In this document: positions 1 to 64,000 of the stretch, piece after piece
Position numbering within the stretch: position 1 is the first letter of the stretch
Layout: each line of letters starts with the position of its first letter
Assembly: GCA_023898665.1 (NCBI GenBank)
Contig: CP060233.1
Span: 18,801-82,800 of the forward strand
DNA: 64,000 bases
Direction: 5' to 3'
Source: Candidatus Nomurabacteria bacterium
Lineage (GTDB): Bacteria > Patescibacteriota > Saccharimonadia > Saccharimonadales > HK-STAS-PATE-42
Program-made: the position numbers and the translations under genes
Notes under the pieces: model-generated
The model's database searches: none
What the model saw: the letters and a program-made list of their open reading frames with translations, nothing else
Told to the model about the DNA's origin: nothing

Positions 1-65
1 ACTGAGTTATAGAGTCTATCCGGATTTAATTCTCTTTGGAGTGATTTGGTTTTTTTACGTGGCAT
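1..65 (-). CDS. rpsG: 30S ribosomal protein S7, N-terminal fragment (gene continues beyond the left edge)
   Basis: Reverse complement of 1..65 starts ATG CCA CGT AAA and reads MPRKKTKSLQRELNPDRLYNS, the MPR-basic N-terminus typical of S7. It lies 65 nt downstream of rpsL, as in the conserved str operon. It is truncated, so absent from the ORF track. Confidence 0.7.
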   Translation of the reverse strand, partial: MPRKKTKSLQRELNPDRLYNS

Positions 66-130
66 AATTATATCCTCTACTACTTAGAACTCTTCTTAAC
101 TCCATACTTAGAGCGGCTCTTTTTTCTGTC

Positions 131-493
131 TTAAACTCCTTGGAGATCCATTGAACCACGTACGATTGTGTAACGCACACCGATGAGGTCAGGAACACGT
201 CCTCCACGCACTAGAACTGCTGCGTGCTCTTGGAGGTTGTGACCTTCTCCAGGAATATATGCCCAGAACTCTTCTCCGTTGGTTAAGCGCACACGAGCAA
301 CTTTACGCATCGCTGAGTTAGGCTTCTTAGGGGTAAGAGTCGTAACCTTAATACATACACCACGTCTAAAAGGAGATGGCTTATTATACTTTTTATTTCT
401 TTTAGTATTGTTAACCACCTTTAAGGCAGGAGACTTTGGCTTTTTATTAGCCTTTTTTCGCGGCTTGCGAAGTAACTGATTTACGGTTGGCAT
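131..493 (-). CDS. rpsL: 30S ribosomal protein S12
   Basis: 120-aa [16 protein letters not shown]... with S12 signatures [19 protein letters not shown] and [25 protein letters not shown]. Confidence 0.97.
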
Positions 494-646
494 ATATATT
501 AAAACTCTTTAACCCTAACTGGGAGATATTCTTAGTGTTCTTTCTTAAAATATTTAAGTTTACTCGTCTTTAGTATGTAATTATACTCTTTTGTTCCCTG
601 TAAAACAAGTCTTTTAAAGAGAGGCGGTCTCGGTCTCAGACGACTC

Positions 647-3600
647 TTATTGGTCGTCTGAAAGTAGTCCTCCATTCTTATTTCTGGCGCCTGTTCCAAC
701 TGGAATCTTTCGACCGATAATCACGTTTTCTTTTAGACCACGTAACTTATCTGTCTTTCCAGTTATAGCAGCTCCAACAAGAACTCTGGTTGTTTCTTGG
801 AAGCTTGCAGCTGATAAGAAGCTATCAGAGGCAATTGAAGCACGAGTTAAGCCTAGCAGTAGTTGGCTGTAAACAATTGGCTTCTTACCTTCTTTGGTTA
901 GGACATCGTTTTCTTCTATTGCGCTAGCTCTTGAGATTACCTCACCTGCAGCATATAGGCTATCACCTGGATCTTCTACTCTTACTCTACTGAACATTTG
1001 TCTTACGACAAGCTCGAGATGCTTAGCATTAATATCGATACCTTGTGATGCGTATAGGGCTAGAACTTGGTTAATTATGTAACGTTGTGCAGCCTCTACA
1101 CCTTTGTACTCAAGAATCTCATTAGGATCAAGTGATCCTTCTGTTAACTGATCACCAGCCTGAACCTTATCACCGTCTGATACTGTTAGCTGAGTATTCT
1201 TAGATAGAGTGTACTTAGTTGTTGCCTTTTGTGAAGCTGTAACTATGACTGCCTCAGGAGTTACTTCGACTTTACCGGCAAATGTTGCAACAATTTGCTT
1301 TGCATTTTCATCGGTACTTGCAAGGACATCTCCTGCTAGAACGTCACTTCCTGATGCAACACGAGCTTGTCTGTCTTCTAACTTAAACTCTTCCTTTCTA
1401 GCTTCACTTGGAGTAATTTGAATGACCTGTGTTTCACCATCTTCCCACACAGAAACTACACCATCAAGCTCAGCAATAGTTGCCTTACCTTTAGGGATCC
1501 TTGCTTCAAGAAGCTCATCTACACGAGGAAGACCTTTAGTCACATCGCTTTCTGTAGCTGAACCAGCCTGGTGCTTTGTATCAAGAGTCAACTGAGTAGT
1601 GTTTTCTCCTAGAGATTGTGCAGCGATTACCCCAACCGCTTGGTGAGGCTCGACCACCTGACCAGTTGCTAGGTCTACACCGTAAGATTTTACATCGACA
1701 CCACGTAGGTTGGAGCATGTTAGAACGCTCATGATTGTTACTTCCGAAATTGAGTCATCTTTTTCGATTGCTTCAGCAACTTCTTTGCTTATTAGCTCGC
1801 CAGCCTTAACGTGAGATTTAACATCTTTGGCCGCAAACCTACCATGTAGTCTATCAGCAAATTTGATTCCAGTTTCTTCTGCTTCTGTTTTGTATACTGT
1901 AAATCCAGGGTCTTCAGCCTCGCCATTTACCGTATAGATATCTTGGGCGATATCAACCATACGACGCGTTAGGTAACCGGCATCAGCGGTTTTAAGTGCT
2001 GTATCGATTAGACCCTTACGCGCAGCAGAACTATCTATAAAGTACTCTACTGGGTTGAAACCAGTTTTATAGTTACTTCGAATTGGAAGTTCTATCTCAC
2101 GACCAACGGCATCTACTACGATACCTTTCATACCGGCAACGTTTTTGAACTGGCCGATTGATCCACGAGCTCCAGAAACGGCAGCCATTTCCATACCTGA
2201 GTCGATTCTTTTAAACTGCTCCTGAATAGCTGCAGATATTTTTCTATCGACTGCTTTCCAGGCTTCAACAGTTGCTCGTCTTTTTTCTTCGTCAGTAAGT
2301 AAACCTTGTTTGTGTTGCTCAGCAACTTCGGCAACTTTATCCTCTCCTTCTTTTAGGAGCTCTGGTAAGTTCTTAATGTCAGCATAGTCATCCATACCAG
2401 TTGATAATCCAGAGATTGTAGCCCAAGCAAATCCTAGTTCTTTAAGGTCGTTTGCTACTTTAGCTGCACCGGCTGGACCGAATTTTTCAAAAGCAATAGC
2501 CATAACTGCTTTTAGGCTCGAACTATCCATTGGCTTGTTCTGGAAGTCTATTCCTTCTGGCATTGTGGCATTAAAGATTAAACGACCGTAAGTTGTCTCA
2601 ATCTTTTTGCCGTCATATATTGTGATGATTGGTTGTTGCAAAGATAGCTGACCGCGTTTATATGCAGCTTCAGCCTCTTGCATAGAACCTATTACAGGAG
2701 ATTTGTAATTCTCATCTTCTTCGAACTCTGGACGAATGTAAGTTAAGAAGTAACATCCTAGAACAATGTCTTGAGAGAGGTGAAGGATTGGAGATCCATC
2801 AGCAGGTTTTAACAAGTTAAGGTTAGCAGCCATAATCTCACGAGCCTCCCTTTGAGCCTCGTCAGAGAGTGGTAGGTGAACCGCCATCTGATCTCCGTCG
2901 AAGTCAGCGTTAAATCCTGCACAAACAAGTGGGTGCAACTGAATAGCACGACCGTTATTTAGTTTAGGTTTAAACGCTAGGACTGATAACCTGTGCAGGG
3001 TAGGAGCACGGTTTAGTAGAACATACTTGCCTTCCATAACGGCATCAAGGGCATCCCAAATTACAGCATCACGGAGTTCAATTAGTCTGTTTGCACCTTT
3101 GATGTTTTGGGCGTATTCATTCTCAATTAACCATCCGATGACATGTGCTTTGAATAGCTCTAATGCCATTGCACGAGGTAAACCACATTCATCAAGCTCG
3201 AGTTCTGGACCAGAAACGATTACACTACGTCCTGAGTAGTCAACACGTTTACCAAGAAGGTTCCCACGAAGACGTCCTTGTTTACCTTTAAGCACATCCG
3301 TTAGAGATTTTAGCTTTCTTCTTCCGCCTGTAGCGGTAACTGCACGAGAACCGCGCCCAGCATTATCGATTAGTGCATCGACAGCTTCTTGTAGCATTCT
3401 TTTTTCGTTACGCTTAATTAGCTCCGGTGCACCAAGTGCTGTAAGCTTTTTTAGACGGTTATTTCTGTTGATTACACGTCTATATAAATCATTTAGATCT
3501 GAAGTTGCAAAACGCCCTCCAGAAAGTGAAACCATTGGACGAAGCTCCGGTGGAATCACAGGCACAACTGTTAGACACATCCAGCTTGGGTCGATTCCAG

Positions 3601-4465
3601 CTTTATGGATACCTTCGACAATCTTTAATCTCTTGATTAGTTTTTTGTACTTTTGTCCACTTGCTTCTTCGACTTCTGTTCTTAAATCTTCGATTAGCTT
3701 TTCTAGATCTAGCTCTTTTAAGGCTTCATAAATCGCCTCAGCTCCCATGCTAACTTTAACGACGTCTTTATACTCTTGTGGCATCTGACCGAAGTCAGCC
3801 TCGGTTATAAGTGAAGACTCTTTAAGAGCATCGAGTTGAGATTTTCTTTCTAAGAATGCAGCATTAACAGCGTCGGTTTCTTTTGAGCGAGCCTTGGCAA
3901 GTTCTTTAACATCTGCACCTTCAGCATTTGAGAGCTCTTCGTATCGAGCTTCGATTGCCTTCTTCTCTGTGTCTACTGCTGCATCTAAATCAGAATAAAG
4001 TGAGGCTTTTTTCTCTTCATCAACCTCATTAATCATATAGGCCGAGAAGTAAATCACTCGCTCAAGTGACTTAGCACTCATACCTAGTAGGTTACTGATC
4101 GCACTTGGGTTAGACCGAAGGAACCAAGTGTGCACTGCTGGAACCTCTAACTTGATGTGGGCCATACGCTCACGTCGAGAGTTTGAGTTAGTGACTAGTC
4201 TGCCCTTCTTATCTACGGCCATGTCTCTAGCTCGAACACCTTTAAAGCGTGGGTCATGCTGAGAAATGTTCTTAGTTGGACCAAAGATCTTTTCGCAGAA
4301 TAGACCATCTTTTTCTGGCTTATTAGTACGGTAGTTAATTGTTTCTGATTTTGTGACTTCTCCATTAGAAAGATCTAGAATCCTTTGTGGTGAAGCAACT
4401 GTTAGTTTGATCTCATCAAAATCTGAGAGAACTGCGCTTGTGTCGTCGTAATATGTTGGTGTCAT
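647..4465 (-). CDS. rpoC: DNA-directed RNA polymerase subunit beta-prime
   Basis: 1272-aa ORF containing the universal catalytic motif NADFDGDQMAVH (CAGFNADFDGDQMAVHLPLS). It follows rpoB by 43 nt in the canonical rpoB-rpoC order. Confidence 0.98.
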   Translation of the reverse strand: MTPTYYDDTSAVLSDFDEIKLTVASPQRILDLSNGEVTKSETINYRTNKPEKDGLFCEKIFGPTKNISQHDPRFKGVRARDMAVDKKGRLVTNSNSRRERMAHIKLEVPAVHTWFLRSNPSAISNLLGMSAKSLERVIYFSAYMINEVDEEKKASLYSDLDAAVDTEKKAIEARYEELSNAEGADVKELAKARSKETDAVNAAFLERKSQLDALKESSLITEADFGQMPQEYKDVVKVSMGAEAIYEALKELDLEKLIEDLRTEVEEASGQKYKKLIKRLKIVEGIHKAGIDPSWMCLTVVPVIPPELRPMVSLSGGRFATSDLNDLYRRVINRNNRLKKLTALGAPELIKRNEKRMLQEAVDALIDNAGRGSRAVTATGGRRKLKSLTDVLKGKQGRLRGNLLGKRVDYSGRSVIVSGPELELDECGLPRAMALELFKAHVIGWLIENEYAQNIKGANRLIELRDAVIWDALDAVMEGKYVLLNRAPTLHRLSVLAFKPKLNNGRAIQLHPLVCAGFNADFDGDQMAVHLPLSDEAQREAREIMAANLNLLKPADGSPILHLSQDIVLGCYFLTYIRPEFEEDENYKSPVIGSMQEAEAAYKRGQLSLQQPIITIYDGKKIETTYGRLIFNATMPEGIDFQNKPMDSSSLKAVMAIAFEKFGPAGAAKVANDLKELGFAWATISGLSTGMDDYADIKNLPELLKEGEDKVAEVAEQHKQGLLTDEEKRRATVEAWKAVDRKISAAIQEQFKRIDSGMEMAAVSGARGSIGQFKNVAGMKGIVVDAVGREIELPIRSNYKTGFNPVEYFIDSSAARKGLIDTALKTADAGYLTRRMVDIAQDIYTVNGEAEDPGFTVYKTEAEETGIKFADRLHGRFAAKDVKSHVKAGELISKEVAEAIEKDDSISEVTIMSVLTCSNLRGVDVKSYGVDLATGQVVEPHQAVGVIAAQSLGENTTQLTLDTKHQAGSATESDVTKGLPRVDELLEARIPKGKATIAELDGVVSVWEDGETQVIQITPSEARKEEFKLEDRQARVASGSDVLAGDVLASTDENAKQIVATFAGKVEVTPEAVIVTASQKATTKYTLSKNTQLTVSDGDKVQAGDQLTEGSLDPNEILEYKGVEAAQRYIINQVLALYASQGIDINAKHLELVVRQMFSRVRVEDPGDSLYAAGEVISRASAIEENDVLTKEGKKPIVYSQLLLGLTRASIASDSFLSAASFQETTRVLVGAAITGKTDKLRGLKENVIIGRKIPVGTGARNKNGGLLSDDQ

Positions 4466-4508
4466 AATCTTTTACCTTAAGTTTTTATAATTCTTTAATT
4501 ATTTAAAC

Positions 4509-7500
4509 TTATGCTTGGTCCTCCTCTACTTTAGATTCGATTTCATCTGCCAGATCTTGAGTGTCGTCATCGTTGTCACCACTAACAACCGAGTCTACTC
4601 CATCACCTCCTGTGAAATCAGAGCTTAATCCAGATACATCAATATCATTTGGACTTAGTGAGCTTTCGGCTTCAATGGCTTCTTCGACTTCTGAACTTAC
4701 TGGAGTTTCTTGTTGAGCAATGTCTTCGATTAGGTCTTCTGCTTCAGTAGTACTCTCCTGATTACTGGTAGAATGAGTTGCTTCGTATCTATCACCGACT
4801 AGTTGGACATCGAGACCTAAGCCCTGAAGCTCGCTAACGAGAACTTTAAAGCTTTCTGGCAGTTTAGAGCTGACGATCTTTCTAGACTTAACTAGAGATT
4901 CGTAAGCTTTTGATCTACCGACCATGTCGTCAGATTTAATTGTAAGCATTTCCTGAAGAACATTAGCTGCGCCGAATGCTTCGAGAGCCCAAACTTCCAT
5001 TTCTCCAAAACGCTGACCTCCGAATTGGGCCTTACCACCGAGTGGCTGCTGAGTCACCTTAGTGTATGGACCAATGCTTCTAGCGTGGATCTTATTTTCG
5101 ATCATGTGCTCGAGCTTGAGCATGTGCATGTAACCAATTGCTGTTCTTTCTTCGAAAGCTTCTCCAGTTCGTCCATCAAAGAGCTGTACTTTTCCGTCCT
5201 CTTCAAATCCTGCTTTCTTAAGCTCAGATTTAATTTGCTCAGTTGTAACTCTATTAAATGAAGGTGAGGCTACTTTGTAGCCTAAAGCTTTAGCAGCTAA
5301 GCTTAAGTGCATCTCGAAAACCTGGCCTAAGTTCATACGACTTGGCACTCCGAGTGGAGTTAAGACCATATCAACAGGTTGTCCGTCTTCGGTAAACGGC
5401 ATGTCTTCTACCGGTAGAATCTTTGCAATTGTACCTTTGTTTCCGTAACGTCCAGCAAACTTATCTCCTACTTCGACCTTAGCCATGTGAGCTACAAATA
5501 CTTGTACTTGCATCAAGACATCAGACCTTAAGTTGTGACCACCTTCACGAGTGAAGATCTTAACGTCGACAACTTTACCGCTTTTTCCATTTGGCATGCG
5601 AAGAGAAGTATCTTTGACATCTTTAGCGTTGTCACCAAAGATAGCGCGAAGCAGTCTTTCTTCTCCAGAAAGTTCTGTTTCTCCTTTTGGTGTGATCTTA
5701 CCAACTAGGATATCTCCAGCTTTTACTTCTGCTCCAACGCTGACAATACCGAATTCATCAAGATGCCTTAGTGACTCTTCTGAAGCATTAGGAATATCCC
5801 GAGATACTTGCTCTCGGCCAAGTTTAGTTTCTCTAACATCTAATTGGAAGTCTTCAATATGAATAGACGTATATTCGTCATCCCTAACTAATCTTTCGGA
5901 TATAACGATTGAGTCTTCGAAGTTGTATCCTTCCCATGGCATGAATGCTACAAGAACATCTTTACCTAAGGCGAGTTCCCCGCTAGCAACGCTCATGCCT
6001 TCAATCAGAGGTTGACCTTTTTTGACTTTGTCACCAGTTTTAACGACTACTTTTTGGTTAATACTTGTGCCGTCATTACTTCTTACAAAGTGCTGAGGCT
6101 CGTAAGTTCTCGTTCCAGACTTATACTTAATATTAAGTTTATTAGCGTCAGAATAAGTAACCTCGCCATCTTCATCTGCTACTACTAATTGACCAGTAGA
6201 CTTAGCTACTTCATGTTCTAGTCCAGTTCCTACGATTGGAGACTCAGTCTTAATTAAAGGTACAGCCTGACGTTGCATATTTGCACCCATCAAAGCACGT
6301 TTTGCTTCGTTAGTTTCGATAAAAGGAATTAGGGCAGCAGAAGTACCAAGACTTTCTGATTGAGAAGCATCAATGTGAGTTAGATCAGCTACGTCGACTT
6401 CTTCTGGTTTAAAGCCGACACGAGCAGCAACGCGGTCAGAAGTGATCTTGCCTGCTTCGTTTACTTCAATGTTAGACGAGGCAATAACTGCATTTTTTTC
6501 TGCTTCGACGTCCAAATATTCGACTTCGTCCGTAATCTTACCTTTTACTACTTTTCTGTAAGGAGCTTCGATAAAGCCGAACTCATTAATTCTCGCATAA
6601 GAGGCCATAGTCAAAACTAGACCGATGTTTGGACCTTCTGGAGTCTCAATAGTACAGATTCTACCGTAGTGAGTCGAGTGAGTATCACGAACCTCAAACC
6701 CGGCGCGTTCACGTGTTAGGCCTCCAGTACCAAGACTGGTAATCCTTCTTTTATTGGAAAGCTCTCTTAAGGCGTTTGTTTGCTCCATGTACTGAGAAAG
6801 TTGACCAGTGTTATAAAACTCATGAACTGAGGCAACAACTGGACGAGAGTTCACTAAAGACACAGGAGTTGCAGTCTCAACGTCTGCAAGAGTCATTCTG
6901 TCTTTAATGTTTTTTTCTAAACGTAATAGACCTTTTCTGAACTGTTGCTCAAGTAGCTCACCAACAAGTCTAACCCTACGGTTTGCAAGGCTATCCATAT
7001 CATCGGCAGCCTCCTGGGAGATATTAAGTCTAATTAACTCTTTAATTGTTGCAACTAGGTCTTCTTTCCGTAAAACTCTTCCTTCTGGAGTAAATGGGGC
7101 CTCTAGACCTAAGCGGCGATTCATCTTGTATCTACCAACTTTACCAAGATCAAATCTCTTGAAGTTAAAGAGCATGCTCTCTATTAGTGACTTAGCATTA
7201 TCAACTGTGGCCATCTCACCTGGACGTAAACGACTAAACACTTCGATCAGAGCCTCGGCTTGGGTATTTGTGTTATCTTTTTTGATTGTCTCTTTGATGT
7301 AATTGACCTCACCAGTGTTTACATCTTTAAAAGTATCTTCGATTTCTTTGTTTGAGGCAAAACCTGTAGCTTTTAAGAAAGTGGTTAGAGGGATCTTTCT
7401 TCTTTTGTCAATTTTTACGCTTAGTGTTCCGTTAGCGGCAGTTTCAAACTCCATCCAAGATCCACGAACTGGGTTAATTTTAGCGCTATATAACCTTTTA

Positions 7501-7991
7501 CCAAGTGATGATTCGCTCATTGAGAACATTACGCCTGGAGATCGAACTAACTGACCAACTACTACTCTTTCAGCACCATTTATTACGAAGCTTCCTCGCT
7601 CGGTCATCCAAGGATATTGGCCCATGTAGATGTGAGCTTCTTTAACCTCTCCGGTTGCTTTATTAATTAGCTCAGCACGAATCTTCAGTGATGCCTCAAA
7701 AGTTGTATTGTTAGTTCTTGCTTCGAGTTCTGAGACTTCTGGGTCATCAAAAGCGTAATCTAAGAGCTTAAGCTCCATCTTCTCTCCAGTATAGTCAGAA
7801 ATTGAGCTAAACTCTGAGAGAACTTCACCTAAACCTCTTGTGACAAAGTCTTTAAATGACGAAACTTGGTGCTCAATTTGATCTGGAAGATCAATAGCAT
7901 CTAAGCTCTTGTTAAAAAATTTACGACCGTTTTTAGTATCTTCTTTGTTTTTTGCAGTTGTTTTTGTAGTTTTTGTGGTGCTTGTTGCCAT
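4509..7991 (-). CDS. rpoB: DNA-directed RNA polymerase subunit beta, with an approximately 96-aa acidic C-terminal tail
   Basis: 1160-aa ORF with beta-subunit blocks (GRYGNKGTIAKILPVEDMPF, PSRMNLGQVFEMHL, GGQRFGEMEVWALEAFGAA). The tail after ELQGLGLDVQL is D/E/S-rich. Confidence 0.98.
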   Translation of the reverse strand: MATSTTKTTKTTAKNKEDTKNGRKFFNKSLDAIDLPDQIEHQVSSFKDFVTRGLGEVLSEFSSISDYTGEKMELKLLDYAFDDPEVSELEARTNNTTFEASLKIRAELINKATGEVKEAHIYMGQYPWMTERGSFVINGAERVVVGQLVRSPGVMFSMSESSLGKRLYSAKINPVRGSWMEFETAANGTLSVKIDKRRKIPLTTFLKATGFASNKEIEDTFKDVNTGEVNYIKETIKKDNTNTQAEALIEVFSRLRPGEMATVDNAKSLIESMLFNFKRFDLGKVGRYKMNRRLGLEAPFTPEGRVLRKEDLVATIKELIRLNISQEAADDMDSLANRRVRLVGELLEQQFRKGLLRLEKNIKDRMTLADVETATPVSLVNSRPVVASVHEFYNTGQLSQYMEQTNALRELSNKRRITSLGTGGLTRERAGFEVRDTHSTHYGRICTIETPEGPNIGLVLTMASYARINEFGFIEAPYRKVVKGKITDEVEYLDVEAEKNAVIASSNIEVNEAGKITSDRVAARVGFKPEEVDVADLTHIDASQSESLGTSAALIPFIETNEAKRALMGANMQRQAVPLIKTESPIVGTGLEHEVAKSTGQLVVADEDGEVTYSDANKLNIKYKSGTRTYEPQHFVRSNDGTSINQKVVVKTGDKVKKGQPLIEGMSVASGELALGKDVLVAFMPWEGYNFEDSIVISERLVRDDEYTSIHIEDFQLDVRETKLGREQVSRDIPNASEESLRHLDEFGIVSVGAEVKAGDILVGKITPKGETELSGEERLLRAIFGDNAKDVKDTSLRMPNGKSGKVVDVKIFTREGGHNLRSDVLMQVQVFVAHMAKVEVGDKFAGRYGNKGTIAKILPVEDMPFTEDGQPVDMVLTPLGVPSRMNLGQVFEMHLSLAAKALGYKVASPSFNRVTTEQIKSELKKAGFEEDGKVQLFDGRTGEAFEERTAIGYMHMLKLEHMIENKIHARSIGPYTKVTQQPLGGKAQFGGQRFGEMEVWALEAFGAANVLQEMLTIKSDDMVGRSKAYESLVKSRKIVSSKLPESFKVLVSELQGLGLDVQLVGDRYEATHSTSNQESTTEAEDLIEDIAQQETPVSSEVEEAIEAESSLSPNDIDVSGLSSDFTGGDGVDSVVSGDNDDDTQDLADEIESKVEEDQA

Positions 7992-8273
7992 AAAACGTTA
8001 AATACCCCCAGTTGATATTTTTAATTTAAATAATAGTCTCAGTATTAGACACTAGATACTAGACTCTAAAGAAAGAATGAACCAACTTCTTATTTTAGAG
8101 TCCCTGATTTTTATTTAATCTCAATGTGAGATGGGTGAGTTTTTATTTTAAATGAAGTCCCCTATTAAAGACGAGTGGATGGCCATCCAAAAATGCTCGT
8201 AATTCTTCAAAAACTACTTCGATAAATCTATTTTATCAGATGAACCTAGATTTTGTGAAGATCTAGTATAAAT

Positions 8274-9095
8274 CTAATGCTTAGATTTAAGTCTTTGGGC
8301 AGTTTTTAGAGTGAGGAATATCATAGCTATCAAGATTGATAGTAAGAGAATAATACTACCTATACTCCCTGTTTTAGGTGAGTTGGGGGTTTGGGGGCTA
8401 TTTTGATTATTATTTGATGTTGGTGGAGCTGAATCACATGAACTATCATCGAATAAAGCTTCTACGGACTGTATGGTTGTCTGAAGACCAACTGTCTCGT
8501 CCTCAGCATCATGACCTACAGCGAGTAAAAAATCGTTATTAAGATCCAGACCACTTACATCCCATGTTGCCTCCATCGGCCCCTCGATACCTATACTCCA
8601 CTCGCTTGTTGCTGGTGGGAAGTTTTCACTCCCGACACTCCATCTTCCGACAAAATGTGGTGCGACGTCAGGTGAAAAGCCTTGAGTAACTGGTCTTTGT
8701 GGGATAACTGGAGAAGAAGTTCCATCTACCACATTTGATAACGACATTACTGACCAGTCGGGGTTACCCTCTGTCTCTAGTGAGTTATTTGCAAGGATAT
8801 GTAAAGAATGTAATGTTGCGCTTGGGCAAGGAAGTAAATCTGCTACATTAAAAGTCCATCCGTACCAGTGTCCTTCGTTTTCGTTTGTTACTTCAGTCTG
8901 TGCATTAGAAAATGGCTCTACATATGTATAAGTGCTTGATCCAACTATTTGTGGAGCTAGGCTCGAGCTTGCAGGCACCTCTTGCAATGTTACTGGCTCA
9001 GTCTTTAAGGCAAATATTTCAGAAGGTGTTATTAAAGGAGAAAGTACTGCTAATAATACAATTGTTGTTTTTGTGATGAGTGATTTGATCTTCAT
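8274..9095 (-). CDS. Small secreted surface protein with a C-terminal sortase-type sorting signal (SPKTG + TM helix + basic tail)
   Basis: 273 aa. N-terminal signal peptide (MKIKSLITKTTIVLLAVLSPLITPSEIFA). C-terminus is SPKTG-SIGSIILLLSILIAMIFLTL-KTAQRLKSKH. Confidence 0.65.
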   Translation of the reverse strand: MKIKSLITKTTIVLLAVLSPLITPSEIFALKTEPVTLQEVPASSSLAPQIVGSSTYTYVEPFSNAQTEVTNENEGHWYGWTFNVADLLPCPSATLHSLHILANNSLETEGNPDWSVMSLSNVVDGTSSPVIPQRPVTQGFSPDVAPHFVGRWSVGSENFPPATSEWSIGIEGPMEATWDVSGLDLNNDFLLAVGHDAEDETVGLQTTIQSVEALFDDSSCDSAPPTSNNNQNSPQTPNSPKTGSIGSIILLLSILIAMIFLTLKTAQRLKSKH

Positions 9096-9228
9096 ATTGT
9101 TACCGATTATCTAAACTTTATTACTTTATATTCGGACTTCATATGAATCTCAAGTATGGCATCTTACATCTTATGATATCATTTAGCTTAAGTTTAACAA
9201 TTATGACTGTTAATTTCTAGTTTATTAT

Positions 9229-9831
9229 ATGAGCACAGTGATAAAAGAGGTGGATACCAAGTTTAGTCCAATAAGTTTATTGAAAGAGATTGCACGTAAA
9301 TCTATACATGTAGGAGCTTGTGGAGTAGCTTTATTTTTGATTGGTAGGCAATTGGTAATTTTAGAAGTATTGTTTTTACCAGTAATGGCTCTAGGTTTTT
9401 ACATATCAGAAAAAATTGAGTTTTTTGGCAAAAACATTTCTTTTGGTAAAGAAAGAAAATGGGGAGGAATTATATTAGCTGTTGGCTTAAGCTTAGTTAT
9501 GTTTGCTCCGGTTGAATATGAGGTCAAAAAGTTTGCAATCTTAGTTTTAATGATTGCTGATGTTATGGCTGCTCTGGTGGGTAAGGTAGTTCCTATTAAA
9601 AAAGTAGAGATTTTAGAGGCTTACAAATCTATTGGAGGAAGCTTAGCTTTCTGTGTTGGAGTATTTATTGCTCTTATATTAAGCTTTGGCGCAGCTGTTG
9701 ATTTTGTTTGGTGGCAAATCGCAATTCTGATCTGTATATTAGAGTTGTTTGAATTTTTTAACTGGAGAGGTATTGATAATGTAACTCTACCGATAGCTTC
9801 TTTAAGTCTAGCTAGTCTCTTCTTTATTTAA
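9229..9831 (+). CDS. Polytopic membrane protein, CTP-dependent polyprenol (dolichol/phytol) kinase-like family
   Basis: 200 aa with about 6 hydrophobic helices. RKSIHV near the N-terminus and IADVMAALVGKV...KSIGGSLAF resemble the D-x2-A-x3-G ... K(S/T)xEGS pattern of that family. Function is assigned from motifs only. Confidence 0.5.
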   Translation: MSTVIKEVDTKFSPISLLKEIARKSIHVGACGVALFLIGRQLVILEVLFLPVMALGFYISEKIEFFGKNISFGKERKWGGIILAVGLSLVMFAPVEYEVKKFAILVLMIADVMAALVGKVVPIKKVEILEAYKSIGGSLAFCVGVFIALILSFGAAVDFVWWQIAILICILELFEFFNWRGIDNVTLPIASLSLASLFFI

Positions 9832-10422
9832 GACTTCTTTTATTTGTGAGTAATTAAATCCTTTAGAGACTAAGTAAGACATAAGTTTTTGTTCTGATTC
9901 ATATTTGTTCTTTTTATTTTTTACTAAATCTTTTAAAGAGTTAAGCTCATCTTCTTTACTAAAATTATTAGCTAAAGCGTCTTCGACTACCTCCCCCTTT
10001 ATACCTTTTTGGGCAAGCTCTGATTTTAGCTTTAGAGAAGATATATTACGAGTGAGCTTTCTAGAGTTAACCCACCAATTTGCAAATTCCTTATCGTTTA
10101 GATATCCTTCTTTTTTTAATTTATCAACGAGTTGGTCAATCTCTTCTTGTTCGAACTTTTTTAATCTTAGCTTTGTTCTTATCTCATATTCTGATCTAGG
10201 CCGAGCGTAGATTAAGTTTAGTAATCTTAGATATTGATTAGTTTGAGATGAAAGCTTTTTTAGATCTTCAACTTGATCGTCTTTAAGATGAGACTTAACT
10301 CGGACTTGTTTATGATCGGTAAGCTGAGAGATGGTTAAGCTAAAGCTGTATTTTTCATCAATATATACAGATACTTTATCTCGATTTTTAACTTGGATTT
10401 TTATGTCTGTAATTATAGGCAT
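9808..10422 (-). CDS. recX: Recombination regulator RecX
   Basis: 204 aa with repeated three-helix modules. YARPRSEYEIRTKLRLKKF and EGYLNDKEFANWWVNSR match the RecX pattern. The 3' end overlaps the convergent gene by 24 nt. Confidence 0.8.
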   Translation of the reverse strand: MPIITDIKIQVKNRDKVSVYIDEKYSFSLTISQLTDHKQVRVKSHLKDDQVEDLKKLSSQTNQYLRLLNLIYARPRSEYEIRTKLRLKKFEQEEIDQLVDKLKKEGYLNDKEFANWWVNSRKLTRNISSLKLKSELAQKGIKGEVVEDALANNFSKEDELNSLKDLVKNKKNKYESEQKLMSYLVSKGFNYSQIKEVLNKEETS

Positions 10423-10477
10423 AACTCTTGGTAAACCTAATTATAACTGGTTAACTAAAATGCCAAATATAGTAAGT

Positions 10478-13273
10478 TTAAGACTTGGTATTTTTAGTTT
10501 TTTTGTAGATCAAACTTGATAGCAGCACAAGTACAGAACCGGCAGCTATAAGCAAGATAATACTCTGCCCTGTTTTGCTAAGCGTATTATTTGATGTGTT
10601 AGTATTATCACTATTAGGGCTACCGCTATTATTTTCTGATTCACCATTTATATATGATACTCTCGCAAAGTTTGGATTCGATACTATATCGAGTTGATCA
10701 GTTTCAGCTCCTATAAGATCAGCGTATGTGTCGAGTAAATCCGGGTCATCTGTTACAGAGACAATCAAGAAATATGAAGTGAAATTGGTTACTTCGTCTA
10801 CTCTCATTTGGAGATGTATAGTATATGATTCTCCAGGTAATACAACATCACTTATACTATCACCACTGTAAACACAGGCAAATAGTTGATGGCTCTGGTG
10901 ATCGGTTGCAGAAGGCCAGTAGGCTATACTGCCCGGTCCATAACTTTGACATGTAATACCTTCATTTGTAGCTCCAATAAATGTTAGGTTCTCCGCAGGA
11001 TAAGCCCCACCTAGAAGTGGATATGATGGAGATATATAGTGAGGCAAGTTAATCCCAGTTGTGCCATTGTTTGTTAGAGTTATATCGTAGTTAATTATAT
11101 TACCAACAGCAACATCTTGTGGGTTAGTGAGGCTAGCACTAACGTCTATATCACCTGGAAGATATGTAGCGGAGAAGTTATTAAATGGGGACACTCCTTT
11201 GAATGCCTTATAAAGACCGTCGAGTTGGTCGTCTCCAGTTGCTACGCTATTAAAGATCTCACCTTCATCAGGGTCATGTGTGTAGATGGAGGAAGGAGCA
11301 TAGATAAAGTTAGCGAATGCTAACTCAGAGTCAGCCGCAATAGTTACTTCTATGTCTGCTGAGATTATGTCATTAGCATTAAGGTAATCATCTGAGCCAG
11401 TATACCAGCAAAATACAGCCGAGTAACTTGCATATTTTGTTAGGCCTAAAATAGTACCCCCTGAACCTGGCCCACTCCACAGACAAGTTAGGTCGGGGTT
11501 ATTAACGTCGACATAGCTTAGACCGGGCAATGGTCCATCACCAATTAAGTTAGACGGTGATAAATCTGGAGGCATATAGTCATAGAAAAGAGGTGAGGTT
11601 GCAAATGGGATATTAAAGTCAGAAAGAATAAGTGGATCGGGTCCATGGTTAGTGTAGTCTAAATGGTAGGTTACCGTGCTATTTGGGGCTACATCTTCTG
11701 GGTTAGTTAAGGTTTTGACGACCCCTACATCACTCTGACGCATTCTTTCTCCGCCAAATTCACTGGTAGCGCCGAAGCCAAACGGTAAGTCTGGTTTTAT
11801 CTCAGTAGCTGTTAGAGTAATATTTTGATGACCATCTCCACTTAAGGTGTTACTAAACATTTGGTAACCAGAGCCAGCCGAAGTAATATTTTGATAGCCT
11901 AAAAACTCATATCCTTCTAAATCTACAGCGGTTTCTTTTGTGGGACTCGAGAAGAACTCAACTCTGTAATCGCCAGCAGGTACATCAATACCATATTTAA
12001 TGGTTGTATCACCACCAGACTCTACTACATCTCCGTCTAAGTATACTGGCGAGTTTAAGAGATGGTTGGCGCCTTCGTCAACGTCTAGCGGGTCGTTTAA
12101 GTTTGATTCTGAGGGCAAGATTAAGTCAATTCCAGGGGAGCTACCATCGCCCCTAGTGCCATTTAAATACATAGAGTTTTGGAGAATAGAAACATTTTGG
12201 GCATAGGCATATGGCTCAAGAAAATCTCCAACTGTAACTCCAGCCCAGCCATTCGCCACTATTCTGTTGTGTTGAATTAGAATTCTTTCTGGCGCCAGAG
12301 TTGAATCAGACCAATTATTACCTATACTAATTGCCCCAGAGTATGCATTCTCAACAGTATTGCCGTCTTCAACATTAGGCCCCCCTATTGAGATATCGGT
12401 TGATTGGTCTACTATTGATATATGACTAAATTGGAGGGTTCCTAAATTAGTTACGCCATCGGAGCCTACCCCAAAATAATTACCTTTTATATCTATATCA
12501 GAAGACTGAATGCTGTCTGGATTGGCCTCACCGATAAAGATATTTGTTGCTGCCGGGCCAAATAAGTTACGTTCTGCGGGCTGCGATCCGCCAATAAAAA
12601 TATTTGTAGAACCATTAATACCAATGGAGCCCATGTTTTCTCCACCTGGCTTAGCAATAAGACCAGAGTAATCAGTATTAAAATAGTTACCATATATATG
12701 AACATCATCCACCGTATAAGCACTTACGGTGTTACCCACATTGTTACTATTAAGGATGAGGCCTGTCATGTAAAGACTAGAGCCGAGGGCTAGTCCTGTG
12801 TCATTAGCGTTGGCTAGGTTTGAGAAGTCAAGCTCTATTAATAGTGTGCCGTTAAAGGGATCTGGGTAGGCGTTACTATTTGCTGTAGAGCCAGACTGAG
12901 AATATCCATTAATTAGAACGGGCTCAGCACCAGTATAAAGAGTGGAAGAGGGAGAAATTGTATGTACCCCCGCCCCTGCAATATTAAATTCGATGATGTC
13001 TCTAAAAGTAGGGTTGCTATTAGCACTTGCTTCTTGAATAGCAGCAGCTAAGGTACACTCTCCTGGAGTGGCTGTCTCACAGTTGCCATCACCCTGATTC
13101 ACATCACCATCGTTGCCGACTGAATTAACGGTTAGAGTGATGCCATCTGGAGGTGGTGCTGCGTTTACTGGTGATATGTTGGTTGCTCCAAGAGATGCTA
13201 ATAGCAAAGCGGCAAAAGTCAGGCTGCTTATGAACAAGCTACTCTTTCTCAATATAAATTTATTAGTCTTCAT
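10478..13273 (-). CDS. Large sortase-anchored surface protein (CSLREA-like N-terminal motif, beta-helix-like repeats, DUF11-like repeats, LSKTG sorting signal)
   Basis: 931 aa. Signal peptide; GDGNCETATPGECTLAAAIQEA motif; G/N/S-rich repeat region; VKTLTNPEDVAPNSTVTYHLDYTNHG (DUF11-like). C-terminus is LSKTG + hydrophobic helix + KKTKNTKS. Paralogue of 60679..63060. Confidence 0.8.
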   Translation of the reverse strand: MKTNKFILRKSSLFISSLTFAALLLASLGATNISPVNAAPPPDGITLTVNSVGNDGDVNQGDGNCETATPGECTLAAAIQEASANSNPTFRDIIEFNIAGAGVHTISPSSTLYTGAEPVLINGYSQSGSTANSNAYPDPFNGTLLIELDFSNLANANDTGLALGSSLYMTGLILNSNNVGNTVSAYTVDDVHIYGNYFNTDYSGLIAKPGGENMGSIGINGSTNIFIGGSQPAERNLFGPAATNIFIGEANPDSIQSSDIDIKGNYFGVGSDGVTNLGTLQFSHISIVDQSTDISIGGPNVEDGNTVENAYSGAISIGNNWSDSTLAPERILIQHNRIVANGWAGVTVGDFLEPYAYAQNVSILQNSMYLNGTRGDGSSPGIDLILPSESNLNDPLDVDEGANHLLNSPVYLDGDVVESGGDTTIKYGIDVPAGDYRVEFFSSPTKETAVDLEGYEFLGYQNITSAGSGYQMFSNTLSGDGHQNITLTATEIKPDLPFGFGATSEFGGERMRQSDVGVVKTLTNPEDVAPNSTVTYHLDYTNHGPDPLILSDFNIPFATSPLFYDYMPPDLSPSNLIGDGPLPGLSYVDVNNPDLTCLWSGPGSGGTILGLTKYASYSAVFCWYTGSDDYLNANDIISADIEVTIAADSELAFANFIYAPSSIYTHDPDEGEIFNSVATGDDQLDGLYKAFKGVSPFNNFSATYLPGDIDVSASLTNPQDVAVGNIINYDITLTNNGTTGINLPHYISPSYPLLGGAYPAENLTFIGATNEGITCQSYGPGSIAYWPSATDHQSHQLFACVYSGDSISDVVLPGESYTIHLQMRVDEVTNFTSYFLIVSVTDDPDLLDTYADLIGAETDQLDIVSNPNFARVSYINGESENNSGSPNSDNTNTSNNTLSKTGQSIILLIAAGSVLVLLSSLIYKKTKNTKS

Positions 13274-13301
13274 ATGTGGGATTTAATAAATTTTTTGTTA
13301 A

Positions 13302-15680
13302 TTAGTTCACAACTTGATAACTGCTAACAGTTTGGTTATTTACTGATTTTAGCATAAGCTCTTCTGGACCATCAACACTAAGGCTGTTTTGATACTGACC
13401 TGCAATAAATACTGAGCTATGAAGATCTCTGTAGGCAACATCATTTTTAACCAAGAATATACTCCCATTGCTCGGTACTACTGTCCCAGCTGGTATGGTA
13501 TACTCTAGGCCTTCAATAGTCCAATCTGATATATCTACATACTCATCAGAGCTGTTTGAGATCTTAATATACTCGTTTCCATCGTTTTCTGCATCGATAC
13601 CTACCTCTTCGATAAAGACCTGTTGCTCGTCTTCTTCTTTTTGCGACTGAGGTACGGCCCAGCTCTGATTATATCTATACAAGAAGTCGGCTCTTTGTTT
13701 ATTGAAGATCCGCGTATAGTATGCCTCATCAAACCTAAGCCTATTATAAGTTCCGAAAAGTGGATCATTATATACGATGTCACCTGGCCATTTTGCACGG
13801 TCCAGCTCCATGTCAGGTTCGTACTTACTAGCTTCTTCGAGGTATTTGTTTTTAAGGGTTTCATTTTTATAGAATTTATCAACTAATGTGCGTAGCCTTC
13901 TGAAGTACATCTTTCTTAGGTCAGGTTGCTGATAAATTGCCATAGTAGGAAAACGATCATTTACATCTAGATAATTGGGTATATTATACGGGCTCACCTG
14001 ATCTAAAGGGTCTGAGTTAAATAGCAGGTCTAGATCCCATGGCCAAATAGACCAACGACCAGTGCCTTCGGTATCGTGATATGCAAAAGTGTTTGTAGTT
14101 GAAGTTTGATCATGAGACCTTAAGATGGCATGGAATGCTGTAAAAGTTAGTATATTAGGTATATCGTTATTGTCTAAAATGTAATCCCTTTTAGCTTGAT
14201 CACTAAAAGCTGACATATTAGACTTCCAGTCTTCTATGTCTGATCTGTCTGATTCATCACCCTGCTTCTTCTCAAAAAAGTCTTCGTAAATATTCCCGGT
14301 ATCATAGCCATACTCCTGCTTCCACTCTTTTTCGTACTTCTCGGCAAAGATATAGACGCCTTCAAATTGATTATTTCTTTGTACTCTGAGAGGACTGATA
14401 TCGGGTACTTTTATACCTGACTCCTTAGCTACCCACCATGCTAAAGGAGTAATGGCACTTGTTCCATCCGCCCAGTTGCTGTTCATATGGAACTCTGTAA
14501 CTTCTCTTTCGCTTCCTCCGGCCAAGTTTATAGTATGGCCCGATGGAAGTTTGAATTTGAAAGCCTTCTTAGGAAATGTTCGTGAGTACTCACCTTTTAA
14601 CCTAAAGCTAGTGTTGTCGTATACATAGCCATTGTACTCGATTACACACTCTCTATAACTATCATCTTCTGGAGGATTATCTAGTATATCGGCATATGCC
14701 TCGTCTGTGACAAACCACCTCATTATAGGTGCCTGGGAGGCTACTCCATCGTTAACTACATATCCTTGATATGTCATTGAGTCATCATTACTGGGCAGGC
14801 TTGCACTACCGAGACTGCCATTTGCAACTACCCTATAACGAACAAGCTGGCCACTACCCTGTGGAGGTATACTAACACCGTAAGTATTGTCACTACTTAG
14901 GCCATCACTATGTAGTCCATCATCAAACATTGTAAGGTGTTGTTCTGGGTTAAAACCAACCCGATAATAGAGATCAACGGTATCAACGTTTTCGACATTA
15001 ACAGTTACAAAAGGAGTATCCGAGGAGTTAACTGAGCTTGGCTTACTAATGAGACTTAACTGTGGTAGATCTACACCGAGGACACTATTATCTTGACCTG
15101 GAGTACCGCCATTAGTTAAGCTTGCCGCCCATGAAGATGCCTGCGCATTGTCAAGTCCAGGATTTTTTAGTTCAAGAGATGGTCCCGATCCGTCAGGGCT
15201 AGTGGGCCACGGACTTGCATCATCATAACTAACTGAACTAATCACTTGCGATGATTCATCGACAAGAGTAACCCTCTCACCTCCATTAGATAAGTTTGTT
15301 GGAGAATATACGGCCGTTGCTACAACTCCGTAAGTGGCTAAAGTTTGTGCAGCATCAGGAGAAACAACAATATAAGAATTAGGGGCTATGGATGTACCCA
15401 GCTCAAAGCAGGATGGGTTTGAGTAGTTTGTGATTAAAGTTATGCCCTCACTAAAACACCAGCCTGATAAGTCAATATTACCGTTAGTGGTGTTATACAG
15501 CTCCAAGAATTCATCATTCTGATTACCGGAGCCCGGATTATACATAATTTCATTAATTATTACAGATCCAGGAGAGCCTGCATTAACGTTCTTATTTAAG
15601 TAAATAGCATAGCTCAATACCAGCAGAATCAAACATAAGATGACGCTTATTAATATAGTTTTTTTTCTTCTCAATTTCAT
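13302..15680 (-). CDS. CotH kinase-family protein flanked by two lamin-tail (LTD) domains, N-terminally membrane anchored
   Basis: 792 aa. N-terminal TM helix. LTD signatures are VIINEIMYNPGSGNQNDEFLELYNTTNGNIDLSGW (N-terminal) and VFIEEVG...NEYIKISNSSDEYVDISDWTI (C-terminal). The central block FRLKGEYSRTFPKKAFKFKL... is typical of CotH. Confidence 0.75.
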   Translation of the reverse strand: MKLRRKKTILISVILCLILLVLSYAIYLNKNVNAGSPGSVIINEIMYNPGSGNQNDEFLELYNTTNGNIDLSGWCFSEGITLITNYSNPSCFELGTSIAPNSYIVVSPDAAQTLATYGVVATAVYSPTNLSNGGERVTLVDESSQVISSVSYDDASPWPTSPDGSGPSLELKNPGLDNAQASSWAASLTNGGTPGQDNSVLGVDLPQLSLISKPSSVNSSDTPFVTVNVENVDTVDLYYRVGFNPEQHLTMFDDGLHSDGLSSDNTYGVSIPPQGSGQLVRYRVVANGSLGSASLPSNDDSMTYQGYVVNDGVASQAPIMRWFVTDEAYADILDNPPEDDSYRECVIEYNGYVYDNTSFRLKGEYSRTFPKKAFKFKLPSGHTINLAGGSEREVTEFHMNSNWADGTSAITPLAWWVAKESGIKVPDISPLRVQRNNQFEGVYIFAEKYEKEWKQEYGYDTGNIYEDFFEKKQGDESDRSDIEDWKSNMSAFSDQAKRDYILDNNDIPNILTFTAFHAILRSHDQTSTTNTFAYHDTEGTGRWSIWPWDLDLLFNSDPLDQVSPYNIPNYLDVNDRFPTMAIYQQPDLRKMYFRRLRTLVDKFYKNETLKNKYLEEASKYEPDMELDRAKWPGDIVYNDPLFGTYNRLRFDEAYYTRIFNKQRADFLYRYNQSWAVPQSQKEEDEQQVFIEEVGIDAENDGNEYIKISNSSDEYVDISDWTIEGLEYTIPAGTVVPSNGSIFLVKNDVAYRDLHSSVFIAGQYQNSLSVDGPEELMLKSVNNQTVSSYQVVN

Positions 15681-15734
15681 AGGTATCTATATAGATGATA
15701 TTAGCATAAGGATTTTGGTATAGATAGCTGTTAA

Positions 15735-16376
15735 CTACATTATTGAACGGGCAACTTTAATAACCACATCCGCTACATTTATTTCCGTATTGTTTGAACT
15801 AAAAGTGAGAGTTATAACCTGTTTATCTTTGCGGAAAGTTAGTTGGTTTGAGCTCTTATTAAAATAAGCTTCATCCCCGATGTCACTAATGCTCACGCTT
15901 ACATCTCCTTGCTTTACTGCCTGCAGAGACTTTGATGCCGAGTCGACGTCGTTTTTTTCTCTTAACAAGACTGATAACATTTCGTAACCTCCATCAGTTC
16001 CCCTGTACGTATATAAACAAGTAGAAGTTAAGGGCTTTTCTTCATCAGGCTTAAGACCACCAGTTTGCTTAAATTCTTTTTTGCGCAAAGCACTTAGAGC
16101 ATCTTGTTCTAGGACCTTACAGGCTACATTCTTTGACCCGTCTGATAATTTATTAGTGTCTACTGCCAAAGAACCGCTTGAGGCTTTACCCTCTTTTGCC
16201 GTAATACTAGATTTATCATTTTCTCGTACTTTGACACCAAAAAATGTTCCGTATTTAACTAGACTTCTTATCTGAAATATAGAAGCCAAGGCAGCAAGAG
16301 TAATTAAAGCTATTAAAGCTCTCTTTTTTTGATTGTCTTTTTTTATAATACTGGCTATAGAGTTGTTGGTCTTCAT
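15735..16376 (-). CDS. Hypothetical membrane-anchored protein
   Basis: 213-aa ORF with one N-terminal TM helix (ALIALITLAALASIF). No recognisable domain. Confidence 0.55.
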   Translation of the reverse strand: MKTNNSIASIIKKDNQKKRALIALITLAALASIFQIRSLVKYGTFFGVKVRENDKSSITAKEGKASSGSLAVDTNKLSDGSKNVACKVLEQDALSALRKKEFKQTGGLKPDEEKPLTSTCLYTYRGTDGGYEMLSVLLREKNDVDSASKSLQAVKQGDVSVSISDIGDEAYFNKSSNQLTFRKDKQVITLTFSSNNTEINVADVVIKVARSIM

Positions 16377-16417
16377 TAGTTCGCTAGCTAAAAATTAGAA
16401 CATTAAGAATACTATAG

Positions 16418-17734
16418 ATGGTAGACTTAAGCTTAATGAAAACTATACTACATAAAGATATGGATAATAAGCTTGATGTTGATTTAGCAAAATTGTTGAG
16501 CGCAAAACAGCCTCTTTTTGATTTTACAATTGATGATTTAGAACACGTCACTAATAGGTCTAGTGTAAGTACAAATTTAGCAAATGAAATACAGCTTAAG
16601 TTTAGTAGATTTTGCAAGAATTATCTTGAAATTGATTGTGAGAAAAGTTCTGGCGAAGAGGTTTATAAAAAGTTAATGGAATTAATTTGGAATCAAAATG
16701 ATTTAGTTTTAGAGAAATACTTGGGTTTAAGAAGAGATGCTAGTCTAGATGAAATAATTTCAGCCTGTGTAAATTTTGTTGAAAAAATGGAGCTTTCAAA
16801 ATCAGTTTTTAGACTTAAAAAATCTAAAGCAAGAGAAATGATAAAAAAGAGTCCCCCAAAAAACATTTTGAAATTATTAAATTATAAAAATGTAGACGAG
16901 CTGTTGAAAAATGAGCGGCTAGACGAAGTTTATGGAGCGCTTAGATTTGCTGAAGGTGATGTCTGGCTTGATGAATTTAATAAACAATATAAAAACTTAA
17001 CACCAGATGACTTTACACTTGGCAAAATTGAGCTTATAAAAATGCCACTTAAATGGGCACCACTTACAAAGAGTTTTATAGAAAAAAAGAAGCATAATGT
17101 TACTCATTTAAAAGAACTCGGTATTGTTATGGTATTAGAGACTGAAGACGAAAGTTTAAGGCATGGCTTAGTGCTAAAGGCTCTTCCATTAATAGTGCAC
17201 TACTTTTACGAAGTCCATCTTTACTCAGTTTTCTTTAAGCTTAAGTCCAAAACTTTGAGTAACAAATCATTTGGAAAGATTTTAGCTGATACTATTTTGG
17301 CTGACCCTAAACTTAATATAAACTTTGGTGGTGAGCATATCCACTGGCGAGTTATACAAAGATACTTCGGTAAGCTTGATGACATAAAAAAACATCCTGA
17401 GATTTTTGAGCCTCACTTACAACCAGAAGATTTGCACTGGGATAAGGCTGAAGTTATGTTAGGAAAACATATACCAGAATTGATGATTTGGGAAGACTTA
17501 GACTACGTTGGAATTTTAAAAGATGATTTACCATTAAGCTTAAACTTGATGGATTTAACACTGAGCTTTGCTAATAAAAACAGATACAGGGAGCATCTTT
17601 TTTATCACTTCAGAGAAAGTCTTTGGAATGAGATATTTGCCCGATATATGTCTCAGGAAGTGCTTGAAGAAGAGCTACTCGCTAAACTTAATAATTCATT
17701 AATTAGACCTGAGAGAATTAAGTTTAATAAATAA
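16418..17734 (+). CDS. Hypothetical protein (no recognisable domain)
   Basis: Long uninterrupted 438-aa ORF with host-like K/L/E-rich composition, in the gap between surface-protein genes and the sortase. Confidence 0.6.
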   Translation: MVDLSLMKTILHKDMDNKLDVDLAKLLSAKQPLFDFTIDDLEHVTNRSSVSTNLANEIQLKFSRFCKNYLEIDCEKSSGEEVYKKLMELIWNQNDLVLEKYLGLRRDASLDEIISACVNFVEKMELSKSVFRLKKSKAREMIKKSPPKNILKLLNYKNVDELLKNERLDEVYGALRFAEGDVWLDEFNKQYKNLTPDDFTLGKIELIKMPLKWAPLTKSFIEKKKHNVTHLKELGIVMVLETEDESLRHGLVLKALPLIVHYFYEVHLYSVFFKLKSKTLSNKSFGKILADTILADPKLNINFGGEHIHWRVIQRYFGKLDDIKKHPEIFEPHLQPEDLHWDKAEVMLGKHIPELMIWEDLDYVGILKDDLPLSLNLMDLTLSFANKNRYREHLFYHFRESLWNEIFARYMSQEVLEEELLAKLNNSLIRPERIKFNK

Positions 17735-17845
17735 TTAATAGTGCTTGCTAGAACTGTGGTAGAATTTAGGCTTAAGAGATTAAACTTAAGGTGGAAAAGT
17801 AAGTTTATGATTACCCCTTAGTTTTTATATTGATAAGAACAAATA

Positions 17846-19024
17846 ATGAGCAGAAGGAATCAACATTTTGGAATAGATCATTCGAGGCCAGATCCTGAGC
17901 CTGTTGGGCGCCCAAAAAAAGACAGTCATGAACTCAGTGTCGATGATCTACATAAGCGTGCGGCTGAAGAATATGCCAGACGTGGAGTAGAAAGAGTTTA
18001 TGCTGAGCAGGCAAAAAAGCGTGCTAAGAATGGTGGGCAGGTTCAGCTTGATAAAGAGCAATTAGAGCATTACCATAAAAGCTGGCAAGAATATTGGCAG
18101 CAGTATTATCATCAGTATTACTCAGATTATTATGATAAATATTTTGGTGAAGTTAAGGGAAAAGTAGATGAGCATCATCAAAAAGCACAGGCCAAACTGG
18201 TTGAGATGTATCAAGACAACAAAAAACTTGTTAATCAAAAGAAGAGACTAGAAGATCCTGAGGCGATCAGAAGAGATTTAATTAACAGGGTGGTAGAAAG
18301 AGGAAAGGAAAGTAGCTTCTGGAGTAAAGCTCGTCGCCACGTAAGAGCTCTTTCTGCTGCTGCAACAGTTGTTTTTCTATTCTTATTTATCCAATTTAAT
18401 CCTATAGTAGTGGGAGCCGTTAAGCAGTATCTTGGCCCGGCAGGATCGGCCAGTTTGCCGTCTATTATTGAGCCCTCAAGTAGCTCTAGTGTAAACAAAA
18501 ATCCGACTATAATCATCCCGAAGATAGGTGTTAAGACTCCTGTCGTTTATGACGAACCAAGCCCATACAATGAACCGGTTCAAAAGGCTTTGGAGCGAGG
18601 TGTGGTTAGATACTGGAATACGGCAAGTCCTGGAGAAATTGGTAATGTGGCTATTTTGGGACACTCAAGCAATAACCTCTTAAATGCAGGTAAATATAAA
18701 TATGTCTTTGTAAATTTAAAAAAGCTTCAGACTGATGATGTTATTTATTTGGATTATGAGGGAATTAGATATGCTTATAAAGTTACAGAAACAAAGATAT
18801 TACCTCCAGAAGATTTAAGCTATATTCAGCCAACAGAAGTTCCAAGCGTTACATTAATTACTTGTGATCCTCCTGGAACTGCTCAAAAAAGGTTGTATAT
18901 AAGAGCAATTCAGATATCGCCTGATCCAAGCTCAAACAAAAAAACTGAAAGAAGTAATCAGCTTGAAGAAGAGATTAAAGAAGTCCCGAATACCGCACCT
19001 AGTTTTTGGAGTAGATTCTTCTAG
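17846..19024 (+). CDS. Sortase (transpeptidase) with an unusually long Q/Y/W/H-rich cytoplasmic N-terminal extension
   Basis: 392 aa. TM helix ALSAAATVVFLFLFIQF. Catalytic triad context: AILGHSS (His), TLITCDPPG (TLxTC Cys), RLYIRA (Arg). Confidence 0.85.
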   Translation: MSRRNQHFGIDHSRPDPEPVGRPKKDSHELSVDDLHKRAAEEYARRGVERVYAEQAKKRAKNGGQVQLDKEQLEHYHKSWQEYWQQYYHQYYSDYYDKYFGEVKGKVDEHHQKAQAKLVEMYQDNKKLVNQKKRLEDPEAIRRDLINRVVERGKESSFWSKARRHVRALSAAATVVFLFLFIQFNPIVVGAVKQYLGPAGSASLPSIIEPSSSSSVNKNPTIIIPKIGVKTPVVYDEPSPYNEPVQKALERGVVRYWNTASPGEIGNVAILGHSSNNLLNAGKYKYVFVNLKKLQTDDVIYLDYEGIRYAYKVTETKILPPEDLSYIQPTEVPSVTLITCDPPGTAQKRLYIRAIQISPDPSSNKKTERSNQLEEEIKEVPNTAPSFWSRFF

Positions 19025-19045
19025 CTTAAAATATATTTCTCTAGG

Positions 19046-19054
19046 TGCTAAAAT
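19046..19054 (+). promoter_or_regulatory. Extended -10 box TGcTAAAAT, 7 nt from the ATG of 19062..19730 (leaderless-type)
   Basis: ggTGcTAAAATataagagATG read directly from the sequence. Confidence 0.45.
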
Positions 19055-19061
19055 ATAAGAG

Positions 19062-19730
19062 ATGAGAAGGGTGGGCAAATCTCTTTATAAAAAGTTATCT
19101 AGATTTTTATATACAAGATTTAGACGTTATGCTACATGGCCAACATGGAGGTTATTTTTTAGCTCTTTATTTTTTTTAGTTATAGGAATATTCTTTTTAA
19201 GGTCAAACAATATCACCGCATTAGAGAAATATAGAGATGTTATTAAAGCAGATGAGAACAATGGGAGTGTTTATGAAAAGCTAAATGATTTACAAAGATA
19301 TACCTTTGGGCATTTAAATAGTGGAGTAGAAAGACCTGTACAACTTGTAAATACTTATAACAGAGATGCAAATAAACTCTTTGATATTGCTCAAGCTAAG
19401 CTTAACGCTAGTGGACTCGGAGAAAAGGATGTATACCTTGAGGCTCAAAAAGCTTGTGAAGCCAAAGGCATCCCGATTACAGCTAGGGCGCAATGTGCTG
19501 CAGACTATGTATTAAGTAATAATCCAAGTATTAACGCAGAGCAGCTAAAGGTAAATTTACCAGATAAATCACTTTACTCTTTTACCTTTAGTAGCCCTCG
19601 CTGGGCTTGGGATGCTGCTGGAATAAGTTTATTTATATCTGTTTTATTCTTTTTAGGAGCGATATTCAGGATGCTATTAGCATGGTATTTGCGAAAGAGA
19701 CTAGTAAAATGGGAATATAGATATAGTTAA
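19062..19730 (+). CDS. Hypothetical membrane protein (TM helices near both termini)
   Basis: 222 aa with hydrophobic segments LFFSSLFFLVIGIFFL and ISLFISVLFFLGAIFRMLLAW. Confidence 0.55.
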   Translation: MRRVGKSLYKKLSRFLYTRFRRYATWPTWRLFFSSLFFLVIGIFFLRSNNITALEKYRDVIKADENNGSVYEKLNDLQRYTFGHLNSGVERPVQLVNTYNRDANKLFDIAQAKLNASGLGEKDVYLEAQKACEAKGIPITARAQCAADYVLSNNPSINAEQLKVNLPDKSLYSFTFSSPRWAWDAAGISLFISVLFFLGAIFRMLLAWYLRKRLVKWEYRYS

Positions 19731-19754
19731 TACCTTAAACTTTTATTATTAGGC

Positions 19755-20948
19755 ATGAAGAAATTTATTTTTATATTAATCTTAGGTGTAGCTTATATGG
19801 TATACCCACAAAGCAACACATTTGCCAGTAGGCAAATTGTATCCTACCCCACCCCCACTGCTACTAATGGCGTACTGTCTATGGCACGAGGAGATGATGG
19901 AAACATCTGGTTTACAATGCCATCAGAAAATAAATTAGGAAAGTCTACCATCACAGGCAGTATAGAAGAGTTTGATTTATCATCAAGCCCATCAGCAATA
20001 GCTTCCGGCTTAGATGGAAACATCTGGTTTACTCTAGGTGATGCAAAGAAAATCGCTAAAATATCTACACAGGGACAAATAACTGAGTATGACCTAAGTG
20101 GTCAAATAGGGTCAAGATCAACTTATGGTATCACTGCTGGATCAGATGGCAATATATGGGTGACTGCTCCCTCTTTAGATATCGGCTCATCTCCTGGAAT
20201 GATCCTTAAGGTAAATACCTCTGGTACGGCAATTGATACCTATTACACTACAATTAGTCAGCAACCGGGAAGCATAATTTCTGGGCCAGAGGGAAATCTT
20301 TGGTTTACATTATGGCCATCTACGAATGGGGTAACCAACTACCTAGGGAGGATAACGACTGATGGTGCACAGACAAGATACCCGATTCCCTCCTATGGGG
20401 ATGGTACCTCAGTACTTACAATTGGTCCCGACAGTAATATATGGTCGATCAGAATAAATAGTGCAAGCAATCCTTCGCTTTTAAGGACTATCACATCTTT
20501 AAATGGCGTAGAAGGGGACACTGTGGCTTTTGATCTTCCTAGCGATTCGATGGCTTTTTATGGTATCACTGCTGGATCAGATGGCAATATATGGGTGGCA
20601 CTAACAGCACAGGGTAAGCTTGCAAGGTACGACTCTAACGGTATTTTAGTTGAAGAACTAGAAATGCCTAGTGGCTTAACACCTTACTCACTCATTAAAG
20701 GTCCTGATGACAGAATATGGATAGGAACGAGCGAAGGTTTGGCAAAAATAGAAGATACCCAAGGATCTGAGAGTTCAGATCCTTATGATACGCAACATTC
20801 TAACACAAATAATTCTACCCCAGCTGCGCCTAGAACAGGTAAAGTCGTTGGGGTTATTATCGCTATATCCTCCCTATTGGCTATGATAGCCGTAATTGCA
20901 AATGAAGCTAGGAAGTCTCACGGAATTAAAGAATCCTCTACTAAATAA
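19755..20948 (+). CDS. Sortase-anchored beta-propeller repeat protein (streptogramin-lyase/Vgb-like DGNIWFT repeats), APRTG sorting signal
   Basis: 397 aa. Signal peptide; at least 7 repeats of the G(P/S)DGN(I/L)W(F/V)(T/A) type. C-terminus is APRTG + hydrophobic helix + charged tail. Confidence 0.75.
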   Translation: MKKFIFILILGVAYMVYPQSNTFASRQIVSYPTPTATNGVLSMARGDDGNIWFTMPSENKLGKSTITGSIEEFDLSSSPSAIASGLDGNIWFTLGDAKKIAKISTQGQITEYDLSGQIGSRSTYGITAGSDGNIWVTAPSLDIGSSPGMILKVNTSGTAIDTYYTTISQQPGSIISGPEGNLWFTLWPSTNGVTNYLGRITTDGAQTRYPIPSYGDGTSVLTIGPDSNIWSIRINSASNPSLLRTITSLNGVEGDTVAFDLPSDSMAFYGITAGSDGNIWVALTAQGKLARYDSNGILVEELEMPSGLTPYSLIKGPDDRIWIGTSEGLAKIEDTQGSESSDPYDTQHSNTNNSTPAAPRTGKVVGVIIAISSLLAMIAVIANEARKSHGIKESSTK

Positions 20949-20954
20949 GTGATT

Positions 20955-22253
20955 TTAATAACCAACTTCTACAAAAGTTAAGGCGTACCCTGTTTTACCA
21001 GCGCGCCCTGCACGACCAATTCTGTGGGTATAGTCTGCATAGGTTTGCGGAACAGTGTAGTTTACTACATGAGTGATATCTTTTACATCGATACCCCTTG
21101 CAGCGACGTCTGTCGCAACTAAAATATTAATCTCCGACTTCTTAAACTTATTGAGCGCTCTTTGACGCTGAACTTGAGTTTTAGCTCCATGTATCGCATC
21201 GGACTTAAATCCTCTCGAGTGAAGTTCTTTAGCAAGTTCTTCTACGGCTCTTTGAGTGTCATGGAAGATGATAGTTTTCTCGACAGTGTCTTGAATCAAG
21301 AGATCATGCAGTTTATCGATTTTCTCTCCCCTAACCCTATATTCAACGACGTCTTGATGAACATTATCACTCGTATCTCCAGTTTTAACAGATACTGTCA
21401 CCGGGTCTTTAGCAAAAGTTTGGATTAAACTTTGGATACGTGGCTCCATTGTTGCAGAAAAGAAAAATGATTGTCTATCTTCGGCAAGCTCGCCCAAGAT
21501 TGCGGTTACGTCATCGACAAAGCCCATATCGAGCATTCTGTCTACTTCATCTAGGACGATAATATTGAAATTTTTTGCCCTAAAGCTACCACGAGCAATA
21601 TGATCTTTGACTCTACCAGGAGTTCCAATAACTACTTGTGGGTTGCCTCGAAGACTTCTAAGCTGTGGGGACATTGGTGTGCCACCAATTAATATAGCAG
21701 CTGCAAGCCCACTGCCTTTTGCAACTTTTCGGAATTCGTCATCAATTTGCTGGGCAAGCTCACGAGTTGGGGCAATTATCAAAGCTTTTGAGCTTCGGTC
21801 AGTCATTAGTTTATTTAAGACTGGGAGTCCAAATGCGACTGTTTTACCTGTACCTGTATTTGCGATACCAATGACATCTTTACCCTCGAGACCTAGCGGG
21901 ATTGTTTGATCTTGTACTGGAGATGGAATTTCATAGCCATTGTTCTTTAAGTTAATTTTAAGTAAATCAACTACTTTAAAGTCAGCGAAGGTATGAGTAG
22001 GAGTGTAATCTTCTTGCTTAACAGGTGTAGCTTTTCTTACAAATTTAGCTGGATCTATATATTGACCCCTTCCCTGCTTTTTTGGACCTCGAGACCTACC
22101 AGAGCTATAGCCGCCTCGGCGTCTTCCTGACGAATATCCTCCCTCTCTCTTAGAACGACCGTACCCGCTGTACATGCCTCCACCAGGGTTATTTGATGTT
22201 TGGGTTTTTGCAGAGCTTTGGCGTCTGTGACCATAGTTTCCGTATCCGGACAT
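20955..22253 (-). CDS. DEAD-box ATP-dependent RNA helicase with an N-terminal RGG/YG low-complexity region
   Basis: 432 aa. Motif I ANTGTGKTVAF, motif II VLDEVDRM (DEVD variant), SAT (FFSATM), motif VI HRIGRAGRAG. Confidence 0.95.
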   Translation of the reverse strand: MSGYGNYGHRRQSSAKTQTSNNPGGGMYSGYGRSKREGGYSSGRRRGGYSSGRSRGPKKQGRGQYIDPAKFVRKATPVKQEDYTPTHTFADFKVVDLLKINLKNNGYEIPSPVQDQTIPLGLEGKDVIGIANTGTGKTVAFGLPVLNKLMTDRSSKALIIAPTRELAQQIDDEFRKVAKGSGLAAAILIGGTPMSPQLRSLRGNPQVVIGTPGRVKDHIARGSFRAKNFNIIVLDEVDRMLDMGFVDDVTAILGELAEDRQSFFFSATMEPRIQSLIQTFAKDPVTVSVKTGDTSDNVHQDVVEYRVRGEKIDKLHDLLIQDTVEKTIIFHDTQRAVEELAKELHSRGFKSDAIHGAKTQVQRQRALNKFKKSEINILVATDVAARGIDVKDITHVVNYTVPQTYADYTHRIGRAGRAGKTGYALTFVEVGY

Positions 22254-22379
22254 AAAAAAGAATCCTCTTTAAGTTTATTTATATAGAACTAGTCGTCTTA
22301 GAAACGAAACCAGTCTTTAAACTTACCTAGGATTCACTTCTACTTATAACGATATTGTTGATTGTAGCACAACGTAATA

Positions 22380-22721
22380 TCAACTGTCAAACCGGCCTTG
22401 GCACACCCTTACCGTAACATTCCCCCATGGATCAATTCCAACAACTTGACCACCTGCTCCTTCAATTCTAGAAATACCTTTACGTTCACGTGGTGTAGTT
22501 TTACTTAACCTAGCGTCAACTGGCCCTTTACAACTTTCGGGTATGAGCCCGGCTTCCCTAGCATCTTGAAAATATTTGAAAAATGCATTATTTAACGAAA
22601 TGCCTTGAGCCACATGCGTGACTACGGCCCGCTGAACACAAACTCCTATTTCGGGGCACTTTCCCCAACATTCTTCATCAATTGATTCAGTAAAACCTCT
22701 TGCTTCTCCACTTTTTGTCAT
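22380..22721 (-). CDS. Hypothetical Cys-containing protein
   Basis: 113-aa ORF, somewhat more GC-rich than its neighbours. N-terminal CWGKCPEIGVCV motif. No recognisable family. Confidence 0.45.
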   Translation of the reverse strand: MTKSGEARGFTESIDEECWGKCPEIGVCVQRAVVTHVAQGISLNNAFFKYFQDAREAGLIPESCKGPVDARLSKTTPRERKGISRIEGAGGQVVGIDPWGNVTVRVCQGRFDS

Positions 22722-22775
22722 AATTAATGTAATATATTACATTACCTTCAGCTATGCAAGCATAGGCTTAGCAGC

Positions 22776-22803
22776 AAAAAAAGCCCGCCTGTTTTCAGCG
22801 GGT
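22776..22803 (-). terminator. Rho-independent terminator downstream of 22842..23474
   Basis: On the minus strand: stem ACCCGC, loop tgaaaacag, stem GCGGGC, followed by TTTTTTT. The plus strand reads aaaaaaaGCCCGCctgttttcaGCGGGT. Confidence 0.6.
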
Positions 22804-22841
22804 CTTATTTTCAGGGTCTTAATATGGGATGTGAGATAGGA

Positions 22842-23474
22842 CTATTCGTCTCTTTGGTTTGATGACCTTATTAGGGTCACTGCCGCAAGGACTAGTAAAA
22901 CTACAATAGCTATTACTACCCACCGGCGTGATGACATTTTATCATCTGATTTTTCTTCTGTTGTATTACTTGAGCTTTCTTCTTGAGCTTTCTGCTCTTC
23001 TGACTTTTTATCGGCTTCTACTTTTGCAGCAATTTCAGAAACTGTAGCTCGAACTTTGTCTTTAAGCTCTCCGTTTGTAATACTACCGTTGTCAGCATAG
23101 GCCTGCCATCTACTCTTTGCATCATCGCTAAGACCGGCAGCTTGTTCGGAATACTTTTGAACTGAATCTTTAGAGACTAGAACCTCTTGACCTACATATA
23201 TTTGAGGAGATCCAGCATCTTGAGTTACCCAAGTCTCGGCAGCTGTGACTTGTGCTGCGTTAAGTTCAACACTTTCGGTATCAAGATCGTATCTAATGAT
23301 ACTTGCTCTAGCAAGCTCTGTGTAGCTATCTCCTGATTGGGCAGTGTAAACGTAATTACTCTCAGATTCTGCTTGAGTTGCTGCTGATGTTTTTGTTGCC
23401 GTTGTTAAGCTTAGGGCAAGTAGTGATAACCCAAAAGCAAAGGTTAGAATTAAAGTTTTTTTGAATATCTTCAT
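22842..23474 (-). CDS. Secreted, C-terminally membrane-anchored protein, possible LysM-like domain
   Basis: 210 aa. Signal peptide (LSLLALSLTTATKTSA); YVYTAQSGDSYTELARASI resembles the start of a LysM domain; acidic linker; C-terminal TM helix WVVIAIVVLLVLAAVTLI with no xTG motif. Confidence 0.55.
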   Translation of the reverse strand: MKIFKKTLILTFAFGLSLLALSLTTATKTSAATQAESESNYVYTAQSGDSYTELARASIIRYDLDTESVELNAAQVTAAETWVTQDAGSPQIYVGQEVLVSKDSVQKYSEQAAGLSDDAKSRWQAYADNGSITNGELKDKVRATVSEIAAKVEADKKSEEQKAQEESSSNTTEEKSDDKMSSRRWVVIAIVVLLVLAAVTLIRSSNQRDE

Positions 23475-23659
23475 GGGAGTAATTTCCTTATTAATATTAA
23501 TTAAAAAATTAAAAGTAAAGAGACTCCACCATGTCTACTCTTCTCTTACTTGATGTATCTAATCATTTTGCACCCAATTAAACTTAAGTGCAATGGAATT
23601 GATGTTTTCGTGGTAAAAGTCACCTTTTTCGCTTATGCATGAACTACGGCTAACAGCTA

Positions 23660-23668
23660 TGCTAGAAT
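23660..23668 (+). promoter_or_regulatory. Extended -10 box TGcTAGAAT, 10 nt from the tig ATG
   Basis: agctaTGcTAGAATtaagggtcttATG. Confidence 0.45.
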
Positions 23669-23678
23669 TAAGGGTCTT

Positions 23679-24968
23679 ATGAAACTTACAATAAATTACG
23701 ATAAAAACAGTGCAATCAAATTTAAGGTTTTAGCAGAACTAGACGCTAAAGACTTGTCTAAACAAAAAAATAGAGCGATTAAAAAAATGGGAGACGGTGT
23801 TAAGATACCTGGCTTTAGGTCTGGTACTGCGCCTGCCAAACTCATAGAAGAACGACTGGATGAGAATCAAGTTAGGAATGAGGTCGCAAGCGGATGTATC
23901 GATGTTGCTTTTGCGGCCCTAATAAAAGAATTTAATTTAGATATTATTGGTACTCCTAAACTTGAAATTAGAGATCTAGTTGATGGAGAAAAGATGGCAA
24001 TTGAGTTTATAGGGAATATTAAACCAGAGATTACTTTGCCAGATTATGCTAAGTGGCCAAAAGTTAAGATTAACTCTAAGGTGGACCTAAAAGAGATTGA
24101 TCTTACTCTAGAGCAACTTCGAGAGAACATGGCTCAAAGTGAAGATGTAGATAGGGCTGCAAAAAATGGCGACAAAGTTTGGTTAGATTTTGACGGCCGA
24201 GATGAAAACGGAGAAAAGATCCCAGGTGCCCAGAGCAATAATTATCCTCTGATTTTAGGCTCAAGAAGTTTTATACCTGGGTTTGAAGAAGAGGTTGTTG
24301 GATTAAAAGCTGGAGACGAAAAAGAGTTCAAGATCACTTTTCCTAAAGATTATCACGCAAAAAGTTTACAGAATAAGAAAGTAGTTTTTAAGATTAAAAT
24401 TCAAAAAGTAACTGAGCTTAAAAAACCAGAGCTAAATGATGAGTTTGCCAAAAAAATTGGTGGGTTTGATACTTTAGAAGCTCTCAGAAAAGATATTGAA
24501 ATTGGCTTAACAGAACGGGCCGAGCGAGATGCAAAAGAAGATACAAAAGACAAATTAGCTGAAAAGTTAGGCGAAGAGACAAAAATGGAGATCCCAGATG
24601 TTTTAGTAGATGAGAACATTGAGGCAGGCCTTCATAATGCAAAACACCAAGCTGAAAGCTCGGGGAAGAAATGGGAAGATTTTGTAAAAGAGAGCGGATT
24701 TAAAGATGAAGAGGAATTGATTGCTAAAGAAGCTCGACCTCAAGCAGAAAAACAAGTAAAGATAAGCTTAGCGCTAAGAGCTTTAGCAGAAAAAGAGAAA
24801 TTAGAAGTTACAAAAGAAGAACTTAGTGAATATACATCTGTTTTGTTACAGCAATACACAAATCCTCAGGCTCAAACTCAAATTATGAGTGAGAATGAAC
24901 AGGCGAGAATCGAAGGTAGACTTCTTGCAGACAAAGTACTAAACTTTTTGCTAAGTAAAGTAAGTTAA
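23679..24968 (+). CDS. tig: Trigger factor
   Basis: 429 aa. Ribosome-binding signature GFRxGxxP (IPGFRSGTAPAKLI), central FKBP-type segment (FIPGFEEEVVGLKAGDEKEFKITFP), and a helical C-terminal domain. Confidence 0.93.
   Translation: MKLTINYDKNSAIKFKVLAELDAKDLSKQKNRAIKKMGDGVKIPGFRSGTAPAKLIEERLDENQVRNEVASGCIDVAFAALIKEFNLDIIGTPKLEIRDLVDGEKMAIEFIGNIKPEITLPDYAKWPKVKINSKVDLKEIDLTLEQLRENMAQSEDVDRAAKNGDKVWLDFDGRDENGEKIPGAQSNNYPLILGSRSFIPGFEEEVVGLKAGDEKEFKITFPKDYHAKSLQNKKVVFKIKIQKVTELKKPELNDEFAKKIGGFDTLEALRKDIEIGLTERAERDAKEDTKDKLAEKLGEETKMEIPDVLVDENIEAGLHNAKHQAESSGKKWEDFVKESGFKDEEELIAKEARPQAEKQVKISLALRALAEKEKLEVTKEELSEYTSVLLQQYTNPQAQTQIMSENEQARIEGRLLADKVLNFLLSKVS
24931..24957 (+). repeat. 27-bp perfect direct repeat, copy 1 (last codons of tig)
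   Basis: acaaagtactaaactttttgctaagta is identical to 25369..25395. Confidence 0.95.
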
Positions 24969-24981
24969 AGTAAGTAGAGTT

Positions 24982-25281
24982 ATGAATGAGGGACAAGGAG
25001 GCCTTGGAAGCGCAGTTAGTGATAGGTACCTTTACAGCGCGCCGCCAGAAGACCTAGGATTTACTAAATATTTATGTGATAGAGCTAGGGATCTAAAATC
25101 ACCAAAGGTTCTTAATCACTCTCTTGCATTGTGTGGATCTATAGCGACTATTTTTGCAGCAAAAAGCGATAGACTACCTAAACCTATTAAAGTTTTAGCT
25201 ATAGGCGCCAGCGCGGCAGTTGCACTGGCTGGATTTTCAGAAATAGAGAATGCACATCGTGCCGAAGAGGCCCTAAAATAA
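24982..25281 (+). CDS. Small hypothetical membrane protein, member 1 of a tandem paralogue array
   Basis: 99 aa with an Ala/Gly-rich helix-turn-helix module: LALCGSIATIFAAKSDRLPKPIKVLAIGASAAVALAGF, then an acidic tail. Confidence 0.5.
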   Translation: MNEGQGGLGSAVSDRYLYSAPPEDLGFTKYLCDRARDLKSPKVLNHSLALCGSIATIFAAKSDRLPKPIKVLAIGASAAVALAGFSEIENAHRAEEALK

Positions 25282-25368
25282 GCAGCCGTAGAAGATGTTG
25301 GTAGATTCTTAGAGCGCTAGATTGTCTGATTTAATTTTGATAAAAAGCTTATGCTGGATTTACTTACT

Positions 25369-25395
25369 ACAAAGTACTAAACTTTTTGCTAAGTA
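25369..25395 (+). repeat. 27-bp perfect direct repeat, copy 2 (orphan copy of the tig 3' end)
   Basis: Identical to 24931..24957. In the tig frame it reads ..KVLNFLLSIKS*, against ..KVLNFLLSKVS* in tig itself. Confidence 0.95.
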
Positions 25396-25418
25396 TAAAG
25401 TCTTAAATTATTAAAATT

Positions 25419-25700
25419 ATGGAAACAACAATGATGCTTCATAAACAACCTTCTGTAAGTGAAATTATTAGAGAAAAAAGGAGAGAGAACACTTTAAAAG
25501 GGTTCAAAATGTTCGGCATTGGCACATTAGCAGTTGCCGCAAGTAGTGTATTGCCAAAATTTGTCCCCTCTCAAGTAAAAGCATCATGCTATGTTGGTGG
25601 TGCTCTTACTGCACTTGTCGGTGCCGCTGATGTTATTGGTGAAGCCAAACTTCTACTTGAAGAAAAAGATTGGCTTAATGCGCCTAGAGAAGTTTTTTAA
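25419..25700 (+). CDS. Small hypothetical membrane protein, member 2 of the array
   Basis: 93 aa with module MFGIGTLAVAASSVLPKFVPSQVKASCYVGGALTALVGAADVIGEAK. Confidence 0.5.
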   Translation: METTMMLHKQPSVSEIIREKRRENTLKGFKMFGIGTLAVAASSVLPKFVPSQVKASCYVGGALTALVGAADVIGEAKLLLEEKDWLNAPREVF

Positions 25701-25703
25701 TAC

Positions 25704-25712
25704 TGTTAAAAT
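25704..25712 (+). promoter_or_regulatory. Extended -10 box TGtTAAAAT, 9 nt from the ATG of 25722..25937
   Basis: tacTGtTAAAATaaagcttttATG. Confidence 0.4.
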
Positions 25713-25721
25713 AAAGCTTTT

Positions 25722-25937
25722 ATGGATATTCTCAAATCACTGCTAGCCAATGGTGAAGATGGATGCTCGGTAAGGTTAAATGATGCTATTTGTGCTCATG
25801 GGCTTGCACTTGCTGCCCTAGGGCTTGCTGCAAGTATTAATAAAATTCCTAATCCAGTAAGGATAGCTTCGGGAATGATAGCAATCCCAATAGCAGCAAA
25901 CCTGGCCTATATAGTGAGAGGTGGTTTAAAAGATTAA
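25722..25937 (+). CDS. Small hypothetical membrane protein, member 3 of the array
   Basis: 71 aa with module AICAHGLALAALGLAASINKIPNPVRIASGMIAIPIAANLAYIV. Confidence 0.5.
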   Translation: MDILKSLLANGEDGCSVRLNDAICAHGLALAALGLAASINKIPNPVRIASGMIAIPIAANLAYIVRGGLKD

Positions 25938-25938
25938 G

Positions 25939-26517
25939 ATGACTTACATCCCTAGAAGGCTAAGACCACTTATTATAACACCCAGAGGGAAGTTAGATGA
26001 GGATATTACTTTAGCTGAACTTGATAGGGAGATGGATAATCACTTGGATGAGAACGCTAGTATACTATTGCCCGTAACTGGCCTATTGAGAAGGTGTAGT
26101 AAAGTTCTACCAAGAGAAGTAAGGCCAAAATCAATGCTTGAGATCGGATTAGGATTTCTAGCTTTATCCAATGTGACAAGTATAAAAACTCGATCAAGGA
26201 TTTTAGTGGGACTTATTGGGACTGGGGCGATTGCGCTTGCTTGGGATGCTAAATGCTTAGAAGAAACAGAACTTGAAGAAGGGGTGGTCATTAAAGAAGG
26301 GGTGCCTAGAGATGAAGCCCCGTTAACATCGAAAGACTGGAGGAATATGTCGACTATGCTGGGCTTAGCTAGTATATATGGTGACGCCATTGGCTTAAGT
26401 CCAACAAAACGAGCTCTAGCATTTGGAGGTTCTATAGGAGCGAGCTTTATGGCAGGCTTAGTAGCTCCCCAAGAAGTCGATGTGGTGGCGCTTGAAGCAG
26501 CGCGTACTATATATTAG
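25939..26517 (+). CDS. Hypothetical membrane protein, member 4 of the array (two copies of the module)
   Basis: 192 aa with modules LEIGLGFLALSNVTSIKTRSRILVGLIGTGAIALAW and MLGLASIYGDAIGLSPTKRALAFGGSIGASFMAGLV. It starts 1 nt after the previous stop. Confidence 0.55.
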   Translation: MTYIPRRLRPLIITPRGKLDEDITLAELDREMDNHLDENASILLPVTGLLRRCSKVLPREVRPKSMLEIGLGFLALSNVTSIKTRSRILVGLIGTGAIALAWDAKCLEETELEEGVVIKEGVPRDEAPLTSKDWRNMSTMLGLASIYGDAIGLSPTKRALAFGGSIGASFMAGLVAPQEVDVVALEAARTIY

Positions 26518-26530
26518 TAATCTTGAATTA

Positions 26531-26557
26531 CTAGCAATCTCTTTAATAGAGTGCTAA
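26531..26557. promoter_or_regulatory. CIRCE-like inverted repeat (putative HrcA operator) upstream of clpP, degenerate left arm
   Basis: CTAGCAATC-tctttaata-GAGTGCTAA versus consensus TTAGCACTC-N9-GAGTGCTAA. The right arm is perfect and the left arm has 2 mismatches. It overlaps a TGcTAAAAT -10 box (26552..26560). Confidence 0.45.
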
Positions 26558-26594
26558 AATAACAGATTAGTTATTTGAGTTTTTTTGTTTATTT

Positions 26595-27176
26595 ATGTCT
26601 TATTTGATTCCTACTGTGATTGAGCCGACACATCAAGGCGAGAGAGCGTTTGATATTTATTCTCGACTTTTGAGAGATAGGATAATTTTTGTGCCTGAAA
26701 TTAATCAAGATACTGCTAATCTAATTGTTGCCCAGCTTCTTTTTTTGCAGTCAGAAGATAGTAAAAAGCCAATACAGATGTATATAAATTCTCCTGGTGG
26801 ATCAATCACAGCAGGTTTAGCAATTATTGACACAATGCATCATATTAAGCCAGAGGTTCACACAATTTGTATTGGCGTTGCCGCTAGTATGGGGGCAGTT
26901 ATTTTATCTCAAGGAGCAAAAGGTAAAAGGTTTGCTCTACCTCATAGTGAAGTAATGATCCACCAGGCTTCTGGAGGTGTAGAAGGGCAAGCCAGCAATA
27001 TAGTTATTACTGCAGAGTTTATTATCAAGTTACAGAACAAGCTATATAAATTACTTGCAGAAAGCACTAGTAGAACTACTGAGCAGATAGAAAAAGATGC
27101 TGATCGTGATTACTGGATGAGTGCTGATGTGGCTTTAAAATATGGGGTTATTGATGAGATCATAGATAAAGCTTAA
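26595..27176 (+). CDS. clpP: ATP-dependent Clp protease proteolytic subunit
   Basis: 193 aa. [17 protein letters not shown], active-site context [11 protein letters not shown] (Ser) and MIHQASGG (His). Confidence 0.97.
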
Positions 27177-27261
27177 TTAGACTGAACTACGATTATTATT
27201 TTTGTTATAATTTAGGCTTAATAGTCTACCAAGATAAGTTAGGCTTGAATTTAAAATAAAA

Positions 27262-28854
27262 ATGCCGGTAAGAAAGATAGCTAAAAAAGCCAGTGGGAGG
27301 ATAAATGTTGGTCCTGCGGCTGCTCTCCTTGCGGCTAGTGCGTTACTTGGGAATCTGCTGGGGTTACTCAGAGAGAGATTGATTATTGCTAACTTTGGAT
27401 TTAGTATCCAAACTGATGCTTATCGAGCTGCATTTGCCTTGCCAGATTTTATGTATTTTGCCCTAATTGCTGGAGTGCTTAGTGTTAGCTTTATACCTGT
27501 TTTTAGCCAAAGATATCATGGAGGTAACAAAAAAAGTGCTTGGGAGGTTACAAGTAGCTTATTAAACTTAATTGGAATTGCTTCGGCTGTAATCGGAGTG
27601 TTTGTGCTAATTTTTGCCGGACCAATTTTAAGAAACTTAATTGCCCCAGGGCTTGATCCTGAAACTCAGTTCTTAGCTGTAAGTATGATGCGTATCTTTG
27701 CTATAAACCCTATTTTGTTTGGTATAAGTTCAGTCTTAACTTCTGTGCAGCAAGCTAAGGGGAGATTTTTGTTCTATGCAATAGCTCCAATAATGTATAG
27801 TATGGGTATTATTTTTGGAACATTAGTTCTCGCTCCAAGATTAGGGATCATGGGTGTAGCGTATGGTGTGGTTATTGGAGCGATATCTCAACTTGTAATA
27901 GTGGCATTAGGCTTAAGAGGACAAGGAGTTGTTTATAGCCCTAATATTTTCTGGAAGAATCGTGGTTTTAAAGATGTACTTAAAACTGCGCCAATAAGAA
28001 GCATTGATCAGGGAATTGACTATTTAATTACTCTTATCGAACTTAACCGAGCCTCAGTTTTAGCGGTAGGATCAATTGCAACTTACAGTGCGGCAATACA
28101 ACTATTTAATGTGCCGGTTGGGATTGTGGGGATGGCAATATCTACGGCTGCCTTCCCTAAAATGAGCGAAAGACTAGGTCAGGGTCGACCAGATCTTTTT
28201 AAGAAAGAGCTGCAACAAACTGTGAGAGTAATGTTCTGGTTAGCTGTGCCGGCAGCAATTTTAACATTCTTCTGTAGGGGATATTTAGCAAGAATTCTAG
28301 CAAGTAGAGGGGAGCCTGTTGTGGCGGCAGTGCTTGGAGTGTTGGCAATATTAGTTATCTTTAAAGTTTTATATCACATTTTAGCTCGTGCTTTTTACGC
28401 TCAACAAGACACTAGAACACCACTTAAGGTGTCTATATTAACCTTAATATTGAGCATTGTGTTGATCTTCTGGTTATCAAGTCAGGATAGATATGGCTTG
28501 GTTGGTCTAGCAATGGCTTCGGCAATATCTGGCACTATTGAAGTTGTTGCGATGTCTTTATTGCTTAACAAGAAACTTCATGGAGGATTTTTGAACAAAG
28601 GCTTGTTCGAACCGTTACCGAGAATTTTAGCAATTGGTGGAGCAACAGCTTTTACGACATATATCATGGTAAATCTTTTACCAGTTAGTGCCAATGATCA
28701 GGGATTTTTCCCGCTTATACCTAAGTTTTTAACAATATGTTTAGTTAGCGGGATATTCTATGTATCTCTTAGCTATATTGCAAAACTACAAGAAATCAAA
28801 CCTTTTGTAGATAAAGTAATTAAACTAGGTAAAAAACCAGTTATTGTCCAATAG
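27262..28854 (+). CDS. murJ: Lipid II flippase MurJ (MviN family)
   Basis: 530 aa with about 14 TM helices. N-terminal family pattern LGNLLGLLRERLIIANFG...YRAAFALPDFMYF. Confidence 0.88.
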   Translation: MPVRKIAKKASGRINVGPAAALLAASALLGNLLGLLRERLIIANFGFSIQTDAYRAAFALPDFMYFALIAGVLSVSFIPVFSQRYHGGNKKSAWEVTSSLLNLIGIASAVIGVFVLIFAGPILRNLIAPGLDPETQFLAVSMMRIFAINPILFGISSVLTSVQQAKGRFLFYAIAPIMYSMGIIFGTLVLAPRLGIMGVAYGVVIGAISQLVIVALGLRGQGVVYSPNIFWKNRGFKDVLKTAPIRSIDQGIDYLITLIELNRASVLAVGSIATYSAAIQLFNVPVGIVGMAISTAAFPKMSERLGQGRPDLFKKELQQTVRVMFWLAVPAAILTFFCRGYLARILASRGEPVVAAVLGVLAILVIFKVLYHILARAFYAQQDTRTPLKVSILTLILSIVLIFWLSSQDRYGLVGLAMASAISGTIEVVAMSLLLNKKLHGGFLNKGLFEPLPRILAIGGATAFTTYIMVNLLPVSANDQGFFPLIPKFLTICLVSGIFYVSLSYIAKLQEIKPFVDKVIKLGKKPVIVQ

Positions 28855-28866
28855 CTTTTTCTCCTC

Positions 28867-28875
28867 TGTTATAAT
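28867..28875 (+). promoter_or_regulatory. Extended -10 box TGtTATAAT, 9 nt from the lepA ATG
   Basis: ctcTGtTATAATtaaacttagATG. Confidence 0.45.
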
Positions 28876-28884
28876 TAAACTTAG

Positions 28885-30657
28885 ATGGAAATTAGAAACT
28901 TTTGTATTATTGCCCATATTGATCATGGAAAGAGCACTCTTGCCGATAGAATGCTGGAGATAACGGGCACTGTCCAAAAACGAGAGATGAAGGCTCAGCT
29001 TCTCGACAGAATGGATCTTGAGCGCGAAAAAGGGATTACCATTAAGCTGGCTCCTGTGCAGATGCAATGGAAGGATCACGAGTTAAACTTAATTGATACT
29101 CCTGGGCATGTTGACTTTACCTATGAAGTCAGCAGGAGTTTAGCAGCATGCGAAGGTGCAATATTAGTCGTTGATGCTACGCAAGGTATTCAAGCTCAAA
29201 CTCTAGCTAATTTATATTTAGCAATGGAGGCTGATTTAAAAATTGTACCAGTACTTAATAAAATTGATCTCCCTGCAGCTAATCCGGAAAGAGTTAGTGA
29301 GGAGGTTATTAGATTAATTGGATGCAAGAAAGAAGACATTTTATTAACCTCTGCCAAAACTGGAGAAGGGGTTGAAGAAGTTTTAGATGCTGTTGTACAT
29401 CGAGTCCCGGCACCAAAAGTTGAAGTAGACAGTAAGCTTAGAGCTCTTATTTTTGATAGCTATTATGATGACTACCGTGGAGTAGTTTTATATGTGCGAG
29501 TGTTTGATGGTGAACTTAATGCATCTTCTGAGATCAAAATGATGGCATCAGGAGCAAATGGGATTGCTCTAGAAGTGGGCTTCCTAAATCCCGTTTTTAA
29601 TAAAAAGAAGGTACTGACAACTGGAGAAATAGGATATATGGTAACCAACTTAAAAAGTACTAGTGAGGCGCGAGTTGGAGATACCATCACTCTCGTTAAA
29701 TCTCCTGCAACAGAAGTTTTGCCAGGCTATAAAGAAGTAACTCCTTTTGTGTATGCAGGTATTTTCCCGCCAAGCAATGAGTATTACCCTCAACTTAAAG
29801 AAGCTCTAGAGAGGTTAAGCTTAAGTGATGCTGCTTTAAAATTCTCACCGGAAAATAGCAAGGTTTTAGGGTTTGGTTTTAGGGTAGGATTCTTAGGCCT
29901 ACTACATTTAGAAATTATAAAAGAAAGAATTGAACGAGAATATGATTTAGACGTCATTATTACTAATCCTGGTACTGACTATAAGGTTTTATTGACTAAT
30001 GGCGAGATGATCGAAGTGCAGAGTGCCGCTGATTTACCAGAAGCTCAAAAGATTGAAGCTATTGAGGAGCCCTGGGTTAGGGCGGAGGCATTAACTCCCA
30101 AAAGCTATTTGGGTGGAGTTATAGATCTAATCTTAAAGATCAGAGGAATCCAAGGTAATATGGAGTTCGTCGACGAGAACCTAACTATTGTTCACTTTAG
30201 GGCCCCTCTTGCTACATTGCTAACAGATTTTTATGATCAGCTTAAAAGCGTAACCAGTGGATACGGGAGCTTAAATTATGAGCTTGATGGCTATCAAGTA
30301 GAGGATTTAGTTAAAGTAGATTTTTACGTTGCGGGTGAGAAGGTTGATGCACTAAGCTTAATCTCTCATAAATCAAGTGCAGCTAGCTTAGGAAGAGAAG
30401 TTGTAGCAAGACTAAAGGATATTATTCCACGCCAGATGTTTAAGGTTAGTTTACAGGCTGCTATTGGTGGTAAATTTATTGCTAGAGAAGATCTTTCAGC
30501 AATGAGAAAAAACGTAACAGGACATCTATATGGTGGTGACGTTAGTAGGAAGAAGAAGCTTTTGCAGAAACAAGCAAAAGGTAAAGAGAGAATGAAAAAG
30601 TTCGGTAAAGTTGAGATCCCTAATGATACTTTTGCGGTACTACTGAAAAAAGATTAG
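28885..30657 (+). CDS. lepA: Elongation factor 4 (LepA)
   Basis: 590 aa. GTPase motifs AHIDHGKST, DTPGH, NKID. LepA-specific C-terminal domain (SLQAAIGGKFIARE...GDVSRKKKLLQKQAKGKERMK). Confidence 0.97.
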   Translation: MEIRNFCIIAHIDHGKSTLADRMLEITGTVQKREMKAQLLDRMDLEREKGITIKLAPVQMQWKDHELNLIDTPGHVDFTYEVSRSLAACEGAILVVDATQGIQAQTLANLYLAMEADLKIVPVLNKIDLPAANPERVSEEVIRLIGCKKEDILLTSAKTGEGVEEVLDAVVHRVPAPKVEVDSKLRALIFDSYYDDYRGVVLYVRVFDGELNASSEIKMMASGANGIALEVGFLNPVFNKKKVLTTGEIGYMVTNLKSTSEARVGDTITLVKSPATEVLPGYKEVTPFVYAGIFPPSNEYYPQLKEALERLSLSDAALKFSPENSKVLGFGFRVGFLGLLHLEIIKERIEREYDLDVIITNPGTDYKVLLTNGEMIEVQSAADLPEAQKIEAIEEPWVRAEALTPKSYLGGVIDLILKIRGIQGNMEFVDENLTIVHFRAPLATLLTDFYDQLKSVTSGYGSLNYELDGYQVEDLVKVDFYVAGEKVDALSLISHKSSAASLGREVVARLKDIIPRQMFKVSLQAAIGGKFIAREDLSAMRKNVTGHLYGGDVSRKKKLLQKQAKGKERMKKFGKVEIPNDTFAVLLKKD

Positions 30658-30661
30658 GGAG

Positions 30662-31132
30662 TTATTTATTATAAGTTTCAATTTGGCTTTTAAGCTCGGC
30701 AATAACTTGTTCTCCATGACCTAGAGGAGTAACTCTGCCGTAAGTTCTTACTATTTTACCTTCTGGCGAGATTATAAAAGTCTTCCTGAGAATTCCAACT
30801 TTACCGAACATTTTAGGACCCCATGCTCCATAGGCTTCAATTGTTTTACCTGATGGATCAGAAAGGAGAGTAAAGTTTAGTTTATACTTAGCCTTAAATT
30901 TGAGATGTGAATCTTGGTCGTCTTTGCTTATTCCAACCACATTTGCACCTAGAGATATTAACTCATCATTTGCATCTCTTAGGGAGCATGCCTCAACGGT
31001 GCAGCCTGGAGTATCATCTTTTGGATAGAAATAGAGAATTAACCATTCGCCGGAGAAATCTTTAAGTGATCTTTGATTTCCATCTTGATCTTCAAGCTTA
31101 AAGTCTGGTGCTTTTTTTGATTCTTCACTCAT
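30662..31132 (-). CDS. bcp: Thiol peroxidase / peroxiredoxin, Bcp type
   Basis: 156 aa. FYPKDDTPGCTVEAC peroxidatic-Cys motif; thioredoxin-fold length. Confidence 0.9.
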   Translation of the reverse strand: MSEESKKAPDFKLEDQDGNQRSLKDFSGEWLILYFYPKDDTPGCTVEACSLRDANDELISLGANVVGISKDDQDSHLKFKAKYKLNFTLLSDPSGKTIEAYGAWGPKMFGKVGILRKTFIISPEGKIVRTYGRVTPLGHGEQVIAELKSQIETYNK

Positions 31133-31141
31133 TTACTTAAT

Positions 31142-31150
31142 ACTATAGCA
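31142..31150 (-). promoter_or_regulatory. Extended -10 box TGcTATAGT, 9 nt from the bcp ATG
   Basis: The minus strand reads aaTGcTATAGTattaagtaaATG. Confidence 0.45.
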
Positions 31151-31189
31151 TTAATGCAAATTAAACAGCTCCGAAGAAGTTATTTTTTA

Positions 31190-31198
31190 TGTTAAACT
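31190..31198 (+). promoter_or_regulatory. Extended -10-like box TGtTAAACT, 10 nt from the ATG of 31209..31817
   Basis: taTGtTAAACTtaagggtagtATG. Confidence 0.35.
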
Positions 31199-31208
31199 TA
31201 AGGGTAGT

Positions 31209-31817
31209 ATGACTGAAGTTAGCACAGATACACAATCCAAAAAGCTTCCATTTAATCTAACTCAGAATGAATTTGTTATTAGAGAATTTCCGAGAAGTAA
31301 GCTTCCGTATTTATTAATTACGACTATTACAGCTATTAGTGCCGGCTTCTTCTTTTTATCTTATATTGATATGGTAACGGGTGGTAATGGCTGGATAAGA
31401 AGAACGACCGGAATTAGTGTTGAGACGGCCAAAGAAGTATCCCCTATCCTTGCAGTATTAAGTTTTACTATGTTGCTTTCTGGAGCAATTGCTGCATATA
31501 TCTATTCGGCAAATAGAATGTTTTTAACAAATGAGCATATTGTCAGAATTAAACAAGATGGGCTAGTAGCTACCGACAAGAAAGTAATCAGCCATTTAAA
31601 TATTGAAGATATTAAAGCAAGGCAAAACTTTATTGGATCAATTTTTGGATACGGACTATTAGTAATGAGTACAGAGGGTCAGAATGCGACATATGAGATT
31701 AACTTTATTAAACAGCCATTCGAGCAAGTAACTATGGCGACTGACGTTAGGGATGAATATCAGCAGTCAGTAGTTGATAGTGGTGGTAGAGCAATTCCGT
31801 TAGCAGAGAAAAGGTAG
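31209..31817 (+). CDS. Membrane protein with a bacterial PH (bPH_2/YdbT-like) domain
   Basis: 202 aa. Two TM helices followed by FLTNEHIVRIKQDGLVATDKKVISHLNIEDIKARQNFIGSIFGYGLLVMSTEG, the typical bPH pattern. Confidence 0.55.
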   Translation: MTEVSTDTQSKKLPFNLTQNEFVIREFPRSKLPYLLITTITAISAGFFFLSYIDMVTGGNGWIRRTTGISVETAKEVSPILAVLSFTMLLSGAIAAYIYSANRMFLTNEHIVRIKQDGLVATDKKVISHLNIEDIKARQNFIGSIFGYGLLVMSTEGQNATYEINFIKQPFEQVTMATDVRDEYQQSVVDSGGRAIPLAEKR

Positions 31818-31824
31818 ACAAAAA

Positions 31825-32415
31825 GTGTTAGTAATTAGCGAATCAATTGCTGGAAGAAGAGTAATGAGCATCCATGCCGGAGCTCCAATTGCTAGTATTA
31901 ATGAGGCGATTATTGATCCATCAAACTTAAAGATATCTGCTTTTTCTGTGTACTCTCAAAATTTACAATTCTTCTCTGTAGTGCATAGTTCTGACATTAG
32001 AGAATGGAGTAACTTAGGGCTTGTTATTAATTCAGAGGATGACGTAATGGAAGTTGACGACAACATGCCAAAAATAAAGAAGCTAGTTGAATCAAAATTC
32101 AAACTCGACGGAATTAATGTTCGGACTTCTTCTGGTAAAAGAATAGGTAAAGTAAAAAACTATGTTTTTGAAACTGACGGATATTTTATAGTCAAACTAT
32201 ATGTAGAAAAGACTGTAATTCTTAGTCTGTTTAGTCAGCCCTTAATTATTGGGCGAGATGCTGTTATTAACGTAACTGATAAATACATTGTTATTTCTGA
32301 TGAATCTGCGAAAGTTAGGGTTAAAAGAAATAAGGAAGCTGTCGATTATGGCTTTAGCGCTCAAAGTTCAGAAGCTGCTAATGATATAGCTTCTGACCAG
32401 GTTGGGAAGACTTGA
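31825..32415 (+). CDS. PRC-barrel-like domain protein (GTG start)
   Basis: 196 aa. Two segments of the type G..V....G..IG.V....ID......I (IAGRRVMSIHAGAPIASINEAIIDPSNLKI; SGKRIGKVKNYVFETDGYFI). The 3' end overlaps the convergent gene by 55 nt. Confidence 0.5.
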   Translation: MLVISESIAGRRVMSIHAGAPIASINEAIIDPSNLKISAFSVYSQNLQFFSVVHSSDIREWSNLGLVINSEDDVMEVDDNMPKIKKLVESKFKLDGINVRTSSGKRIGKVKNYVFETDGYFIVKLYVEKTVILSLFSQPLIIGRDAVINVTDKYIVISDESAKVRVKRNKEAVDYGFSAQSSEAANDIASDQVGKT

Positions 32416-33767
32416 GTAAGATCAGCCAGTTGATGAGCTGTAGCTTTTAATCTTACCGCTAGAGCTAACGAAGAAATTTGCTCTGACGAGCTTGGGCCGA
32501 CTAGGCAAGCACCTAAGATTATCTTAGAACTTGGATCTGCCCAAAGCTTAACAAAACCGTCTAAATCATCTTCTAATTTAGAGCGAGTGACTTCAGAAAG
32601 TTTTACATACGACGATATGAATTTAATACCCCTCTTTTTTAAAGACACAGTTGATTCTCCGACTTTGGCTACTTCTGGGAAAGTAAAAATACAACTTGGA
32701 GTCACGGCATGATCAACGCTAGCTAAATTTTTCTTTACTGGTCTTAAGATATTAAATGCTGCAATACTTGCTTGCTGAATGGCGGTCGAAGTAAGTCTAT
32801 ACGGTCCTGTAGTATCACCGATTGCATAGATATGGCTTTGCTCTGTTTGACAATGAGAATTAGTCTTAATGAGTCCGCTTTCGCAGTGTATGCCTGCATT
32901 ACCAAGACCGTCTCCCCCATCACGCATTTTCTTACCGGCTGCAACCATAATAGAATCTGTTTTTAACTCTATTTGACCGTCTTTGGGGCAAATTAACTCA
33001 ACTTCTTTTAGATTACCAGTTGAGCTAGGATGAGCAGCGACTACTCTTGCCCGTAGATATACTTTTACACCTATCTTTTCGAAGTTTTTTTGTAATGCTT
33101 CTGAGGCTTCTGGTTCTTGATCAGAAACTAATCTTTCGGCACACTCGACAATATTAACCTTAGCTCCAGTTGCACTTAGTACTTGAGCATACTCGCATCC
33201 TACTGCTCCACCTCCGATTATTGTTACAGAACGAGGTGCTTTTTCTTTTATCTTGGTTAAAAAGTTTTTGTAAGTTAAATAATCAAGGCCATCGAGGCCA
33301 GGGATATTTGGTATTGCTACCTCTCCACCAGTAGCTATTATAAAGTTATGGGCACTGTACTTTTCTCCGCCAACATCGATATATCTGTTGTCTAGAAAAT
33401 ATGCTCGTCCTTCTAATACTGTTATGCCAAGCTTCTTAAACTCAGCCCCAAGTTCATTGGCACCGGTTTTGGAGATATTATTTTCTGCAAGTGAGACTAG
33501 TTTATTTATTCTCAACTTTAATAGCCCAGCATTTGTAATAGCCTTTTGGTTTTTAACTGAACGAAAAAGATGGGCTGCTGCAAGCATTGACTTTGTAGGT
33601 ACGCACCCATAGTTTAAGCATTCTCCACCCAGTCTTTCTGCCTCAACAATAGCGACTCGCTGACCCCCATGAGCTAAAAGCTCAGCGGCCGTTGAGCCAG
33701 CTGGGCCTGATCCGATAATAATTGTATCAAAATTATATTCTGCTGCACTTACTTGTTTCTTTGCCAC
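32361..33767 (-). CDS. Class I pyridine nucleotide-disulfide oxidoreductase (dihydrolipoamide dehydrogenase-like), GTG start
   Basis: 468 aa. FAD GxGxxG (IIIGSGPAGSTAA), redox-active disulfide GGECLNYGCVPTKSM, NAD(P) Rossmann IIGGGAVGCEYA. The C-terminal dimerisation motif reads FPTWSE where HPTxxE is expected. Confidence 0.85.
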   Translation of the reverse strand: MAKKQVSAAEYNFDTIIIGSGPAGSTAAELLAHGGQRVAIVEAERLGGECLNYGCVPTKSMLAAAHLFRSVKNQKAITNAGLLKLRINKLVSLAENNISKTGANELGAEFKKLGITVLEGRAYFLDNRYIDVGGEKYSAHNFIIATGGEVAIPNIPGLDGLDYLTYKNFLTKIKEKAPRSVTIIGGGAVGCEYAQVLSATGAKVNIVECAERLVSDQEPEASEALQKNFEKIGVKVYLRARVVAAHPSSTGNLKEVELICPKDGQIELKTDSIMVAAGKKMRDGGDGLGNAGIHCESGLIKTNSHCQTEQSHIYAIGDTTGPYRLTSTAIQQASIAAFNILRPVKKNLASVDHAVTPSCIFTFPEVAKVGESTVSLKKRGIKFISSYVKLSEVTRSKLEDDLDGFVKLWADPSSKIILGACLVGPSSSEQISSLALAVRLKATAHQLADLTQVFPTWSEAISLAASEL

Positions 33768-33830
33768 CCTAAAGAATCGTTAGCCCCTGTTTAATAGTCT
33801 ATGTACTTGCTTAAAATTATAGCATAAGCA

Positions 33831-33858
33831 AAATACCTTGCTAGATGGCAAGGTATTT
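33831..33858. terminator. Bidirectional-looking hairpin terminator downstream of 33879..34103
   Basis: AAATACCTTGC-tagatg-GCAAGGTATTT forms a perfect 11-bp stem with A/T runs on both sides. The Lpd-like gene's TGcTATAAT box (minus strand, 33816..33824) follows it. Confidence 0.55.
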
Positions 33859-33878
33859 TATCTAAGCTTAAGTTAAAC

Positions 33879-34103
33879 TTAAGCTTTCTTTAGGTAAACG
33901 AAACCGTTACGTGCAGACTCTTCTACTTTGTAACCTGCTGGTACCTCTGGTACTACTTTTTCGCCTTCTCCTAGAGAACGATCAGCTTCTTTTGAGAAGA
34001 AGTAGATGCTTCTTGGAGCTTTTGCGCCACGTAATTGAACGCCTTCTTTTGTGTAAAGGTAGTAAGTTACTCCTTTTGAGTTTGTGTAGCTAAATGTTGC
34101 CAT
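33879..34103 (-). CDS. Small conserved hypothetical protein
   Basis: 74 aa, MATFSYTNSKGVTYYLYTKE...YFFSKE...VPAGYKVEESARNGFVYLKK. It has its own terminator and an SD-like aggga upstream. It resembles a widespread small-protein pattern of unknown function. Confidence 0.6.
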   Translation of the reverse strand: MATFSYTNSKGVTYYLYTKEGVQLRGAKAPRSIYFFSKEADRSLGEGEKVVPEVPAGYKVEESARNGFVYLKKA

Positions 34104-34324
34104 AAACTTTAAAATCCCTAACTGTTAAATTAACTTCAGTAATTTTGAGCTTATACCAGCTCAAGGGATGAGTCAACACTTGACTTGCACTTAACTTAAC
34201 AACACCCCTGTTAATGCTTATGCTAACAGCTAAGCTTTATGTGGATTAAAATACGAGAGTGGTAATTTTAGTGTATAATCCGATTCTAGATAGTAATTAA
34301 GTTATAAGATATTAATTTAAAAGT

Positions 34325-34960
34325 ATGTTTAAAATCCCCCTTTTACCTTATGAGCTTGATGGTTTAGAGCCATATATTTCTGAAAAAACTCTTAGTTATC
34401 ATTATGGCAAACACCACAAAGCTTATATCGATAATTTAAATAGTTTACTAGAGCAGGAAGATAACTCAAGAAAGTATGCCGGGAAGAGTATTGAAGAAAT
34501 AATTGCTGACTCAGATGGAAAAGTGTTTAATAATGCAGCTCAATCTTTTAACCATACTTTTTACTGGTATTGCATGAAGCCAGTAGCTGAAGGCGAGTCA
34601 GAACAAAACCAACCAAGTGAATCACTTAAACAGGTCTTTGAAGATAACTTCGGTGGAGTTGAGGAGTTTAAGAATAAGTTTACAGAAGTAGCTAAAACTC
34701 ATTTTGGCAGTGGATGGGCTTGGCTACTAAAAAAGGAGGACGGATCAATAGAAATTGCTGGGATGCATGATGCAGATACACCACTTATGAATGGTGACAC
34801 CCCCCTTTTAGCTTTAGATGTTTGGGAACATGCTTACTATCTTGATTATCAGAATAAAAGACCAGACTATATCGAAGCTTTCTGGAAGGTAGTAAACTGG
34901 GATTTTGTTGAAGAAAGAATGAACGGCGAAAGATCTGAGTCATTTATGGAGCAAGGGTGA
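34325..34960 (+). CDS. sodB: Superoxide dismutase, Fe type
   Basis: 211 aa. YHYGKHHKAYIDNLN, FNNAAQSFNHTFYW (Fe-type AAQxxNH) and DVWEHAYYLDYQNKRPDYIEAFW. Confidence 0.95.
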   Translation: MFKIPLLPYELDGLEPYISEKTLSYHYGKHHKAYIDNLNSLLEQEDNSRKYAGKSIEEIIADSDGKVFNNAAQSFNHTFYWYCMKPVAEGESEQNQPSESLKQVFEDNFGGVEEFKNKFTEVAKTHFGSGWAWLLKKEDGSIEIAGMHDADTPLMNGDTPLLALDVWEHAYYLDYQNKRPDYIEAFWKVVNWDFVEERMNGERSESFMEQG

Positions 34961-34966
34961 AAAATA

Positions 34967-36139
34967 ATGATAGAAGAAAAAGAAATTATCCAACAGTCTT
35001 CGACAATGAATATTAATATTCGTCCCTATGTGGTGGTTCGAACCGTATTTCTGGTAATAGGAACTCTAATGTTCGTAAATGCCATAGGCAAAATGACTAC
35101 ACCAATTACTTTAATACTCACTTCCCTGTTTTTAGCTATAGCACTTAATCCTCCGGTAAGTAGACTCTCCAAAATTATGCCCAAAGGCAGTAGAGCATTA
35201 AGCGTAGCAGTGGCTTACTTACTAGTTGTTGGATTGCTAGGGACTTTATTATTTACGATAGTCCCACCAGTTAGTAGGCAAATTGGTAATTTTGCGAACC
35301 AGGCACCAACGCTCTTAAATGACGCCAAGGATAACACTACCCGTACTGGAAAGTTTATCGAGAGATTTAATTTGCAAGGAGAAGTTGATAAGATTGGTGA
35401 CACAGTGCAAGATAAGCTTGGTGATGCTGGTCAATTTGCATTTAATAGTGCCCAAACTGCCTTCGGTGCACTTTTGAATGTTATCACTGTACTAGTTTTG
35501 ACTTTCTTAATGCTAGTTGATGGTCCAATAATGGTTAGAAGACTTTTTGAGAAGTATAAAGACGAAGAACTAAAAGAACGGCATGAGGATCTACTTAAAA
35601 AAATGTACAGAGTCATAACTGGCTACTTTAACGGTCAAGTATTAGTGAGTAGCATAAACGCAAGCTTAGCTCTTATTGCAATGCTGTTGGTTGGCAGAAT
35701 ATTTGGCGTTGCAATACCATATCCTCTGGTTCTTACCGTCCTTGTTTGGTTGTGTGGACTAATTCCATTAATTGGGGCTGCACTAGGTGCAGCAATAGTA
35801 GTATCAGTAACAGCATTTGCCAGCTGGAAAGTTGCACTAGTTCTAGCCATATATTTCTTCATCTATCAACAAACGGAAAATGCGACTATTCAACCCAAGA
35901 TTCAGGGTAAAGCTGTTAGTATGAGTCCATTAATTGTACTTATTGTAGTAATGCTGGGGGCATCACTGGGAGGATTCTTTGCAGCTTTTGTAGCCCTGCC
36001 AGTTGCTGGATGTTTGCAGCTTCTATTTAATGATTTTATAAGTGGCGGTAATCTAGGCAAAGGTAAGCGCTCTACACCAAACAATTGGTTATCGCGTACA
36101 ATTTCTATAAGAACAACAACTCTAAAAGAGAAGAAGTAA
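34967..36139 (+). CDS. AI-2E family (PerM-like) transporter
   Basis: 390 aa with about 8 TM helices. Family-typical layout, with a long loop after TM3 and the block GLIPLIGAALGAAIV. Confidence 0.8.
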   Translation: MIEEKEIIQQSSTMNINIRPYVVVRTVFLVIGTLMFVNAIGKMTTPITLILTSLFLAIALNPPVSRLSKIMPKGSRALSVAVAYLLVVGLLGTLLFTIVPPVSRQIGNFANQAPTLLNDAKDNTTRTGKFIERFNLQGEVDKIGDTVQDKLGDAGQFAFNSAQTAFGALLNVITVLVLTFLMLVDGPIMVRRLFEKYKDEELKERHEDLLKKMYRVITGYFNGQVLVSSINASLALIAMLLVGRIFGVAIPYPLVLTVLVWLCGLIPLIGAALGAAIVVSVTAFASWKVALVLAIYFFIYQQTENATIQPKIQGKAVSMSPLIVLIVVMLGASLGGFFAAFVALPVAGCLQLLFNDFISGGNLGKGKRSTPNNWLSRTISIRTTTLKEKK

Positions 36140-36142
36140 AGT

Positions 36143-36967
36143 GTGTTGAATGTTGAGATAAAGTACATTAAAAGTACAGATAATCCTCTCATTAAAGAAG
36201 TAGTGAAGCTACAGCTAAAAAAACGCGTGCGGGACGAATCCAAACTATTTGTAATTGAAGGCTTTAGAGAAAGCTCGAGAGCGTTTGATGCTGGGGTGAA
36301 AATTAAGAAACTTTTATTTTCACCTGAGTGGTTTTTAAAAGATTCTAACGACAATCTAATTGAGCAAATAGGTAACTCTGGGGCAGAGATAATTGAGGTT
36401 GCTAAAAATACTTTTAAAAAACTAAGCTATCGAGATAGGCCGGATGGTTTTATTGCTCTTGCTGAGCAACCAGAATTAAGTTTAAGCAAATTAGAAGTTA
36501 AAAAAGACTCCGTATTTCTGGTTGTTGAACAAATCGAAAAACCGGGAAATCTTGGGACATTACTGAGAGGTTGTGACGCGGCTGGAATAGAAGGAATGAT
36601 TGTTTGCGACCCCGTAACTGATGTTTTTAACCCGAATGTGGTAAGAGCATCTACCGGGGCTCTCTTCTCTACTCCGGTTGCAGTCTGTGCTGACTCGCAA
36701 GAGGCTTTAAATTGGCTTAAAGAAAAAAGGGTTAGAGTATTTAGTACTACTCCTCACACCGAGAATATTTACTGGGATAGTAACTTTAAGACTGGAGGTC
36801 CAATTGCTATTGTTGCCGGAGCTGAACAATATGGCTTAACTGATCTCTGGCTAAAAAATAGTGATGAACTTATTAAGTTACCAATGGAAGGCTCAGCCGA
36901 CTCTCTAAATATTGCCGTGAGTAGCATTGTTTGTTTATACGAAGTGTTGAGACAAAGAAATAGCTAG
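36143..36967 (+). CDS. SpoU/TrmH-family RNA 2'-O-methyltransferase (GTG start)
   Basis: 274 aa. Motifs VVEQIEKPGNLGTLLRGCDAAG, IVAGAEQYGL and PMEGSADSLNIAVSSIVCLYE. Confidence 0.85.
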   Translation: MLNVEIKYIKSTDNPLIKEVVKLQLKKRVRDESKLFVIEGFRESSRAFDAGVKIKKLLFSPEWFLKDSNDNLIEQIGNSGAEIIEVAKNTFKKLSYRDRPDGFIALAEQPELSLSKLEVKKDSVFLVVEQIEKPGNLGTLLRGCDAAGIEGMIVCDPVTDVFNPNVVRASTGALFSTPVAVCADSQEALNWLKEKRVRVFSTTPHTENIYWDSNFKTGGPIAIVAGAEQYGLTDLWLKNSDELIKLPMEGSADSLNIAVSSIVCLYEVLRQRNS

Positions 36968-36969
36968 GC

Positions 36970-38271
36970 CTACACAAACTCACTATTTTTATTTTTCTTA
37001 AAAAGGGCTAAAATATCCCACCTGTACTCCCATAGGCCGTAGCCAAAAAGTAGAATTCCGGCTCCCCAAATTATATAGGGCTGAAGTTTTGTTGTCCCAG
37101 TATCGTCTGTATAGGTAAATGCAGTTGAGCTTGGATCTTTTTTATCAGAAGCTGGCTTTTTACTGACTGAAGTTTTTTTAGTGGAAGCTTTTTTAGTACT
37201 GGTTTTCTTATCCTTAGTAGCTTTAGCGGCTGGTTTAGCCGTTACTTTTGAAGCAGTCTTGGAGATACTGCTTAAGCTTAAATGAACATTTGCCGAAGAC
37301 GGTGTTGGTGACTCCGTCCACTCCCAAATGTTATTAAAGTATTGCCAGCTCTGGGCAGGGTTAGACTGATCATATGGCTCAGTCTGAGAGACTACTTCTT
37401 CATTTGGATTTAAGAGACGGGCTTGAGATGAAGAATTCGAAAGTGTGAGATTGGAGTCTTTTCTGCTAATTGCATAGTATTCGTTTGGTTGAAGTGTGAT
37501 ATCTCCAATCACGTACGAGTAGGTGAAGTTCATACCGGTTTGTAGTTTATAGCCCATTAAATTAACAGCCTCAGAATTTGGATTATATAATTCGATATAC
37601 TCATCATTTTCATCACTTTGAGGTGATACTGGGTCGGGGAAAAGTTCTGTTATTTCGATTTTAGAGTAAACTGGGGGCGGCGGCGCTCCAGGATCTTCAA
37701 TAGTCCCTGGGGCTTCAGGGTCTTCAGCAATGTCTTCTGGCTTACCACAATAATTTACTACTTCATCGATTGAGAAGGGATCTTGATCATCTATAAGATC
37801 TGGTGAAGGTGAATTTGAAACATAAAAATCCTCCCCAGATTTTCCAGAATCTACCAGAACTCCATCGCCACTTGGGAACCTCTTTAGACTTTGACCATCA
37901 GTATGTTTAGGTGCTATCAAGCAGGTTGTTGGGTCTGAAGTCCCCCAAGTTATCTTATCTCCTAATGTCTCGTCTAAGCTTAAGGGTACAAATCTAACAG
38001 AGCCTCCGGAATCTGCAAGCCCACTTGTAAAGTTTGCCATTATATTAGAATCGGCTGGACTATAGCCATAGGCTGTAAAAAGGGCTCTATTTCCGGGTTC
38101 TATAAGCTTAATTAGTGGATCTGTGAAAGTTAGAACTTTAGTAGACCAGTTAGTCGAGCTAGCCCCATGATACTGCAAAACCCATTGACTTAAGTCTAGG
38201 ACACTGTCTGATGTATTCTCAATCTCTATGAACTCGCTACTGCCCTGACCAGTTTGGAGCTCTGTTATCAA
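36970..38271 (-). CDS. Cell-surface protein with two lamin-tail (LTD) domains and a C-terminal TM anchor; the N-terminus appears displaced into another frame
   Basis: 433 aa from a TTG. LTD signatures ITELQTGQGSSEFIEIENTSDSVLDLSQW and ITELFPDP...NDEYIELYNPNSEAVNLMGYKL. Lys/Thr/Ser-rich stalk. C-terminal helix IIWGAGILLFGYGLW. There is no signal peptide in this frame. Confidence 0.7.
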   Translation of the reverse strand: MITELQTGQGSSEFIEIENTSDSVLDLSQWVLQYHGASSTNWSTKVLTFTDPLIKLIEPGNRALFTAYGYSPADSNIMANFTSGLADSGGSVRFVPLSLDETLGDKITWGTSDPTTCLIAPKHTDGQSLKRFPSGDGVLVDSGKSGEDFYVSNSPSPDLIDDQDPFSIDEVVNYCGKPEDIAEDPEAPGTIEDPGAPPPPVYSKIEITELFPDPVSPQSDENDEYIELYNPNSEAVNLMGYKLQTGMNFTYSYVIGDITLQPNEYYAISRKDSNLTLSNSSSQARLLNPNEEVVSQTEPYDQSNPAQSWQYFNNIWEWTESPTPSSANVHLSLSSISKTASKVTAKPAAKATKDKKTSTKKASTKKTSVSKKPASDKKDPSSTAFTYTDDTGTTKLQPYIIWGAGILLFGYGLWEYRWDILALFKKNKNSEFV

Positions 38272-38452
38272 GATTAAAAGAAGTAGGTGAAGCTCCTACA
38301 GAGATAGGATAGATTAAATTTAATAACAAATTGAAGAGAACAAAAAGAGAATCTTTTAAAGAGTCTATTCGGCATATCGGGAAACCTTTTCTGGAAATTA
38401 ACGGAGAAAACTTGCCTAACTTAAACTTAAGCTTTTTAAGCAATAAAATCAA
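38237..38452 (-). other. Probable N-terminal (signal peptide) fragment of the LTD protein gene, separated by a 1-nt frame change
   Basis: The 71-aa ORF ends ...SLFVLFNLLLNLIYPISVGASPTSF and overlaps the start of 36970..38271 by 35 nt. The downstream frame already reads LLLLILITELQTG just after its upstream stop. Confidence 0.4.
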
Positions 38453-38490
38453 CCATTGACCTGATCATAATTATATGATTTAATTAAGAT

Positions 38491-38583
38491 ATGCCACTAT
38501 TTATGAAAACCACAGCGCTTATTGCCTCATCAGAGGTTTATATCAATATGCCTGTACAAATCTGCCTAGTGAGCTCTGTATAA
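38491..38583 (+). CDS. Possible 30-aa small ORF / leader peptide (MPLFMKTTALIASSEVYINMPVQICLVSSV)
   Basis: An ATG-to-TAA ORF, too short for the track, followed 23 nt later by a strong terminator hairpin and then the MFS transporter gene. No clear RBS or promoter. Confidence 0.2.
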   Translation: MPLFMKTTALIASSEVYINMPVQICLVSSV

Positions 38584-38606
38584 GATAAAAAAGAAATTAT
38601 AACCTT

Positions 38607-38638
38607 ACACCTCACAACATATGAGGTGTTTTTTATTT
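38607..38638 (+). terminator. Rho-independent terminator or attenuator hairpin upstream of the MFS gene
   Basis: ACACCTCA-caacata-TGAGGTGT forms a perfect 8-bp stem and is followed by TTTTTATTT. Confidence 0.6.
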
Positions 38639-38668
38639 AACAAAGAAACTACAATAAGCTTAAGTGTT

Positions 38669-39835
38669 ATGGAATACAAAAAAAGAATAAAGAGTCTACG
38701 AGCTATTCGAATATTAAAGATCGAATCGGCTTTGACATCATTTACACTATTCATGCCTGTTATGTGGCTTATCTTCAGCGACATTGGCTTAACTCAGTAT
38801 CAAATTGGTCTTACTCAAGCCATATTCGCTGCAACTATGCTTATATTAGAGGTCCCTACTGGATATTTCGCAGACAGAGTTAGTAAAAAAGTGAGTAATG
38901 CAGGTGGAGACTTTTTCATGACAATAGGGATGGCTGGTTACTTCTTTGCTAACAGCTTTTGGGCCGTTGTGGCATGTGAAGTTATGTTAGGTATTGGGTT
39001 GAGCCTTAGCGGTGGTGCAGATTCTGCGCTCTTAAGGGCACACTCTAAAAATGCTAAGCTAGATTACAAGACTCTTGCTGCTAGGTTTGGAACTATAGGT
39101 TTTGCTTCTTCGGGAATTGGAGCGATACTTGGTGGTGTACTTGGTGCCTGGAACCTGAGATCTGTCTTCTTGGTACAAGCAGTTCTGTTTCTGGTAGCTG
39201 GGATATTCGCTATAACTATTGAAAATGCCGGTAAGAATAGAGTATCTGAGCACAACCCTCTTAAGGATGTCTGGCTAATTACTAAATACTGCCTTCATGG
39301 GCACAAGGAGCTTGCATGGAGAATATTCCTGAGTTCATGCTTGATGTTGTCGACGATGTTTATAGTCTGGTTTTTAACACCCATGTTTTTAGAAGCTAAG
39401 ATTGATTTAAAGTATCACGGAATACTATTCGCTGCAATCTCTGTTGTTGCAGTCTGTGGTTCGGAGCTTGTAGAGAGAGGGGTCAAGTTTAGCATATTAA
39501 TTCCATTCCTTTTGTGCGCATTTGCGTATGCAATTTTAAGTGTTAGTATCTCATTTGCAACAATACTGTTCTTTTTATTAACTAGTTTCTCAAGGGGGCT
39601 TAATTCTGCCAAAATATCACCGGCAATTCAAGAAAGTGCTGATGAAGACATCCAGGCTACGGCAATATCTGTCTATAGGATGGTATATAAGCTCATGGTT
39701 GTGACCCTACTCCCGCTTGTTAACTATTTTGGTGGAATAAGACTTCAGTATGGTTTATTAGCAAGCTCTATAATTTGTTTATCATTTTTTATATTCTTTA
39801 AACTTAATGAGGATAAATTGGGGCAACCACTGTAA
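38669..39835 (+). CDS. MFS transporter
   Basis: About 12 TM helices and an MFS-type loop motif (GYFADRVSKK). The track ORF starts at 38621, inside the terminator hairpin, so the in-frame ATG at 38669 (MEYKKRIKSL) is preferred. Confidence 0.75.
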   Translation: MEYKKRIKSLRAIRILKIESALTSFTLFMPVMWLIFSDIGLTQYQIGLTQAIFAATMLILEVPTGYFADRVSKKVSNAGGDFFMTIGMAGYFFANSFWAVVACEVMLGIGLSLSGGADSALLRAHSKNAKLDYKTLAARFGTIGFASSGIGAILGGVLGAWNLRSVFLVQAVLFLVAGIFAITIENAGKNRVSEHNPLKDVWLITKYCLHGHKELAWRIFLSSCLMLSTMFIVWFLTPMFLEAKIDLKYHGILFAAISVVAVCGSELVERGVKFSILIPFLLCAFAYAILSVSISFATILFFLLTSFSRGLNSAKISPAIQESADEDIQATAISVYRMVYKLMVVTLLPLVNYFGGIRLQYGLLASSIICLSFFIFFKLNEDKLGQPL

Positions 39836-39966
39836 ATAATGCTATAATAAAAAGCTATGTTGAAGAGTATTGTAAAGACTCGTTACCTCCTGCTGGCTTA
39901 AGTTTAGTCAGATTGTTTTCTGGCATCCTCAAAAATTAAATAAATTAAGTTTAAAGATAACAGAAA

Positions 39967-42861
39967 ATGAAGAAATATATACCGAAAGAAATAGAGCCAA
40001 AATGGCAGGACTGGTGGAAAGAGAATAAAACCTACACCGTTGATCTGAACAGTAAAAAGCCAAAATACATGGCTAGTGGCATGTTTAACTATCCGAGTGG
40101 TAGCGGGATCCATGTTGGTCATGCTTACACGTTTACCATACCTGATGTACTAGCTAGATTTAAAAGACAGCAAGGTTACGAAAGTCTAAACCCGGTAGGT
40201 TGGGATTCTTTTGGGCTTCCAGCCGAAAACTATGCAATTAAGATTGGTGTCTCACCTCAAGTCAGTATTCCTCAATGTATTGCTTACTACCAAAAACAAT
40301 ATACTGCGATGGGTTGGGGTGTTGACTGGGATAAAGAAATTGATTCATCTCAACCAATTTACTACAAATGGACCCAATGGATCTTTAGTGAGCTTTACAG
40401 AAACGGCTTAGTCTACCAAGACGTTAGAATGCAGTGGTGGTGTGATCAATGTCAAACTGTACTTGCTAATGAGCAAGTAGATCATAACGGAAAGTGTTGG
40501 AGGCATGATAAAGCCGACGACCCAGAGATTGAGAAAAAAGAAGTTAAACAGTGGTTCTTCAAAATAACAGAATATGCAGATGAATTACTTGAGGCAACTG
40601 ACGATCTAAATTGGACTAATGGAGTGAAGCTAGCCCAAAAGAACTGGATCGGTCGCAGCGTTGGTGCAGAAGTTAAATTCGGAGTCAAAGGTTCTTCCAA
40701 AGACATAACCGTATTCACTACTCGTCCAGATACTCTTTTTGGCGCAACTTTCATGGTGCTTGCTCCAGAACATGAACTTGCAAAAGAAATGGCTACCGAT
40801 GAATACAAAGAAGACGTAGAAGCATATATAAAACAAAGCTTAAGAAAGACCGAAGTAGAAAGACAGGCTTCAAAAGATAAGACTGGTGTATTTACCGGTG
40901 CTTATGCAATTAATCCTGTTAACAATGAGGAGATACCAATCTGGATTGCTGATTACGTATTAGGTGGCTATGGAACTGGCGCTATTATGTGCGTTCCTGC
41001 GCATGATGAAAGAGATAACGAGTTTGCAAAGAAGTTTAATCTTCCAATCGAACAAGTTGTGGCTACTACTTTTGTTGATAACACTAATCCACATATAAAA
41101 AATAGAGAAGTTGTCTCAAGGAATGTAGCAACTTGTATTGTGAAACATCCAACAGAAGAAAAATACCTAATAGCTAAGCCTGTAGGTGGAGCTAATTGGT
41201 CTCCAATTATGGGAGGGATTGATGATGAAGAGAATCCTATTGAAGCTGCTAAGAGAGAGCTAGTCGAAGAAACTGGCTATATTGATATAGACACCATAGA
41301 ACAATGTGGGGAGATATTCGCATCCGAATTCTTTGCTAAACACAAAGATGTAAATAGAATCGCCTACTGCTACCCCATACTTATTAAGCTTAAGTCTTTA
41401 GACCAAGATTTGAAGTCTGCGGTTGATGCTGAAGAACAAGAGGTTGAATGGGTTAGTCGTGATGAGTATATAAAACGGAGTTCATCGGGGGGTATGGTTG
41501 AGGTCTTAGAAATGTCTGAAGGAAGAATCATGGAAATGCCGAAAGAAGGCAGATTGATAAATTCTGGAGAGTTTAGTGGACTTACTACATCTGAGGCGCG
41601 GGAGAAGATTGTGGCTGATCTTGCTAAAAAAGGTGTTGCTGAAGAGAAGGTTAACTACAAGATGCGTGACTGGAGTGCCACTAGACAAAGATACTGGGGA
41701 GCTCCTACGCCAATTATCTACTGTCCAAGTTGTGGGCCAGTACTAGTGCCTGATAAGGATTTGCCAGTTGTATTACCAGAGCTTGATGATTTTAAGCCTA
41801 GCGGGGATGGCAGGAGCGCTCTTGCTCGGGCGACAGATTGGCTTAAGGTTAAGTGTCCTGAATGTGGTGAGGAAGCAGAAAGAGAGACTGATACTCTTGA
41901 TACTTTTATTGATAGTAGTTGGTATTTATACCGTTATCTTGACCATCAGAACGAGAATAAGATTTTTGAAAGTGCTCCGGCAAATAAATGGATGCCAATA
42001 GATTTTTATGATGGTGCTGACCATGCCACCGCTCACCTTCTTTACGCAAGATTCGTTGCTAGATTCTTTACTAAGATTGGTTTAGTAGATAATCCTGAGC
42101 CAATCAATCAAATGCTTTATCATGGGAAGATCCTAGCTGCGGATGGTACAAACTTTTCTAAATCTGCTGGTAATGGTGTTGATCCGTTAGAGGTTATTGA
42201 GAGTGGCTATGGGGCTGATGCTCTTAGAACATATTTGATGTTTGCCGCTCCTCCAGGTGAAGATATCCGCTGGAACCCACAAGGAGTGCCGGGAACTTTC
42301 AGATTCTTAACTAGGGTCTGGAACTTAGTTCAAGAATATGTAGATACTGATGATACTGAAGTTGAAGACAAAACCGTTAAAGAGATTAAGATCGCAAATA
42401 GTCAGATGGTCCGTAAGGTAACAAAAGATATTGAGAATGATCAAACTAATACTGCAATTGCCGCCATGATGGAGTATTTAAATACTTTGAATAGGGCTAA
42501 ATCAGGAGGTTTCGGAAAATCTGGAGTTTGGCAAGTTGCATTAGAATCTTTAGTTGCATGTTTAGCACCTTTTGCACCTCATGTTACAGAGGAGTTATGG
42601 CAAGATCTCGGTCATAGTACTTCGGTACATATTGATACTTGGCCGAAATGGGATGATGAATACTTAGTGGCTGATACTATCACAATTGCTGTACAGGTTA
42701 ATGGAAAAGTCAGAGCAGAAATTGAAGTTACTAAAGACGCTACTCAAGAAGAGGTCTTAAGCTTAGCAAAATCAAACGAAAAAGTTGCCGCTCATATAAA
42801 CGGCAAAGAGATCAAAAAAGAAATTTACGTACCAGGAAGACTAGTTAGTTTAGTGATTTAA
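39967..42861 (+). CDS. leuS: Leucyl-tRNA synthetase carrying an internal Nudix-domain insertion
   Basis: 964 aa. HIGH = HVGH (GIHVGHAYTF). CP1 editing domain (TTRPDTLFGATF ... GTGAIMCVPAHDERD). RDWSATRQRYWGAPTP block. KMSKS-like NFSKS. About 160 extra residues (nt 41065..41547) contain a perfect Nudix box. Confidence 0.95.
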   Translation: MKKYIPKEIEPKWQDWWKENKTYTVDLNSKKPKYMASGMFNYPSGSGIHVGHAYTFTIPDVLARFKRQQGYESLNPVGWDSFGLPAENYAIKIGVSPQVSIPQCIAYYQKQYTAMGWGVDWDKEIDSSQPIYYKWTQWIFSELYRNGLVYQDVRMQWWCDQCQTVLANEQVDHNGKCWRHDKADDPEIEKKEVKQWFFKITEYADELLEATDDLNWTNGVKLAQKNWIGRSVGAEVKFGVKGSSKDITVFTTRPDTLFGATFMVLAPEHELAKEMATDEYKEDVEAYIKQSLRKTEVERQASKDKTGVFTGAYAINPVNNEEIPIWIADYVLGGYGTGAIMCVPAHDERDNEFAKKFNLPIEQVVATTFVDNTNPHIKNREVVSRNVATCIVKHPTEEKYLIAKPVGGANWSPIMGGIDDEENPIEAAKRELVEETGYIDIDTIEQCGEIFASEFFAKHKDVNRIAYCYPILIKLKSLDQDLKSAVDAEEQEVEWVSRDEYIKRSSSGGMVEVLEMSEGRIMEMPKEGRLINSGEFSGLTTSEAREKIVADLAKKGVAEEKVNYKMRDWSATRQRYWGAPTPIIYCPSCGPVLVPDKDLPVVLPELDDFKPSGDGRSALARATDWLKVKCPECGEEAERETDTLDTFIDSSWYLYRYLDHQNENKIFESAPANKWMPIDFYDGADHATAHLLYARFVARFFTKIGLVDNPEPINQMLYHGKILAADGTNFSKSAGNGVDPLEVIESGYGADALRTYLMFAAPPGEDIRWNPQGVPGTFRFLTRVWNLVQEYVDTDDTEVEDKTVKEIKIANSQMVRKVTKDIENDQTNTAIAAMMEYLNTLNRAKSGGFGKSGVWQVALESLVACLAPFAPHVTEELWQDLGHSTSVHIDTWPKWDDEYLVADTITIAVQVNGKVRAEIEVTKDATQEEVLSLAKSNEKVAAHINGKEIKKEIYVPGRLVSLVI

Positions 42862-43148
42862 GCACCTTCTTGGGTAGTATCTATAAACCTTACATTACTA
42901 TAAAAGTCTGCATCTACAAATGGCTTAACGTGACTAATTTGCTCGAAGGGTGGTTTTTGCTCTCGAACCGCCTCAAATCTGTGTTGGGCATCGACTACTC
43001 CATCTTTTTTTGCACTTCTTGGGACTTTAATGGTAAGAATTGGGCCACTTGACACTCTACCTAAAGCGCTTATTGCTGAGTGATTAGCACGCATAGTTTT
43101 GAGGTCATGAGACTCACCGCCAAAACGCTTTGTAAAAAATGATGCCAT
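42858..43148 (-). CDS. Hypothetical protein
   Basis: 96-aa ORF filling the gap after leuS, with a 4-nt convergent overlap. No recognisable domain. Confidence 0.45.
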   Translation of the reverse strand: MASFFTKRFGGESHDLKTMRANHSAISALGRVSSGPILTIKVPRSAKKDGVVDAQHRFEAVREQKPPFEQISHVKPFVDADFYSNVRFIDTTQEGA

Positions 43149-43186
43149 AAACTGATATTTATAACTTAAGTATAAAAAGTAAAGAT

Positions 43187-43474
43187 TTATTCTGACTCGT
43201 TACCGCTTGTAGGGACACCACTTGGATTTGCCTTATCAGGGTTATAACCTTCTGGTTTAGTTTGGTCACCAGCTTTATCAATTTGCTCTTGAGTAGGACC
43301 AGAATTGATTCTATCAATTCCATAGTTAACACCCACAGCCAGGCCTATTACTACAGCAGCCCCAGCTATCGCAAGTTTAGCCGGGTTAACTCTAATTGGC
43401 TCAAACTCCATTGTCACCTCACCTGGTCTAGGTGTTGGGCGTGGTCCACGATTAGTTCTTGTATCTTGTCTCAT
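43187..43474 (-). CDS. Hypothetical single-pass membrane protein
   Basis: 95 aa. Basic N-terminus, TM helix LAIAGAAVVIGLAVGV, Pro/Gly-rich C-terminus. Confidence 0.5.
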   Translation of the reverse strand: MRQDTRTNRGPRPTPRPGEVTMEFEPIRVNPAKLAIAGAAVVIGLAVGVNYGIDRINSGPTQEQIDKAGDQTKPEGYNPDKANPSGVPTSGNESE

Positions 43475-43597
43475 AGTGTTATTACTTAATGTTTATTGTT
43501 TTTGTTTTGTCTAAACTTTTTTGTTTATGTTTAGTATCATAGCAAAGCATAGGCACAATGTCAAGTATTTAGACACAGATTAGTACATTTCTTGTGG

Positions 43598-43606
43598 TGG
43601 TATAAT
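43598..43606 (+). promoter_or_regulatory. Extended -10 box TGgTATAAT, 10 nt from the ATG of the VKOR gene
   Basis: gtggTGgTATAATagatcttaagATG. Confidence 0.5.
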
Positions 43607-43616
43607 AGATCTTAAG

Positions 43617-44366
43617 ATGAAAGTATTTAATAAAGAAGTAAATTTAGAAGCTGTCGCAGCTATTATTCCCCTATTGTTTACTTTTTTAACAGTTTTTCAT
43701 ACTAGAGAATCTGTTAAGGTTTTTTACGCTTTGGCATTAAATCTAGTGATTTTAGAATTCTTCTTAATTAGAAAAATTGCTGGTAAAAATTTTAAAAAAG
43801 CTTACCCATATATTTTAATCGTCTGTGGATCTATTGGTCTAGCAGCTGCAGGGATTTTGACAATTGAGAAGATAGCTCTTTTAAAAGATCCTGCCAGAAT
43901 AACAAGCTGCTCTTTGAGCCCAATAGTTGCATGTTCTCCAGTAATTAACAGCCCAGAAGCTAGTATTTTCACGATTCCTAATCCGGCATTTGGCATCTTA
44001 GGTTTTGGACTGGTTATTGCTGCTGGAATGGCTTTATTAGCTGGGGCTAATAGTTTGAAGAAGTGGTGGTGGCAAACATTCTTGTCAGGAACTCTCGTCG
44101 GGACAATATTTTGTGGATGGTTAATTTATGAGACTTTATATGAGATTGGATCAATCTGTCTTTACTGCTCAGGGGCTTGGGTCGTAACCATTGCCAGTTT
44201 TGTGACTACATTAAAATACGCGTCTAAAGAGAATGCGATAAAGCTTCCTACTAAGTTAAGGAATATGGTGGAAAAATACACACTAGAAATTATGGTCTCT
44301 ATATATGCTCTAATTCTCATCTTAATCCTTCAAAGGTTCTGGAGCTACTGGGTTTCTTTAATTTAA
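43617..44366 (+). CDS. Vitamin K epoxide reductase (VKOR) family membrane protein
   Basis: 249 aa, multi-TM. Loop cysteine pair CSLSPIVAC and active-site CxxC within a TM helix (ICLYCSGAW). Confidence 0.8.
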   Translation: MKVFNKEVNLEAVAAIIPLLFTFLTVFHTRESVKVFYALALNLVILEFFLIRKIAGKNFKKAYPYILIVCGSIGLAAAGILTIEKIALLKDPARITSCSLSPIVACSPVINSPEASIFTIPNPAFGILGFGLVIAAGMALLAGANSLKKWWWQTFLSGTLVGTIFCGWLIYETLYEIGSICLYCSGAWVVTIASFVTTLKYASKENAIKLPTKLRNMVEKYTLEIMVSIYALILILILQRFWSYWVSLI

Positions 44367-44395
44367 TTTAATTTTAAAAATAATTATAAAGAAGC

Positions 44396-44422
44396 ATTGG
44401 CACTCAAGACTTGGGAGTGCTA
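44396..44422. promoter_or_regulatory. CIRCE element (HrcA operator) upstream of dnaJ
   Basis: TTGGCACTC-aagacttgg-GAGTGCTAA has 1 mismatch to TTAGCACTC-N9-GAGTGCTAA. It overlaps the TGcTAAAAT -10 box (44417..44425). Confidence 0.75.
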
Positions 44423-44473
44423 AAATACTACTTGATATGTTAAAATCAAAAAATAGATTTTACAGATAAAAGT

Positions 44474-45592
44474 ATGGCTGAAAAAAGAGATTATTACGAA
44501 GTTTTAGGTGTTGGTAAAAACGCCTCTGCTGATGAGGTAAAAAAAGCTTTTAGAAAGCTAGCTGTTAAGTATCACCCTGATAAAGAAGGAGGAGATGAAA
44601 CTAAGTTTAAAGAAGCAGCTGAAGCTTATGAGGTACTGAGTAATACAGAGAAAAAGCAAAGGTATGATCAATTTGGACACGCTGGAGTTGGTGGAGCTAG
44701 CAGTTCGGGTGGAGGAGCAGGTTTTGGAGGCTTTGACTTTAGCGGAGCTGGAGGAGGATTTAGTTTCGATATCTCCGACCTTGGACTTGATGATATCTTA
44801 GGCAACTTCTTTGGCGGAGCTTTTGGAGGTGGCGGTGGGAGTAGACGAAAATCTCGAGGAGCAGACCTGCAGACGCTAATAACTCTAACTTTTGAAGAGG
44901 CTGTTTTTGGTACAGAGAAGAAGATGGATGTGACTACCGAACTTACCTGTGAACACTGTAAAGGCACAAAAAGTGAGCCAGGACATAAGCTAAAAAGTTG
45001 TCCAACTTGTGACGGCAAAGGTAGTCAAACTAAAACCTTTAGTACCCCATTTGGTCAGATTAACCAAGAAGAAGTTTGCCATACTTGTGGCGGTGAGGGT
45101 AAGATCCCGGATGTACCTTGTACGGTCTGTAACGGCAAGGGTAGAACTAAACAAACTGAAGAAGTTAAAGTGGTTATACCTCAAGGTGTTGATGACGGAG
45201 CTGCACTTAGAATATCCGGCAAAGGAGCTATGGGCGACGATGGTTCTCGTGGGGATTTATATGTCGAAATTAGAGTTAAGCCTCATAAAAAGTTTACCCG
45301 TGAGGGAAACTTAATTCTTTCTTCTGAAGAGATATCAATGGTTGATGCTGCTCTAGGTATAGAGATCGATGTTGAAACTGTTGATGGCAAAATTAAGATG
45401 AGAGTTCCGGCTGGTACACAAAGCGGGAATGACTTTAAACTTAGCGGACGAGGAGTGCCGTATGTTAGAGGCTCTGGTCGAGGAGATCATATTGTTACAA
45501 TTCGAGTTAAAACTCCAACTAACTTAAGTAAACACCAAAAAGAACTGCTCGAAGAATTCAAATCAGCAAAAAAACGAGGCTTATTTAGATAA
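44474..45592 (+). CDS. dnaJ: Molecular chaperone DnaJ
   Basis: 372 aa. J domain with HPD (KYHPDKEGG), a G/F-rich region, and four CxxCxGxG repeats ([32 protein letters not shown]). Confidence 0.97.
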
Positions 45593-45653
45593 GGCTTAAG
45601 TTTTTTATTTTAAAGTCTTAAAGGTATAATCCTCTACCAATGGAGATAAATGG

Positions 45654-46349
45654 ATGTCAGAGATAAAAACAAAACTATGGTTCGCTGGTGGACCAACCTG
45701 GAGGCCATCAGCTAAGTATAGTCCTAGGAGACAACATGAGATAATAGAGAGACTTTTTGGGGCTGCAAATTCTGAAGGTCCAATTGTATTACCAGATGGC
45801 TCTAATCTTTACATTGGATATAGAAATAATGGTAAACCAGGATACAGCAATGGACATAAACCAAAAGGGAAAGGAGATGGTTTTGCATTATTTACACCTT
45901 CAAAAGGCTCAGGTAACAGAAGAATTATGATTGACACCCAAAGAATTACAATAGGCGCTGATGGGTTGCCCGGAGAAACTTATGTTGGTTTTTTGCCCCA
46001 GGCTTTTAAGATGATTCTATTACTAGGAAGACATTCCTTAAAAGAAAGTGTAGCTGGGGAGAAGTTACCGTTTCGGCCGCTTTCAGGAGACATAAAAGAA
46101 GGCGCTAGATTGCTGACTGATACTGCTCTTTGGGACGCTATAAGTGGGGATCCAGATGGCAACCCTGAACTGTGGCTTCAAGATTTTTGGGAGAGCATGG
46201 AGAGAACCCTTGGCCCTAACCTCGCAGGATTAGAGTTTCCGGACGCTGAAAAACATAACCGCGGATTTGAACAGTTAGGCTTAGAGGAAAAACCATTTGA
46301 AAGGTTTACTGTAGATATGATTGGTAGAGTTGCAGAAATAATGCGCTAA
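45654..46349 (+). CDS. Hypothetical protein (G/P/W/R-rich, atypical composition)
   Basis: 231-aa ORF with a TATAAT (45625..45630) and GGAG (45641..45644) upstream. No recognisable domain. Confidence 0.55.
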   Translation: MSEIKTKLWFAGGPTWRPSAKYSPRRQHEIIERLFGAANSEGPIVLPDGSNLYIGYRNNGKPGYSNGHKPKGKGDGFALFTPSKGSGNRRIMIDTQRITIGADGLPGETYVGFLPQAFKMILLLGRHSLKESVAGEKLPFRPLSGDIKEGARLLTDTALWDAISGDPDGNPELWLQDFWESMERTLGPNLAGLEFPDAEKHNRGFEQLGLEEKPFERFTVDMIGRVAEIMR

Positions 46350-46353
46350 GATT

Positions 46354-46383
46354 TTGACTCTTTGACCATTAATGTATTATAAT
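46354..46383 (+). promoter_or_regulatory. Promoter TTGACT-N18-TATAAT, -10 box 7 nt from the ATG of 46391..46912 (leaderless-type)
   Basis: TTGACTctttgaccattaatgtatTATAATaatagatATG. Confidence 0.5.
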
Positions 46384-46390
46384 AATAGAT

Positions 46391-46912
46391 ATGAGTGAGG
46401 TAAATAGAGTGAATGCACCAGGAGTGTGTAAGATATGTCCTTCTAGGGGACTGTGTGTTGGGAGTGTTATTCTAGAAACTAATGAGGTTGCAAGAACGAA
46501 TTCTGGACGAAGCTTCTGGGATCCTGCTTTCTCATCCATAGGAAAAGCCATAGAAATGATTGATAGGATAGGAAAAACGTCTCTTTTAGCAGAGATATAC
46601 CATGAAAACGTAAGGGTTAAACCACACAATTCAGGTAGGTCCTGGCGGAGAAAAGGCAAAGTTAAAGAAGTACCGCCCTATGAGACAGTATTCGAACCCT
46701 TTGAATACCCCCAAGACTACCCTTTGGTGATAGTCTCAGACGAGGCGGCAAAAGGTATTTTTCATAATGGAGCGGCAGTATTAAGTGAGCTAGCAGATAG
46801 AGCTGGTGAATGCGGAGGCCCAATAAGAGGTAAATGCGGAGCATTTGATCCTTCAGTTATAGATATCATTGCTACTAATCTCTCAAGCGCGGAAGAATCA
46901 GATTTAGAGTAA
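46391..46912 (+). CDS. Hypothetical protein with an N-terminal Cys cluster and an acidic C-terminus ending in Glu
   Basis: 173 aa. CKICPSRGLCV near the N-terminus, CGGPIRGKC near the C-terminus, tail ...SSAEESDLE. It lies immediately upstream of the ATP-grasp array. Confidence 0.55.
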   Translation: MSEVNRVNAPGVCKICPSRGLCVGSVILETNEVARTNSGRSFWDPAFSSIGKAIEMIDRIGKTSLLAEIYHENVRVKPHNSGRSWRRKGKVKEVPPYETVFEPFEYPQDYPLVIVSDEAAKGIFHNGAAVLSELADRAGECGGPIRGKCGAFDPSVIDIIATNLSSAEESDLE

Positions 46913-46920
46913 TTCAATCA

Positions 46921-46950
46921 TTGACTCTATACCCCTCTATATGCTAGAAT
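46921..46950 (+). promoter_or_regulatory. Promoter TTGACT-N18-TGcTAGAAT, -10 box 7 nt from the ATG of the first ATP-grasp gene (leaderless-type)
   Basis: TTGACTctatacccctctataTGcTAGAATaatagacATG. Confidence 0.55.
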
Positions 46951-46957
46951 AATAGAC

Positions 46958-47890
46958 ATGATAAGCGGTGGTAAAAAATCAAACAATAAACAAGTTCTGG
47001 TGCTTTTCCCTTTTAAGAGGGATAGGCGTCTAGATTTTGCTGGATTCGTAAAGAGCGTAAATAAGTATGCTGGGAACGACAATCTTGCAGTTCAAGGGTC
47101 TCTAAAAAACTTAATCTTCGAGATAAAAGACTCTAAATTAAAGATTACTGAGACAATGAGTAGTCGTGATATTCGTGATTTTAAAGCTATTTATGTACGA
47201 AGGCTAAAGAGTAAGACCCAAGAGAAAGTTACAGCTGTAGCAATTGCTGCAGATGCGTGGGGTATTGAGGTCATTAATTCTGAAAATACCAACTTGCAGA
47301 GCTTCTCTAAGTTAACTGAGCTAGTAGCACTAAGTATAAAAGGTTTACCGGTTCCCGATACTATCATTGCAGCACGACCAGAAGTAAAAAAGTTATTAAA
47401 AGAAAAAAAGTGGTGGCTGCCCTTCCCTCTTATTATGAAGGGTGCTAATGCAAGTGTAGGTGGCCATAACTTTTTAGTAAAAGATAAAAAAGAACTTAAA
47501 AAAATTTTAAATAGAGATGAGTACAAAGATACGATTTTTATATATCAGCAAATGGTTCCTAACGATGGAGACTATAGATTCTTAATTACTGGTGATAAAG
47601 TTGGAGTAGTTATTCATCGAAGTGCAGTTGAAGGTGACCATAGAAACAACACATCGCTTGGGGCAAAAGCTAAGTTAATACCTACTAATGACTTAAGTAG
47701 AAAAATGAAGCGAGACGCAGTAAATGCGGCTAAAGCTCTACACAGAGAGCTATGTGGAGTTGATATTTTAGTCGATAAAGAAACTGGCAAGCACTACATC
47801 TTAGAAGTAAATAAAAAAACTATGCTTGATGAAGGTACTTACATACCCCAAAAGATGAAAGCTGTTAGCAAGTTCTTTGAGGAGTTATAG
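46958..47890 (+). CDS. RimK-like ATP-grasp ligase, paralogue A
   Basis: 310 aa. ATP-grasp blocks PLIMKGANASVGGHNFLV, QQMVPNDGDYRFLITGDKV, GDHRNNTSLGAKA, LCGVDILVDKETGKHYILEVN. Confidence 0.75.
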   Translation: MISGGKKSNNKQVLVLFPFKRDRRLDFAGFVKSVNKYAGNDNLAVQGSLKNLIFEIKDSKLKITETMSSRDIRDFKAIYVRRLKSKTQEKVTAVAIAADAWGIEVINSENTNLQSFSKLTELVALSIKGLPVPDTIIAARPEVKKLLKEKKWWLPFPLIMKGANASVGGHNFLVKDKKELKKILNRDEYKDTIFIYQQMVPNDGDYRFLITGDKVGVVIHRSAVEGDHRNNTSLGAKAKLIPTNDLSRKMKRDAVNAAKALHRELCGVDILVDKETGKHYILEVNKKTMLDEGTYIPQKMKAVSKFFEEL

Positions 47891-47893
47891 CTT

Positions 47894-49285
47894 ATGAAAA
47901 ATGTTTTAATTTTATTTGGAGTTAAGCCTAAAAATCTTACAGAAAGAAACTGGGAGAGTTTTTCTAGTTTAATAAAAGAGAATTTAGATAATGAGCACAT
48001 TAAGCTTACTACTTCTGCTCTTAGTAAGTTAACTTATTACGTAAATGGAGAAGAATCTAAAGTTTTTATAAGAGAAACCAATAAGGATATTGCTGAGTTT
48101 GATTTAGTAGTTTTTGTTTATACTGGTACTAAAAGAGAATATGCTATTGCAGCTGCTCGATACTTAGAGTTTAAGAATATCCCCTTTATTGATAGGTACT
48201 TAAAACGAGCAGTGCCCTCTGGAAAGCTAGCTTGCGCTATGCAAAGAAGCTTAAAAGAAGTGGATATAGTCCCAACTTTAGGAGCAACCTCTGGTAACGG
48301 CTTATTAAACTCTCTCAAGTATTTTAATAAGTTTAATGACTTTCCTCTTGTCTTAAAAGCAGATATTGGTAGAAAAGGACAGAATAACTTTTTAGTTAAG
48401 TCTAAAGATGATTTAAGAGAAATATTAAGTAAGAATAAAGATGTTAACTTCGTATTACAACCTTATGTTGAAAATGATGGTGATTACAGGTTTTTAGTTA
48501 TGGGCTCAGAAGTTAGACTGGCCTTTAAGCGCTCCGGTGACAAGTCTAAAACTCATCTAAATAATACTTCGAGCGGAGCAAATGTTAACAAAATAGATTT
48601 AGAAAAAGTTTCAAAAGAGGTACTAAGTTTAGTAAAACGTGCTGCTGCGGTTGATAGACTCAGTGTAGCAGGAGTTGATCTAATTGAAGATAAAACTACT
48701 GGCAGGTGGATGGTTTTAGAGGTAAATATAAGCCCACAACTTATTACTGGTGAGTTTGCTAAAGAGAAGACTGAAGCATATGCAGAAATGATTAGAGAAT
48801 TGCTAGAGAAGAAATCTTATAAACCAAACAAAACAGGTTTGATAGACTTGGAAGAAGCTCAAAAAGTTGGGCGTAGAGAGTATATTGGTATTTTTGAATC
48901 TGGTGAAGTTATACGAGCTAAAGTTGATAGTGGTGCTTATTACTGCTCATTGCATGTAGGCTCAGTGGAGTTAAAAGACTCTAAACTTAAAGTTGTTTTT
49001 GATAATGGAGTTGAGAGAGAGTTTGATAAGTTTAGAAAAATCGAAGTCTCTCCTACTGGTGGCCATAGAGAAAAACGCTTTGTTGTACCGCTTGAGATTT
49101 TAATGGGGGATAAAATAATTAAGGAAGAGATAAGCTTAAGCAGTAGAACTGGATTGAGAAATAAATTTTTACTAGGTAGGAGAATATTAAAACATGGTAA
49201 CTATTTAATTGATTCCTCGAGGAGTTTTTATTTTGGAAAAGACAAAGAAGAGATTAAAATAAAGTTAAAAGAAAGGAGCAAGTAG
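47894..49285 (+). CDS. RimK-like ATP-grasp ligase, paralogue B, fused to a C-terminal retropepsin-like (RimB / 'ATP-dependent zinc protease' PF05618-like) domain
   Basis: 463 aa. ATP-grasp blocks PLVLKADIGRKGQNNFLV, QPYVENDGDYRFLVMGSEV, KTHLNNTSSGANV, VAGVDLIEDKTTGRWMVLEVN. The C-terminal approximately 130 aa carry RAKVDSGAYYCSLHV (D-S-G-A aspartic-protease-like motif). Confidence 0.75.
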   Translation: MKNVLILFGVKPKNLTERNWESFSSLIKENLDNEHIKLTTSALSKLTYYVNGEESKVFIRETNKDIAEFDLVVFVYTGTKREYAIAAARYLEFKNIPFIDRYLKRAVPSGKLACAMQRSLKEVDIVPTLGATSGNGLLNSLKYFNKFNDFPLVLKADIGRKGQNNFLVKSKDDLREILSKNKDVNFVLQPYVENDGDYRFLVMGSEVRLAFKRSGDKSKTHLNNTSSGANVNKIDLEKVSKEVLSLVKRAAAVDRLSVAGVDLIEDKTTGRWMVLEVNISPQLITGEFAKEKTEAYAEMIRELLEKKSYKPNKTGLIDLEEAQKVGRREYIGIFESGEVIRAKVDSGAYYCSLHVGSVELKDSKLKVVFDNGVEREFDKFRKIEVSPTGGHREKRFVVPLEILMGDKIIKEEISLSSRTGLRNKFLLGRRILKHGNYLIDSSRSFYFGKDKEEIKIKLKERSK

Positions 49286-49288
49286 CAT

Positions 49289-50188
49289 ATGAAGATTCTG
49301 ATTTTAGGTGGTGCAAGCTACACAAATAAAAGGCTAAGAGAAGCTGCTCGAGAGCGCGGTCACATTTGCCATATCAAAAGCTATAAAAACTGCTACCTTT
49401 CTGTTGAGTCTGGAGAAACTAAAATATTTTATAAAGGTAAAGAGTTAACCGGATATGATGCGGTAATCCCGCGTATTGCTCAAAGTTATACAAAGTACGG
49501 GACAGCTGTTTTAAGGCAGTTTGAGATGAAGGGAACTTATGTGGCGGCGTCATCTCTTGCAATAAATAGAAGCAGAAATAAGCTTAGGAGTATGCAACTT
49601 TTGGCTAAAGCAAACATTGGAGTTCCCAAAACGATTATTGCGAACTCCGATTCTGATACTGATGATATTTTGGATGCGTTTGGTAAAGGGCCTTATATTG
49701 TTAAAACTTTAAGAGGAACTCATGGGAAGGGAGTGGTCTTGGCAGAGACTAAAAAAGCTGCTAAAGCGGTGATGCAAGCTTTTTATGTTGAGAATGTTAA
49801 CTTTATGGTGCAGGAATTTATCGAAGAAAGTGCCGGGACCGACATCCGTGTTCTGGTGATCGGCGGAAGGATTTATGCCAGTATTAAAAGGCAGTCATTG
49901 GATGATGAGTTCAGAAGTAATACTCACTTAGGCGCCGAAGGTCGTAAAGTTAAGCTTACAGAAGAAGAAAAGAAGGCCGCAAAAAAAGCTGCTAAAGTTA
50001 TGGGTCTACCCATTTGTGGAGTTGATATGATGCGTTCTAATCGCGGGCCGTTAATCTTAGAAGTTAATAGTTCAGCTAGCATAATGACTCCAGAAAAAAT
50101 TACGGGAAAAGATATTGCTACTAAAATCATCAAATATGTCGAAAATAATGCTAAACGAGGTCAAAAGAAAGACCGTGTAGGAGCATAA
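49289..50188 (+). CDS. rimK: Ribosomal protein S6--L-glutamate ligase (canonical RimK)
   Basis: 299 aa, collinear with E. coli RimK as I remember it: MKILIL...KRLREAARERGH, DAVIPRI, YGTAVLRQFEMKG, RNKLRSMQLLA, GKGVVLAET, VQEFIEESAGTDIRVLVIGG, EFRSNTHLGA, ICGVDMMRSNRGPLILEVNSS. Confidence 0.88.
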   Translation: MKILILGGASYTNKRLREAARERGHICHIKSYKNCYLSVESGETKIFYKGKELTGYDAVIPRIAQSYTKYGTAVLRQFEMKGTYVAASSLAINRSRNKLRSMQLLAKANIGVPKTIIANSDSDTDDILDAFGKGPYIVKTLRGTHGKGVVLAETKKAAKAVMQAFYVENVNFMVQEFIEESAGTDIRVLVIGGRIYASIKRQSLDDEFRSNTHLGAEGRKVKLTEEEKKAAKKAAKVMGLPICGVDMMRSNRGPLILEVNSSASIMTPEKITGKDIATKIIKYVENNAKRGQKKDRVGA

Positions 50189-50191
50189 AAG

Positions 50192-50452
50192 ATGTCTTGC
50201 CACCCTTTAAGGAGATCGACTGATCAAAAAGTAATCTTACATGCTAGAGCAGAAGATCACCCGCCAGATAAAGTTGAGCTCGAGCAAAGAGTTGCAGCGC
50301 CACGAGTCCATGATAGACTCAGCCCACATGGCTCAGTTCGATTACCTAGTGGTGCTATAGTGCCAGCGACATGTCTTTCTGAGTTTATTGGGGATCAATT
50401 TGTAAGAGCGGGAGCAGAACTAGACCCAGAGAATGTCAAATTCAGTGATTAG
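50192..50452 (+). CDS. Hypothetical small protein (P/R/H-rich, more GC-rich than neighbours)
   Basis: 86-aa ORF starting 3 nt after the rimK stop and overlapping the next gene by 20 nt. No recognisable domain. That it is coding is only inferred from its tight operon fit. Confidence 0.4.
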   Translation: MSCHPLRRSTDQKVILHARAEDHPPDKVELEQRVAAPRVHDRLSPHGSVRLPSGAIVPATCLSEFIGDQFVRAGAELDPENVKFSD

Positions 50453-50984
50453 TAATTCTAAATTGATAATAGGTGATAGTAACTCTTTTTTTATTAAGCT
50501 TAAAGGCTTTGAGAATCTGTCAGTTCCTGGGTATAGAGTTAATGAAGTTTTAGATAAGCTTAAAGAATTAGATACTGGTGAAACACTAATTATTGGGGCT
50601 GGGGTAAACGACACTGCAATTATAAAAGATATTAATGATGGCAATGAAATAAACCCAGATATAGACGATTTTAAGAACACTTACAGAGAATTATTAAGCT
50701 TAGCAAAAAGAAAGTTTAAGAAGGTTATAGTTTTAGGCTTGCTAACTTCTACTGAAGAAAAGGTTAAACTCAATGGTGCAGAGATCCAATACCAAAATGA
50801 GGTAATCGTTAAGTACAATAAGTTAGTTAAAGAACTCTGTGGTAAGAATAATATTGAATTTGTTGATCTTCTTCCCTATTTTACTGGTAGAGAAGATGAA
50901 TTATTGGTTGACCACATTCATCCTAATGAAGATGGCAAAGAGATTATTTTATCTTGCCTGAGAGGTAGACTGTACGCCAAGTAA
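50433..50984 (+). CDS. SGNH/GDSL-family hydrolase
   Basis: 183 aa. Block I IIGDSNS, block III GAGVNDT, block V DHIHPN. Confidence 0.8.
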   Translation: MSNSVISNSKLIIGDSNSFFIKLKGFENLSVPGYRVNEVLDKLKELDTGETLIIGAGVNDTAIIKDINDGNEINPDIDDFKNTYRELLSLAKRKFKKVIVLGLLTSTEEKVKLNGAEIQYQNEVIVKYNKLVKELCGKNNIEFVDLLPYFTGREDELLVDHIHPNEDGKEIILSCLRGRLYAK

Positions 50985-51714
50985 GCCAAACCCAAAACAT
51001 AGTTAAATAATGTCCGAAGTATCTATTGGTTTTAACTTTAAGATAAGTATTGCTAGACTTAAGGTTTGTTATAACTTTCTCAGATTGTCTTGGAACTATC
51101 ACCAAATCTGATTTACTATAAGTTATTCTAAGCTTTGTACTTTTGGCAAAATCTAAGTTATTAATTAAATCCACTCTACTCCACTCTTTTTGTATCTGCA
51201 TAAGAGAGAAGCCCTGTTCTTCGTAACAATCTTTAAGATTCTGAGTTCTTGAGCCAAGCCAAAGCGCAGTAGAAAGTTCAGCTCCAGGACAAACAAAATC
51301 TACAAACTTAAGATTAGCGCTTTTTATTCTGTTGGCCGCGTAAGCCGCAACCCCGGTTCCTACGCTTAATCCAACGATATTAATTTCTTTGTAATTATTC
51401 TCGTTTAGAATTTGTTGGACTCTTTTTGTGGCTTCTTCACAAACTCTAATGCACTGCTCTTTGGTTTGAATCGGATCTTTAAGCAAAAGAGATCTAGGTG
51501 ATATAGAATATGTATCCCTACTTTTTGGGACTTGCTTCATGATCCATCTTTGCATTACATCCCCAGATTGCCACGGTACAAACAAAAAAGTTGCTTTAGT
51601 ATTATTAAGCTTAATTCTCTTTATTACTTTTATAGAATCTTTTGCATTGGTCGGCTTATCAAAATCTGACTTCGCCAAAAACTTTTCTAAAAAGATATCC
51701 ACCTTAAGCTTCAT
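50944..51714 (-). CDS. Alpha/beta-fold hydrolase (esterase-like)
   Basis: 256 aa. Nucleophile elbow GLSVG (NIVGLSVGTGVAAYAA). C-terminal His candidate in YFGHY. Starts 6 nt after the alaS stop, and its 3' end overlaps the SGNH gene by 41 nt. Confidence 0.65.
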   Translation of the reverse strand: MKLKVDIFLEKFLAKSDFDKPTNAKDSIKVIKRIKLNNTKATFLFVPWQSGDVMQRWIMKQVPKSRDTYSISPRSLLLKDPIQTKEQCIRVCEEATKRVQQILNENNYKEINIVGLSVGTGVAAYAANRIKSANLKFVDFVCPGAELSTALWLGSRTQNLKDCYEEQGFSLMQIQKEWSRVDLINNLDFAKSTKLRITYSKSDLVIVPRQSEKVITNLKSSNTYLKVKTNRYFGHYLTMFWVWLTWRTVYLSGKIK

Positions 51715-51720
51715 AGGTAT

Positions 51721-53610
51721 CTATACTAATGCGGCTTTTATGCGGCGGATTCCGACGGATGAGGATTCTTCTTTTAGGATTTTAAACTTTTTGCCTTCTT
51801 CGCTTAATTTTCCGGTATGCTTAACATGCGGACCTCCGCAAATCTCGCGTGAGTAATTCTCACCATCTGGATCTCCAACTGTATACACTTTAACCATCTC
51901 GCCATACTTATCCCCAAATGCCCCCATTACTCCAGAATCTAGAGCTTCTTTGGTATTTTCTTCGCGCCATGTCATTGGCCAATCTTTTTGGATCTGCTCA
52001 TTGACCATATCTTCAACTGCCTTGATTTGCTCTGGAGTCATTTTTTCTGGATGTGAGAAATCAAATCTTAATCTTTCTGGGGTTATATTAGATCCTCTTT
52101 GGATGACATGATCTCCTAAGATATTTCTGAGGGCTCTATGCATAAGATGAGTTGCAGTATGGTACTTAACAACAATATCAGAGTGGTCTTGAAGACCTCC
52201 TTTAAACTGACCGGCAGTTGCAGTGCGAGAGCGCTCGCGCTGTTCTTGCATAGAGATCTCGTATTCGTCACGCCATTTATCATTAAGCTTGTAACCGCGC
52301 AGTGCGCACTCCTCTACTGTTAATTCTTGTGGGAATCCGTAAGTATCGTAAAGCTTAAAGACATCTGCTCCGCTTAGAGAATGTTGTCTTGCAACCTTCT
52401 CAAGTTCTTTTAAGCCCTTTTGGAGAGTTTGCCTAAAGACTCTTTCTTCTTTTTCTAAAGTGGTTAGAGTATTGTCAAAGTTAGCTATAACTTCTTTATA
52501 ATCTTCTCCGTAGATTTCTCTAACAACAGGAGCAAGCTGTGATACTAGATTCTGTGATATGCCTAAATCTAGTGCAAACTTAACTGCTCTTCTTACTAAT
52601 CTTCTTAGGACGTAGCCTTGACCTGTGTTACTCGGCAAGACTCCATCGGTTGCCAACCAAACGGCAGATTTTATGTGGTCGGTTACTACTCTAAAAGCTT
52701 TGGTGTTTTCTTCATACCTTTTGCCAGTGATTAATTCAATCTGATCATTAATTGGTTTAGCAAGATCTGTTGCGGATATATCTGGGACTCCTAGTGATGC
52801 CATAGCTAAACGCTCCAGGCCTGCGCCCTGGTCAATATTTGGAGCTTTAAGCTTAACAAACTCAGATTCGCTCTCACGCTTGTAGCCCATAAATACATTG
52901 TTGCCAATTTCTGTAAATCTTGGACTTTTGCCGGCAGGATGAGCCTTGCCATACTTGATCTCATCTTCATACTCCTCTCCAAAATCAAAGAACATCTCAG
53001 AGCAAGGACCGCAAGGATCTCCAATTGGAGTGTTGAGCTCTGGTATTCCTCTGCCCCACCAATTCTCCTTACCTTCATATAAGAATATTCTTCCATCCTC
53101 AATACCTCGCCTATTACCCTCTTCCTCTGTTAAGAGTTCGATAACCTTGGCATCGATTCCTCTTTTCTTGAACTCTTCTTGCCACAGGTTAATAGCCTCA
53201 TCATCTCTTGGAATGCCTAGACTCTCATTACCAGCGTAACAAGTTACATATACCTTATTGATATCAAGCCCAATAACATCAAATAAGAATTCGCAAATCC
53301 ATGGAATCTGCTCCGCTTTAAAATAATCACCAAAGCTCCAGTTTCCTAGCATTTCAAAGCTAGTTAAGTGCTCGCTGTCCCCTACATCATCAATATCAAC
53401 AGCTCGGAAGACGACCTGAGAGTCAGAGATTCTCTTTTGGCCATTGGGATATGGTTCCCCCAAGAGATATGGAACCATTGGCTGCATACCAGATCCAGTA
53501 AATAAAGTTGTTGGATCATCTTGTGGCACTAAAGAAGCTCTCGGAACAATTAGATGTCCTCTTTCTTCAAAAAATTTTAGATAAGCTCTGCGGATTTCCC
53601 TTGCTGTCAT
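51721..53610 (-). CDS. alaS: Alanyl-tRNA synthetase, short form lacking the C-terminal C-Ala domain
   Basis: 629 aa. Class II AlaRS N-terminus (IRRAYLKFFEERGH, FTGSGMQPMVPYL) and editing-domain ligands HTATHLMHRAL and CGGPHV. It ends ...VGIRRIKAALV, where full-length bacterial AlaRS continues for about 200 more aa. Confidence 0.92.
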   Translation of the reverse strand: MTAREIRRAYLKFFEERGHLIVPRASLVPQDDPTTLFTGSGMQPMVPYLLGEPYPNGQKRISDSQVVFRAVDIDDVGDSEHLTSFEMLGNWSFGDYFKAEQIPWICEFLFDVIGLDINKVYVTCYAGNESLGIPRDDEAINLWQEEFKKRGIDAKVIELLTEEEGNRRGIEDGRIFLYEGKENWWGRGIPELNTPIGDPCGPCSEMFFDFGEEYEDEIKYGKAHPAGKSPRFTEIGNNVFMGYKRESESEFVKLKAPNIDQGAGLERLAMASLGVPDISATDLAKPINDQIELITGKRYEENTKAFRVVTDHIKSAVWLATDGVLPSNTGQGYVLRRLVRRAVKFALDLGISQNLVSQLAPVVREIYGEDYKEVIANFDNTLTTLEKEERVFRQTLQKGLKELEKVARQHSLSGADVFKLYDTYGFPQELTVEECALRGYKLNDKWRDEYEISMQEQRERSRTATAGQFKGGLQDHSDIVVKYHTATHLMHRALRNILGDHVIQRGSNITPERLRFDFSHPEKMTPEQIKAVEDMVNEQIQKDWPMTWREENTKEALDSGVMGAFGDKYGEMVKVYTVGDPDGENYSREICGGPHVKHTGKLSEEGKKFKILKEESSSVGIRRIKAALV

Positions 53611-53618
53611 TATTACAC

Positions 53619-53627
53619 ATTATAACA
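53619..53627 (-). promoter_or_regulatory. Extended -10 box TGtTATAAT, 8 nt from the alaS ATG
   Basis: The minus strand reads ctcTGtTATAATgtgtaataATG. Confidence 0.5.
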
Positions 53628-53647
53628 GAGCTAGGGGAAGATTTGAA

Positions 53648-54076
53648 TTGACCGTAAAGATCAAAGAGTTGTATTTTTTAAGAGTGAACTCTACTCATCA
53701 ACTTAATGGCTTTGGCACTAGTGCTAGAAATGCATCTAGTCAATTTAATATAGTTTGTATAGCCGAGCACGGAACTACAATTGTGCGTGCAGTCGAGATT
53801 TCTAGTGATGCTAGATTTGTTAGCATTCCCAATAAGACTCAAACTGAGTTAGGTCACTCTGCTTGCATTTTAATGACCTGTCCAGGTTGTGGTAGTAAAG
53901 AAATTAAAATAAGCCCAGCGGAAGTTGAGTACCTAGCAACTGTAGCCGGGTTCAGGATAATTACTACACCAGAGACATTTGGGCTAAAGCTTGGCAATCC
54001 TATTGATACTGATGAAATCATAGGAGTTGTTGGGTCAATCTCTGATTTAGAAAACATAGAACCCTTTATGGATTGA
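53648..54076 (+). CDS. Hypothetical CPxC protein, paralogue 1 (start codon uncertain; the track start is TTG)
   Basis: 142 aa. ..ILMTCPGCGSKEI.. then ..GNPIDTDEIIGVVGSISDLE. Resembles the next ORF. Confidence 0.45.
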   Translation: MTVKIKELYFLRVNSTHQLNGFGTSARNASSQFNIVCIAEHGTTIVRAVEISSDARFVSIPNKTQTELGHSACILMTCPGCGSKEIKISPAEVEYLATVAGFRIITTPETFGLKLGNPIDTDEIIGVVGSISDLENIEPFMD

Positions 54077-54101
54077 CTTTTCAAAGCGTTTATGATAATA
54101 T
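54073..54101 (+). promoter_or_regulatory. Promoter TTGACT-N17-TGaTAATAT, -10 box 6 nt from the ATG of 54108..54497 (leaderless-type)
   Basis: TTGACTtttcaaagcgtttaTGaTAATATctaagtATG. Confidence 0.55.
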
Positions 54102-54107
54102 CTAAGT

Positions 54108-54497
54108 ATGTCAGATTCAAAAGGAATTAATAAACCAAATAGACCTATACTAACCTCATGTCAAGATGGTGGTGGGGATGTAAGGTTGGAAGTGTCTGGG
54201 GATCATCCCACCGTATCTTTGCATGTTAGAAAAGACAGGCTACCTTCCACATCCACCGATATGATAGGTTTTCTTGCATACAGATGTCCTAATTGTAATA
54301 AACCGCACACACAGCAATTTATAGGACAAACTGGATTAAGATTAATATCTGAACTTGAAAATAAAACACATGCTGTTGTAGTTGAGTATGATATAAATAC
54401 TTTTATGGAAGATACTAAGCATGGCCTACCTCCTATAGTTGATGAGGAGGCTGAGATCAGAGCCATATCAAAGCTGTCTCCGGATGATTTTAAGTAA
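54108..54497 (+). CDS. Hypothetical CPxC protein, paralogue 2
   Basis: 129 aa. ..FLAYRCPNCNKPH.. then ..GLPPIVDEEAEIRAISKLS. Confidence 0.5.
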   Translation: MSDSKGINKPNRPILTSCQDGGGDVRLEVSGDHPTVSLHVRKDRLPSTSTDMIGFLAYRCPNCNKPHTQQFIGQTGLRLISELENKTHAVVVEYDINTFMEDTKHGLPPIVDEEAEIRAISKLSPDDFK

Positions 54498-54517
54498 TTT
54501 GAAGATTAAGGGCTAGC

Positions 54518-55024
54518 TCAGTCGCGTTTAAAAACGAATTTGCCGTAGGCCCAGAAGCTCCAAAGCATTGAACTTAAACCTGCGACTGCCTTACCCGTAA
54601 ATATAGTTACGAAGTTCTTACTAAATACTGAATCTAAGCTTAAGGCTTGAACTATTGAGTACGTAAAGTTATGTAGCCAATCTGCATGCAAAACGACAAG
54701 ATTTAAGACTGTATTGTTAATTCCGTAGGCTCCAATTAAGCTTACGGCTATAAAAGTAGCAACTTTCTTGCCATGAATCGGATTGCCACCATCTCTAAAT
54801 ACAAAAAATCTATTTAATAAGAAACTTGATGTTATTGAGGCTGTGGCAGAGACAGAATTTGCAAGAATAAGCTTAAGAGTTTGATCTGCCTGGACATCAA
54901 GAAGTTTAACCATAATCGTAAGCACAGTTAAATCAACCAGCGTGTTCCAAACGCCGACCACAAAGAAGCGCGCAAAGCGCTTTTTAAATACCTTTCTTAG
55001 GACTTTTTCTATATGATTTTTCAA
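54518..55024 (-). CDS. GtrA-family membrane protein (TTG start)
   Basis: 168 aa with four TM helices. N-terminal pattern RFFVVGVWNTLVDLTVLTIMV and ..NRFFVFR.. are typical of GtrA-like proteins. Confidence 0.75.
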   Translation of the reverse strand: MKNHIEKVLRKVFKKRFARFFVVGVWNTLVDLTVLTIMVKLLDVQADQTLKLILANSVSATASITSSFLLNRFFVFRDGGNPIHGKKVATFIAVSLIGAYGINNTVLNLVVLHADWLHNFTYSIVQALSLDSVFSKNFVTIFTGKAVAGLSSMLWSFWAYGKFVFKRD

Positions 55025-55091
55025 GGTGTTTTAGCCTTACATTCTACTTTATTCTTGTCTAATTATTACAGAAAAAGAAAAGTATTGATAT

Positions 55092-55361
55092 ATGCTAAAC
55101 TTAAGCTATATGGAAGAGAAACAGATGAGTGATAAAGAGCTCCAAAAGCTTGGACAAAAGTTAAAAGATTTCTATGAGCTCGGGGGTTATGTCGATAAGT
55201 GGAAGGCTCTTAGATTTACGGCTCTTAAAGGAATGGCGCAAGGTTTTGGAATCTTTATTGGTGGTACAGTTGTCGTAGGTTTAGTGGTATGGATTTTAGG
55301 TGCATTCGATAAGATCCCACTGGTGAGTAAGTTGGTCGAGGCTTTGCAAAGGTCTGTATAA
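55092..55361 (+). CDS. Small membrane protein; the true start is probably the in-frame ATG at 55110
   Basis: 89 aa with one C-terminal TM hairpin (GFGIFIGGTVVVGLVVWILGAF). The first ATG lies inside a TGcTAAACT box (55093..55101), which sits 8 nt before the ATG at 55110. Confidence 0.55.
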   Translation: MLNLSYMEEKQMSDKELQKLGQKLKDFYELGGYVDKWKALRFTALKGMAQGFGIFIGGTVVVGLVVWILGAFDKIPLVSKLVEALQRSV

Positions 55362-55365
55362 AGAT

Positions 55366-56016
55366 ATGTTGAAAAAGAAGAAAAACTCTCAAACTAGTTT
55401 AGAGCAAAGTGAAGTTGAATCTAAAAAAGAAGGTACTAAACTTAAGAAGATTCTGAAAGTTATATTACCTATAATCCCGCTATTAATCGGTTTATATCTT
55501 TTAAGTTTAGTCTTCGCTCCAAAGCTTACTCCTTATTTAAACTCTGGAAAGGTTGAAAAAACTTTGAGTGGGACTCTGCCCGAAAAAGGGAATGATCGAG
55601 TTTACATCCAAAAGCTTGGAGTAAACGTTAAGCTTAATACCGGTGGAGCGGAAGCTATGAATAATGGAAACGCTTGGCACAGATTACCGGAGCGTGGAGA
55701 TCCAGTTATGGGCGGAAACTTTATTATTAGTGCTCATAGGTGGATCCGCGGGAATACTCCTCAGGAAACAATTAAACAAAGCCCTTTCTATAATACCGAT
55801 AGACTGGCTGTCGGAGATTCTATAGTTATTGATTTTGATGGCGCAAGATATAAGTACGAGATTTTTGACATTTTTGATATTAAGCCTGATCAGACAGAAA
55901 TCGAAGATCCACTTAAAGATGGAGAGGAGCCATATATGACTCTTTATACTTGTACTCTAAAAGGATCGGCTGACGGGCGTGTAGTTATAAGAGCTAGACT
56001 GGTTAAGATTGTTTAA
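55366..56016 (+). CDS. Sortase (second copy, compact form)
   Basis: 216 aa. N-terminal TM helix. FIISAHRW (His), MTLYTCTL (TLxTC Cys), RVVIRARL (Arg). Confidence 0.8.
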   Translation: MLKKKKNSQTSLEQSEVESKKEGTKLKKILKVILPIIPLLIGLYLLSLVFAPKLTPYLNSGKVEKTLSGTLPEKGNDRVYIQKLGVNVKLNTGGAEAMNNGNAWHRLPERGDPVMGGNFIISAHRWIRGNTPQETIKQSPFYNTDRLAVGDSIVIDFDGARYKYEIFDIFDIKPDQTEIEDPLKDGEEPYMTLYTCTLKGSADGRVVIRARLVKIV

Positions 56017-56058
56017 ACTCTAGCAATTTATTTATAAATACAATTATGAGATAATCTC

Positions 56059-56235
56059 ATGCATATGGCAGAGAAAACAATATCTAGTAACGCTGAAAGG
56101 GAGCCCACCAGAACCAGATCTCGAGATGTTAATCACAAGATCGTAGCTCTTGGGTGTATCGCTGGGGCTATTGTGGCATATGACCCAGGAGCAGTATTAG
56201 AGTTTTTAGGGTCTATCTTAACACCTAGCAACTAA
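56059..56235 (+). CDS. Possible small protein (58 aa, or 56 aa from the ATG at 56065)
   Basis: MHMAEKTISSNAEREPTRTRSRDVNHKIVALGCIAGAIVAYDPGAVLEFLGSILTPSN. TGaGATAAT (56047..56055) lies 9 nt before the second ATG. Too short for the ORF track. Confidence 0.3.
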   Translation: MHMAEKTISSNAEREPTRTRSRDVNHKIVALGCIAGAIVAYDPGAVLEFLGSILTPSN

Positions 56236-56248
56236 ACCAAATGATTGT

Positions 56249-56851
56249 CTACATTCCGTGAGGATATGTTTCGTGATCGATTATCCCAGAACCTCTAACT
56301 TGCTTTAGTGCTTTAGAGTATTCTACTAAGAGTTTAAGTGCGTAATCTGTACGCTTAATGAGATAATCTTCACGCTTTTCGTCTCTACTGTCGCCTTCTA
56401 AGAAGTTGTTAACATCATTGATGACTATTGGCTCTGGTACAAAGACTCCACGAGCGTTCTTGAAGAGGTGTTTTATATCTTCGATAGGGCGGATTCCACC
56501 AGTATGGGTTGCTGATACGCCAAATACTAATACTGGCTTATGAGAGAATGAGCTCTTCTCGGACATTAGAATAAAATGTTTCAGAACGGGCGATGCTGCT
56601 CCTCCCCACTCTGGAGTAACAATAACTACTCCATCGGAGCTGCTAAGCTTAGCGTATTCATCTGCCATTGCTTTAGCTTTATCGCTCTGTCCTGCCCAGT
56701 ATTCGTCAGGAACAAAGGTCATGTCGACTTTTCTCAAATCAACAAAGTCTACTTCTACATCACTAGACTTAAGTCTATCTTGGAGCCACTCAGCTATTCT
56801 AAAGCTTTGTGCTTCCTCTCTATTACTTCCGTTTATTACTGTTATCTTCAT
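56249..56851 (-). CDS. NAD(P)H-dependent FMN reductase / flavodoxin-like oxidoreductase
   Basis: 200 aa. MKITVINGSNRE..., GVVIVTPEWGGAASPVLKHF. Typical length and pattern for this family. Confidence 0.75.
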   Translation of the reverse strand: MKITVINGSNREEAQSFRIAEWLQDRLKSSDVEVDFVDLRKVDMTFVPDEYWAGQSDKAKAMADEYAKLSSSDGVVIVTPEWGGAASPVLKHFILMSEKSSFSHKPVLVFGVSATHTGGIRPIEDIKHLFKNARGVFVPEPIVINDVNNFLEGDSRDEKREDYLIKRTDYALKLLVEYSKALKQVRGSGIIDHETYPHGM

Positions 56852-56855
56852 ATTA

Positions 56856-57143
56856 TTATTTATCCTCTCCTAAGCTACCAAACATTGAAACTACATTTGA
56901 GCCCGGAACTATAGGAGGATGTGAGGCCACGTCTCCAAGTTCGCTAATTATTAGTTGTTCTACTGCATCTGTACCAACTGGTCCAAAAGAAGCCTCATGA
57001 CCATCTGTTAGCTCTATAGGTAAAATACCTTGTGAAGCCATTAGCGCTGCAATTTCTCCATCTGCAGGGCTAATTGGAGCTGATCCAACCCCAAATGGCA
57101 TGATTTGTTTTAATCTATCAGTTGTGGACTTAGGCCTATCCAT
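56856..57143 (-). CDS. Hypothetical protein
   Basis: 95-aa ORF ending 4 nt before the reductase start. No recognisable domain. Confidence 0.45.
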   Translation of the reverse strand: MDRPKSTTDRLKQIMPFGVGSAPISPADGEIAALMASQGILPIELTDGHEASFGPVGTDAVEQLIISELGDVASHPPIVPGSNVVSMFGSLGEDK

Positions 57144-57169
57144 AAATACGGACTCTTGAGTTTAGCAGA

Positions 57170-57197
57170 AATCCCCCACTATAGAAAGTGGGGGATT
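57170..57197 (-). terminator. Hairpin terminator downstream of dnaK
   Basis: AATCCCCCACT-atagaa-AGTGGGGGATT forms a perfect 11-bp stem 15 nt after the dnaK stop. The minus strand continues TTCTGCT; the plus strand continues TTCTT. Confidence 0.65.
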
Positions 57198-57211
57198 TTC
57201 TTAGATTAAGC

Positions 57212-59113
57212 TTAGCGGCTTTCGTCTTCGTCGACTACTTCGGCCTCTTGAGCTTCTTCTTTTTTGTCCTTAGACTCTTCTGATTTTTCGGAGGCTTCTT
57301 TTGCAGCTTGTTCGTACATTTTAGTTGCGATTGGTTGGATCTTATCTAAAAGCTCTTTAGCGGCTGCTTCTAGCTCTTCTTTATCTTCTGAGCCTTGCTT
57401 CTCTTTAGCGGCTTCGACAGCTTTCTTGATCTCTTCTTTGTCTTCGTCGCTAAGCTTATCGCCCATTTCATCTGGCATCTTTTCTGCTTGGTAGATTGCG
57501 TTCTCTAAGCCGTTTTTAGCCTCTACTGCTTCCTTCTTCTTTTTATCTTCTTCGGCATGAGCCTCAGCCTCTTTTTGGGCTTTTTCTATGTCATCCTTAC
57601 TTAAGTTTCCGGAATTTTGGATTGTAATACTCTGCTCTTTTCCAGTTCCTTTATCTTTTGCAGTTACGTTTAGAATTCCGTTAGCATCGATATTAAATGT
57701 AACTTCGATTTGTGGGATACCACGAGGCGCTGGAGGGATTCCATCAAGGATGAATCTACCCAGAGATTTATTACCTTCGGCCATTTCTCGCTCACCTTGC
57801 AACACATGGATCTCTACCTGAGGTTGGTTATCTGCAGCGGTTGAGAAGACCTCAGATTTTGAAGTTGGAACTGTAGTGTTTCTTTCGATAAGTTTAGTAG
57901 AAACTCCACCCATTGTCTCGATACCTAAAGAAAGTGGTGTTACGTCTAGAAGAAGAACATCTTTTACGTCTCCTTGCAAAACTCCACCTTGGATTGCTGC
58001 ACCCATGGCAACGACTTCGTCTGGATTTACTCCTTGTTTTGGCTCTTTACCAAAGATTTCTTTAACCTTAGCCTGCACTGCTGGCATACGGGTCATACCA
58101 CCAACTAGGATGACTTCTTGGATGTCTGAGCTATTAAGCTTAGCATCTTTTAGAGCCTTTTTGCATGGCTCAACTGTCTTTTCGATTAAGTCTTTTACTA
58201 GATCTTCGAGTTTAGCACGAGTAAAGTTGTACTCAAAGTTAATTGGACCGTCTTCACCTTGGTCTAAGAATGGTAAGTTAACCTCGTAAGTTTGGGCAGT
58301 TGAGAGCTCTTTCTTAGCTTTCTCAGCCTCCTCTTTAAGCCTCTGCATTGCAGTTGGGTTTTTAGTTAGGTCGGTTGAGTGCTCTTTCTTGATTTCATCA
58401 ACGAAGTGGTTAACAATTCTTAGGTCGAAATCTTCACCACCGAGGTGAGTGTCACCGTTTGTGGACTTAACTTCGAAAACACCGTCACCAAGTTCTAAAA
58501 TTGAGACATCGAATGTACCACCACCGAGGTCGAATACGGCAACTTTTTCTTCTTTATTGTTATCTAGACCGTAAGCAAGGGCTGCGGCAGTTGGCTCGTT
58601 AATTATTCTTTTAACTTCTAGGCCTGCGATCTTACCGGCATCTTTTGTTGCTTGCCTTTGTGAATCATCAAAGTAAGCTGGAACTGTAATTACTGCTTCT
58701 GTTACTGGCTCACCAAGAAAACTTTCTGCATCTGCCTTAAGCTTAGAGAGTGTCATTGCAGAGATCTCTTCTGGTGAGTAATCTTTGCCAGACATAGTTA
58801 CTTTAACACCGTTACCAGACTTAACGATCTTGTATGGCATTAGGTCGATATCTTTTTGGACTTCTTTATCACTAAACTTACGTCCAATCAGTCTCTTCAC
58901 CCCATAAATTGTGTTTTCGGCGTTAGTTACTCTTTGACGAACAGCAGCAGAACCTACGATGCGCTCTTCTTTACCGTCTTTACCTTTTACAGCTACAACA
59001 GAAGGAGTTGTGCGGTTCCCTTCGTTATTGGTAATTATTGTTGGTTTACCAGATTGAACTACAGCCATCGCGCTGTTTGTAGTTCCTAAATCAATTCCGA
59101 TTATCTTTCCCAT
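57212..59113 (-). CDS. dnaK: Molecular chaperone DnaK (Hsp70)
   Basis: 633 aa. [40 protein letters not shown]. Acidic C-terminal tail. Confidence 0.98.
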
Positions 59114-59173
59114 AAGTTCATTTCCTCCTTAAACTTATTGTTTTTGACTGCTTTAAGTGTATGTACTTCCAAT

Positions 59174-59201
59174 ATTATATGTTAGCACTCTTGGTAGTCA
59201 A
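59174..59201 (-). promoter_or_regulatory. dnaK promoter TTGACT-N16-TATAAT, overlapped by CIRCE-1
   Basis: The minus strand reads TTGACTaccaagagtgctaacaTATAAT, followed by a leader with AAGGAGG 8 nt before the ATG. Confidence 0.6.
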
Positions 59202-59208
59202 GTGCTAA
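59182..59208. promoter_or_regulatory. CIRCE element 1 (HrcA operator) at the dnaK promoter
   Basis: TTAGCACTC-ttggtagtc-AAGTGCTAA, 1 mismatch to the consensus. Confidence 0.8.
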
Positions 59209-59230
59209 CTATACATAAGAATATACCAAA

Positions 59231-59257
59231 CTAGCACTCACAATGCAAGAGTGCTAA
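59231..59257. promoter_or_regulatory. CIRCE element 2, 22 bp from element 1
   Basis: CTAGCACTC-acaatgcaa-GAGTGCTAA, 1 mismatch to the consensus. Confidence 0.8.
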
Positions 59258-59282
59258 TACGCTGTTAATTTCAATTATAGTT

Positions 59283-59288
59283 TATAAT
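59283..59288 (+). promoter_or_regulatory. -10 box TATAAT, 7 nt from the ATG of 59296..60123 (leaderless-type)
   Basis: agttTATAATactcattATG. Confidence 0.45.
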
Positions 59289-59295
59289 ACTCATT

Positions 59296-60123
59296 ATGCT
59301 TTTTAGTGAAAGAAAGAGGATGTTAGAGATTATCAACAAAGAGTCTAGAGGTGAGTCTCTTTGGACTAACGAAATTCCTGATCAACTAAGATATAAGTTC
59401 TTGAAATTTGTAGTTGCCCTAGCTAAAGAGAATCTGCCAAGGACATATAACGGCCCCGAAGAAGACTTAGACAAAACAGTAAGGACAATTATTTCAATGG
59501 AGCAAGGCAATGAGATACCCAAGTTGTCTTCATATGTTAGAGGATGTTCAGATGAAGAGTTTCCTGACATTTTAGAGGCGACTTTAGTTGCCTTTGCAAG
59601 GCTGGCCAGAGGTAATCAGGACACTATTAAAGATAATTATTTGAAATATGTTAACAGGCTTCTAGAGTCTTATCGTATAAGCTATTTAATTGAAGGGGAT
59701 GAAGTGGTGGAGTTCTCATCAAAAGAACTACACATCTCGATAGTTGCTCCCACCTTAAAATTGCTAGCGTCTGAAAAGAGATTCAACCTCGTCGAAAAAA
59801 GTTACCGAGATAGCATCAAAGAACTTACTAATGGTAAGCCTAGTGACTCGATAACTGATGCAGGTACTGCACTACAAGAAATATTGAGGGTACTCGGCTG
59901 TAAGGGGGATAACTTTAGCGCACTACTTAAATCTGCCAAGTCAACAATATTAAATGGCTATAATAGTCGATATATAGATGCTATAGATAACTTAGTAAAC
60001 TGGGTATCTGCAGTAAGGTCAGAATTAGGCGACAGCCACAAGGTTACAGAAGCTGATAAGGATGATGCTTGGTTTGTAGTACATACCGTGGGTATTTTGA
60101 TTCTAAGGTTGTCTAAGAAATAA
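59296..60123 (+). CDS. AbiJ-like protein: AbiJ-type N-terminal domain plus a C-terminal HEPN-like domain (putative abortive-infection/defence)
   Basis: 275 aa. N-terminus MLFSERKR...IPDQLRYKF resembles the AbiJ N-terminal pattern (FSER ... lrnrlwn). The C-terminal half has SYRDSIKEL...SITDAGTALQEIL and an R-x6-H motif (RSELGDSH) followed by DDAWFVVHTVGILILRL. Confidence 0.6.
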   Translation: MLFSERKRMLEIINKESRGESLWTNEIPDQLRYKFLKFVVALAKENLPRTYNGPEEDLDKTVRTIISMEQGNEIPKLSSYVRGCSDEEFPDILEATLVAFARLARGNQDTIKDNYLKYVNRLLESYRISYLIEGDEVVEFSSKELHISIVAPTLKLLASEKRFNLVEKSYRDSIKELTNGKPSDSITDAGTALQEILRVLGCKGDNFSALLKSAKSTILNGYNSRYIDAIDNLVNWVSAVRSELGDSHKVTEADKDDAWFVVHTVGILILRLSKK

Positions 60124-60637
60124 TCTTACGGACAGTGTTGCAGTTACGTACGGTCATTTTTTTGTAAATGTCTGTTCCGATCATTTTTAAGACTTTGCTT
60201 TTTGTGACTTTATCTCTATCGATTCTCCAAATTATTGCTCCAGGTACGTATTTAAAATCTTCGAGATCTTTATCTAAGTTTAGTAACTCTAGAGTCTCTG
60301 GCGAATCAACTTCGTCCCACAAAAACATGACATCGCACTTCATCTCAGAATTGTTTTGCCAAGCTTCTGGAATCTCACTAACTATCTTTTTAAGTTTAGC
60401 CTCCGTAATTACCAGAACAGGAACACTAAACTTAAATTCCTTTTTAATCCCCTGCTCAATACTTAAGCAAATCTTTTTTATATCATTTTGACTTGATGAG
60501 AATATAACATTGCCAGAATTAATATAAGTTTTGACATCAGTGAACCCAAGATCTTCGAATAGTATCTTAAGTTTAGGCATCTCAACCTTAGAGTTGCCAC
60601 CAACATTTATACCACGTAGTAAAGCAATATACTGCAT
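60113..60637 (-). CDS. DUF1697 family protein
   Basis: 174 aa. MQYIALLRGINVGGNSKVEMPKLKILFEDLGFTDVKTYINSGNVIF is the family-defining N-terminus. Confidence 0.8.
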   Translation of the reverse strand: MQYIALLRGINVGGNSKVEMPKLKILFEDLGFTDVKTYINSGNVIFSSSQNDIKKICLSIEQGIKKEFKFSVPVLVITEAKLKKIVSEIPEAWQNNSEMKCDVMFLWDEVDSPETLELLNLDKDLEDFKYVPGAIIWRIDRDKVTKSKVLKMIGTDIYKKMTVRNCNTVRKIIS

Positions 60638-60644
60638 AGTCTCT

Positions 60645-60650
60645 ATTATA
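60645..60650 (-). promoter_or_regulatory. -10 box TATAAT, 7 nt from the ATG of the DUF1697 gene (leaderless-type)
   Basis: The minus strand reads gatcaTATAATagagactATG. Confidence 0.45.
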
Positions 60651-60678
60651 TGATCTACTTAATGGTTGCAGAAGACTT

Positions 60679-63060
60679 TTAACTTCTTTTATGGTTAAGT
60701 TTATAGGAGGCATACCGAGACACAAAAACAAATATTAAAGCAACCAAAAGATATTTTATGACTAATCCTCCAGTTGAAGCTAAGGGTGTGGGGTCACTTA
60801 AGTTATTGGTTGGATTATTGCCACCAGTGGGTTCCTCTGGGGTAACCGGCATAGGGTAATTATTTGATGAAAAGTTATTTATGTTGTCTTCACCAAGGTC
60901 AATCATGTACGCAAGTGGGTCACCAGATGCAAACCCACTATTTACAGTACTATACTCTGGATCATCAGATGGGGCTGCCCCTAACGCATAGTTAGTGAAG
61001 ACAAGGTCTGAATCTGGGGATATCTCAAAACTTAAGTTTACAGTAATAGAAGACCCAGGCTCTAGGGTGGTATTTGAGCCAGTGAGCCAGCATACCACAA
61101 TTCCAAGTGTTGTATCAGTTGTTGCTCCAAGACCTGCGGCTGAGGGAGCGGGGCCATATAGACAAGTCAGGTCTGGATCGCCAACATCAATTATTTGAGA
61201 ACCGGGTAGTGGCCCATCTGCTACATAACCGGATGGGTTTATTAAGTCTTGCGGAACAAAATCATATATTAGCCCTGCTCCGCCTATAGTGCTAAAATTA
61301 CTTAGATCGGAGGCAGTACTACCGCTGTTAGTATAGGTAATTTGGTAATCTACAATCGAGCCAGGAGCAGATATCTCCTCTGGATTGAGAAGTGTTTTTG
61401 TGACAGACATATCAGACCTCGGTATATTAACACCACCAAACTCACTTGTTGCACCAAAGCCATCTGTAGATTGGTCAATTTCGGTAGTAGTCATGGCTAG
61501 GTTTGTCACCCCTGTAACATTGCTTAGTGTATTCGTAAAAGACTGAGCGCCAGATCCTAGGGAAGTTATGTTTTGATAACCCAGATAGGTTTCGCCTTCA
61601 CCGTTGCCTGAAGAATCTTGGGTGGTATTTGAGTAAAATTCGACTCGGTAGTCCCCTGCGGGAACGTCGAGCGCATAAGATACGGTTGTATCACCAGAGA
61701 CCTCGTTAACTGCCGTGTATATTGGATAGTTCAAGAGTTCATTTGCTCCGGTGTCTAGGTCAAAATGGTCATTGAAGAGAGGATGATTAGCTCCAAGGGA
61801 AATTCCTAAGTCACCATTACTAAAGATTGAGTTTCCAAGTATAGAAACTCTTTGAGAAGGGACTAACTCTTCATCCTGATCGGTCATATCCCAGACGTGC
61901 ACTCCATTCTCACCGTTGAATGCAACCATATTACCCCTAACTACCGAATCTGATGTGCCACCAAGTGAGATCCCGTTTTGATAATTGCCTAAATCTTGTG
62001 TGCCAGTGTAGTCAGTTCCAATATAGTTTTTAATGATGTATATATTGTCGCTGAAATCTGGCTGAATACCACCTTGAATCGGACCTGCCCCTCCAGAACC
62101 GTTGGCCGAAATTACATTTGCCGCACCGGGTTCATCTCCCCCTATATACATGCTGTGCATATAGTCTATAGTTAGACCGGCAGCGTTATTACCAATTGCA
62201 GTTAAGCCGTCCGCTCCTACTCCAATGTAATTACCTTGAACAGTCCAGTTCTCTCCACCAGCCGCAATACCCTGTGAGTCCAAACAACTTGGGCAGCCCT
62301 GACCTGAAATTATGTTTCTATCCTCCGGGTTTAGGCCGCCGATCAAGACATTTGTCGAACCATTTTGTTGATTACTGTCTAAGTTGCCCCATATGCCCTG
62401 TTTATAGTTTCCTCTGTCCAGCAAACCAGTTGGGTCTACACCTATGTAGTTACCTTGGATATTAATATTTGTTGAAGTATCTAATACACCGATACCTGAA
62501 AACTGGAAACTATTTATTACTAAGCCCTTAATAGTAACGCCATCCGTCGCACTAATGTCAAGTGCATCAACTACCCCTGCTCCAGTCCCATCCAACTCAA
62601 TCAACAACGTACCATTAAGGGGGTTAGGAGCTATAGCAGTATTAGCCTGTGATCCTGGTTGGGAGTAGCCGTCTATGGTGAGGGTTTCTGTTATTTGAGG
62701 TAGTGCAGATTGAGGAGAGATGGTGTAGCCATTTTGAGAGTTGTTAGTGAAGTCTGGAGTACCTGAGATATTAAAGAGAATGGTTGAGGCATCAGGATCT
62801 GAGTTAGCTTCTTGAATAGCTGCTCTTAGGGTACAGTTGCCATCTCCATCATCACAGGTTCCATCGCCAATGTTTGCATCTGCAGTATCTAGAGTGGAGT
62901 CTACGGTTATACCATCTGAGAAGTCATTATCAAGAGCAGAGACATTCTTGTTTTGTCTAGATAGAGCTAGGGAGAGGAAAGAGCCGAGAATTAGAAATCC
63001 GGTGAGAAAAAGAAGTTTAAGTTTTTTAGAAAGCATGGATTTTTTTAAAGATATATACAT
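60679..63060 (-). CDS. Large sortase-anchored surface protein, paralogue of 10478..13273 (LASTG sorting signal)
   Basis: 793 aa. Signal peptide. GDGTCDDGDGNCTLRAAIQEA. Blocks shared with the 931-aa protein: GYSQPGSQAN..PLNGTLLIELD, DVPAGDYRVEFYS, GATSEFGG, DGPLPGS..DPDLTCL. C-terminus is LASTG + helix + KLNHKRS. Confidence 0.8.
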   Translation of the reverse strand: MYISLKKSMLSKKLKLLFLTGFLILGSFLSLALSRQNKNVSALDNDFSDGITVDSTLDTADANIGDGTCDDGDGNCTLRAAIQEANSDPDASTILFNISGTPDFTNNSQNGYTISPQSALPQITETLTIDGYSQPGSQANTAIAPNPLNGTLLIELDGTGAGVVDALDISATDGVTIKGLVINSFQFSGIGVLDTSTNINIQGNYIGVDPTGLLDRGNYKQGIWGNLDSNQQNGSTNVLIGGLNPEDRNIISGQGCPSCLDSQGIAAGGENWTVQGNYIGVGADGLTAIGNNAAGLTIDYMHSMYIGGDEPGAANVISANGSGGAGPIQGGIQPDFSDNIYIIKNYIGTDYTGTQDLGNYQNGISLGGTSDSVVRGNMVAFNGENGVHVWDMTDQDEELVPSQRVSILGNSIFSNGDLGISLGANHPLFNDHFDLDTGANELLNYPIYTAVNEVSGDTTVSYALDVPAGDYRVEFYSNTTQDSSGNGEGETYLGYQNITSLGSGAQSFTNTLSNVTGVTNLAMTTTEIDQSTDGFGATSEFGGVNIPRSDMSVTKTLLNPEEISAPGSIVDYQITYTNSGSTASDLSNFSTIGGAGLIYDFVPQDLINPSGYVADGPLPGSQIIDVGDPDLTCLYGPAPSAAGLGATTDTTLGIVVCWLTGSNTTLEPGSSITVNLSFEISPDSDLVFTNYALGAAPSDDPEYSTVNSGFASGDPLAYMIDLGEDNINNFSSNNYPMPVTPEEPTGGNNPTNNLSDPTPLASTGGLVIKYLLVALIFVFVSRYASYKLNHKRS

Positions 63061-63092
63061 GTTTTTTAGTTAAGTCTAAATCTAGGCTTATT

Positions 63093-63122
63093 TATATGTA
63101 TGAATAATTATTCATACATATA
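63093..63122. repeat. 30-bp perfect palindrome upstream of the surface-protein gene
   Basis: TATATGTATGAATAA|TTATTCATACATATA, checked base by base, lies 33-62 nt upstream of the ATG at 63060. Confidence 0.9.
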
Positions 63123-63286
63123 TTAAGCTTATGGTTAGGATTTTAACATGTTATGGGGGGGTGGGCAATAAGTGTTTAATCCTTAGAAATGTTGAACATC
63201 CAGGTTATGCCAAACTTATCTTTGACGACTCTGAATAAGTCAATTCTATTTAGTAGGCGGGAATGGGTCAGGGTAGCAGCCAAGAC

Positions 63287-63317
63287 AAAAAAGAGACTGA
63301 ATGTAATATTCAATCTC
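63287..63317 (-). terminator. Rho-independent terminator downstream of tRNA-fMet
   Basis: Minus strand: GAGATTGAA-tattaca-TTCAGTCTC (9-bp stem with one G-U pair) followed by TTTTTT, starting 18 nt after the tRNA 3' end. Confidence 0.65.
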
Positions 63318-63334
63318 TACCTGTTATTCTAACT

Positions 63335-63409
63335 TGGTTGCGGAGGCAGGACTCGAACCTGCGACCTCGTGGTTATGAGCCACGCGAGCTGCCGCTGCTC
63401 TACTCCGCG
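63335..63409 (-). tRNA. Initiator tRNA-fMet (anticodon CAT), CCA encoded
   Basis: 75 nt: CGCGGAG-TA-GAGC-AGCGGCA-GCTC-G-CGTGG-CTCATAA-CCACG-AGGTC-GCAGG-TTCGAGT-CCTGC-CTCCGCA-ACCA. All stems pair. The C1/A72 mismatch and the A11:U24 pair are initiator hallmarks, and it is closely similar to E. coli tRNA-fMet. Confidence 0.92.
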
Positions 63410-63481
63410 TTAAATGGCTAAGGTTAATTTTAGCACAAAAATGGAGTTTTTTCCATAGTAATTAATCTTTAAACTTAAAGC

Positions 63482-64000
63482 TTAGTTATGATCATGATGA
63501 GATGAATCTGAGCTATGGTGACGGTCTACACCTTCAATCTTGCCGTGTAGATAGTTAGAGATTAAGCCTACAGACAGAGCTCCAAATATAAGAAGTGCTG
63601 CGCTTAAGTTTATGGCTTTTTTTGAGGATTTTTCGTGGATCTCTGGAATGATGTCACTGACTGCAATATAGATAAACATACCAGCGACAAGACCAAGGAG
63701 AGGAGCGGTATTAAAATCGTGATTTTGTCCTACTGTAAACACAAGCACTGCGGCAACAACGGCAGCAAAAGCGCTAATTAAGTTTACAATGAGAACTCTT
63801 TTTCTTGCCATTCCCTTACTTAAGAGAAGTCCAAAATCGCCAACTTCTTGTGGGATCTCGTGTGCTGCAACTGCAAGTGAGGTTATAATACCGGCTTCTG
63901 GAGAGACTAAAAATGCTGCACCAATAGCAAGACCATCTATAAAGTTATGCAGAGTATCACCAAAGACTATCATCGATATTTTAGGATCGTTATGATGTTC
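63482..64000 (-). CDS. ZIP-family (ZupT-like) metal transporter, C-terminal part (gene continues beyond the right edge)
   Basis: HNFIDGLAIGAAF and AAHEIPQEVGDFGLL signatures, and a His-rich tail HHSSDSSHHDHN. The frame stays open upstream of the track's ATG (..EHHNDPKIS-MIVFGD) to position 64000. Confidence 0.85.
   Translation of the reverse strand, partial: EHHNDPKISMIVFGDTLHNFIDGLAIGAAFLVSPEAGIITSLAVAAHEIPQEVGDFGLLLSKGMARKRVLIVNLISAFAAVVAAVLVFTVGQNHDFNTAPLLGLVAGMFIYIAVSDIIPEIHEKSSKKAINLSAALLIFGALSVGLISNYLHGKIEGVDRHHSSDSSHHDHN

Follow-up and report, generated by a model that had tools for sequence, protein, structure and literature searches.

The closest described systems to the locus analysed here are those in which a RimK-type ATP-grasp ligase is paired with a retropepsin-like peptidase. 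RimK glutamylates ribosomal protein S6 (RpsF), RimB trims poly-glutamate and stimulates RimK, and a RimB-RimK hybrid protein was found to be proteolytically active (PMC11957791, PMC10092738, PMC12239564). When assayed in vitro, the published hybrid left S6 unglutamylated, which indicates that Rim-type ligases can have targets other than S6 (PMC11957791). In Pseudomonas aeruginosa, the Rlo operon consists of rloA (a secreted retropepsin), rloB (a 7-TM inactive transglutaminase) and rloC (an ATP-grasp protein) (PMC12239564).

The window (the whole 64,000-nt stretch of DNA presented, with positions counted from its first letter) was found to carry three ATP-grasp ligases at 46958–50188, each 3 nt apart, namely A (310 aa), B (463 aa) and a canonical RimK (K). 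It is suggested, with a probability somewhat above even (about 0.55), that this array is an expanded Rim (S6 tail modification) module, conserved in Saccharibacteria-type CPR, which builds and trims the S6 tail and for which the neighbouring orphan ORFs are not substrates. It is a lineage-specific expansion of RimB/RimK, a known system, and apparently has not been described before. A previous reading of the same DNA (the sequence-only reading) had proposed a system to build and trim amino-acid tails, and this is retained as the best reading of three RimK-superfamily ligases of which one has a RimB-like domain. Its remark that two extra ligases, one of them fused to the protease, were not recognisable as described now holds only in part, as a hybrid of RimB and RimK appeared in print in 2025 (PMC11957791); that hybrid has the reverse domain order and a canonical RimK. 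Tiny Saccharibacteria-type (CPR) genomes retain, in this array, a three-ligase operon with one ligase fused to a predicted poly-glutamate-cutting protease.

Locus layout and start signals

All ORFs lie where the sequence-only reading had placed them and its 3-nt gaps are exact, the spacers being CTT (A/B), CAT (B/K) and AAG (between K and the 86-aa ORF, s86; Table 1). The starts of B, K and s86 are preceded by GAGGAG, AAGGAG and TAGGAG, respectively, and the translation of s86 is probably coupled to that of rimK. No Shine-Dalgarno sequence was found at the start of ligase A or between the first promoter-like site and the ATG of the 173-aa ORF (u173). The second site, previously described as a strong leaderless-type promoter, is present as a promoter-like sequence and its position fits a leaderless operon start at ligase A; however, the region holds 19 promoter-like sites compared with 17.8 ± 4.4 in shuffled sequence, which is no excess. 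Such a start would give a leaderless, translationally coupled operon of A, B~peptidase and RimK, with the addition of s86 in this clade.

Table 1. Positions of the features of the ligase locus within the window.
Feature	Position	Strand	Supporting detail
u231, 231-aa protein between dnaJ and ligases	45654..46349	+	28-36% identity to syntenic ORFs
Promoter-like site	46354..46383	+	TTGACT-18-TATAAT, 11/12; ends 7 nt 5' of u173 ATG
u173, strict orphan ORF, 173 aa	46391..46912	+	Only itself among 1.84 billion proteins
Promoter-like site	46921..46950	+	TTGACT-18-TAGAAT with upstream TG, 10/12; ends 7 nt 5' of A ATG
Ligase A, 310-aa RimK-superfamily ATP-grasp, Saccharibacteria-specific subfamily	46958..47890	+	PF08443 9e-20
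B ligase domain, residues 1-308, paralogue of A	47894..48817	+	PF08443 5e-16
B interdomain linker, residues 309-318	48818..48847	+	AF2 pLDDT <50
B retropepsin-like PF05618 (RimB/RloA-type) aspartic peptidase domain	48848..49285	+	PF05618 2.3e-13
RimK (K), canonical poly-alpha-L-glutamate / S6 C-terminal glutamate ligase	49289..50188	+	Rimk_N 1.5e-30, RimK 5e-56
s86, small P/R/H-rich protein, 86 aa	50192..50452	+	46-59% identity to same-position ORFs

The ligases and the fused peptidase

K is collinear with E. coli RimK (5zct/4iwx; residues 3–288 aligned to 5–290, 284 bits) and has both the Rimk_N and RimK domains, which upholds its earlier identification as a canonical RimK. Its score against rimK_fam is 237.5 bits (cutoff 143.4). 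It is the most conserved gene of the neighbourhood, with 86–98% identity among relatives compared with 79–88% for DnaJ and 72–74% for AlaRS, and residues R64, K100, R102, K141, E182, R189, R211, H215, D248, E260 and N262 are kept in 75/75 family members. Counting against an S6 role, its score to the NCBIfam S6--Glu ligase model (316 bits) is just below the cutoff of 331, and the window's K does not have the S7/R8 positions which contact poly-Glu in Pseudomonas RimK. From its family membership, K would be expected to extend S6 beyond its C-terminal Glu-Glu with alpha-linked glutamates, and may also polymerise free glutamate.

Ligases A and B were confirmed as the separate paralogue pair noticed previously (38% identity over 156 aa, E 1e-25), sharing the motif blocks NDGDYRFLI (A 202–210)/NDGDYRFLV (B 194–202) and HRNNTSLGA (A 228–236)/HLNNTSSGA (B 221–229). 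Ligase A scores 109 bits against rimK_fam, not reaching the cutoff of 143.4, and 92 bits against LysX, with RimK, ArgX and LysX as its nearest PDB chains (E 1e-8 to 1e-4). Its catalytic set is intact (K100, K141, D187, R189, N213, D248, E260, N262) and RimK positions R102, E182 and H215 are replaced. In the ligase domain of B, K155, D197, R199, H221-L-N-N224, D262, E276 and N278 are invariant in 21 family members; the AF2 model of B (pLDDT 84.7) has RimK, ArgX and LysX as top fold matches, and the linker region varies in length across the family alignment.

The ATP/Mg catalytic residues are retained in all three ligases, and because every one of them is kept, A and B are predicted to be active. 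Relative to RimK, their pocket has a small residue in place of R102, N in place of E182, mostly L in place of R211 and S in place of H215. Since the common pocket is without R102, R211 (kept in the window's ligase A) and H215, the substrate of A and B probably differs from that of RimK. The residue that they add may not be the usual alpha-Glu, or they may use a different carboxylate of the same acidic tail, with a putative role in capping, branching or initiation rather than in duplication of RimK.

The best profile and fold matches of A and B are RimK, LysX, ArgX and MptN. D-Ala-D-Ala ligase, glutathione synthetase, graspetide maturase and cyanophycin synthetase all rank below these by profile and fold, and no grouping with small-molecule enzymes, a point raised by the sequence-only reading, was observed. 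Sequence and model comparisons place A and B in the clade which modifies protein C-termini, with RimK, ArgX and LysX as neighbours ahead of Ddl and GshB. That A and B instead extend a metabolite or cell-wall precursor in the manner of MptN and CofF (methanopterin, F420), and merely share the operon of RimK, appears quite improbable. They do score 61–62 bits against MptN and 32 against CofF, but these values are far under the family cutoffs (350 and 300). Repeated switching of the RimK superfamily between protein and cofactor acceptors, mentioned in the discussion of PMC11957791 with a citation of Li et al. 2003, would favour such a role. However, B is covalently joined to a protease domain, and such fusions recur in several forms, which points to a peptide or protein as the substrate; the accessory genes at the loci are peptidases. 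The minimal biosynthetic metabolism of Saccharibacteria also counts against a small-molecule product.

The RimB-like retropepsin domain previously proposed for the middle ligase was borne out by a PF05618 match spanning residues 325–446 (50.7 bits, cutoff 27). The RAKVDSGAYYCSLHV motif lies at residues 341–355 with the catalytic Asp345 encoded at 48926–48928, and D345, G347, A348, R395, R418 and L426-x-G428-R429 are invariant in the family alignment. The solved chains 9g59, 9g58 and 2pma are homologues of the domain and align with it at D-S/T-G-A. With its catalytic Asp and conserved arginines kept, the domain would be expected to cut poly-glutamate, as RimB and RloA do, and through this activity would set tail length and modulate the ligases. 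Across loci the peptidase is found C-terminal on B-type ligases, N-terminal on F-type ligases, fused to RimK, or free. Such recurrent joining to, and separation from, ligases of different types indicates that the peptidase acts in physical association with them.

Conservation among relatives and the candidate targets

The neighbourhood comparison comprised 83 Saccharibacteria/CPR loci, in which A - B~peptidase - RimK was the commonest layout (20 exact and 3 variants); RimK was present in 73, the peptidase in 70, the B ligase in 62 and A in 24. A total of 286 confirmed B-family stretches was found in species-representative genomes, almost all of them Saccharibacteria. The triplet persists even with B at 27–28% identity. 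The neighbourhood conservation sought by the sequence-only reading is seen for the triplet, but clustering with the 231-aa and 86-aa ORFs is seen only in the closest relatives, and the 173-aa ORF is missing even from these.

It had been proposed that tails are built and trimmed on the locally encoded 231-aa, 173-aa or 86-aa proteins rather than on S6, which we now consider very improbable. The 231-aa ORF (u231) is fast-evolving, with syntenic counterparts in L001, L003 and L005, and holds its place beside ligase A in four genomes. It has no Pfam or NCBIfam match and found only itself in a word search of 5.8 billion proteins; its codon-usage score is typical (0.305; 0.299 ± 0.094) and its single-sequence AF2 model was unusable (pLDDT 36.9). 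It is probably not a core part. The tail of u173 (...SSAEESDLE) is the sole acidic, Glu-ending one near the array, which would suit a substrate, but u173 has no homologue among the representative proteins searched, and is missing from L001, L003 and L005 and from genomes whose B is 78–79% identical. Its codon score (0.144) is ~1.6 sd under the gene mean, with the annotated frame still the best. Its place as a system component is doubtful and it may be a lineage-specific insertion.

The 86-aa protein is a real gene confined to the closest relatives, and L001 and L003 have counterparts in the corresponding place (conserved core RRSTD..V.L.ARA...L.P.G.VRLP.G..V.AT...LDP..V.F); neither L005 and L006 nor any of the more distant loci has it, and it has no family match in Pfam or NCBIfam. 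Its probable coupling to rimK and its retention in two close relatives would favour a substrate role, as would the example of LysX and ArgX, which are close to A and B in fold and have a small dedicated carrier protein as their substrate. However, no LysW-like zinc-ribbon carrier was found at the locus, the C-termini of u231 and s86 are neither conserved nor acidic, and in other genomes the flanking slot is filled by ATP-grasp, Mur-like, MATCAP-like or HExxH proteins. The description of the flanking ORFs as compositionally atypical stands for s86 (P+R+H 24% vs 11% background, GC 0.46) but not for u231 and u173, whose GC (0.42–0.43) is inside the range of the window's long genes (0.317–0.432), and GC3 is ordinary in all three. 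With u173 lacking homologues, u231 and s86 limited to the clade and the evidence for S6 stronger, these ORFs are regarded as clade-specific passengers or accessories, not substrates.

S6 is favoured as the target on the basis of its Glu-Glu tails (16/21 S6 proteins of relatives end in EE), the linkage of rpsF to the cluster in three genomes and the very strong conservation of RimK. The gene order is rpsF-ssb-rpsR-dnaJ-391aa-A-B~pep-RimK in L087 and rpsF-ssb-rpsR-dnaJ-MATCAP-RimB-RimK in L085, and in L013 rpsF is 3.2 kb from the cluster. Against this, the linkage is found in just these three genomes, rpsF lies within 8 kb in only 1/84 B-anchored loci, many S6-anchored loci have no nearby ligase, and the S6 of one oral/gut clade ends in ...SASAE. 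The S6 of the window's own genome is absent from the window and was not recovered by protein search or metagenome scan.

Ligase content differs strongly between genomes. Seven related loci have a stand-alone Mur-like ligase inside the cluster, nearest to the cyanophycin synthetase M domain (161 bits vs 92 for MurE), and in seven related loci a MATCAP-family (PF08014) metallocarboxypeptidase is directly upstream of the ligases. It is conceivable, though unlikely, that the joint product of RimK and the extra ligases is a free peptide based on poly-alpha-glutamate, which may carry cyanophycin-like decoration, and that S6 is incidental; in organisms unable to synthesise amino acids, this peptide would be kept as an amino-acid/nitrogen reserve, act as an osmolyte or be secreted, and the peptidase would mobilise or size it. 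RimK does polymerise free glutamate, stimulated by RimB (PMC11957791), and the variable ligase content and the pairing of the M-domain-like ligase with ATP-grasp ligases, a split cyanophycin-synthetase logic, would agree with this; the M-domain-like ligase fits polymer synthesis as readily as it fits tail branching. However, the window has no Mur-like ligase, and genes for export or storage granules, or resembling cyanophycinase, were not seen. The near-invariance of RimK, the EE tails of S6 and the rpsF linkage are better explained by a ribosomal target, and the MATCAP-type enzymes of the relatives are protein C-terminal carboxypeptidases.

Comparison with known systems

LysX and ArgX of the LysW system rank among the nearest neighbours of A and B in both fold and sequence, and the site at which they modify their protein substrate is its C-terminal Glu. 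The N-T-x-x-G-G substrate loop of LysX presumably departs from the RimK form, as does that of A and B. However, A and B score far below the equivalog cutoffs, and there is no LysW-like carrier or lysine/arginine biosynthesis gene near the array. Cyanophycin synthetase (CphA1) combines an ATP-grasp G domain with a Mur-ligase-like M domain, of which the M-domain-like protein and ATP-grasp ligases of some relatives resemble a split form; the window has neither a Mur-like gene nor a cyanophycinase, and its ligases are RimK-type, with A and B reaching only 17–19 bits against the CphA G domain.

By analogy only, the array resembles the tubulin tail code (TTL, TTLL glutamylases, CCP deglutamylases and MATCAP/vasohibin detyrosinases) in its acidic -EE protein tail, its combination of a poly-Glu-trimming peptidase with ATP-grasp ligases that fall into at least two specificity classes, and the MATCAP-family gene of the related loci. 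Ligase B has weak TTL-family matches. No orthology links the proteins of the two systems except for the distant MATCAP match, and the array's proposed target is ribosomal.

In the Rlo operon, too, a PF05618 peptidase is found together with an ATP-grasp protein that is RimK-like but divergent. Profile matches of the B peptidase to RloA3 and RimB are weak, RloA3 being the best (47.7 bits), all Rlo scores are far below cutoff, and the array has no RloB-like gene. Unlike RloA, the B peptidase has no signal peptide because it is the C-terminus of a cytoplasmic ligase.

The RimBK hybrid (Desulfotalea psychrophila DP2392; Flavobacteriales/Rhodobacterales; PMC11957791) also joins a RimB-type peptidase and a RimK-superfamily ligase in one polypeptide, and true hybrids were found in Saccharibacteria L048 and L067 and in the distant matches P0053 and P0054. 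In RimBK, however, the peptidase is N-terminal and the ligase canonical (Rimk_N + RimK), whereas in B the peptidase is C-terminal and the ligase, whose pocket is different, has no Rimk_N match and falls short of the rimK_fam cutoff, with a separate canonical RimK 3 nt downstream.

The array is most readily set beside RimK/RimB (rimABK in Pseudomonas, RimK in E. coli), in that a canonical RimK adjoins a PF05618 peptidase with D-S/T-G-A, ligase and peptidase are functionally coupled, and the clade's S6 proteins mostly have a Glu-Glu C-terminus. It differs in having no RimA (EAL) regulator, in the fusion of its peptidase to a second, non-canonical ligase, in the presence of a third ligase and in the position of the cluster after rpsF-ssb-rpsR-dnaJ in some relatives. 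Rim is a patchy accessory of Proteobacteria, whereas the array is conserved in ultra-small CPR genomes.

Organization of the array and its domains

The three RimK-superfamily ATP-grasp ligases, here termed A, B and K (the canonical RimK), were found exactly at the positions given by the earlier sequence-only reading, with 3-nt spacers at A/B, B/K and K/s86, s86 being a P/R/H-rich ORF 3′ of K. The domain calls of that reading were upheld by Pfam and NCBIfam profiles for all three ligases, the sequence motifs which it had quoted were recovered, and the paralogy of A and B was borne out by 38% identity over 156 aa. K possesses Rimk_N pre-ATP-grasp and RimK ATP-grasp domains (PF18030, 1.5e-30; PF08443, 5e-56) and is collinear with E. 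coli RimK from end to end (residues 3–288 on 5–290 of 5zct, 284 bits). It scores above the cutoff of the rimK_fam subfamily profile (237.5 bits vs. 143.4) and just below that of the S6--Glu ligase equivalog NF007764 (316 bits vs. 331). Among relatives RimK is the best conserved protein of the neighborhood with 86–98% identity, compared with 79–88% for DnaJ, 72–74% for AlaRS, about 76% for A, 45–79% for B and 28–35% for u231, one of two ORFs (u231 and u173) 5′ of the array.

Features of the array, of the window and of related loci (L numbers)
Feature	Position	Description
u231	45654–46349	231-aa ORF
u173	46391–46912	173-aa ORF
Ligase A	46958–47890	310 aa; RimK ATP-grasp domain only (9e-20)
Ligase B	47894–49285	463 aa; RimK ATP-grasp domain (5e-16) and PF05618, residues 325–446 (2.3e-13)
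RimK (K)	49289–50188	299 aa; Rimk_N and RimK
s86	50192–50452	86-aa ORF
Leucyl-tRNA synthetase	39967–42861 (+)	964 aa
NUDIX domain of leucyl-tRNA synthetase	about 41131–41469	PF00293, 1.1e-12, residues 389–501
Alanyl-tRNA synthetase	51721–53610 (−)	629 aa
MATCAP homologues	L002:4238–5623; L085:12058–13275; also L012, L026, L030, L033, L054, L064	PF08014/DUF1704, “QEGLA”
Mur-ligase-like protein	L013:7264–8556; also L024, L025, L028, L034, L008, L066	Stand-alone, inside the ligase cluster
D and E ligase subfamilies	L058, L060, L061, L065, L070, L072–L075, L077, L080, L082, L083	Convergent, D on the + strand and E on the − strand
Membrane protein 3′ of rimK	e.g., L010:7437–7925 and the gene after it	Multi-pass, ~165 aa
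Extra protein 3′ of rimK	L003:9321–9827; L005; L006:10790–11437	168–215 aa (169 aa in L005)
rpsF-linked clusters	L087:10001–16389; L085:10001–14664; L013:1500–9464	rpsF-ssb-rpsR-dnaJ followed at once by a ligase/peptidase cluster

A promoter proposed for the array at 46921–46950 does exist as a site; however, the promoter-like matches of the region are no more numerous than in shuffled sequence, so that it is to be read as a pattern match and not as functional evidence. This site and a second one at 46354–46383 each end 7 nt 5′ of an ATG that has no Shine-Dalgarno sequence, and a GGAG-type site precedes each of B, K and s86, an arrangement that would suit a leaderless first gene, with translational coupling of the genes behind it. 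The segment carrying u173 (46354–46912, ~560 bp) has an 11/12 promoter match of its own, which ends 7 nt before the ATG, and is absent from the closest relatives. The description of the bracketing ORFs as compositionally atypical holds weakly: s86 has a P/R/H content of 24% vs. 11% and a GC of 0.46, but the GC of u231 and u173 lies inside the range of the window's long genes, and GC3 is ordinary for all three. That the array is foreign or mobile was rejected, as its flanking synteny (dnaJ, alaS, GDSL and hydrolase genes) is conserved.

The leucyl-tRNA synthetase of the window has a NUDIX hydrolase domain inserted directly after its editing domain; the insert is present in the orthologue of locus L001 (979 aa) and absent from that of L003 (822 aa). 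The alanyl-tRNA synthetase is short, comprising only the catalytic core and SAD domain and missing the usual C-terminal extension.

Active sites of the ligases and of the fused peptidase

A total of 161 ligases (75 RimK-family, 24 A-family, and 62 B-family) were placed on RimK numbering, with subfamilies defined by average-linkage clustering, as single linkage failed to separate them. K100, K141, D187, R189, N213, D248, E260, and N262 are common to all three families. Residues R64, K100, K141, R189, R211, H215, D248, E260, and N262 are kept in K and in 75/75 RimK-family members, while the window's K has deletions of S7 and R8, and position 216 (R216) varies. In RimK, R211 and H215 lie in the substrate loop, and bound poly-Glu is contacted by R64, R189, and N262 (PMC10092738). 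The RimK-invariant R102, E182, R211, S212, and H215 are replaced in A and B by a small residue, N, L, N, and S, respectively, with the exception of six of the 24 A proteins (the window's A among them) which keep R211. A and B therefore make up a subfamily of their own, whose pocket is less basic, and they may differ from RimK in the residue that they add or in the carboxylate to which they attach it.

The AlphaFold model of B (pLDDT 84.7) has two domains joined by a disordered linker at residues 309–318, and its best PDB folds by Foldseek are RimK, ArgX and LysX, followed by synapsin, D-Ala-D-Ala ligase and glutathione synthetase. Sequence searches with A and B agree with this ranking. Since both approaches put RimK, ArgX, and LysX first, A and B do not group with well-characterized small-molecule ligases (24.5 bits for Ddl and 27–33 for GshB vs. 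81–109 on rimK_fam). A role for A and B in cofactor or metabolite chemistry is considered improbable.

The C-terminal domain of B matches PF05618 at 50.7 bits (gathering threshold 27; tested segment 319–463) and is homologous to the solved structures 9g59, 9g58, and 2pma. The peptidase motifs D-S/T-G-A and L-L-G-R-R, present in B as D345-S-G-A and L426-L-G-R-R, are invariant among 21 B-family proteins (D345, G347, A348, G428, and R429), as are the ATP-grasp catalytic residues. The domain is far under the equivalog cutoffs for RimB (39.6 vs. 200), RloA3 (47.7 vs. 210), RloA2 (30.8 vs. 250), and RloA1 (25.1 vs. 280 bits). Its conserved R395, R418, and R429 would fit an acidic substrate. On these alignments the predicted active sites of all four catalytic domains are intact, and A and B share a distinct predicted pocket. 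The window's B is 100% identical to a database protein annotated “ATP-dependent zinc protease,” a label of the fusion protein that is corrected by the present analysis.

Conservation among Saccharibacteria and the flanking genes

A pattern scan covering one genome per GTDB species gave 286 confirmed B-family stretches, nearly all in genomes labelled Saccharibacteria or Saccharimonadia, including Nanosynbacter and Nanosyncoccus. ORFs were called and classified in 83 loci, of which 73 contain RimK and 70 the PF05618 domain. The commonest single layout is that of the window, an A-type ligase, a B-type ligase with fused peptidase and RimK (20 exact cases and three variants), and fusions merely 27–28% identical to B are still found in such triplets with an A-like ligase and RimK. 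The array is therefore conserved, old and lineage-wide; its genes are probably co-transcribed. Other loci have the B fusion and RimK without A (11 loci), free B, free peptidase and RimK (seven loci, with five more having an extra antisense ligase), or B, a B fusion and RimK (three loci). The peptidase is also found at the N-terminus of another ligase subfamily (four loci) and fused to RimK itself (two loci). Domains that are joined and separated so repeatedly are classic Rosetta-stone evidence for a peptidase acting together with ligases of both types.

Several further arrangements were observed. Two other ligase subfamilies, D and E, lie convergently by RimK and a free peptidase in rumen and oral Nanosyncoccus-type genomes; in some of these loci no RimK was found within 8 kb. 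In most Saccharibacteria (50 loci) a small multi-pass membrane protein lies directly 3′ of rimK, and in many cases (22 loci) the gene before it encodes a DUF192 (PF02643) protein anchored in the membrane by its N-terminus; the multi-pass protein is not in the window, where, as in the rest of its clade, s86 and GDSL-hydrolase genes occupy its place. Three close relatives have an extra protein between rimK and the s86/GDSL genes, which is unannotated, with H-x-D … H-like motifs, no Pfam match and no counterpart in the window. The source MAG is named “Candidatus Nomurabacteria” in NCBI, whereas nearly all of the genomes closest to it in B, RimK, and synteny bear the label Saccharibacteria or Saccharimonadia; the NCBI label is probably unreliable.

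The position between dnaJ and the ligases, occupied here by u231 and u173, is filled in other genomes by further enzymes, namely MATCAP-family metallocarboxypeptidases (seven loci), a cyanophycin synthetase M domain (CphA-M)-like ligase (seven loci), a YheC/D-type ATP-grasp protein and HExxH proteins. The MATCAP homologues lie directly 5′ of a B-type ligase or of a RimB-RimK pair in several genomes; their eukaryotic relatives cleave the C-terminal Tyr off the -EEY tail of tubulin. The Mur-ligase-like protein resembles most the M domain of cyanophycin synthetase, which adds side chains (161 bits along profile positions 481–856, vs. 92 for MurE), and together with the ATP-grasp ligases it is a split cyanophycin-synthetase-like set in seven related loci.

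It had been proposed that the local orphans, rather than ribosomal protein S6, are the substrates. This is now very unlikely. An exhaustive HMMER search with u173 against 1.84 billion representatives returned only itself, and u173, which has a low-normal coding score and two Cys-rich stretches, is missing from genomes whose B is 78–79% identical. The acidic tail of u173, …AEESDLE, is the single point in favor of it, but C-termini inspected at 40 loci revealed no recurrent acidic tail among the proteins between dnaJ and the ligases, a position which elsewhere belongs to enzymes. Although u231 and s86 are genuine genes, they are restricted to the window's closest relatives and their C-termini are not conserved. 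A word-based homology search with u231 returned only itself, and its single-sequence structure model has a pLDDT of 36.9. A relationship of u231 to the ~350-aa proteins preceding A in other triplet loci was rejected (hhalign probability 0.06%).

S6 as a candidate target and relation to known systems

In favor of S6 as the target are the high conservation of RimK, the EE terminus found in 16 out of 21 related S6 sequences and the linkage of rpsF to the ligases. Close linkage is limited to three genomes, in which rpsF-ssb-rpsR-dnaJ leads at once into the cluster: L087, where a 391-aa ORF, A, the B fusion and RimK follow on one strand; L085, with MATCAP, RimB, and RimK; and L013, where rpsF is 3.2 kb from an A–B–Mur-like–RimK cluster and S6 ends in …KAKEE. 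The peptidase is coupled to the ligases both covalently and genomically, and in the clade S6 has -EE tails and rpsF is occasionally linked. In the window leuS-VKOR-dnaJ lies upstream instead, and tblastn queries of S6, SSB, S18, HrcA, GrpE, and GreA from E. coli and Saccharibacteria gave no match there. A protein search seeded with the S6 of L013 (26 matches) and a scan of metagenomes based on aligned S6 sequences (80 loci) likewise returned nothing from the window's contig. A large oral/gut Saccharibacteria clade known from metagenome loci (L090–L106) has an S6 ending in …TRESASAE, where one Glu stands at the terminus in place of Glu-Glu, and its rpsF has no ligase cluster within 8 kb. DnaJ was rejected as a substrate, its C-terminus being basic and not Glu-terminated.

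The reading we favor, with moderate confidence, is an expanded module for modification of the S6 tail. RimK would extend the S6 tail from -EE with alpha-Glu, and the peptidase domain of B would trim poly-Glu and modulate the ligases in the manner of RimB (PMC11957791). The A and B ligases, their pockets having lost the basic residues of RimK, might add a different moiety to the same acidic tail as a cap, branch or initiator; the MATCAP-like and CphA-M-like enzymes of relatives would act as alternative editors. The boldest form of this reading, at a probability of roughly 20%, is a Saccharibacterial multi-enzyme “tail code” on S6 resembling the tubulin code, with elongation by RimK, capping or branching by A and B, and trimming by the fused peptidase. 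The product could instead be a free, possibly decorated, poly-Glu polymer, for which the CphA-M-like gene in relatives and the polymerase activity of RimK both speak; this is rather unlikely. If the tail code were true, bacteria that have hardly any transcriptional regulators would adjust their translation through the state of the tail. The system lends itself to direct testing, since S6 is small and well defined as a substrate, Saccharibacteria have been cultured and the genes can easily be co-expressed in E. coli.

To our knowledge, RimK/RimB is the sole well-studied system that rewrites a ribosomal protein tail to reprogram translation, and we know of it so far as an accessory of patchy occurrence among Proteobacteria. 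In the present case a more elaborate form is retained lineage-wide in epibiotic bacteria with genomes of ~0.6–1 Mb, including the human oral Nanosynbacter, with two extra ligase families sharing a distinct pocket and a protease repeatedly fusing to different partners. The module is probably important for the physiology of these Saccharibacteria, and A and B represent two uncharacterized ligase subfamilies.

Searches of the literature for RimK or ATP-grasp in Saccharibacteria or Patescibacteria, and for MATCAP together with ATP-grasp, gave nothing relevant. No description was found of the triplet conserved throughout Saccharibacteria, of MATCAP-like and CphA-M-like genes associated with it, of the A and B subfamilies with their shared pocket or of a fusion in reverse order in which the ligase is non-canonical. 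However, a fusion of ligase and protease is in itself no longer new, since a RimB-RimK hybrid enzyme (RimBK) was reported in 2025 (PMC11957791).

The array differs from the other ATP-grasp systems considered. On the LysX profile A and B score 91.9 and 48.8 bits, respectively, against a cutoff of 275.6, and no LysW-type carrier (a small zinc-ribbon protein with an acidic Glu tail) adjoins the array. Scores for graspetide (RiPP) maturases of the MvdC/SAV_5884 type are 20–21 bits vs. cutoffs of 350–425, with no conserved short precursor ORF at the array. For cyanophycin synthetase (G and M domains) A and B reach 17–19 bits, and the split M-domain-like protein occurs only in the seven related loci, with no Mur-like gene in the window. 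The RimK/RimB and Rlo systems are established (PMC11957791, PMC10092738, PMC12239564). The Rlo operon has a secreted peptidase, whereas that of B, as the C-terminal domain of a ligase, has no signal peptide; RloB, a 7-TM inactive transglutaminase, was not found among the ORFs of 42000–54000 or in related loci. B resembles the RimBK hybrid, which also joins RimB-type and RimK-superfamily ligase domains in one polypeptide (PMC11957791), and whose published order (peptidase, Rimk_N, RimK) was found in two distant matches (P0053 and P0054). In RimBK the peptidase is N-terminal and the ligase moiety is a canonical RimK, whereas in B the order is reversed (ligase 1–308, peptidase 319–463) and the ligase has no Rimk_N match, falls below the rimK_fam cutoff (80.9 vs. 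143.4) and has R102, E182, R211, and H215 replaced.
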